Numbered from the stretch's first letter, positions 1 to 32,000 are shown. The stretch is 32,000 nucleotides of DNA from Candidatus Electrothrix sp. GW3-4 (GCF_037902255.1 NZ_CP147990.1:3510001-3542000), one strand, 5' to 3'. The notes: a model not told the origin generated them from the sequence alone. A program made the numbers and translations.

Positions 1-506
1 TTGAGCTCTTCAAGGTAGCGGGCGTTCTCCTCTTCCCGATATTTTTCCTGCGTAATATCAAGAAAGGACACGATATAGTCAGTCACCTCTCCCAGGCTAT
101 CTTTCACTGTGCTGACATGCAGTCTGCTCACATAGATGGCGCCGCTTTTACTGACGTCCTTCAATTCTCCTCGCCAATGCTCCTGCTCTTGCAGACTATC
201 AAGGACCTGCTGGGCAAAGGCCTCATCTTCCAGCCAGGAAAGCTTCCTGCCCACCACCTCATCGGGCTGGTAACCGGTTATCCGGGTAAAGGCACGATTC
301 ACCCGCAGGACGCGGAAGGCAGCGTCCGTGATAATGGTTCCCTCAACGCTACTGGCAAAGACCTCAGCTGTAAGCCGCAGCTCTTGCCGAATCTTGTCCA
401 GCTCATCCTGTAAGCGAAGCACCTTACGGTCAAGACGATGGACCTGCTCACGATAATCATCGCATTCAGGGCTGAGTTTTTTGATTTTCTTCCTGATATC
501 AGACAA
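1..506 (-). CDS. PAS-domain sensor protein, partial (3' end runs off the window; start uncertain)
   Basis: A minus-strand frame not in the ORF track reads ...ELRLTAEVFASSVEGTIITDAAFRVLRVNRAFTRITGYQPDEVVGRKLSWLEDEAFAQQVLDSLQEQEHWRGELKDVSKSGAIYVSRLHVSTVKDSLGEVTDYIVSFLDITQEKYREEENARYLEEL. This is a typical PAS fold signature preceded by a coiled-coil. No in-frame ATG exists. The only candidate start is TTG at 506, and an in-frame TGA lies just upstream, so the gene may be 5'-truncated. Confidence 0.6.
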   Translation of the reverse strand, partial: MSDIRKKIKKLSPECDDYREQVHRLDRKVLRLQDELDKIRQELRLTAEVFASSVEGTIITDAAFRVLRVNRAFTRITGYQPDEVVGRKLSWLEDEAFAQQVLDSLQEQEHWRGELKDVSKSGAIYVSRLHVSTVKDSLGEVTDYIVSFLDITQEKYREEENARYLEEL

Positions 507-707
507 AATGAGCAGCTCCGTCCCAACGGGCGGTGGTCAATATGATAGGCAACAGTCAGCGCGGGCTATCAGCCCCCCGGCACCTCGCAATACATTTTCT
601 TCCATAACAGCAGCAACCAAGGGACTAATTATCTTATTCTAGCATATCATTTCATGACTTCGCCAGTTTAAAGCGCGTTGGGGTTCGTCCCTGTTTTTTA
701 GCAATGA

Positions 708-851
708 AAGGCCCAGCACAGAGGTCTTCCGCAGAATTGCCCTGCTGGGCTTATCGTGGCTGAGGGATGGTTGAAAACCCCGGCAATTCGTGCTGAAATC
801 GAATTAGATGAATGGGTGGTGATGCCCAATCATTTTCACGGGATTGCGGTG
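708..851 (+). pseudogene. Remnant of a REP-associated tyrosine transposase (RayT / IS200-Y1-like); internal fragment only
   Basis: The frame reads ...CPAGLIVAEGWLKTPAIRAEIELDEWVVMPNHFHGIAV. The block LDE.VVMPNH.HGI is the recalled core motif of RayT/transposase_17 proteins. The N-terminal ~50 aa and the C-terminal catalytic Tyr region are absent, and the rest of the 94-aa track ORF is low-complexity. Confidence 0.55.
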
Positions 852-942
852 AGTAGGGATATGGGAGCGACAAATCGGCATGGTGCGAAAAAGCAAAATA
901 CGGGGTTCACCGTCGGGCCGATGACCGACCGGGCGAACGATG

Positions 943-1152
943 TTCCTGGCGATTTAACGGGCGACCGCCGTACTCAAACAACATCTGGTTCAGGGGTACA
1001 CCTTGCATCAAAAACGGCTGGCGGAAAAGGGTGCTGCTGAGATCAGGCAGGTGCTGGACTTATTGAGCAACACCTTGGAAAACCACGATCTGGTCAGCGA
1101 TGACGGCAGGATACCTGAGCTGACAGAAGTACGGGAGGCGGGCGCTCCCTGA
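943..1152 (+). pseudogene. C-terminal remnant of a RhuM-like (virulence protein RhuM family) gene with an in-frame stop
   Basis: The frame reads FLAI*RATAVLKQHLVQGYTLHQKRLAEKGAAEIRQVLDLLSNTLENHDLVSDDGRIPELTEVREAGAP*. The segment WAT..LK.HLV.GYTL..KRL is recalled from RhuM-family C-terminal halves. There is no start codon, and a TAA sits at 955-957. Confidence 0.4.
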
Positions 1153-1186
1153 TGATCAAGCCTTGGTCGCCTCCAGCGCACCGGAG

Positions 1187-1232
1187 CAAAAAGACCTGCT
1201 TATCCGCTTGGCGGTTAATCTGATAAGCGTCT
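1187..1232 (-). terminator. Rho-independent terminator candidate downstream of the transglycosylase gene
   Basis: The minus strand reads AGACGCTTATC-loop-GATAAGCAGGTCTTTTTG. The stems are GCTTATC (1198-1204) / GATAAGC (1222-1228), extended by AGAC/GTCT, and are followed by a T-run. Confidence 0.6.
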
Positions 1233-1252
1233 GAAACCGCCCTGCGGACAGC

Positions 1253-2500
1253 CTACTGCGTTCGCAAAGCCTCCAACACCGCCCGGGTCGGTTCCCCGTC
1301 AGAAGCCATCCCCGCCGTGCGCTGAAAGGCCTTAATCCCCTTACGGGTTCCTGCTCCGAGATCACCATCAATGGCCCCATCATAGAAGCCCTTTGCCTGC
1401 AATAACTCCTGCAACTGGAATTTTTCCTCGGCAAAAAGGGCATTAGCTGGCCTGGGCCAAAGCTGCACCATCCCGTCCTTGCCAGCCAACCGGTCAGCAA
1501 GCAGGCTCACGGCCAAGGCATAAAAATCCGAATTATTATAGCGCTTGATGATAAAGAAATTGCGTTGGCAAAGAAAACCAGGACCTTGATCACCAGCCAG
1601 CATCTTTAACTCCGCCCGGATCCCGGGTTCAGGGAAACGCCTGCCGTCAGGACGGCTAAATCCGAGCTGCTGCCACTGGCCCAGGGTCTTGGTCTGGCCC
1701 TGATAACGGGCCCCGTCCTTGGGCACCCGCACTTCATAGCCCCAGGCCTTGCCGGTTTGCCAGCCGTTTTTATGGAGGAGATTTGCTGCGGTGGCCAGGG
1801 CATCGGGCACCGAGTTCCAGATATCCCGCCGCCCGTCCTTATCCATGTCCACTCCATAGGCCTGATAACTGGTAGGGATGAACTGGGTATGGCCCATAGC
1901 CCCGGCCCAGGAGCCATAGAGCTGAGATAACCCTACATCACCATCCCGGACGATCTGGAGGGCCGCTATCAGCTGTTGCTCGGCAAAGCCACGACGATTT
2001 GTATCCCCATAGGCCAGGGTAGCCAGAGCCTGGGGCACGTAGTGAAGGCGTCCTGGCCGTTTCAGTACCGAACCGTAGCGGCTTTCCATGGACCAGATAG
2101 CCAGCAACACTGGCGCCTCTACCCCGAAGCGGGCCGTGATCTTCGCCAGCCAGGCCCGATGTTTTTTCGCCATTACCCGCCCTTCTGCCACGCTCACCGC
2201 ATTTACCGCTGTATCCAGGTAATCCCAGATCTCGGTGGTAAATTCCGGCTGAAAGGCCGCCTTGCGCAGGACCTCCGTATCCGGTGCGGTTATGCCAGCA
2301 AAGGCCTGTTGATAGAGCTCTCTGCTGATCCCTTGCTTGGCCGCACGGGGATAAAAGGCCTTGATCCAGGCCTGAAAGGCCGGGACTGTTACTGTCTCTT
2401 TGCCATTGACCGGGCTGACCATCCAGCTGCAACACAGCAAAAGCAGGACAATACCTGGGAGAATTCTGTGCGTTGTGTACATCATTGCCTGTTTCATCAT
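1253..2500 (-). CDS. mltB: Lytic murein transglycosylase (MltB/SLT_2 family) with C-terminal peptidoglycan-binding domain
   Basis: 415 aa. It has an N-terminal signal peptide (ILPGIVLLLLCCSWMVSPVNG). SLT_2 motifs are present: AIWSMESRYG and MGHTQFIPTSY. The C-terminus LQELLQAKGFYDGAIDGDLGAGTRKGIKAFQRTAGMASDGEPT matches PG_binding_1. Confidence 0.9.
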   Translation of the reverse strand: MMKQAMMYTTHRILPGIVLLLLCCSWMVSPVNGKETVTVPAFQAWIKAFYPRAAKQGISRELYQQAFAGITAPDTEVLRKAAFQPEFTTEIWDYLDTAVNAVSVAEGRVMAKKHRAWLAKITARFGVEAPVLLAIWSMESRYGSVLKRPGRLHYVPQALATLAYGDTNRRGFAEQQLIAALQIVRDGDVGLSQLYGSWAGAMGHTQFIPTSYQAYGVDMDKDGRRDIWNSVPDALATAANLLHKNGWQTGKAWGYEVRVPKDGARYQGQTKTLGQWQQLGFSRPDGRRFPEPGIRAELKMLAGDQGPGFLCQRNFFIIKRYNNSDFYALAVSLLADRLAGKDGMVQLWPRPANALFAEEKFQLQELLQAKGFYDGAIDGDLGAGTRKGIKAFQRTAGMASDGEPTRAVLEALRTQ

Positions 2501-2676
2501 ATAGTTTTTTTATATGAAAGTGGCCAGCGAAGCCGACCAGGCTTTCCTTCTTTCATGCTTTGTTCTCCCTCCCTGAAGGGGAGGGAGGTATTATATGAAA
2601 ATACCGGTGCCCCCCTGGAGTCGCCTGACTCGACTTGCATGTTTTGTTGTCCCGGCCTCCTGGGCCGGGATGAGGG

Positions 2677-3579
2677 TTAGGCAAATTCAAGGATCACCTG
2701 ATCAACGGTCAGGCAATCTCCCAGGTGAGCAGCAATACTTGCTATCTTGCCATCTGCTGGTGCCCGGAGGACGTTTTCCATCTTCATAGCCTCAATGACC
2801 GCCAGTTCCTGGCCAACCTTGACCTCCTGCCCGGCCTGGACAGCAAGTTTCACCAGCAGGCCCGGCATGGGGGCAAGGAGAAATTTGGACAGATCGACAT
2901 CTCCCTTGATGGGCATAATCCGATACAGCTCAGCCACTCTCGGGGGCATCACCAAGGCATCGATTCGTAATCCACGATAGAGGATGGTATAACCGAGCCC
3001 TTGCCTGCTGACCTGGAGACAGAAGCGCTGATTATTGATGGTACCATGGAAGACCTTCTGGGAAAACTGCCAGTCTGTCTTCACCCGATAGTTCTTGCCC
3101 TTATAATCCACCCGATATCCGCAATCCGCCTGAAAGGGTTTCACAGAAAGGGGCTTATGGATGTCTCCAATGATCACGACCCAGGAATCGCCCACCCGGC
3201 GTTCATGGCCAGCCATTTGACCACTGATCTTGGCGGCCCTGTCCATGTACAGGCGGTGGATAATACCTGCCACCACAATGGGAACATCCGGATCATCCAC
3301 CTTGATCGCAGTATCACGGAAGCCCTGGCCAAATTCCTCATCAATAAACCCTGTGGAAAGCTCCCCCTGTTGGAACCTGGGGTGGGCAACCAAGGCGGAC
3401 AGAAAGTTGATGTTGGTAGACAGGCCCCGAATAACGTACTCGTCCAGGGCATCCTGCATAGCCGCGATCGCCTCATCCCGGCCCTCCCCCTTGGTCACCA
3501 GTTTGGAAATCAGGGGATCATAATAGACCGAGATTTCACTCCCCTCAACCACCCCGCTGTCCAGGCGAACCGTTTCCAT
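2677..3579 (-). CDS. Acetyl/propionyl-CoA carboxylase alpha subunit, C-terminal part (BC C-terminal region + biotinyl carrier domain); 3' portion of a frameshifted gene
   Basis: The track ORF reads [29 protein letters not shown]...[30 protein letters not shown] and ends with the biotin attachment motif EAMKMEN. It overlaps, and continues in the -1 frame, the ORF 3510..4670. Confidence 0.85.
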
Positions 3580-4670
3580 ATCTTCATAGGGCGGTTGATA
3601 CAGGGTAATTCGGCCAGTGGACGGAAAAAATCACGAACCGGATCTTCCGCATAGACCCGGCACTCAAGGGCCCACCCCTTGAGCTGGATATCTTCCTGGC
3701 CCATGGGCAGGGGCTCGCCTGCGGCAACCCGGATCATCAGCTCCACCAAGTCATAGCCGGTCACCATCTCGGTTATCGGATGCTCCACCTGAAGACGGGT
3801 ATTCATCTCCAGAAAATAAAAATTCTGCTCCTGGTCGACAATACATTCCACAGTCCCGGCAGAGGTATACTGCACGGCCCTGGCCAACATGACGGCCTGT
3901 TCTCCCATCTGATGACGGGTCTCTGGAGTAAGAAAGGGCGACGGGGCCTCTTCAATGACCTTTTGGTGGCGCCGTTGCAGGGAACATTCCCGCTCACCAA
4001 GGTAGACCACATTGCCGTGCTGATCCGCCATCACCTGGATCTCGATATGACGAGGCTGCTCAATATATTTTTCAATCAGGATACGGTCATCGCCAAAGCT
4101 GGACAGGGCCTCACCAGCTGCCCGCTCAAATCCGTCCCGGCATTCCTGTTCATTGCGGGCAATCCGCATCCCCTTGCCTCCGCCCCCGGCACTTGCCTTG
4201 AGCATGACCGGGTAGCCGATCTCAGCCGCCTTTTCCACGGCCTGATCAGCATGTTCCAGGATACCGTCATAACCAGGTATGGTATTGACCCCTGCCTGTT
4301 CTGCAATCTGCTTGGAGGTGATCTTATCCCCCATACTGGTGATAGCCCCGACCGGCGGCCCTATAAAAACGATCCCCTCTTCTCCCAAGCGCTGGCAGAA
4401 GGTGTCATTTTCAGAGAGAAAACCGTATCCTGGATGCACAGCCTCGGCACCGGTGCGTTGACAGGCAACAATGATCTTTTCAACGTCCAGGTAGCTCTTT
4501 GTGGGCGCTGACGCGCCTATATTGACGGCCTCATCAGCCATCCGAACATGAAGGGCAGATCGATCAGCATCGGAAAATACAGCAACAGTTTTGATGCCCA
4601 TTGCCCGTGCTGTCCTCATGATCCGACAGGCAATTTCACCCCGATTTGCTATAAGAATTTTATTAAACAT
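3510..4670 (-). CDS. Acetyl/propionyl-CoA carboxylase alpha subunit, N-terminal part (biotin carboxylase ATP-grasp); 5' portion of a frameshifted gene
   Basis: [49 protein letters not shown]..., [12 protein letters not shown] and [14 protein letters not shown] are classic biotin carboxylase motifs. Homology is lost after ...[12 protein letters not shown] at the T6 run (A6 at 3625-3630 on the + strand). Confidence 0.9.
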
Positions 4671-5214
4671 GCGGTGTTCTATTTCAGGTTAAAGACACGT
4701 ACTTGTCGACTTGTCATTCTGGAAAAACGCAGAGCAGGCCCTGTACTGACAGGATCTTTCTGGTTAAAAGTGGATTCTACAACGGAGTCAGTTTTTCCGT
4801 TATGCCTTTCTTATCACGTTCCTGTTCATTGTTCAAAACCATTTGCCGCTCTGTAGTTAGATAATATGCACGCAACAGCTCTGGGGCGACCAAAACGCCT
4901 CGTCAACGCACTTAAACGACAACAAACAATTCAAGCAAAATATTAAAAGGTTACCTTACCAACAGAAACCTTTACCATACTATGTATTCGTCTCGATACA
5001 TGAGGGAAGCAACTACATTGTTTTTTCCCTGTACATCGATTTTCGATTGTAATAAATGCTTTTATACCATATATAGAACTCTAATTCAGAGCATCATACT
5101 TCCATTTGTTAAAATGTCCACACGCAATGAGCGGACAGAGACAAGTCTCATCTGACAGCACCACCAAGACTGAATCAGGACTATCTTACGGACAAAAAAA
5201 GGAGAGAATTTAAT

Positions 5215-6435
5215 ATGAAACTTGGAATCAACGGCCTCGGAAGAATCGGTAAACTCTCACTCTGGCATCATGTTTCCCGACAGTTTTTTTCAGAGATTGT
5301 TGTCAACCTCGGACGTCAGGTCGGCAGCGGCCTGGAAGACATCGCCGCAACCATTGAAAAGGATTCCTCCTACGGCCGACTGTCCACCTATCTCCACGGC
5401 CATAAGGGCGGTCGGGTTATTGAGAACCTGAACGAAGCTGCGGGAACCATGACCGTCAACGGGGTGCCGGTGACGATACTGCGGGAAGCCCGTAACCCCA
5501 AGGATATTCAATGGCAGGAAAACAACGTACGCATGGTGGTGGACACCACGGGCGTGTTTAAAGATCCCACTGCTGACGCGGATGAAAAATACGGTTCTGT
5601 CCGCGGCCATCTCCAGGCCGGAGCAGAAAAAGTCATGGTCTCTGCCCCCTTTAAGGTCAAATCCAAGGGAATCGACATGCCCGAGGATGCAGTCACCACG
5701 GTCATGGGGATTAATGACGACGATTATAAGCCAGAGCAGCACTCTATCATCTCGGCAGCCTCCTGCACCACCACCTGTCTGTCCTACATGATCAAGCCGC
5801 TCATGGATCATTTTGGCGCTGACCGGATGTTGACCGCCTCTATGGTCACAGTGCATGCGGCCACAGGCAGCCAGAAAGTCCTGGATGCCGTACCCGGAGC
5901 CGGGGCCACTGACCTGCGTAAGAACCGCTCCATTCTCAACAATATCATCCTGACCACCACCGGCGCAGCCAAGGCCCTGGGCCTGGTTATCCCGGAGATG
6001 AAAGGGATCGGTTTTATTGCCGAGTCTGTTCGAGTGCCGACCTCAACAGGCTCCCTGATTGTGCTGGTCCTCAACCTCCAGGATGAGCTGGAAAACCCGG
6101 TGAAGCGCGACCTGATCAACAGCATCTACAAAGATTACGCGGAATCCACCCCCTATCTCAGGTATTCTGCGGGCCAGAATGTCTCCACCGACATTATCGG
6201 CACCCCAGAGGCTGCCGCAGTTATCGAATCCACTGAGACCCATACCCGGACCGCCTCCCTGAAGGTCAACCTGGAGCATCTGAAGAGCTGCAACTTTGAG
6301 CCGGGTCAGGTGCCGCCGGTCCTGGAGGTCCCTGTCACCCAGGCGGTCATCTACGGTTGGTATGATAATGAGCTGGGTAGCTACACCAATATGCTCGGCG
6401 ACCTGACCGTCTCTGTGGCCGAACGGATGGTGTAA
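5215..6435 (+). CDS. gap: Glyceraldehyde-3-phosphate dehydrogenase, divergent long form (406 aa)
   Basis: It has the N-terminal Rossmann motif MKLGINGLGRIGK, the catalytic Cys motif ASCTTTCL, TVHAAT, TTTGAAKA and the C-terminal WYDNELGY-like motif (GWYDNELGSY). A strong SD (aaggagag) lies upstream. It is the first gene of a gap-pgk-tpiA cluster. Confidence 0.9.
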   Translation: MKLGINGLGRIGKLSLWHHVSRQFFSEIVVNLGRQVGSGLEDIAATIEKDSSYGRLSTYLHGHKGGRVIENLNEAAGTMTVNGVPVTILREARNPKDIQWQENNVRMVVDTTGVFKDPTADADEKYGSVRGHLQAGAEKVMVSAPFKVKSKGIDMPEDAVTTVMGINDDDYKPEQHSIISAASCTTTCLSYMIKPLMDHFGADRMLTASMVTVHAATGSQKVLDAVPGAGATDLRKNRSILNNIILTTTGAAKALGLVIPEMKGIGFIAESVRVPTSTGSLIVLVLNLQDELENPVKRDLINSIYKDYAESTPYLRYSAGQNVSTDIIGTPEAAAVIESTETHTRTASLKVNLEHLKSCNFEPGQVPPVLEVPVTQAVIYGWYDNELGSYTNMLGDLTVSVAERMV

Positions 6436-6437
6436 CA

Positions 6438-6465
6438 GTAGGGACACGGCATGCCGTGTCCCTAC
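6438..6465 (+). repeat. REP-like perfect 28-nt palindrome with GTAG head (also a likely gap terminator hairpin)
   Basis: gtagggacacggcatgccgtgtccctac starts 3 nt after the gap stop codon and is perfectly self-complementary. Confidence 0.7.
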
Positions 6466-6481
6466 CGGAAACCGCAATACT

Positions 6482-6507
6482 GGGCAGGCACAGGGGCCCG
6501 CCCCTAC
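6482..6507 (-). repeat. REP-like GC-rich palindromic unit in inverted orientation to the previous one
   Basis: The minus strand reads gtaggggcgggcccctgtgcctgccc. It shares the GTAGGGGC head and has an internal GGGGC/GCCCC stem. Together with 6438-6465 it forms an inverted REP doublet in the gap-pgk spacer. Confidence 0.5.
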
Positions 6508-6534
6508 AGCGAACTTATTTCTTGAAAGATTCTC

Positions 6535-7713
6535 ATGAAAACAATTCGTGATCTTGATATTAGCGGAAAACGAGTTTTGATCCGGGTGGATTTCAACGTG
6601 CCCATGAATGAGCAGGGCGAAATCACCGATGACCTGCGCATCCGCACCGTTCTCCCCACTATCCAATACGCCCTGGAACAGGGGGCCAAGATCATCCTTG
6701 CCTCCCACATGGGACGTCCCAAAGGACAGCGGGTGGAAAAATTCTCGTTGGCACCGGTTGCCAAATACCTGTCCGGTATTCTCGACAAATCGGTACAGAT
6801 GGCCCAGGACTGCGTGGGCCCGGAAGCGGAAAAGGCCGTCGCTGCCATGAACAATGGCGATATTGTTCTCCTGGAGAATCTTCGTTTCCACGCTGAAGAG
6901 CAGGCCAATGATCCAGCCTTTGCCCAACAGCTCGCAGCATTAACAGATGTCTATGTCAACGATGCCTTTGCCGTCTCTCATCGGGCTCATGCCTCGGTCG
7001 CCGGAGTAACTGCGCAGGTAAAGGAAAAGGCAGCCGGGCTGCTGCTGGACAAGGAGATGTCCTTTTTCCATCGTTCCGTGGATGCCCCCCAGCGCCCTCT
7101 GGTCGCTATTGTGGGTGGAGCTAAGGTCTCGGGCAAACTGGAGGCCCTGACCAATATGCTGAACAAGGTAGACTGCCTGCTCATCGGCGGGGCTATGGCC
7201 AATACCTTTCTCAAGAGTCAAGGATATTCTGTAGGCACCTCCAAGGTGGAGGATGACCTGCTGGACAATGCCCGTCAGCTCTTGATTGATGCCAAGGAAA
7301 AGGGCGTAAAGATCTACCTGCCTGTGGATGTGATTGCTGCGGATCGGTTTGCCCCGGATGCGGTGTGCAAGCAGGTCACGATCCAGGATATCCCGGATAA
7401 CTGGATGGCCCTGGATATTGGGCCAGCTTCGGTGCTCTGCTTTTCCGAGGTGCTGGCCGATGCCCGGACCATCATCTGGAATGGTCCTATGGGGGCCTTT
7501 GAGATGGACGCCTATGCCAGAGGCACCATGGCCCTGGCCCATACCGTGGCCTCGGCCCATGCCCTGAGCATCACCGGTGGCGGGGACTCCAATGCCGCTG
7601 TCCGGCTGTCCGGCGAGGCAGACAATATTTCCTATATGTCCACCGGTGGCGGGGCCTTTCTCATGCTTATGGAAGGCAAAGACCTGCCCGGCGTGACGGC
7701 ACTGGAAGGATAA
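6535..7713 (+). CDS. pgk: Phosphoglycerate kinase
   Basis: 392 aa. Full-length PGK signature: MKTIRDLDISGKRVLIRVDFNVP...ASHMGRPKG...FLMLMEGKDLPGVTAL. Confidence 0.97.
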   Translation: MKTIRDLDISGKRVLIRVDFNVPMNEQGEITDDLRIRTVLPTIQYALEQGAKIILASHMGRPKGQRVEKFSLAPVAKYLSGILDKSVQMAQDCVGPEAEKAVAAMNNGDIVLLENLRFHAEEQANDPAFAQQLAALTDVYVNDAFAVSHRAHASVAGVTAQVKEKAAGLLLDKEMSFFHRSVDAPQRPLVAIVGGAKVSGKLEALTNMLNKVDCLLIGGAMANTFLKSQGYSVGTSKVEDDLLDNARQLLIDAKEKGVKIYLPVDVIAADRFAPDAVCKQVTIQDIPDNWMALDIGPASVLCFSEVLADARTIIWNGPMGAFEMDAYARGTMALAHTVASAHALSITGGGDSNAAVRLSGEADNISYMSTGGGAFLMLMEGKDLPGVTALEG

Positions 7714-7749
7714 GGCAAACCTGTTGAACTTTCTTCGGAGGAGCATATC

Positions 7750-8505
7750 ATGACACGAACACCGTTAATTGCCGGGAATTGGAAGATGCACCTGACCCGA
7801 CCTGAGGCTGTAGAACTGGCCAAGGCGGTTGCTGGGGCCAGCAAGGGATTGACCGACCGGGAGGTGATGATCGCCCCTGCCTATCTCTCCTTGGCTGCAG
7901 TCAAAGAGGCTGTGACTGGCAGCCCTGTACGAGTGGCAGCACAAAACGTTGCCTGGGAGAAACAAGGCGCCTTTACCGGTGAAATCTCACCGCCCATGCT
8001 CCAGGATGTGGGGGTTGACATGGTCATTCTCGGTCATTCCGAGCGTCGCCATGTCTTTGGCGAAAAGAACGCTATGATCAATCAGCGCCTGGTCGGTGCC
8101 CTGCGCTTCGGCCTGACACCCATTCTCTGCGTCGGCGAGACCCTGGATGAGCGGGAACAGGGCAATACCTTCAAGGTGGTTGCAGAACAACTCAGCCAAG
8201 GTCTGCAAGACGTACAGGCAGAGCAGATGCAGCAGGTAGTGGTGGCCTATGAGCCGGTTTGGGCCATTGGAACCGGAAAAACCGCGACCAAGGAGCAGGC
8301 CCAGGAGGTACATGCCTTTATTCGTACTGCTCTTGAAGATTTATACAAAAAAACACTTGCCGACTCTGTCAGGATATTGTATGGTGGCTCGGTCAAACCT
8401 GAAAATATTGACAGCCTCATGGCTCAAGCTGATGTTGACGGCGCTCTGGTGGGCGGCGCAGCCTTACAGGCCGAGTCATTTGCAAGGATAATTAATTTTA
8501 CATGA
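7750..8505 (+). CDS. tpiA: Triosephosphate isomerase
   Basis: 251 aa. Motifs present: IAGNWKMH, ILGHSERR, AYEPVWAIGTGKTAT and ILYGGSV. The SD is ggaggag. Confidence 0.97.
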   Translation: MTRTPLIAGNWKMHLTRPEAVELAKAVAGASKGLTDREVMIAPAYLSLAAVKEAVTGSPVRVAAQNVAWEKQGAFTGEISPPMLQDVGVDMVILGHSERRHVFGEKNAMINQRLVGALRFGLTPILCVGETLDEREQGNTFKVVAEQLSQGLQDVQAEQMQQVVVAYEPVWAIGTGKTATKEQAQEVHAFIRTALEDLYKKTLADSVRILYGGSVKPENIDSLMAQADVDGALVGGAALQAESFARIINFT

Positions 8506-9071
8506 CGACCTTACTTATCATAGTACATGTACTGGTTTCACTCTTCCTGATTGCCATTGTGCTGTTACAGCACGGCAAAGGAGCTGATATTGGAGCCACC
8601 TTTGGCGGCTCAGGCCAGTCAGTCTTCGGATCAGAAGGTCCGGTGCCGTTGCTGAATAAGATTACCACCTTTTCAGCGATTGTTTTCATGGGTACCTCGA
8701 TTTCTCTGGCCTATCTTTCTGCCAATGAGAGTACCGGTTCGATTATGAAGGACCTGTCTACTCAGGAAACAGCCGCACCGACCCAAAAAGAAGCACCGGT
8801 GACCATCCCCATGCCAGGGACGGAACCCCAGGCTGAAGAGCAGCTTGAGGAACCCGCAGCGGAAGCAACAGAGGATGCCGCTACTATGGAGGAAATTATT
8901 CCAGCGGAAGACGTTGTTTCCCCGGCGGCTCAGGAAAGCGAAACTGTTGAGGCTGAAGCGACTGCGTCGACAGCCGTTGAAGACGAACCGGTAAGTGCAA
9001 CGCAGGAATCTGAAGTTGCTCCGATTGAGCAAGCAACAGAACCGGAAGTAGTACCGGAAGAAGCTGAATAA
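8502..9071 (+). CDS. secG: Preprotein translocase subunit SecG with a long acidic C-terminal extension
   Basis: It has an ATGA overlap with the tpiA stop. The N-terminal ~75 aa (LLIIVHVLVSLFLIAIVLLQHGKGADIGATFGGSGQSVFGSEG...) form a typical two-TM SecG. About 110 further residues are E/A/T/P-rich. Confidence 0.85.
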   Translation: MTTLLIIVHVLVSLFLIAIVLLQHGKGADIGATFGGSGQSVFGSEGPVPLLNKITTFSAIVFMGTSISLAYLSANESTGSIMKDLSTQETAAPTQKEAPVTIPMPGTEPQAEEQLEEPAAEATEDAATMEEIIPAEDVVSPAAQESETVEAEATASTAVEDEPVSATQESEVAPIEQATEPEVVPEEAE

Positions 9072-9092
9072 AAATACATACAAATTTTGTGT

Positions 9093-9178
9093 GCCGAAGT
9101 GGTGGAATTGGTAGACACGCTATCTTGAGGGGGTAGTGGGTTACGCCCGTGCCGGTTCGACTCCGGCCTTCGGCACCA
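9093..9178 (+). tRNA. leuU: tRNA-Leu (anticodon GAG), CCA encoded
   Basis: The acceptor stem is GCCGAAG/CTTCGGC. The anticodon loop is TTGAGGG within stem CTATC/GGTAG. A long variable arm and T-loop GGTTCGACTCC are present. The 5' half is nearly identical to my recollection of E. coli leuU, which also follows secG. Confidence 0.95.
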
Positions 9179-9214
9179 TTTTTTTTTACATAAGCAGTAT
9201 TCTTGTAGTTCATT

Positions 9215-9247
9215 AAAACCCGCGGCCGTAACTGGTGAGCGGGTTTT
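9215..9247 (+). terminator. Rho-independent terminator candidate after tRNA-Leu
   Basis: aaaacccgc (9215-9223) pairs perfectly with gcgggtttt (9239-9247). The GC core CCCGC/GCGGG is followed by TTTTCTT. Confidence 0.55.
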
Positions 9248-9312
9248 CTTGTATCTTACCTTCCTGATATGATCCCCCTGAAACCGTATCCTCCTTATGC
9301 CCTTTCACATGG

Positions 9313-9573
9313 CTAACGCTGCTGATCCGCGAACCTTCCGCAGATCATAGCGAGGCATTCGAGGATTTCTTGATCATCCGTGCGGCGGCGATAGAAAATC
9401 GTGCCCCGTGTCTCCGTAAAGGTTTTACCGCACCTCCGGCACTTATAACGCTGGCACCCAGAGCGGGTGTGGCCGAATTTCACAATATTGTTTCTGCTCT
9501 CCTGTACCTGTTCATAATCGGGACAAACGGGCTTAGGACAAAAAGTGCCAACCTTTGCAAGTTCAGCCATCAC
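9313..9573 (-). CDS. Transposase N-terminal zinc-ribbon fragment (IS1-like/other IS family), truncated
   Basis: 86 aa. FCPKPVCPDY...VKFGHTRSGCQRYKCRRCGKTFTETRGTIFYRRR is a CxxC...CxxC zinc ribbon plus the start of an HTH, as in the N-termini of several transposase families. The ORF stops before any catalytic domain. It has a strong SD (aaggaggg) and lies next to a tRNA. Confidence 0.5.
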   Translation of the reverse strand: MMAELAKVGTFCPKPVCPDYEQVQESRNNIVKFGHTRSGCQRYKCRRCGKTFTETRGTIFYRRRTDDQEILECLAMICGRFADQQR

Positions 9574-10123
9574 TCCCTCCTTTCAGTAGTAACTATCTCA
9601 TATACTGAAAGATAAGCATCCGAAAGGGCAATGACAACACTCAGCAGGGTGACCATCTAATACTACTCACTCCCCTTTTCCTCATCTATTTTTCCCCATT
9701 ATGTCTGTCTTACCAACCTGACGTACTCAGCAAAATGGGATATGATATAAGTGAAGGCAGCTGAAACTAATATCCTCCTTTTTGTCATGATATTTCCTTC
9801 AGTCTCAGCTGCCTTCATTTTCTTGCAAGTAACAGCCCATCAGATCAGCCAATGATTCAACTTTCTCACTCCTGATTAACTTTTTTTCTTTGCCTTCTAT
9901 TTTGTCTTACAGATGTTGAAGCGTCTTTTATGGTCAAAGGAGGATCGTGAAAAAGGTCTGTTTGGGGGCGTAAGGAGGGAGTTTTTTTTGCAAATGGTGC
10001 GAATCAGACGGTTTGAATCCGTCTAAAAGGGGCTATTGTGGGGGGGGCATCCTGCATTGAGATTATGATGTATTTTCGGTAATCCATCTCAGCATCATGA
10101 CCTCGTTGCAGGACTATGGGCAT

Positions 10124-10552
10124 TTAATCACCTGCTGTATCCCCCACTATGTGCTGATGAACAAAGAATTGCCAACCGACAGAACTCTCTGGAATTTTAA
10201 ATCCAATGTCCATCCGGGTATCTTTTTTCATTATCCATCGAGGGTATGCAGATACCATACAATTTTTTCCCGTTCGGCTCGACGAATTTAGGGTATTAGC
10301 ATCATTGTTGACTATCCTCGTGGAAATTATAATTTTGCACTTTCTAAGACGCCAAATCGTAGGGCTAAAAAATACGGAAAGATTTGGCCAAAAAATTGAC
10401 TGCGAACTTATTGAAGGAAAATTTACCCGAAAGCCTTCGTAGGATACATCTGTCAGCTTCCCCTTATAGTAACAACCATTATCCACAAATACAGCGGTGT
10501 CTCCCAGCAAATTTACTCTCTTCAATCTGCGTTTATCAACTTGTACATACAT
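10124..10552 (-). CDS. PilZ domain protein (putative c-di-GMP receptor)
   Basis: Both halves of the PilZ binding motif are present with normal spacing: RRLKR (RxxxR, residues 8-12) and DVSYEG (DxSxxG, residues 35-40). SD AGGAGG sits 7 nt upstream of the ATG. The C-terminal half has no recognisable features. Confidence 0.55.
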   Translation of the reverse strand: MYVQVDKRRLKRVNLLGDTAVFVDNGCYYKGKLTDVSYEGFRVNFPSISSQSIFWPNLSVFFSPTIWRLRKCKIIISTRIVNNDANTLNSSSRTGKNCMVSAYPRWIMKKDTRMDIGFKIPESSVGWQFFVHQHIVGDTAGD

Positions 10553-10752
10553 ATCGGCTCCTCCTGGCGATAATTATTCTTATTAGAGAATAACACAGAC
10601 ATTAATAAAGCACAATATTGTATGCAGGGTTAAATGTTGAGTTTTTCTTTCGTCAATGGATTGCTTTGAACCGATTTAAAACACCCTGGATGACGAAAAA
10701 ACGACTAAATAGCCCTCCTCTACCAGCCTGTCACCTGGTATTGCTCAATACA

Positions 10753-10779
10753 AGGGGCAACGGCGCGCCGTGCCCCTAC
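10753..10779 (-). repeat. REP-like GTAG palindrome, third copy
   Basis: The minus strand reads gtaggggcacggcgcgccgttgcccct. It closely matches the unit at 6438-6465 (GTAGGG.CACGGC..GCCGTG.CCC). Confidence 0.6.
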
Positions 10780-11127
10780 CTCACTCAAAATAATGGGTAA
10801 AATATTTCCTATTGAATCCCTCACTGTTTTTGTATCTGCCTTACCATTGCAATAAACCCCTTGGTTTACAGCTTGTTCCGGCATAAGATAGAGCCATGTT
10901 ACTTAGAAGAAGCACTTTTGTTCATCAGTTGCCAAATCAAATTCTAGCAACTGCCAAGTCTTTACCTGCCTACACCATCCCCCGTCCTTTCTTCACGGCC
11001 TGTCCAAGTCAGGACATTTTCCCGGTGAAATGAGTTTTCCACCTTATTGCCTAGTCAGCATAAAACATGCTACAGTAATACAATTTAAAAAAACATAACA
11101 CTGAAACATCAAACGATAAGGCAAACT

Positions 11128-11409
11128 ATGAATAGAGATAATCTCTTGAATTGTTGGCAGTTCAAAAAATGTGGCAGGGAACCGGGTGGAAAGAACGCTG
11201 TAAATGATGGCGTTTGCTCGGTTGCTCTTGACATAGGAGCGGATGGTGTACATAACGGCACAAATGGTGGCCGCTGCTGCTGGGTTATAACCAATTCTGC
11301 TTACCAGGGAGACAGAGATGGCTTTTGCCTAGAAAAAAGCCGAAAATGCAGAGAATGTGATTTTTACCTTTTTATTAAAAAGTCAGAAAAACTATTTTTT
11401 GCGGCATGA
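11128..11409 (+). CDS. Two-CW domain small cysteine-rich protein (standalone)
   Basis: 93 aa. NCWQFKKCGREPGGKNAVNDGVCSVA...GTNGGRCCWVIT...CLEKSRKCRECDFY matches the recalled two-CW pattern (CW.FK.CGREPGG ... GVC ... NGG..CW ... C..C.FY). That pattern is usually found as an N-terminal module of sensor kinases. Confidence 0.65.
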   Translation: MNRDNLLNCWQFKKCGREPGGKNAVNDGVCSVALDIGADGVHNGTNGGRCCWVITNSAYQGDRDGFCLEKSRKCRECDFYLFIKKSEKLFFAA

Positions 11410-11410
11410 T

Positions 11411-11511
11411 TGATGGTTTCGTAAAAAGTCCAATTTTGCGAAAAATCGTATTGTAACTCATTGAGTTGCCGTTAGCGAATTGCTGTTTTCTGACTTTTTA
11501 CCAGGCCATCA
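11411..11511. repeat. Large imperfect inverted repeat / structured element directly 3' of the two-CW gene
   Basis: The left arm is tgatggtttcgtaaaaagtc (11411-11430). The reverse complement of the right arm gactttttaccaggccatca (11492-11511) is tgatggcctggtaaaaagtc, giving 17/20 matches. The 61-nt interior contains a small ATTTT-GCGA-AAAAT hairpin. Confidence 0.45.
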
Positions 11512-11851
11512 TGATTGCTTCGGACCAGGTATGTCGTGAGGAAAAAATTCATCATCAAAAACCATGGACACGAGTCCTGTACATAAACGGCTTAGCAGTA
11601 CGAGCAAGCTCTGTTATTTCTTTAATTCTCCCCTCAACCTGGAACTCGTCCCTGTCCCCGCCCCTCCATTATCCCCGGTTTTCGCCCTTGCCCTTTTTAT
11701 CCCATAATACCCCATTCTTTCATGATCATGGTGAACTTCTCCTTGCCTAATAGCTATTTTTAGGTTAGCACTTTATAAGTATCCATAACTGATTCACTTT
11801 CCGTGTAATATTCTCCAGAAACAATAATCAGGCAACGCCATCCACACAGGT

Positions 11852-12463
11852 ATGACAAAGATTCTCGCTATAAACGGCTCTTATCGAGCAGAAGGGATGA
11901 CGGATCAGGCAGTAGAGATAATCGTAAATGCCCTCCGATCATTGGGTGCGACTGTTGAGGTAATTCTCCTCCGCGAGTTCCCCCTTGCGTTTTGCAGCAA
12001 TTGCCGGGAATGCACCCAGCAGCCAGGCAGCTCACCAGGGAACTGTGTACAGGATGACAACATGGCAGAGCTTATTCAGAAAATCGAACAAGCAGATGGT
12101 GTTGTGTTGGCGTCCCCTACCAATTTTGCTTCGACCACTGCCCTCTTTAAGCGTTTTATGGAGCGACTGGTTGTGTATGGCTATTGGCCCTGGGGTAAAC
12201 ATTCCCCCAAGCTGCGGAGCAAAGGGAAACCCAGAAAAAAGGCCGTGCTCATTTCCTCAAGCGCAGCGCCTGCCTTTATGGGGCTTCTCTTCTTTACAAC
12301 AATGAAACAACTCAAGATCAGCGCAAAGACCATTGGTGCTAAGCAAGTAGGTAAAATATTCATCGGCTTGGCCGCAAAAGATCCACAGCCGGTGCTGTCA
12401 GATCACACCAAACAAAAAATCTGGAACGCAGCAACAAAGCTCGTGCAAACAGCAAAGGGTTGA
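11852..12463 (+). CDS. Flavodoxin-like fold NAD(P)H-dependent FMN reductase family protein
   Basis: 203 aa. MTKILAINGSYRAEGMTDQ...C.NCRECTQ...CVQDDNMAELIQKIEQADGVVLASPTNFASTTALFKRFMERL matches the FMN_red/iron-sulfur-flavoprotein-like pattern. Confidence 0.8.
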   Translation: MTKILAINGSYRAEGMTDQAVEIIVNALRSLGATVEVILLREFPLAFCSNCRECTQQPGSSPGNCVQDDNMAELIQKIEQADGVVLASPTNFASTTALFKRFMERLVVYGYWPWGKHSPKLRSKGKPRKKAVLISSSAAPAFMGLLFFTTMKQLKISAKTIGAKQVGKIFIGLAAKDPQPVLSDHTKQKIWNAATKLVQTAKG

Positions 12464-12533
12464 AGGTCAAACGTCATCCATACGAGAAAGAACCCTGCCA
12501 ATATATTTAACATTTCCCCCTTAACAACACACG

Positions 12534-12893
12534 ATGAAGACTCTCTTATTCTTACTCCTATTTATCATTGTTGTGCCGCTGTTGATTGGTCGCCTCGCCG
12601 GTCTTTATAGCAAATCAAAAAGCGACCTGGTACAGTTAGCAACGGTGGCAGGCCTGCTCATATTATTCACGTTTTACCTGCTCTTTATCCATGACAAAGG
12701 AGAAAAAAAGAAAAGGGCGAATTCCCCTCCCCCGTCCTCTGAAGGATCAGTAAACTGCAACGTCAATGTCACCTGCATCCATGACGATTATGTCATATAT
12801 GAGGAGGAAAGAAGAGAGCAACACACGAGTGGCCAGGCAGTACAGCCCTGTGACACGACAACGGAGTACCCATCAATGGAGTACCCATATTAA
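12534..12893 (+). CDS. Hypothetical small membrane protein (two predicted TM helices)
   Basis: The only support is two hydrophobic helices (LLFLLLFIIVVPLLIG and VAGLLILFTFYLLFI) followed by a charged tail. There is no SD and no recognisable family. Confidence 0.3.
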   Translation: MKTLLFLLLFIIVVPLLIGRLAGLYSKSKSDLVQLATVAGLLILFTFYLLFIHDKGEKKKRANSPPPSSEGSVNCNVNVTCIHDDYVIYEEERREQHTSGQAVQPCDTTTEYPSMEYPY

Positions 12894-12940
12894 TCAAGGT
12901 ATACCCTCAACTCCTCAACCAAAACCCCCGTTCGCTCTTC

Positions 12941-13435
12941 TCAAAACCCCCACAGCAAGGAACGCTTGACCCAGCCTTTAACCTGACCGTGCTGAACCTT
13001 AGCCCACCCTTTGCGTTGCTCAAGGGTCTTAAATACAACCCCATAATAGGCCTTGGCGATAACCTTTGCCTTGGTGCTGGGTTTCTTACGGATATTGATT
13101 TTCCCCTTATTCTTCTTTTGCGCCTTCACGACCATGTGCCCTGAGCGGTGGACCACATTTTTATGCACCCACCCAACGGTGCTCTCAAAATCTTTGACCT
13201 TGAGCCACGTACCGGATTTTTTCAAGACCTTGAGCGGAAAACCAACACCAAGTTTCCAGAGGACTTGCTTTTCCAAACTGGGACCGGAGCGCATATTGAC
13301 ATTATCATTCTTCACAGCAACCATTCTTGCCGTGGCCGATTCTATCGCGATGCTACTCAGTACAACAAAACTAACTATAAAAAAAAAGGCTGCTGCCTTG
13401 ACCGTACGAAAGAGTTGTTTTTTTCTGTGCCTCAT
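12941..13435 (-). CDS. Secreted bacterial SH3 (SH3b) domain protein with two SH3_3 repeats
   Basis: A signal/anchor AAAFFFIVSFVVLSSIAIESATA is followed by two repeats of the pattern VN.R.GPS....V...L..G....VL...G.W.KV......GWV...... Confidence 0.75.
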   Translation of the reverse strand: MRHRKKQLFRTVKAAAFFFIVSFVVLSSIAIESATARMVAVKNDNVNMRSGPSLEKQVLWKLGVGFPLKVLKKSGTWLKVKDFESTVGWVHKNVVHRSGHMVVKAQKKNKGKINIRKKPSTKAKVIAKAYYGVVFKTLEQRKGWAKVQHGQVKGWVKRSLLWGF

Positions 13436-13514
13436 ATCTATGCTGTTATATCGATCTTGTTACTTCCTTGATTTAGGGAGTGAGGATACTCGCAATCTTC
13501 TCCAACCCTCCTGC

Positions 13515-13853
13515 CTAACACTCATCTTCCCCGGTCAGACGACCTTCTGGAGTCAGACTGACGGATACATATGCTATGTTTTCCACATCTTCGGAAGACC
13601 CTAGACTTGTGTATGTCACATTGACAAGCCCTTCGTCCTTCATGGTATCCAGCTGTTGTTTTAAGTCTGATCGTTCCGCTGGATTCTCAGGCCATTCTAG
13701 CCCCTGCCCATCTATCAGCTCTCGTAAAATAGTACATTCGTCATTCTTCATACCAATCCCATTACCTGAATTCTCTGGACGTCGGATAACAGATGTTATC
13801 CTGACCTCTTTCCTATCAGGGAGAGCCACGAAGAAAGCCCACGGATCCTCCAC
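13515..13853 (-). CDS. Hypothetical protein
   Basis: 112-aa ORF with ordinary composition, co-oriented downstream of the ABC ATPase. The opposite-strand ORF is Ser-rich junk. No motif was recognised, and the start could be the internal MKNDEC. Confidence 0.3.
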   Translation of the reverse strand: MEDPWAFFVALPDRKEVRITSVIRRPENSGNGIGMKNDECTILRELIDGQGLEWPENPAERSDLKQQLDTMKDEGLVNVTYTSLGSSEDVENIAYVSVSLTPEGRLTGEDEC

Positions 13854-13933
13854 GCTGAGCCCATCTCACGGTCTCCCCTCCTCACAAGTCATTTTCTTGA
13901 AGAGATATTCCCACCGCAACAAAGGCTAACATA

Positions 13934-15079
13934 CTATGAATTATTCTGCAAAGGGGCTACCGCCACCCCGCTCTTATCAAAAAAGCAGGCTGCGCCCAGA
14001 TCGACATGCAGGACAATATCTTCACCAACCGCGCAAGTGAGCTGCTGAAAAATTCGGGCAGTGAAGGTCTGCTCAGGGATATCCAATTCGGTTACAAACG
14101 GACCGGCTGGCTGAAAACGGATCAGGGTTTCATAGCCAAGGAATTCCCCATCAACTACCTGGCAGGGCAGAGACAGGCTATTCTCCTGTCCCTGCGCAGA
14201 TAAACTGAATGCTTCCGGCCGGAGACCAAGCCAGATATCCTCATTCTGAGGGAGTTCTGCCAGCCGCGTCCGCATCTCTTCCGGCAAGAGCCAGCGGACC
14301 GGCTCCTGTTCCAGGGGCAGGATCAGCTCATTTCCGGAAACCCGGCAGGGGATGATGTTCATACCCGGACTGCCGATGAACTGGGCGATAAAGATATTAG
14401 CTGGCCGGGAGTACAGTTCATCCGGCGGGGCCACCTGCTGGAGGATGCCGTCTTTGAGCACCGCGACCCGCTGCCCCAGGGTCATGGCCTCGACCTGATC
14501 ATGGGTGACATAAACCGTGGTCACACCGAGCTGCCGCTGAATCGTGGCGATCTCCGAGCGGATCTGGACCCGGAGTTTGGCATCCAGGTTGGAGAGCGGT
14601 TCATCCATGAGAAAGACCTGCGGCTCCCGCACCAAGGCCCGGCCCATGGCCACCCGCTGCCGCTGCCCGCCGGAGAGCTGTTTGGGTTTCTTGTCCAGCA
14701 GAGGAGTAATGTCCAGCTGTTCGGCCACGGTTTCCACCTGCCTCGTGATGTCCTGGACAGACATTTTCTGCATCCGCAAAGGGAAGGACATATTATCGCG
14801 CACGCTCATGTGCGGATACAGGGCGTAATTCTGGAAGACCATGGCGATATTGCGCTGCTGGGGCGGCAGATTATTCACCCGCCTGCCGTTGATCGATATC
14901 TCGCCGTCGGTGATGGATTCCAGCCCGGCAATGGTGCGCAGCAGGGTGGACTTGCCGCATCCAGACGGGCCGACAAAGACCATCAGCTCGCCGTCTTTGA
15001 TCTCCAGATTGATATGATCCAGGATGTTCTGCTTTTTATCGTAAGATTTGATCAGTTCTTTGATTGCAACATCTGCCAT
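13934..15079 (-). CDS. Carbohydrate ABC transporter ATP-binding protein (MalK/UgpC-like)
   Basis: 381 aa. Walker A GPSGCGKST, Q-loop, signature LSGGQRQRVAMGRAL, Walker B FLMDEPLSNLD and an H-loop are present, plus a C-terminal MalK-type regulatory/TOBE region. Confidence 0.95.
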   Translation of the reverse strand: MADVAIKELIKSYDKKQNILDHINLEIKDGELMVFVGPSGCGKSTLLRTIAGLESITDGEISINGRRVNNLPPQQRNIAMVFQNYALYPHMSVRDNMSFPLRMQKMSVQDITRQVETVAEQLDITPLLDKKPKQLSGGQRQRVAMGRALVREPQVFLMDEPLSNLDAKLRVQIRSEIATIQRQLGVTTVYVTHDQVEAMTLGQRVAVLKDGILQQVAPPDELYSRPANIFIAQFIGSPGMNIIPCRVSGNELILPLEQEPVRWLLPEEMRTRLAELPQNEDIWLGLRPEAFSLSAQGQENSLSLPCQVVDGEFLGYETLIRFQPAGPFVTELDIPEQTFTARIFQQLTCAVGEDIVLHVDLGAACFFDKSGVAVAPLQNNS

Positions 15080-15114
15080 AACGTATCCTGTGGGTTATCA
15101 GAGTGTTCAGAGAG

Positions 15115-15930
15115 TTATCCTTTGGTGCCGGTGGCCGCGATGCCTGCGACAAACCAGCGTTGAAAGAGGAGAAAAATCACCATGACCGGTGCCACCATCA
15201 TCACGCCGAAGGCCATGATGTCGCCCCATTGCAGAGGCGGCAGGGTCTGAAACTGGGCCACGGCCACGGGTAGAGGCCGGACCCGTTCGCCGCTGGTCAC
15301 CATGAGCGGCCAGAGAAAGGTGCCCCACTGCATGAGAAAGGTGAGGATGGTGACGCTGGCAAAGGCGGGCTTGCTGTTGGGCAGGATCAGGGAGGTGAAA
15401 ATGCGGAAGGTGCCTGCACCGTCCACCCGGGCCGCCTCTTCAAACTCCTTGGGCAGGCCGATAAAAAAGGTGTAAAAGAGATAGATGGAAAAGGCGTTGG
15501 CGACAAAGGGCAGGATCTGGACCAGATAGCTGTCCCGCCAGCCTAAATAGCTCATCTGGTAAAACATGGGCACGGCAATGGCCTCAAAGGGGATGATCAT
15601 CAGGGCCAGGACCAGGCCGAACAGGGCCTTATGGCCGAACCAGTGCAGGCGGGCAAAGGCGTATCCGGCCAGGGAGTTGACGACCAGGCCCAGCAGAACC
15701 ACGGACAGGGTAATGAACAGGGAGTTGAACAGGTAGCGGCCAAAGCTGACCCGTGCGAACACGTCTGCGTAGTTCTGCCAGCTCAGGTCGGCGGCAAAGA
15801 AGCGTCCGCTGGTCAGGCCGACCAGCACCTCGTTGTCCGGCTTAAAGCTGGAATAGACCATGAACAGGATCGGTGCGGCATAGAGCAGCGCGGCTGCGGT
15901 GATAAAGAGGGTGAGGAGTATTTTTCGCAT
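15115..15930 (-). CDS. Carbohydrate ABC transporter permease (MalG/UgpE-like)
   Basis: 271 aa with six TM segments. The EAA loop reads EFEEAARVDGAGTFRIFTSLILPNSKPA. Confidence 0.93.
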   Translation of the reverse strand: MRKILLTLFITAAALLYAAPILFMVYSSFKPDNEVLVGLTSGRFFAADLSWQNYADVFARVSFGRYLFNSLFITLSVVLLGLVVNSLAGYAFARLHWFGHKALFGLVLALMIIPFEAIAVPMFYQMSYLGWRDSYLVQILPFVANAFSIYLFYTFFIGLPKEFEEAARVDGAGTFRIFTSLILPNSKPAFASVTILTFLMQWGTFLWPLMVTSGERVRPLPVAVAQFQTLPPLQWGDIMAFGVMMVAPVMVIFLLFQRWFVAGIAATGTKG

Positions 15931-16003
15931 GGTATTTGGTACGGGTTGATTGATTGTTTTTGACGAGGTTCCTTGTTACGGTGCGCTTACAGGAACAGGA
16001 AAA

Positions 16004-16948
16004 TCAGCCTCCACCACCACCGCAGCATCCGCCTCCTCCCCCGGAACTGCCGCCGCCGAAGCCTCCTCCGCCAGCATAGCCGCTTCCGGTGTAACCGCTA
16101 CTGCTGCTTCCTCCACTGCTGCTTCCTCCGCCACCACCTTTGCTGATCAAAAAGATAACGAAGCCGATGATGATAAGTATGCAAACGCCACCGAATGCTT
16201 CTCCTGCGTCGCTATCAGAGCGTTTTGCATTCCGGTGTTTTGATACAGCAGCTTTCTTTTTTCCATTAGTAATTTCAGCTTGCTGCCATCCCGGCATTGA
16301 AATATTCAAAACATCGTGCGGAAAAACAACCTGCACCTCCAGCTCCTTGCCCGGCGGCATCGCATCTTTTGCAACAAACTCAACCGTCTGCTCATCAGCT
16401 TGCCGAGCCTCGGCAGGCACACCGAAGCTCTTAAAGCTGCTGATCTTTCCAGCCAAGGCATCCGGCAGGCACACGGTGACTTTGCCGCTGTGAATCGGTG
16501 CGGAGCGGTCTTTGAAGATGGCTTTGACGTATACCCAATCATCTTCACCATGAACTTGGATGCCACCAATGATCCGATATTTGAGTACAAAGGTATGACT
16601 TTCCGGCGGGTTCAGCTCATGCCGCCATTTGACCCACCGCTGCCCATTTTTGATATTTGTTGTAATTGGGAGCTTCTCGCCGTCCTCAAAAACCTCGAAA
16701 TAACCAACGCCATCCGTTTTGTCCAACGGAATATAGCGATAGCGTTCGTTGGTATGCGGCCCGGTGAAAACGTATTTCTGGGTCTCGGTGACCAGCATGT
16801 CGCCGTTTGCCTGCACATCAATCAGCACATTGATGAAATCCCAGTAAAAGGGCGGGGATTTCGCCGATGCTGTTTGAGTATTCAGTAAAAATACAGCAAG
16901 TACGATCACCTGAACAGAGACTGCAAGCAGTTGTCTGAGGCACTTCAT
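16004..16948 (-). CDS. DUF2207-like exo-domain protein, paralog A (signal peptide + ~200-aa domain + TM anchor + Gly/Ser/Tyr tail ending GGGGGCCGGGGG)
   Basis: 314 aa with SD aggaggaatc. The Sec signal is MKCLRQLLAVSVQVIVLAVFLLNTQTASA. FYWDFINVLIDVQANGDMLVTETQKYVFTG....ERYRYIPL matches the recalled N-terminal pattern of DUF2207 (PF09972). The TM is VCILIIIGFVIFLI, and the Gly-rich C-terminus is typical of DUF2207 ends. Confidence 0.75.
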   Translation of the reverse strand: MKCLRQLLAVSVQVIVLAVFLLNTQTASAKSPPFYWDFINVLIDVQANGDMLVTETQKYVFTGPHTNERYRYIPLDKTDGVGYFEVFEDGEKLPITTNIKNGQRWVKWRHELNPPESHTFVLKYRIIGGIQVHGEDDWVYVKAIFKDRSAPIHSGKVTVCLPDALAGKISSFKSFGVPAEARQADEQTVEFVAKDAMPPGKELEVQVVFPHDVLNISMPGWQQAEITNGKKKAAVSKHRNAKRSDSDAGEAFGGVCILIIIGFVIFLISKGGGGGSSSGGSSSSGYTGSGYAGGGGFGGGSSGGGGGCCGGGGG

Positions 16949-17010
16949 GATTCCTCCTATGTTTTTGCTTTTCAGAAAGATACGTTGACAGATTTCATGT
17001 TGAGATATTC

Positions 17011-17039
17011 TTGCAAAAAGTTCACATTTCAGCTAACAT
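17011..17039 (+). promoter_or_regulatory. Sigma70-like promoter candidate for the toxin-antitoxin pair (possibly leaderless transcript)
   Basis: TTGCAA (17011-17016), a 17-nt spacer, then TAACAT (17034-17039). The ATG at 17046 is only 6 nt after the -10 element, and no SD is present. Confidence 0.4.
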
Positions 17040-17045
17040 CTAGAC

Positions 17046-17393
17046 ATGCGACAGATACTATTTTTCCGAAATCAGTCAGGCAGATCACCTGTTGAAAATT
17101 TTCTACACACGTTAACGCCGCAACAAAAGAAAAAAGCAGCGTTTGTTCTGGCTCTGGTTCAGGAACTGCCAGTTGTTCCCAAGGAATATTTCAAAAAGCT
17201 CAAGGGCTGCGACGACCTTTGGGAAGTCAGAATCAAATCCGGCAATAACGCCTTTCGTCTGCTGGGATTTTTTGACGGTACAAAACTCATCGTGCTGAAC
17301 CATGCTTTTGCCAAAAAAACGCAGAAGACCCCGAAAAAAGAAATCCTTGTAGCGGAACAGCGCAAAAAAGAATATTTGAGGTTCAAACAATGA
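17046..17393 (+). CDS. Type II toxin, RelE/ParE superfamily (Gp49/HigB-like, DUF891-type)
   Basis: 115 aa. F.NQSGRSPVENFL..L.PQQKKK....L..L...P.....YFKKLKG.DDLWEVRIKSGNNAFRLLGFFDG.KLIVLNHAF.KKTQKTPKKEI is the recalled Gp49-like toxin pattern. It has an ATGA overlap with the downstream HTH gene. Confidence 0.85.
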   Translation: MRQILFFRNQSGRSPVENFLHTLTPQQKKKAAFVLALVQELPVVPKEYFKKLKGCDDLWEVRIKSGNNAFRLLGFFDGTKLIVLNHAFAKKTQKTPKKEILVAEQRKKEYLRFKQ

Positions 17394-17665
17394 GTGACGT
17401 AACACAATTTATTCATGACTGCAAACAGCGGCATCCTGATGAATTTAAAAATTTTGATAAAGAATACGAAACATTCAAGCTTGGTGTCCTTTTGAAGCAG
17501 GCCCGCAGCGAAGCCGGGCTGACCCAGGAAGAAGTTGCCCGGCGTCTGAAAACAACCAAATCCGCAATATCCAGAATGGAAAACCATGCGAATGATATCC
17601 GCTTATCCACTCTGGAAAAGTTTGCCACTGCTGTCGGCAGACAGCTTTCCGTTGCCTTGAAGTAA
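17390..17665 (+). CDS. XRE-family HTH antitoxin (HigA-like)
   Basis: 91 aa. LKQARSEAGLTQEEVARRLKTTKSAISRMENHANDIRLSTLEKFATAVGRQL is a canonical HTH_3 domain, translationally coupled to the toxin. Confidence 0.9.
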   Translation: MSDVTQFIHDCKQRHPDEFKNFDKEYETFKLGVLLKQARSEAGLTQEEVARRLKTTKSAISRMENHANDIRLSTLEKFATAVGRQLSVALK

Positions 17666-17774
17666 ATCCCCCCTCCTACGCTTTGGGTTCCAGGCTTTCC
17701 CTCTCCCTCGCCTCACCCTCAATAGCCGCGGATAAAGGGTGCGGTGAGGAGTCGTTCGGTATCCGGCTCACGTC

Positions 17775-18731
17775 TCAACCGCCACCACCACCGCAGCATC
17801 CACCACCTCCACCGGAACTGCCGCCCCCGAAACCTCCGCCGCCAGAATAGCCGCTTCCGGTGTAACCGCTACTTCCTCCGCTGCCACCACCACCTCCGCG
17901 AAATATTTTTCCACAAAGCATCGGAATTCCAAAAAATAATGCAATAGGAGCTGCCACCTTAATAAAAGCTAATAGAAAATACCAAATGTCTTGCCAGCTT
18001 AATTTGTGGGAATTGGCAGCCTGTATCTGTTCCGCTCTCTTTTTCCAATAAGCAGGGTCTCTTTTTGGCTGTTCAGGCTCTGGAATCTGAATCACCCCAT
18101 GCGGAACAGCAACCCGTACCTCCAGCTCCTGCCCCGGCGGCAGAGTACCTTTTGCGACAAACTCAACCGTCTGTTCATCAACCTGCCGGGCCTCGGCAGG
18201 TACGCCGAAGCTCTTGAAGCTGCTGATCTTTCCAGACAGTGAATCCGGCAGGCGTACGGTCACTTTGCCGCTCTCAATCGGTGCGGAGCGGTCTTTGAAG
18301 ATGGCTTTGACGTACACCCAATCTTCTTCGCCATGAACTTGGATACCACCTTTAACTCGATATTTCAGCACAAAGGTATGGCTTTCCGGCGGGTTCAGCT
18401 CGTGCCGCCATTTAACCCACCGCTGCCCGTTCTTGATATTTGTACTGAACGGAAGTTTCTCTTCGCCTTCATAGACTTCGATCTGATCAATGCCGTCCAC
18501 TTTATCCAGCGGAATATAGCGGTATCGTTCATTGGTATGCGGCCCGGTGAAAACGTATTTCTGGGTTTCGGTAATCAGCATGTCACCGTTCTGCTGCACA
18601 TCAATCAGTACATTGATGAAATCCCAGTAAAAGGGCGGAGATTTCGCCGATGCTGTTTGAGTATTCAGTAAAAATACTGCAAGTACGATTGCCCGGACAG
18701 ACACTGCGAGCAGTTGTCTGAGGCACTTCAT
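17775..18731 (-). CDS. DUF2207-like exo-domain protein, paralog B (signal peptide + domain + TM + Gly tail ending GGGGGCCGGGGG)
   Basis: The start was moved to MKCLRQ (18731), which has a perfect SD (aaggaggaacc) and matches the paralog starts. The track ORF extends 19 codons further upstream without support. The protein is highly similar to paralog A over its whole length. Confidence 0.75.
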   Translation of the reverse strand: MKCLRQLLAVSVRAIVLAVFLLNTQTASAKSPPFYWDFINVLIDVQQNGDMLITETQKYVFTGPHTNERYRYIPLDKVDGIDQIEVYEGEEKLPFSTNIKNGQRWVKWRHELNPPESHTFVLKYRVKGGIQVHGEEDWVYVKAIFKDRSAPIESGKVTVRLPDSLSGKISSFKSFGVPAEARQVDEQTVEFVAKGTLPPGQELEVRVAVPHGVIQIPEPEQPKRDPAYWKKRAEQIQAANSHKLSWQDIWYFLLAFIKVAAPIALFFGIPMLCGKIFRGGGGGSGGSSGYTGSGYSGGGGFGGGSSGGGGGCCGGGGG

Positions 18732-18820
18732 GGTTCCTCCTTTATTATAAAATGCATGCTGTTGGTTGATAGAAACAATCAGCTCCATCTGCTAGAGAAA
18801 TATCCTCATGTTTCAACCTG

Positions 18821-20098
18821 CTATTCCCACCTTTTTCTTTTCCAATGCGTCTCCCTCTTTCTTTGCCATTGAGGTTTCGATACTTCAAGCGCATCATGCG
18901 GAAGGGTAATTCGAATATTAAGAGCATGTTTTGGCGGCACTATTCGCTGTGAGACCAACTCCACCGTACGCTCATCGCTCTTCCAATATTCCATACCAGG
19001 ACTCTTAACACTAAGAATCTTTCCAATAAACGAATCCGGCAAACGAATTGTTACTTTGCTTTTCTGAACGGGAATAGGATGCTTTCCCGAAATAGGAGTC
19101 ACCAAAAGCACATCTTCCTTTTCCTGAAAAAGTAAACTCCCCATAATGCGATATTTAAGATTGAAAGTATGAGTATCAGGCGGATCCATATTGTGTAACC
19201 AGCTAATTACAAAGCGATTATCTTGCGTCTTTATTTTTACAGGCAGCTCATCATCACCTTCACAAACTTCAATCTGATCAACGCGGTCCGCTGTTTCCAG
19301 CGAGAAATAACGATATCGCTCGTTCCTGTATAATCCACTAAAAACGTACTTTCTGGTTTCATCCACCAACATATCACCGTTTTTCTGCACATCAACAAGC
19401 ATCTTCTGCTCATCAATAGACACATTGGTGACATCCCAATAGACTTGTGGAAAAAAAATCTGCACCCCTAACTCCTGGTCCGGGGATAATGGCCCTTTTG
19501 AAATAATCTCTATCGTTCTCTCATCAAGTTTTTGAGTATCAGTTGGTACACCGAACGATTTAAAATCTTCTATTTTTTCCCTCAGGAAATCTGGTAGCCG
19601 TATTGTCACTTTGCCGCTCTGAACGGGTGCTGCGCGATTTCCCAGAATAGCTCTTAATGATAGAAAATCTTTTCCTTTATATGCCTGAACAACCCCCTTA
19701 TACGCCTGTATACCATCCACGATCCGATACTTGAGGACAAAAGTACGACTCTCCGGTGGATTCAGTGTGTGTTGCCATGTGATCCTCTGTTGATTATTTA
19801 TGATATCCGTGCTGATCAGAATTTTTTCTTCCTCTTCAAAAACTTCAATCTGATCAACATGGTCCACATCCTGCAACGGAATATACCGAGATCGCTCATT
19901 GCTGCACAGCCCGGTGAAGACATACTTCTGCGTCTCGGTCACCAGCATGTCACCGTTTTGCTGGACATCAATCAGCACATTGATGAAGTCCCAGTAAAAG
20001 GGCGGTGATTTCGCCGATGCTGTTTGAGTATTCAGTAAAAATAATCCAAGTACGATTGCCTGGACAGAGACTGTAAACACTTGTCTGAGGCACTTCAT
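18821..20098 (-). CDS. DUF2207-like exo-domain protein, paralog C (two tandem domain copies, no TM anchor or Gly tail)
   Basis: 425 aa. The first ~70 aa are near-identical to A/B. A second domain copy begins VYWDVTNVSIDEQKMLVDVQKNGDMLVDETRKYVFSG.YRNERYRYF. The protein ends in a basic stretch, QWQRKRETHWKRKRWE. Confidence 0.7.
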   Translation of the reverse strand: MKCLRQVFTVSVQAIVLGLFLLNTQTASAKSPPFYWDFINVLIDVQQNGDMLVTETQKYVFTGLCSNERSRYIPLQDVDHVDQIEVFEEEEKILISTDIINNQQRITWQHTLNPPESRTFVLKYRIVDGIQAYKGVVQAYKGKDFLSLRAILGNRAAPVQSGKVTIRLPDFLREKIEDFKSFGVPTDTQKLDERTIEIISKGPLSPDQELGVQIFFPQVYWDVTNVSIDEQKMLVDVQKNGDMLVDETRKYVFSGLYRNERYRYFSLETADRVDQIEVCEGDDELPVKIKTQDNRFVISWLHNMDPPDTHTFNLKYRIMGSLLFQEKEDVLLVTPISGKHPIPVQKSKVTIRLPDSFIGKILSVKSPGMEYWKSDERTVELVSQRIVPPKHALNIRITLPHDALEVSKPQWQRKRETHWKRKRWE

Positions 20099-20121
20099 GG
20101 TTCCTCCTTTCTTGTTGGTTG

Positions 20122-20346
20122 TCAGAAAGATGCGTTGATCAGGTTCAGTCGCCGTACCTCTACGGAACTACCGCCTTCGACCTCCCCTGCGCCGACCCAG
20201 CCATCGTCTATACCCCCCTCCGCAACTGCCTCTATAGTAGTTCCCTCTGCCCCGTCGAAAGAAGCCTTTATACAGGCCGGAAAAAAGAAATATAAAAAAA
20301 CTATGATGAAGCCAACGATGAAAAATGTAAACACTCCGAAGCTCAT
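20122..20346 (-). CDS. Small single-TM ORF of uncertain frame (possible decayed TM+tail module)
   Basis: 74 aa. The hydrophobic start FGVFTFFIVGFIIVFLYFFF is followed by an acidic tail. An alternative frame after the T6 run gives an Arg/Gly/Tyr tail. It sits between the membrane-module gene and paralog C. Confidence 0.3.
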   Translation of the reverse strand: MSFGVFTFFIVGFIIVFLYFFFPACIKASFDGAEGTTIEAVAEGGIDDGWVGAGEVEGGSSVEVRRLNLINASF

Positions 20347-20377
20347 TTTTTCTATGACTCTCCCTCGTTATTGCTTT

Positions 20378-21658
20378 TCAATTGTATGCGACTGTAAGTA
20401 AATGATCAGCCACCACCTCCTCCCCTCCACCGCCACCACCACCACCGCCACCGCCGCCACCTCCACCACCACCTTCTCCGCCAGCTCCACCACCATGACT
20501 TATATTGTCGTCTGTAAAACCAAATGCTTTTTCTATCAGTTCAAAGAAACGCTCTGTATGCCCTGTAATAGGAGTAAAAACAGCATCACCGGAAATGTCG
20601 TGCAGACGAATCCAGTCTGGTATTATTGCTTGATTTCTATAATTATATTCATTTTGATGAATCCATTCTGATCCTTTTCCTAACGCAATTGCATAAGGCA
20701 GGTATTTATAAAATTCTTCAGTTTTTTTTGTTGGTGAGAGGTTATTGACAAACCTCCGCCATTTTGCTCTTTTAATCATTCCTATCTTGGTTGGTTGAAT
20801 CCTTCCAAGGCGTTTAAACTGTTTTTCACAATAAATAAAGACAGGGGTGATAGAACACAAAAGAAAGCCTATGGTTACAGCCCCTGTTGTATAATGATAA
20901 TTATCACCAGAATAAGAAGTAAAGATTTCACCTTTACCCCAGATAATTATTTCCGAACCAAAAAGAATTAAACCTAATCCGCCAAACAGAAAAAAAATTG
21001 CTAGGAACATCAGTCTAATGTTACGAGATCGGTCTTTCTTTATAGCTGGAATATCCTTTCGCAGGAGATCTTTTTTTTCTAAAAATAAGAAGATATCGTG
21101 TTCCACTTTATTTGTAATCGATTTCAAATTTAAAGAGGAAAGATTTGTTTTAGAAGAAGGCAATGATTCTAAAATTTTCTTTTCCCATAATATATCCGAA
21201 GTATCTTTTTTAGTAGAAAGGTAGTAATCATATCTTTTGAAAAAAAATCCTCTTCTTTCATGAATATCGATTTGCAGCAGTCCTTTGTTGCACATTTCAA
21301 TAGTCAAAGATCTTACTGTTTTCTTGCTGATCTCAACAATTTCCAGCAAGGAAACCGCTGCCGCTGGCAAATCATCTGGTGGATCGTTTTCTTGAAGTAA
21401 ACTTTCATAGCAAAGTGAAGCAGTATCTTCACTTTTTTCTGCTTCTCGAATAAATCGAGCTGTCAATATCCAGCCTAATATAAAACAAAGACAACCAGTT
21501 AGGATGATTGAGCCTGCTAGAGGCATATCGAACAAGCTGGAGACTACTGCGGGCAAAAACGGCGCGGCACAAAGCAGCGCGACGATAACGATAAAGAGTG
21601 TGGAAAATATTTTTTCGCCTAGTGTAACGCCGAATTGATCTTTCTGATTTTTATTCAT
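20378..21658 (-). CDS. DUF2207-like membrane module protein (central/C-terminal half: N-terminal TM helices, cytoplasmic region, further TM helices, 17-Gly run)
   Basis: 426 aa. DPPDDLPAAAVSLLE...KGLLQI......YDYYL, later YLPYAIALGKGSEW and the terminal poly-Gly match my recollection of the post-TM part of DUF2207 proteins. It has no exo-domain. The gene is AT-rich with no obvious SD, so the start is uncertain. Confidence 0.6.
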   Translation of the reverse strand: MNKNQKDQFGVTLGEKIFSTLFIVIVALLCAAPFLPAVVSSLFDMPLAGSIILTGCLCFILGWILTARFIREAEKSEDTASLCYESLLQENDPPDDLPAAAVSLLEIVEISKKTVRSLTIEMCNKGLLQIDIHERRGFFFKRYDYYLSTKKDTSDILWEKKILESLPSSKTNLSSLNLKSITNKVEHDIFLFLEKKDLLRKDIPAIKKDRSRNIRLMFLAIFFLFGGLGLILFGSEIIIWGKGEIFTSYSGDNYHYTTGAVTIGFLLCSITPVFIYCEKQFKRLGRIQPTKIGMIKRAKWRRFVNNLSPTKKTEEFYKYLPYAIALGKGSEWIHQNEYNYRNQAIIPDWIRLHDISGDAVFTPITGHTERFFELIEKAFGFTDDNISHGGGAGGEGGGGGGGGGGGGGGGGGEEVVADHLLTVAYN

Positions 21659-21898
21659 TTTTACATTAACATGTCAAGAAGTTGTCGGTGTCATGTTCCA
21701 GCTTTCAACAGGGGGATGCCTGCTCCTGCTATTTGTGGTTATCAGAATTGCCGAATGAGATGTGTTGATTATAAATTCGATGATAAAAACTCAGCCGCCC
21801 CCGTCCCCGTCCCCGCCTCCTTTATTACTGATGATGGCAAAAATAATTTCAGCAACTTTTGAATCCTGAGAAGTTAATTGCCCGAACTAAAAGGGTCG

Positions 21899-22792
21899 TT
21901 ACCCCACCCTCCGATCCTCGCTCACCATCCGCCGCTGAAAAAAGGTCAGGCAGAGGACGATAATGAAAAAGACCACGGTCATGGCGGAACCACGGGCAAT
22001 CTGCTGGCGTTCAAAAGCAGCACGCACCGCCTCGAAGACCACAGTGGCGGTGGCATTCAGCGGGCCGCCCTTAGTCATGATCTGGACCTGATCAAAGAGC
22101 CGGAAGGAGAGGATGGTAGTCACCGAGACCACGAACAGGGTGGTGTTGCGCAGGCAGGGAAAGGTGACATGCCAGAACTGCTGCCAGGAATTGGCCCCGT
22201 CCAGCCGGGCCGCCTCGTAGAGTTCTTCTGAAATATCCTGGAGTCCGGCAAGATAGACGATCATCTGGAACCCGGCCCCCTGCCAGATAGAGACCACCAT
22301 GATCGCGGGCAGGGCAAGGAATTGGTTATGGAGGAAATCCTGCGGCTCCCAGATCCCGAAGGTCAGCAGCTCAAGCACAGAGTTAATCACCCCGTTCGGA
22401 CCGGGCGCGTAAAGGAGCATCCAGACCACGGAGATCAGGGCGAAAGGGAAGATCACCGGCAGGAAAAACAGGGTGCGGAAGACCACCATGCCGGGCAGCT
22501 TGCGGTTCACCAGCAGGGCAAGAAGCAGGGCGCAGCCGGTCTGGGCTGGCACCACGACCACGGCAAAGATCAGGTTATTGAGCAGTGCCCGGAGAAAAAC
22601 AGGGTCTTGGAGGATGCGGGCGTAATGCTGCAGGCCGACAAAGGTCAGCGGCAAAGGCGAGGCCAATTTCAGATTGGTGAAGGAAAGGATCAGGGCCAGG
22701 AGAAAGGGCAGGCCGATAAAAAGGCCCAGACCGGTGAGTGCCGGGGTGGCCATGAGCCAGCCCACCCGGTTGTCGTTGTGCAAGCTGTTCAT
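21899..22792 (-). CDS. Carbohydrate ABC transporter permease (MalF/UgpA-like)
   Basis: 297 aa with six TM segments. The EAA loop reads ELYEAARLDGANSWQQFWHVTFPCLRN. Confidence 0.93.
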   Translation of the reverse strand: MNSLHNDNRVGWLMATPALTGLGLFIGLPFLLALILSFTNLKLASPLPLTFVGLQHYARILQDPVFLRALLNNLIFAVVVVPAQTGCALLLALLVNRKLPGMVVFRTLFFLPVIFPFALISVVWMLLYAPGPNGVINSVLELLTFGIWEPQDFLHNQFLALPAIMVVSIWQGAGFQMIVYLAGLQDISEELYEAARLDGANSWQQFWHVTFPCLRNTTLFVVSVTTILSFRLFDQVQIMTKGGPLNATATVVFEAVRAAFERQQIARGSAMTVVFFIIVLCLTFFQRRMVSEDRRVG

Positions 22793-22828
22793 AAGGAAAA
22801 CCTCTGCTGTTGTATACTCTCTGTGCTG

Positions 22829-24139
22829 TCAGGAACGGGGAACAGAACGATAGCCTTCACTGTCGGTAATATCCTGCTCAATGGCGGCGGCAGCCTGGTG
22901 TAGGGCTTTCTGCACATCGGCGCCGTTGCGGATTTCGTCAAAGGCCTGCTGAAAGACCGAGGTGATGACCTGATAGGCCGGGGTGCGGGGCCGCTCCACG
23001 CTGCTCTGCCGGAGCTGATCCACAAAAAGTCGGAGCGGGCCGCCTTCCCTGTACAAGGGCGAGCGGGCAATGGCGGTCTTGGTTGCAGGTACGGCCCCGT
23101 TGACCTCGGTCATGGCCAGAATATTTTCCGGGCGAAGCAGAAAAGCGAGGAACTGGCCTGCGGCCTCGGGATGGCGGGTATCCGCGTTGATCCCCCATTG
23201 CCAGGAACCTTGGCCGGTCTTTGAACCTTGCCCGAAATCCGGCAGAGGCAGAAGCACCAGCTTGTCGCCCAGTGCCTTTGCGTAGCGGGGATATTCCCAA
23301 TGCCCCACCCAGGAAAGCGCGACCCGCTCTTCGACAAAGGCGGCATCATCCAGGTTCGGATCAACAGAGCCCTGTTGAAACCAATCCCGCAGGGTTGTCA
23401 TGGCATTGACCGCCTCTTTTCCGGCCAGCACCGGCTCTGCATGGAGATAATCCTGTCGGTCGATCAGATCACCACCGGCAGACTGAATAATCGGGGAAAA
23501 GGCATAGGTGAACCACTCGCCCCGGTAATTGGCCTTGAGATCCAGCACAGCCCCGTCCTGATCCTGAGCAGCCAGCTTGTTCAGCACCTGATTGAACTCC
23601 GCCTCTGTCCAGGCATCATCCACTGAAGCGGGAATGCGGACACCTGCCGCCTCCAGCAGGGCTTTGTTGCCGTACATGCCCAGGCCGGAGTCAAACATCC
23701 CCACGGCAAAGAGCTGATCGTGCATGGTGCCCTGTTTGATGATGGACGGCAGGAGATCGGCCTGCACCGCCGCAGGCAGGAGATTATCCAGGGGCTGGAG
23801 CTGATTCTGCCAGACATAGCCGTACAGGAACGGCCCGTCAAATTCGATCACATCCGGCAGGTCATGGGAAAGGGCGGCAGACTGGAGCTGGGAGTTGTAC
23901 GAACCTTCCGGTAGCAGGGTGAGTTCAACGTGGACATCAGGAAATTCTTCGTTAAAACGTTGCACCTGATCCATGAGCACTTTGCGCTCGCCCTCCTGAC
24001 CGCTGTGGGCCCAGACTGTGATCAGTTGCTTATTTGACTCTGCTTCGGGTGTGCAACCTAAAAGGATTGTGCTAAAGAACAGGAGAATAAATAGGTAACC
24101 GGAATGAAGGGAGGACGTTTTTTTATAGCGCATAAGCAT
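22829..24139 (-). CDS. ABC transporter extracellular solute-binding lipoprotein (family 1, sugar-type)
   Basis: 436 aa. It has a lipobox ILLGC after a hydrophobic leader and an SBP_bac_1-like pattern (ITVWAHSGQEGE...). It lies 36 nt upstream of the MalF-like permease. Confidence 0.92.
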   Translation of the reverse strand: MLMRYKKTSSLHSGYLFILLFFSTILLGCTPEAESNKQLITVWAHSGQEGERKVLMDQVQRFNEEFPDVHVELTLLPEGSYNSQLQSAALSHDLPDVIEFDGPFLYGYVWQNQLQPLDNLLPAAVQADLLPSIIKQGTMHDQLFAVGMFDSGLGMYGNKALLEAAGVRIPASVDDAWTEAEFNQVLNKLAAQDQDGAVLDLKANYRGEWFTYAFSPIIQSAGGDLIDRQDYLHAEPVLAGKEAVNAMTTLRDWFQQGSVDPNLDDAAFVEERVALSWVGHWEYPRYAKALGDKLVLLPLPDFGQGSKTGQGSWQWGINADTRHPEAAGQFLAFLLRPENILAMTEVNGAVPATKTAIARSPLYREGGPLRLFVDQLRQSSVERPRTPAYQVITSVFQQAFDEIRNGADVQKALHQAAAAIEQDITDSEGYRSVPRS

Positions 24140-24517
24140 TATCGAACTGTTTTCATATGTAATATACTTATTGGATGAACAATATTTCTCCTGGGAGGCA
24201 ATAAAAAGGCGAACATAATCATCCTAAAAAGTCAAGACATTTTGCTTTTCGGAAAGCGAGTTTTCGCCCTGCAAGAGGGGTCACCGTCCGTCGCAGGGGG
24301 ATTACCCTTCGCCCCTAGTGACGGAACATGCGCCCCTTGGGGAAAACGTCTCAGAGCAGGGGGATGAGGAGGAGGATCTGTTTTTCGTTCTTCCAAATCT
24401 TTTTATTGGCTCGTTGGGTTTGACCGGAGGGGGATGGAGAAGAGAGGTGTTTCGAGGTAACTTAAGAAAGGAGAGACCAGCCCCACACACAGAGGGGTAA
24501 GAACGCGACAAAGATGC

Positions 24518-25351
24518 TTACCGCGCGTCCTGAAAAATCTCAGGATAATAATGGGCCACCCCTTCCAGGATCCCGGCACTGTAGCAGCCGTTCATGCCCT
24601 GAAAACCACCCTGGGCAAGGTAGAGCCCGGCTGAATTCCCAGCTGCTGCTGCCATTGCCTGGGCCTGCTCTGCCACCGCCTGCCGGGCATTGGCCACCAA
24701 GACCGCCGGGATCTCACTGGCCAGCACCTCCAGATCGTTGCCGCTGTCTCCAGAAAAAAGCATCTCCTTGAGGGAGTAGCCCATCTGCTGGCGGAGGAAC
24801 TGGAGGGCCTGATACTTATCAGCACTCGCAGGCAGGATATCCAACAGCTCCTGATCGGCCACCTCATCATGACTCCAGATGATTGAGGCCTGAATCCCCT
24901 GCTCCGCCAGAATGGCCTTGATGAAACGGGTAAGATGTTCCTGGTCCACATCTGCCTCCGCGTAATAACTGAGCTTGAAGCGGGTCATTCGATCCTCCTC
25001 CTGAATATGCAGACCAGGCAAGCCGCGCAGCAGGTCAGCCAGTCCGCCGCTGTCGGTTTGCTGCCAGTCCCTGCCGAGCAGGGTCTCCCAGCCCGCATCA
25101 TGACGCCATATCCCCTGCCCCCAGGAACAGATTGTCGTCCCGACATCAGCAATGAGAATATCAGGAAGAGGCACCCGGTACTCCTCAATAGCCTCTTCGG
25201 TCAGTCGGATACTGCGCCCGGTCACATAGGCGATACGAACGCGCGGGTCTCCTGCCAGGGCAGCAAAGGCGGGCCGGGCCTCGGGCGATTCCTCTTGGGG
25301 ACCGTTCGGCAGGAGGGTACGATCCAAATCTGTACAGACAAGCAACTTCAT
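24518..25351 (-). CDS. HAD-IIB hydrolase, probable sucrose-6F-phosphate phosphatase (SPP)
   Basis: 277 aa. It has the canonical HAD motif I, CTDLDRTL (DxDxT), YVTGRS and a C-terminal SGDSGNDLE motif. It is translationally coupled (ATGA) to the upstream SPS gene. Confidence 0.8.
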   Translation of the reverse strand: MKLLVCTDLDRTLLPNGPQEESPEARPAFAALAGDPRVRIAYVTGRSIRLTEEAIEEYRVPLPDILIADVGTTICSWGQGIWRHDAGWETLLGRDWQQTDSGGLADLLRGLPGLHIQEEDRMTRFKLSYYAEADVDQEHLTRFIKAILAEQGIQASIIWSHDEVADQELLDILPASADKYQALQFLRQQMGYSLKEMLFSGDSGNDLEVLASEIPAVLVANARQAVAEQAQAMAAAAGNSAGLYLAQGGFQGMNGCYSAGILEGVAHYYPEIFQDAR

Positions 25352-27513
25352 GCACTCTCCTCTGACGACTGTTCCTCGTCCTCAGCAAGGAAATCATAAT
25401 GCTCAATCCCCTCAACGACCCCATGGGCATAGGATCCTTTGGCAAAATAGACGCCGTCCAGCTCATCAATATCTGAGAGCTCCTCATGATGGCGATTACC
25501 CACCACCACGGCCCGGGTATTTCCACGCATCATGTCTTCGTCTGCCCCGGATCCACCGGCAACCAGAATATTTTCCAGGGGGATCTCAAGACGATGGGCA
25601 ACATAACGCAGGGCAAGTCCCTTAGAGGCCCGTACCGGTACGATGTCCAGATATTGGCCAAAGGCCAGACTCAGGTTTACGGTTAGGTCGTGCTGTCGTA
25701 AATGGACATTGAGCTCCTCTATAGAAGGCGCTTTCTCCTCGTCATAAAAATAGGAAAGCTTAAATTCCCCCTGCCTTTCTCGTGGTTGAAGACGGAGCCC
25801 TGGCGTATCGGCCAGGATCCTTTTCAGGGTAACCGGGGTCCAGAGATAATCCAGGTGGTGCCGCCAGGTCAGATCAGGGAGGAGGTTACGACCATAATAG
25901 ATCGAAGTACCCAGGCCAGTGATTAACACATCGGGCCGGGGGATCTTCTTCTGTACCATAGTGGCTAAGGCGGAGTCCCGGGTACGACCGGTGGCAATAC
26001 CGAAAAGCATTTTTTTTCTATTATTTCTGATCAACTGGATCAGCTCCTTGCGGCCAGCTGAACTTCCGATCAGGTTTTGGTCCAGATCAGAGAACACTGC
26101 CTTGGTCGCGGGCCTGATCTTCTTCTGATACGGCTCCTCCCGACGATCAAGCACGGGCTTGACCTTGACCAGGGGGGTAATCCGTTTCAGGTATTTTTTG
26201 ACATGGGCCTGCCAGGAATAATGTTTCCGCACCCCCTCCAGGCCATTTCGCTGCAGGGCCTGCCAAAAAGAGCGTTCACTGAGGATTTGCACCAGATGAC
26301 GAACAAGTTGTTTTGCATCAAGTGGGTCAAAAAGCAGGCCGTTTTGACAGTTTTCAATGATATCGACCGGCCCACCGTTTTCCGTGGCCAGCAGCGGACA
26401 ACCGGTGGCTGCCGCCTCCAGCAGGGTCAAACCAAAGGGCTCGGTCAAGGCAGGGTTGATAAAGACACCACCAGAGGCTGCGCACATCCGGTAGATCTCC
26501 GGTACCTCCTCGGCCTTATGATGTTTGGGCAGGGCCACCTTGCCGTACAAATCGTAGAAATCAATAAGCAACAAGAGCTCCTGAATGACCTGCTGCGAGC
26601 CCTCGTCCATATCCCGGATGTCGTCCCGATTTCCAGCTATGATGACCAGGTTCGCCATCTTACGCAGCCGTGCCGACTGCCCATAGGCATGAATCAGGGT
26701 CTTGATATTCTTGCGCTCATCAGGACGGGACAGGGCAAGGATAATCGGTTTTCTTTCCTTACGCAAAAAAGGACGAACCGCTTTGAGAAAAGGAGACTTT
26801 CGCTTGGAAGTGGGGGGGTAGAATTGATTGAGGTCTGCACCAGGTGGGATAACCACCATCCGATCAGGATGATAGAAATCATAGTGTTCATACTGGTCTT
26901 CAATCTCATTGCGGGTACTGGTAACCACCAGTTCCGCAGTGGCCAGGACCTCCTCTTCCGCTTCAATGCGCCGGGAGATATTATAGCGGGATTCGATCTC
27001 CTCCTTTTGCATACCTGCTGCAAGCAGACGCAGCCTCTTATCTCTGCCTAAAGAATGGCCTGTATGAACCAAGGGGATACCGGTAAGGTTGGCGAGCCGA
27101 GCGCCGACAAAACCCGCATCAGCATAATGTGAATGGAGGATGTTTGGGAAGCGCTCCTGTTCCTGAAAAAAGGCCAACAGGTTATCGGCAAAGATATCCA
27201 GGTACTCCCAGAGCTCTTCTTTGCGGGTATACCCTTCCGTGCCAATATTGATCCGGACAATCTGCGCATGCTCGTTAAGGGGTTCCACAGCCTGCGCATA
27301 ATCCTCGCTTACCGCCTCATCCTCAATCCGCTGGGTGACCAAATCAACCCGGTCCACATCCTTGTGCTGCCCCAGCGCATAGGCCAGGTCCCGAACATAA
27401 CGGGTCTGGCCACCGGTATCCGGGTCTCGTCCCAATTCCAGGTCATTTTCCCGTATCAGGCCGTGAATACTTATCAGGGCGATATAAAGACCGTTCTCTT
27501 CTTTCCGCTTCAT
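25348..27513 (-). CDS. sps: Sucrose-phosphate synthase (GT4 glycosyltransferase domain + C-terminal SPP-like HAD domain)
   Basis: 721 aa. The N-terminus YIALISIHGLIRENDLELGRDPDTGGQTRYVRDLAYAL is the SPS signature. The GT-B C-lobe reads FINPALTEPFGLTLLEAAATGCPLLATENGGP. Residues ~470-720 form an HAD-like domain (SDLDQNL...). Confidence 0.9.
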   Translation of the reverse strand: MKRKEENGLYIALISIHGLIRENDLELGRDPDTGGQTRYVRDLAYALGQHKDVDRVDLVTQRIEDEAVSEDYAQAVEPLNEHAQIVRINIGTEGYTRKEELWEYLDIFADNLLAFFQEQERFPNILHSHYADAGFVGARLANLTGIPLVHTGHSLGRDKRLRLLAAGMQKEEIESRYNISRRIEAEEEVLATAELVVTSTRNEIEDQYEHYDFYHPDRMVVIPPGADLNQFYPPTSKRKSPFLKAVRPFLRKERKPIILALSRPDERKNIKTLIHAYGQSARLRKMANLVIIAGNRDDIRDMDEGSQQVIQELLLLIDFYDLYGKVALPKHHKAEEVPEIYRMCAASGGVFINPALTEPFGLTLLEAAATGCPLLATENGGPVDIIENCQNGLLFDPLDAKQLVRHLVQILSERSFWQALQRNGLEGVRKHYSWQAHVKKYLKRITPLVKVKPVLDRREEPYQKKIRPATKAVFSDLDQNLIGSSAGRKELIQLIRNNRKKMLFGIATGRTRDSALATMVQKKIPRPDVLITGLGTSIYYGRNLLPDLTWRHHLDYLWTPVTLKRILADTPGLRLQPRERQGEFKLSYFYDEEKAPSIEELNVHLRQHDLTVNLSLAFGQYLDIVPVRASKGLALRYVAHRLEIPLENILVAGGSGADEDMMRGNTRAVVVGNRHHEELSDIDELDGVYFAKGSYAHGVVEGIEHYDFLAEDEEQSSEESA

Positions 27514-27585
27514 GTTTTCTATCTCCCTGCTGTTTTTTATTGCACCATTTTCATCCCGGCAACACGATGTGCATCCATCTCCATC

Positions 27586-28158
27586 CTATTTCTTAAAAAA
27601 CCCGCTGCCATCACCTGCTTTGACCTCCCACTCCTCCTCAGGTGTGGGCTCAGTGACCTCAGGCCATATCCCCGGCTGCGGTTCAGCACCTTCCAGGGCA
27701 GCAGGAGGGGGATCGGAATCATGAAGAACCGGATTCCTGCGAATTTCACGCCCCTTCACCTCATAACAGAACTCAATAGGAATGCCATTCGGATCAAAGG
27801 AGTACACAGAATGGATAAAATCATGGTCAATCATGTCAGAACAGGCAAAGCCTGCCGCCTCCAGCTTATCTTTCAGCGCCCAAACCTCCTCCTTGGACCC
27901 CAGCCCAAAGGCAAGATGGTCAAAGGCACGAGGACCAGAGGCTGGCTGTCCATGCAATTTTTTCGCGATGCGCTCGGCCCCCTCCCACTCAAAGAAAGAC
28001 AGGCAGCTCTGTTCATCGATTTCAAAAAAATACTGACGAAAGTCTGCCTCACCAAACCCGTTGAGCAATCGCAGCCCCATAAGATCCCGCCAGAAGCGGA
28101 CAGTTGCCTCCATATCCGCCGTCACCATGGCCAAGTGATTAATCCCCTTGAATTGCAT
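27586..28158 (-). CDS. VOC (glyoxalase/bleomycin-resistance/dioxygenase fold) family protein
   Basis: The start was set at MQFKGINHLAMVTADMEATVRFWRDLMGL (ATG at 28158, purine-rich ggaaagagatgg upstream). A tandem beta-alpha-beta-beta-beta pattern is present (FDHLAFGL...IHSVYSFDPNGIPIEF). The 71 extra upstream codons in the track ORF look non-coding. Confidence 0.8.
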   Translation of the reverse strand: MQFKGINHLAMVTADMEATVRFWRDLMGLRLLNGFGEADFRQYFFEIDEQSCLSFFEWEGAERIAKKLHGQPASGPRAFDHLAFGLGSKEEVWALKDKLEAAGFACSDMIDHDFIHSVYSFDPNGIPIEFCYEVKGREIRRNPVLHDSDPPPAALEGAEPQPGIWPEVTEPTPEEEWEVKAGDGSGFFKK

Positions 28159-28541
28159 TCCATCTCTTTCCGTCAAATTATTCTCAGCAATGCCAGCTCC
28201 CCACTCGGAAGCGAGGCTGCAACCTGTACTCAACCCGTGCATCTTGCTTGCCCAGGCAAAAAATATAGCACACCCCCGGAAGGGAAGCAACAAAGGAAGC
28301 CGAAGTGGGTAATGCACAGGCCTCCTCAAAACAACGAGACAATCTAACGGATAATGATGAGGGCACAGCAAAAATTCCTTGTTATCCCCCTGTTCCTCCG
28401 GTACCCTATGAGTTGTTGCCCGGCAAAAGAAAACTTGCCCGCAGCAGTCTCCTGACCCAAAGTCTGAGATGGCCTCCCTGGCCCGTATACGAAGCGCAGA
28501 AGGGGCCCCAGAACTACCTGTCGAATAAACAATTCCGGATT

Positions 28542-31500
28542 ATGATAAAATTTCTTTTGTTCTTCCTGTCCGGTTTTCTTGCCTGCTTTGATCTCTTCTT
28601 TTGGCAGGCCCCTCTCTTTTCCCGGCCCTTAAATCCGAAAACTCCCATCTCGCAGTATCTGCATAAATCGTACTCAGATAACAGCAGAATAAACAGCGTC
28701 CTGGATATTGTTCAGGACGATACCGGATTTCTTTGGTTGGCAACCTACCGCGAACTGGTCAGGTTTGACGGCGAGGAATTCACCTACTATAATCGCTCGA
28801 CCCGGGACGACTTCCCTGCCTCAGCCGTCCGCAGTTTACTCAATGATAAACAAGGAAATTTATGGGTAGGCACCAACGACAGCGGCCTCTTTCGTTTCCA
28901 CAATAATATATTTACTCATTTCAATATGCAAGACGGTCTGCCGAGTGATTCCGTCAGAAGACTCTTTGAGGATAGCAATGGAGGCCTCTGGATCGGTACG
29001 ACCTCAGGTGTTGCCTACTTTAACGGAAAAGTTTTTCAACGATTTACCTCGCCAGAGGCTCTTAATACCAAATTGGTCAACTTTATCTGCCAGGATACAG
29101 ACGACAACATCTGGGTCGGGATCAGCCAGAAAGACGGAGTCTATATCCGCAGAAAAGATGCAGATCAATTTATGCCTTACCAGGGAGCACTTTCTTCGCT
29201 AACCGCCGACACCCCCCTTGAGTACATGATCAAGGACAATAAGGGCGCCGGGCTTTGGGCAATCACCTCAGATACCCTTACGCAGCTCAAGGACAACAAA
29301 ATCGTACAGTTTTTTGAGCTCAACAAAACCATCCAGAACTCCTCAAAAATCATCAACGAAAAAATATACCAGGACAGAAGCGGAGCACTCTGGCTGACCG
29401 GGGACAGCGGACTTACCCGTTTTTATAACGGTACCTTTGACTCTTTCAGTCATGCTGAGGGACTGAACGATGCCATTGTCTTTTCCGCCTACCAGGACAA
29501 GGAAGGCAGCCTCTGGCTCGGCACTCAGCCTGGACTGGAACGACTCTCTGAGCCCAAATTCACTATTTATACCCAGGATGAAGGTCTCTTTGACGATACC
29601 GTCAATGCCGTGTTGGAGGAAAAAAGCGGTGAATTCCTGGTAGCCACAGACCAGGGACTTAACCTCGTTTTTTCCCAACTCGAAAAAACAGAAAAACTGA
29701 CGGACCGCCTCCTGCAAACCAGAATCAGGCATTTGTACAAGGATCGCTCCGGCAAGGTCTGGGTAAGCACCTATGGACGCGGCATCCTGATCCTGGAAAA
29801 CAGAAAAGTCGTCCAGCAGCTGAGCATAAAAAACGGTCTCGTCTCCAACAAGGTACGCCTGGTTCTGGAAGATCGTCAGGGCAACATCTGGATCGGTACC
29901 CAGTCAGGCCTCAGCAGACTCGACCCAACCGGGCACCTGACCAACTATACAACAGACGCCACTCCTGGGCTCATCAACGACTATATTCTCGCTCTGTATG
30001 AAGATGATAGCGGGAAGATCTGGATAGGGACCGACGGAGGGGGGGTCCATATTTATGAAAACGGGGAGATCAAGCAGGGCCTCACGAAGGATGATGGCAT
30101 CTTGGGCAATGTTATCTTTCGCTTCTATAATGATGGAGAGGGTGGGCTCTGGGTGATGACCAATAGCGGCATCTCCATCCTCAAAGACGGACGCATCCAT
30201 AACCTCACCTCCCAAAACGGTCTGTTAACCGACACCGTCTTTGAAGTCTTACGCGATAAACAAAATAAGCTCTGGATGACATCGACCTTTGGCCTTTTTT
30301 ATGTCACTCAGCATGATCTCAACGAGGTCATCAACGGGCGCAAAGAACGATTCCCCATTGTCCTTTTTGATAGCAACTCAGGACTGGAGAAGAACCCCAC
30401 TTCAAACGCCTGGTCTGAACAAGACAGTGCAGGAAATTTCTGGATCGGCACCTATGGTGGGGTGGCTGTTATCAATCCGAAAAATATTCCTATCAACACG
30501 ATCTCGCCAAAAGCAATTATCCTCTCGTCCAATATTTCTCCCCGTAACAGCAGCAAAGCCGAAGAACAGGTCATCGTTCCCGCTGATATTGCCCGACTCA
30601 ACTTCCATTTCGCGGTCCTCAGCTTTGTTTCCCCTGAAAAAAACCTGCTCCAGTATAAACTGGATGGCTTTGATCAGGACTGGTCGCCTCCTGGCAAACA
30701 ACGCAATGTCTCCTACACCAATCTCCCTCCAGGAAACTATGCTTTTCGTGTCAAGGGGATGAATAATGACGGTATTCCTTCGCAGGAAGAGGCGAGACTT
30801 CCTTTTTACAAAAATCCACATTATTACGAGCGCCTCTGGTTTCGCCTTGCAAGCGCCTTATCAGTCCTGCTACTTCTGGTTCTGGGAGGCGTCAAGGTGC
30901 ATAGGGATCGCATAAAAAAACTGAATCACACCTTGGAGCAGCAAAAACTCCAGATTGAGCTGGCAAAAAAAGCAACCAGGGCAGAACGGCTCGCTAAGGA
31001 AAAGGAAAGGGAACTGTCTGAATCCTACAGTCGCTTTGTTCCCCATGATTTTCTCAATTTCCTCGGGAAAAAGAGTCTCCTTGAAGTTGGTCTCGGCGAC
31101 CAGGTGGAACGAACAATGACGGTCTTATTCGCTGATATTCGTAATTTCACCCAAATTTCCGAAGGACTTACCCCCAAAGAGACCTTTGATTTCATCAATT
31201 CTTTTCTCGGACAAATAGCACCAGCAGTCCAACGCTCCGAAGGTTTTATTGACAAGTACATCGGTGATGCCGTCATGGCCTTATTCGCCTCTGCCCAACA
31301 GGCGCTGCATACAGCTGTCCAAATGAATAAAATCCTCCTCAATCCAAAAACGCAGCAATGTATTAAAAATCATGACCAGGAAATCAGAATTGGCATTGGC
31401 ATCAATACAGGGAACCTCATGCTGGGAACAGTCGGTAATAAACACAGGATGGACGGAACCGTTATAAGCGATGCGGTCAATCTCGCCTCACGTATTGAGC

Positions 31501-31883
31501 ATCTCAACAAATACTATGGCTCGAATATCCTCTTCACAGAAGAGACCTATCGCAGGCTGCCCGATACTGATCAGTGGAATATCAGAGAGATTGATCGGGT
31601 TATGGTCAAGGGAAAAACACGGCCTGTAACGCTGTATGAGGCCTTGGATGGATTACCGAAAGATATACGCTCCTTGAAAATCGCTTCGAAACAGCATTTT
31701 GAAGAAGGAGTACATTATTATAGAGCTGGCAAGATGGAGATGGCCCAAGAATTATTCCAAGACTGCTTATCGCAATGTCCGACAGACGAAGCAGCAGAGA
31801 TCTATCTCTGCCGATGTGAGCATTATTTGGTAACCGGGATTGGAGAAGATTGGGACGGAGTGAGCAGACTTGATTTTAAATAA
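28542..31883 (+). CDS. Sensor adenylate cyclase: signal anchor, two-component-regulator propeller repeats, Y_Y_Y domain, TM, coiled coil, class III cyclase domain, TPR-like tail
   Basis: The start was set at MIKFLLFFLSGFLACF (hydrophobic anchor). Many Reg_prop repeats are present (D..G.LW.GT..GL..F). The Y_Y_Y motif is YKLDGFDQDWSPPGKQRNVSYTNLPPGNYAFRVKGMNNDG and the TM is LASALSVLLLLVLGGV. The cyclase core is TVLFADIRNFT...DKYIGDAVMALF...IGINTG....GTVG.....DGTVISDAVNLASRIE. A Lys in KYIGD suggests ATP specificity. Confidence 0.85.
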   Translation: MIKFLLFFLSGFLACFDLFFWQAPLFSRPLNPKTPISQYLHKSYSDNSRINSVLDIVQDDTGFLWLATYRELVRFDGEEFTYYNRSTRDDFPASAVRSLLNDKQGNLWVGTNDSGLFRFHNNIFTHFNMQDGLPSDSVRRLFEDSNGGLWIGTTSGVAYFNGKVFQRFTSPEALNTKLVNFICQDTDDNIWVGISQKDGVYIRRKDADQFMPYQGALSSLTADTPLEYMIKDNKGAGLWAITSDTLTQLKDNKIVQFFELNKTIQNSSKIINEKIYQDRSGALWLTGDSGLTRFYNGTFDSFSHAEGLNDAIVFSAYQDKEGSLWLGTQPGLERLSEPKFTIYTQDEGLFDDTVNAVLEEKSGEFLVATDQGLNLVFSQLEKTEKLTDRLLQTRIRHLYKDRSGKVWVSTYGRGILILENRKVVQQLSIKNGLVSNKVRLVLEDRQGNIWIGTQSGLSRLDPTGHLTNYTTDATPGLINDYILALYEDDSGKIWIGTDGGGVHIYENGEIKQGLTKDDGILGNVIFRFYNDGEGGLWVMTNSGISILKDGRIHNLTSQNGLLTDTVFEVLRDKQNKLWMTSTFGLFYVTQHDLNEVINGRKERFPIVLFDSNSGLEKNPTSNAWSEQDSAGNFWIGTYGGVAVINPKNIPINTISPKAIILSSNISPRNSSKAEEQVIVPADIARLNFHFAVLSFVSPEKNLLQYKLDGFDQDWSPPGKQRNVSYTNLPPGNYAFRVKGMNNDGIPSQEEARLPFYKNPHYYERLWFRLASALSVLLLLVLGGVKVHRDRIKKLNHTLEQQKLQIELAKKATRAERLAKEKERELSESYSRFVPHDFLNFLGKKSLLEVGLGDQVERTMTVLFADIRNFTQISEGLTPKETFDFINSFLGQIAPAVQRSEGFIDKYIGDAVMALFASAQQALHTAVQMNKILLNPKTQQCIKNHDQEIRIGIGINTGNLMLGTVGNKHRMDGTVISDAVNLASRIEHLNKYYGSNILFTEETYRRLPDTDQWNIREIDRVMVKGKTRPVTLYEALDGLPKDIRSLKIASKQHFEEGVHYYRAGKMEMAQELFQDCLSQCPTDEAAEIYLCRCEHYLVTGIGEDWDGVSRLDFK

Positions 31884-31889
31884 TACAGG

Positions 31890-31920
31890 CATGTTCGTCG
31901 AGCAGCGAACATGTTGTTTC
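31890..31920 (+). terminator. Rho-independent (possibly bidirectional) terminator after the cyclase gene
   Basis: CATGTTCG (31890-31897) and CGAACATG (31906-31913) form a perfect 8-bp stem followed by TTGTTTC. An A-rich tract precedes it, which would serve the convergent gene. Confidence 0.65.
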
Positions 31921-31947
31921 AGCAGACTTCCGTATCTGGGCAAAGAA

Positions 31948-32000
31948 TCAGGCGAAGCAGAGCCCGCAATCAGGACAGGTGGTTTCGGTGGTTGAAAAGC
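31948..32000 (-). CDS. 3' end of a convergent gene (only 17 codons visible; CxxCxxC motif)
   Basis: The minus frame reads ...FSTTETTCPDCGLCFA*, with the stop at 31948-31950. This is too short to assign. The Cys spacing is ferredoxin-like. Confidence 0.25.
   Translation of the reverse strand, partial: FSTTETTCPDCGLCFA

Follow-up and report, generated by a model that had tools for sequence, protein, structure and literature searches.

CUT1-type ABC importers are encoded by operons in which the two permease genes are normally adjacent or overlapping, and the locus described here raises the question of how 5,968 bp came to lie between them in Candidatus Electrothrix sp. GW3-4, and whether the genes in that gap form a functional unit. 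The window, i.e., the whole stretch of DNA analyzed, comprises 32,000 nucleotides (NZ_CP147990.1:3510001-3542000), and all positions are counted from its first letter. A preliminary description had read 15931 to 21898 as an insertion into a once-contiguous operon, and the ORFs that it listed for operon and block were all recovered:

13934-15079, minus strand: MalK/UgpC-type ATPase (NCBIfam NF008653, 440 bits)
15115-15930, minus strand: MalG-type permease (PF00528, BPD_transp_1)
15931-16003, minus strand: spacer from the last exo gene to malG (66-73 nt, conserved)
16004-16948, minus strand: ExoA (PF09972, E 3.7e-14, 53.7 bits), one domain, TM anchor, and tail as in ExoB
17046-17393, plus strand: HigB/Gp49-like toxin (PF05973, E 2.2e-21)
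17390-17665, plus strand: XRE/HigA-like antitoxin (HTH_31, E 1.1e-12; HTH_3)
17775-18731, minus strand: ExoB (PF09972, E 1.8e-16, 61.3 bits), one N-domain
18821-20098, minus strand: ExoC (PF09972, E 3e-24, 86.6 bits, two stretches)
20122-20346, minus strand: doubtful 74-aa ORF, one TM helix and a degenerate Gly-rich tail
20140-21898: strain-specific AT-rich segment of 1.76 kb (intergenic leader, DUF2207_C gene, and small ORF)
20378-21658, minus strand: standalone DUF2207_C membrane protein, 426 aa (PF20990, E 1.3e-12, 48.4 bits)
21899-22792, minus strand: MalF-type permease (PF00528, BPD_transp_1)
22829-24139, minus strand: SBP of a CUT1-type ABC importer (PF13416/PF01547, SBP_bac_1/8)

The outer genes supply every component of a CUT1-type importer (i.e., an SBP_bac_1/8 protein, two BPD_transp_1 permeases, and a MalK/UgpC-type ATPase), the same set that is found in MalFGK2-, UgpAEC-, and GgtBCD-type importers of sugars or compatible solutes. 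In contrast to those systems, 6 kb of unrelated genes lie between the permeases here; the predicted substrate is a sugar or a compatible solute. As the permease genes are ~50 to 110 bp apart in ~70 relatives outside Electrothrix, the block represents an insertion, and to this extent the preliminary reading was borne out. Genes for sucrose-phosphate synthase and phosphatase adjoin the importer in GW3-4; we considered them as conserved importer context and rejected this candidate, because the other Electrothrix loci gave no SPS or SPP matches upstream. A literature search on Electrothrix and sucrose returned nothing relevant.

Domain searches recognized both halves of DUF2207 in the block. PF09972 (gathering score, 24.4 bits, exceeded by ExoA, ExoB, and ExoC) matched all three paralogs, in agreement with the one, one, and two exo-domains ascribed to them, and PF20990 (gathering score, 33 bits) matched the 426-aa protein across model positions 6 to 246 of 247. 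ExoB, which is 100% identical to NCBI GW3-4 protein P0002, carries a signal peptide, one DUF2207 N-domain, a TM anchor, and a Gly/Ser/Tyr tail ending GGGGGCCGGGGG; its AF2 model (pLDDT 83) places a beta-sandwich at residues 34 to 210 and a TM helix at residues 246 to 266. The anchor and tail that had been noted for two of the paralogs belong to ExoA and ExoB, whereas ExoC has neither and consists of a Sec signal and two tandem N-domains, a layout that predicts a soluble protein of the periplasm. The 426-aa protein has a TM hairpin at its N terminus, followed by a cytoplasmic winged-helix-like domain, another two TM helices, and a poly-Gly tail (AF2 model, pLDDT 78; no fold match in PDB at E<0.1). 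A Gly/Ser-rich, low-complexity C-terminal tail is present in ExoA, ExoB, and the C-module, and their relatives have one too. No NCBIfam model covered the DUF2207-type proteins, and none of these five ORFs (0/5) matched a PADLOC defense-system model, the toxin-antitoxin (TA) proteins matching generic models only.

Two details of the AT-rich end depend on homopolymer length. The 426-aa protein had been described as ending in 17 consecutive Gly, and it does carry these in the window, but 14 more residues follow. This 14-residue tail hinges on a single-base difference: one extra G at ~20421 to 20425 in a short-read contig (L001) yields 417 aa ending in 22 Gly, and the true stop is likely at ~20406 to 20408, giving the 417-aa form. 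The 74-aa TM ORF is present where it had been placed, yet it is a doubtful gene, since its frame depends on a T-run at ~20293 to 20300 (7 T in the window versus 8 in L001). The corresponding region of L001 encodes a 59-aa TM plus Gly/Arg/Tyr product and has no gene called there, neither Pfam nor NCBIfam provided a family match, and the ORF could represent either a remnant or a small "TM plus tail" protein.

These homopolymer differences, together with repeats that are 74 to 91% identical (exo paralogs share 74 to 84% nucleotide identity over 300 nt, and their tails 91%) and a frameshifted carboxylase gene elsewhere in the window, might point to an assembly chimera across the paralogs or to decaying, functionless pseudogenes. 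However, the independent contig L001 matches window positions 24200 to 20014 at 100% identity, thereby spanning MalF, DUF2207_C, and ExoC, and a second independent Logan contig (L092) matches positions 16865 to 18305 at 100% identity, spanning ExoA, the TA pair, and ExoB. Both are short-read contigs, and they confirm the novel GW3-4 junctions. The rest of the block shows collinearity with both Rat3 and E. marina, and the ORFs are intact in several species. The exo genes are under purifying selection, with dN/dS of 0.15 for ExoA (95% aa identical to its E. marina copy), 0.18 to 0.20 for ExoB, and 0.28 for ExoC (425-aa orthologs in E. marina [80%] and Rat3 [79%]). We therefore assign a negligible probability to either artifact or decay.

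The N-domain and C-domain lie on separate ORFs, with stops and intergenic gaps between them, and the same split is seen in L001; no polypeptide carrying both domains, as in canonical full-length DUF2207, was found. Full-length DUF2207 proteins (PF09972 plus PF20990; e.g., S. mutans SMU.243) contain the same N- and C-domain families as the GW3-4 set and, like the GW3-4 proteins, combine an N-domain outside the cytoplasm with TM segments and a C-terminal tail rich in Gly and Ser. They differ in that GW3-4 has separate genes, with the N-domain gene amplified (1 + 1 + 2 domains) inside a transporter operon, and in that its tail ends GGCCGGGGG whereas full-length forms commonly end ...GGGGW. P0124, a full-length protein of 691 aa, shares 52% identity with ExoB in the N-domain and ranks third among the relatives of the 426-aa protein in a search of 1.84 billion representatives; sequence comparison supports placing the exo and C halves in a single full-length DUF2207 clade. 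The best relatives of the 426-aa protein in this exhaustive HMMER search were ~30% identical, none of the 1.84 billion representatives reached E<1e-30, and a word-indexed homolog search gave one weak match only.

The preliminary description had regarded the split architecture as lacking precedent, and this part of it fell. Cyanobacterial short-form N-domain proteins (from Microcoleus, Okeania, Scytonema, and others; 300 to 360 aa, 45 to 60% identical) share with the one-domain exo proteins a signal, one domain, a TM segment, and a poly-Gly tail, and often contain Cys; in many of them two CxxC pairs precede the tail, a feature missing from the Electrothrix proteins. Their genes stand alone in unrelated contexts, in contrast to the operon-nested exo genes of Electrothrix. 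Likewise, metagenomic PF20990-only proteins, which in many cases are 320 to 410 aa long with a TM hairpin at the N terminus and in some cases have poly-Gly tails, contain the same domain as the GW3-4 C protein at ~22 to 32% identity, and their genes occur in contexts unrelated to that of GW3-4, beside an IS or between pheS and pheT. By sequence, then, each half-architecture is common alone, exo-only in cyanobacteria and C-only in metagenomes, and in Electrothrix YB6 the two kinds of gene occur two genes apart at an unrelated locus. The arrangement is unusual but not fundamentally new. LemA or TPM genes are candidate neighbors of DUF2207 genes, and LemA had been named earlier as a family to search for; among the window ORFs scanned, neither a LemA nor a TPM match was found. 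In Rat3, a gene for a TPM-domain membrane protein lies directly upstream of the SBP gene. Literature searches found no work on DUF2207 in cable bacteria and nothing relevant on LemA, TPM, and glycine-rich proteins.

Comparison among Electrothrix genomes separated old from new parts of the block. The importer genes are well conserved across other Electrothrix loci (aa identities: SBP, 85 to 94%; MalF-type permease, 88 to 97%, dN/dS 0.06; MalG-type permease, 98 to 99%, dN/dS 0.03). One or more exo-domain genes directly follow the MalF-type gene in 6/6 other loci (L002 to L006 and L082), and in all four of those that reach MalG they lie between the permeases, ahead of a 66- to 73-nt spacer with 85% mean column identity in an alignment of five Electrothrix loci. 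Nucleotide collinearity with the other species ends at the MalF stop codon (blastn, 21900 to 21903; 21872 in L006). Within the block, positions 20138 to 17775 and 16957 to 15931 are collinear with other Electrothrix species; ExoA is the copy collinear with the exo gene preceding malG, and collinearity with L005 and L082 covers 16957 to 13915. At the nucleotide level, segment 20140 to 21898 matched none of the other Electrothrix operons and only L001, which is from the same strain. What is specific to GW3-4 is only the DUF2207_C segment, an extra one-domain exo copy, and an intact TA pair.

The TA pair itself contains the Gp49/HigB-like and XRE domains anticipated for it (Pfam). Toxin-first order, a 4-nt gene overlap (17390 to 17393), and domains all correspond to HigB/HigA type II systems, of which it is an ordinary cassette, oriented opposite to the operon. 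A remnant with 88% nucleotide identity is found at the equivalent place in L006.

This distribution bears on whether a single recent ~6-kb mobile element entered a contiguous operon, as the adjacency of the permeases outside Electrothrix, the TA pair, and the mosaic composition might suggest. The mosaicism reported earlier is evident: GC is 0.34 at 20501 to 21500 versus 0.59 in the permease genes, and GC3 is 0.29 in the DUF2207_C gene versus 0.79 to 0.80 in the permease genes. Nevertheless, the block contains no integrase or transposase according to Pfam, as previously noted, and has no terminal repeats, flanking direct or inverted repeats, or target duplication at 15931 and 21898; moreover, most of it is collinear with other species, 21900 to 20140 alone being strain-unique. 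A single insertion is thus very improbable. The preliminary description had named a cluster widespread among relatives as evidence against insertion, and this is what we found in part: the exo genes are Electrothrix-wide, so the insertion was not one recent event.

We favor instead, with a probability of about 0.65, a layered, lineage-specific insertion inside the CUT1 importer operon of this marine cable bacterium. The old layer consists of the short-form DUF2207 genes that follow the MalF-type gene in every sampled Electrothrix and are joined to malG by the spacer. Each product has a Sec signal that can be cleaved and, in the periplasm, one or two PF09972 domains with a beta-sandwich fold; the one-domain forms are also anchored by a single TM segment and carry a disordered Gly-rich tail that ends GGCCGGGGG and presumably lies in the cytoplasm. 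The recent layers in GW3-4 comprise a horizontally acquired AT-rich segment with the divergent standalone DUF2207_C gene, a second one-domain exo allele, and the HigB/HigA-type TA pair. The MalF-proximal side is the growth zone of the block, which probably grew when paralogs recombined through their GC-rich tail-coding regions and their 5' signal-peptide regions, which are nearly identical. The broken YB6 operon described below counts against this explanation, and so does base composition: the GC3 of the exo genes (0.43 to 0.53, versus 0.79 to 0.80 in the permease genes) is lower than expected of genes that have been resident for very long, unless the gap is explained by strong codon selection on the permeases or by exchange of exo alleles between species.

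From their spacing and orientation, the exo genes are probably read through with the transporter operon. A terminator scan detected no terminator-like hairpin in the 15931 to 16003 spacer. Otherwise the terminator and promoter scans gave little guidance: none of the 23 terminator-like sites returned made a convincing intrinsic terminator for the coding strand, and shuffled sequences contained more promoter-like sites than the window. No Rfam family was found within the window.

If the C-module and the exo paralogs were obligate partners, the locus would encode a split equivalent of full-length DUF2207 with interchangeable exo subunits. Both halves match one full-length clade, the C and exo genes are adjacent and in the same orientation, and in YB6, at an unrelated locus, an exo gene has a DUF2207_C gene two positions upstream of it; the YB6 C-module bears the same GGCCGGGGG-type tail as the exo proteins. 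We nonetheless consider this unlikely. The six other Electrothrix operons (of seven) have no DUF2207_C gene, indicating that exo genes need no such partner in cis; the GW3-4 C gene is foreign in composition (GC3 0.29); BLAST similarity of its product to the YB6 C-module is undetectable; and exo-only genes stand alone in cyanobacteria, as do C-only genes elsewhere.

Alternatively, the exo proteins could be accessory periplasmic components of the importer in Electrothrix, e.g., a tethered co-receptor or scaffold, which would account for the retention of their genes inside the operon. Genus-wide nesting, purifying selection, the conserved spacer to malG, and the TPM-domain gene of Rat3 are in line with such a role. 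Yet close exo homologs occur with no ABC genes nearby, ~70 orthologous transporters work without exo proteins, exo copy and domain numbers differ between Electrothrix species, and YB6 retains the exo genes although its operon breaks off after them and lacks malG and malK at this locus, so that exo-operon linkage is not obligatory. An accessory role is accordingly improbable.

The exo beta-sandwich resembles the lumenal domain of Ost1/ribophorin I and the N-domain of M1 aminopeptidases (LTA4H, ERAP1, and PepN), and in Ost1/RPN1 a single TM helix follows the sandwich, as in one-domain exo proteins (Foldseek E, 8e-9 to 1e-6). With identities of 8 to 16% and TM-scores of 0.3 to 0.44, this is a resemblance of fold only. 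Profile searches for sequence relatives of either DUF2207 half in PDB yielded artificial Gly linkers only. Under the layered insertion, the exo proteins may display binding or scaffold domains without enzymatic activity at the inner membrane, facing the periplasm, and the DUF2207_C protein may associate with them as an optional add-on. The sole DUF2207 protein studied, S. mutans SMU.243, is reported to act in envelope maintenance or stress (PMC10457818), and by analogy the exo proteins might act similarly.

A more speculative extension, to which we give little credence, is that the inter-permease space is a dedicated recombining cassette site for exo DUF2207 proteins, C-modules, and small TM proteins with a common, conserved C-terminal tail, ...GGGGFGGGSSGGGGGCCGGGGG. 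If so, the tail would be a functional tag, e.g., a metal- or partner-binding cytoplasmic handle, and the periplasmic domains would be co-expressed partners of the importer or envelope components of the shared filament periplasm.

The cable-bacterium host makes periplasmic and envelope proteins of special interest, but since cyanobacteria have close homologs, we draw no tie between the exo or C proteins and conduction. The DUF2207 family of bacterial membrane proteins is very widespread, and this locus is a natural experiment in which its halves are separate genes, one of them amplified and kept genus-wide in an operon. Since that operon is one whose expression can be studied, the separate halves would offer a handle on the timing of their production and on whether they interact. 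More generally, foreign genes between the permeases can be both tolerated and conserved in a transporter operon, which calls for caution in operon-based prediction of function.

The preliminary description held that a sugar ABC operon is split between its two permease genes by a ~6 kb block (15931-21898) of co-oriented, "disassembled" DUF2207-like genes and a toxin-antitoxin (TA) pair. Its ORFs are all present at the coordinates listed here, and Pfam searches bore out the domain guesses that it had made from sequence only: PF09972 in one, one and two copies in three paralogs (ExoA, ExoB and ExoC), PF20990 in the 426-aa protein, and a Gp49/HigB toxin with an XRE antitoxin.

Genes of the split operon
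24139-22829, minus strand: solute-binding protein (SBP), CUT1-type importer component
22792-21899, minus strand: MalF-type permease, CUT1-type importer component
21658-20378, minus strand: 426-aa ORF, DUF2207_C (PF20990, 48.4 bits versus a cutoff of 33, Pfam)
20346-20122, minus strand: 74-aa ORF, doubtful gene
20098-18821, minus strand: ExoC, two copies of PF09972 (Pfam)
18731-17775, minus strand: ExoB, one copy of PF09972 (Pfam)
17046-17393 and 17390-17665, plus strand: toxin and antitoxin pair between ExoB and ExoA, Gp49/HigB-type and XRE (Pfam)
16948-16004, minus strand: ExoA, one copy of PF09972 (Pfam)
15930-15115, minus strand: MalG-type permease, CUT1-type importer component
15079-13934, minus strand: ATPase, UgpC/MalK-like

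Together, the genes on both sides of the block encode all components of a CUT1-type importer, its ATPase being UgpC/MalK-like, and genes for sucrose-phosphate synthase and phosphatase lie upstream of the operon. As had been proposed, a domain search detected no integrase or transposase inside the block, and composition is mosaic, with GC3 values of 0.29 for the DUF2207_C gene and 0.43-0.53 for the exo genes versus 0.79-0.80 for the permease genes. A repeat search revealed neither terminal repeats nor a target duplication at the block, and PADLOC and NCBIfam gave no match for these DUF2207 proteins.

We took 80 loci with a gene related to that of the MalF-type permease and mapped the operon genes in each by tblastn. 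In ~70 non-Electrothrix genomes, including those of Chromatiales, Thiodiazotropha, Desulfobacterota, Anaerolineae and Thermotogota, the permease genes are adjacent (gaps of ~50-110 bp), demonstrating that their separation is the derived state. In Chamaesiphon, too, the orthologs of the two permease genes (MalF- and MalG-type) are separated by unrelated genes (L008 4046-5464; L009 9462-11470), one of which, on our reading of the sequence rather than by family search, looks like a Uma2-family endonuclease. This insertion is independent of the one in Electrothrix, and thus the junction tolerates cargo.

A protein of Candidatus Electrothrix sp. GW3-4 matches ExoB at 100% identity. The loci closest to the operon of the window all belong to Electrothrix, i.e., to marine cable bacteria, and exo-domain DUF2207 genes directly follow the MalF-type gene in all six of the other Electrothrix loci.

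Genes after the MalF-type gene in other Electrothrix loci
L003, E. gigas: a single gene, followed by MalG
L005, E. marina: 425-aa two-domain gene and one-domain gene, then MalG
L082, Rat3: arrangement identical to that of E. marina
L006, S24.Bin023: two small membrane proteins with the tail, debris of mobile elements, the remnant of a TA pair and a single exo gene, followed by MalG
L004, uncultured Electrothrix: 488-aa two-domain gene encoding an anchor, on a contig that stops short of MalG
L002, YB6: exo gene, small tail protein and exo fragment, then IS

The genome of YB6 is complete, and its operon is broken after the exo genes (L002 12601-14837): a DDE transposase gene (L002 13821-14837) comes after the exo fragment, and neither malG nor malK was found within 10 kb. 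Between the MalF-type gene and the first exo gene, E. gigas (42 nt x 6.5 copies, L003 10923-11193) and S24.Bin023 (63 nt x 2.3 copies, L006 5079-5220) carry tandem repeats that the window lacks. Rat3 carries, directly upstream of the SBP gene, a gene for a 400-aa TPM-domain membrane protein (L082 6190-7392), a position occupied in GW3-4 by the sucrose-phosphate synthase and phosphatase genes; this Rat3 protein contains four CxxC pairs, and its Ser/Gly tail ends in GGGASGSW.

Nucleotide comparison divided the window's operon into segments of different affinity. More specifically, 24200-21901 and 16957-13915 are 83-93% identical to other Electrothrix species, 20138-17775 (ExoC and ExoB) is collinear with both Rat3 exo genes, and 21900-20140 matched, among the Electrothrix loci compared, only the same strain. 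The single one-domain gene of Rat3 aligns with ExoA as well as with ExoB; the closest allele to ExoA is that of E. marina (95% aa), and the closest to ExoB is that of Rat3 (83-85%). A decayed copy of the TA cassette sits at the equivalent place in L006. This pattern of collinearity and allele affinity shows a layered history, in which the nesting of exo genes is old and common to the genus, and the AT-rich DUF2207_C segment, the extra one-domain allele and the TA cassette are later additions in GW3-4. Hence, the idea of an insertion into a once-contiguous operon holds in that the permease genes became separated secondarily, but not as a single event; the synteny comparison likewise places exo genes after MalF throughout the genus, with adjacent permease genes outside it. 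The C-module, i.e., the DUF2207_C protein, is a recent, optional addition. Elsewhere in the window, a tRNA-Leu(GAG) gene (9093-9178, after secG) precedes a low-GC stretch (9300-11500, 0.39-0.42) that contains an IS1 InsA-like zinc-finger ORF (9313-9573) and otherwise only short ORFs, and possibly marks the border of a genomic island.

An assembly chimera across the paralogs had been raised as an alternative. Two independent short-read contigs match the window at 100% identity, one (L001, from the same strain) over 24200-20014, i.e., from SBP through MalF, DUF2207_C and the small ORF into the start of ExoC, and the other (L092) over 16865-18305, i.e., from the start of ExoA through the TA pair into the 3' part of ExoB. 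As the remainder is collinear with other Electrothrix species, the block is no assembly chimera. Single-base length differences between L001 and the window occur at two homopolymers. At a G-run (~20421-20425), an extra G in L001 yields a DUF2207_C protein of 417 aa ending in 22 Gly, relative to 426 aa with 17 Gly followed by EEVVADHLLTVAYN in the window, a difference probably due to a miscalled base or to a variable tract length in the window. At a T-run (~20293-20300), an extra T in L001 puts the small ORF in a frame that would encode 59 aa, with a TM helix and a tail of Gly, Arg and Tyr; because this difference shifts its frame, the 74-aa ORF is a doubtful gene. A biotin-dependent acyl-CoA carboxylase alpha-subunit gene is also split into two overlapping minus-strand ORFs in different frames (2677-3579 and 3510-4670), one with Biotin_carb_N and ATP-grasp, the other with PCC_BT, the biotinyl domain and what remains of Biotin_carb_C; the split at 2677-4670 is a frameshift or another homopolymer error.

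Full-length DUF2207 relatives link the two halves. The N-domain of one such protein (P0124, 691 aa) is 52% identical to ExoB (E 6e-66), and its C-part ranks third by relatedness to the 426-aa protein among 1.84 billion representatives; the two domains are likewise fused in P0125 and P0126. By homology, the two halves belong together in evolutionary terms. Each half of the "disassembled" architecture is nevertheless widespread independently. We found >200 PF09972-only proteins, mostly of 250-400 aa, many of them from Microcoleus, Okeania, Dolichospermum, Scytonema and Microcystis (45-60% identity); unlike the exo genes of the window, the cyanobacterial genes stand alone, with no ABC or DUF2207_C neighbour in the three of three contexts inspected. 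PF20990-only proteins (320-550 aa) are also numerous, their genes lying next to IS or nested between pheS and pheT. The latter, another conserved gene pair split by a DUF2207_C gene, occur in an unrelated metagenomic lineage (L089 6001-7233, L090 3142-6489, L091 6001-7551). A second DUF2207 locus in YB6 (L083 7904-14366) encodes DUF2207_C (433 aa, tail GGCCGGGGG), a sulfotransferase-like protein, an exo protein (342 aa), an M48 peptidase and three AIM24 proteins, showing that pairing of the halves recurs. The YB6 C-module has no BLAST-detectable similarity to that of the window, whose C gene is compositionally foreign; the window's halves were joined secondarily rather than separated by fission in place.

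The AF2 model of ExoB (pLDDT 83) begins with a signal helix, followed by a beta-sandwich (residues 34-210), then a short helix and the TM helix (246-266), and closes with a disordered Gly-rich tail. In Foldseek searches, the closest structure to the sandwich and TM helix was the oligosaccharyltransferase subunit Ost1/ribophorin I, and the sandwich also resembled the N-domain of M1 aminopeptidases (E 8e-9 to 1e-6, TM-scores 0.3-0.44, 8-16% identity). The lumenal domain and TM helix of eukaryotic Ost1/ribophorin I resemble the DUF2207 N-domain with its TM helix (E about 1e-8), a likeness of which we know of no earlier description. As neither the Ost1/ribophorin I domain nor the M1 N-domain is catalytic, a binding or scaffold role would be the most economical guess for the exo-domain. 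In the DUF2207_C model (pLDDT 78), a TM hairpin at the N-terminus precedes a winged-helix-like domain, two more TM helices and a helical C-terminal domain; fold and profile searches returned no PDB counterpart. Signal peptides and charge distribution suggest that the exo-domains lie outside and the tails inside.

A near-identical C-terminal tail (...GYxGGGGFGGGSSGGGGGCCGGGGG) ends several different proteins. In most Electrothrix species it is carried by the one-domain exo proteins; it also ends the C-module of YB6 and, in the inter-permease space of L002 and L006, small unrelated membrane proteins of 115, 118 and 247 aa, which gave no family match above threshold.

Small tail-bearing membrane proteins, tail ...GGGGFGGG(S/G)SGGGGGG(C/A)CGGGGG
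L002 12214-12561
L006 2657-3400
L006 3458-3814

Among 120 listed homologs, 77 end in GG and 31 carry Cys within the last 15 residues; none has the ...GGW end common in other DUF2207 and TPM proteins. The GC-rich repetitive tail-coding sequence and the near-identical 5' ends of the paralogs would be obvious substrates for the recombination that reshuffles the locus.

The exo genes gave pairwise dN/dS values of 0.15-0.28, the transporter genes values of 0.03-0.13, and the anchorless two-domain form is exactly 425 aa in three species. The spacer from the last exo gene to malG is conserved at 66-73 nt across five genomes, leaving little room for a separate malG promoter outside the exo gene, and a terminator scan detected no terminator-like hairpin in it. 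This spacing geometry suggests that the exo genes are co-transcribed with the transporter operon.

Among the papers found that mention DUF2207, one studies the family itself and none deals with cable bacteria; in that one study, an S. mutans DUF2207 mutant was defective in stress tolerance and biofilm, with no mechanism given (PMC10457818). What remains unusual here is the genus-wide, stable nesting of exo-domain genes between the two permease genes in an importer operon that is strongly conserved in other respects, at a site that is also an accretion point for tail-bearing membrane proteins. The locus is mainly useful as a handle on DUF2207 function.
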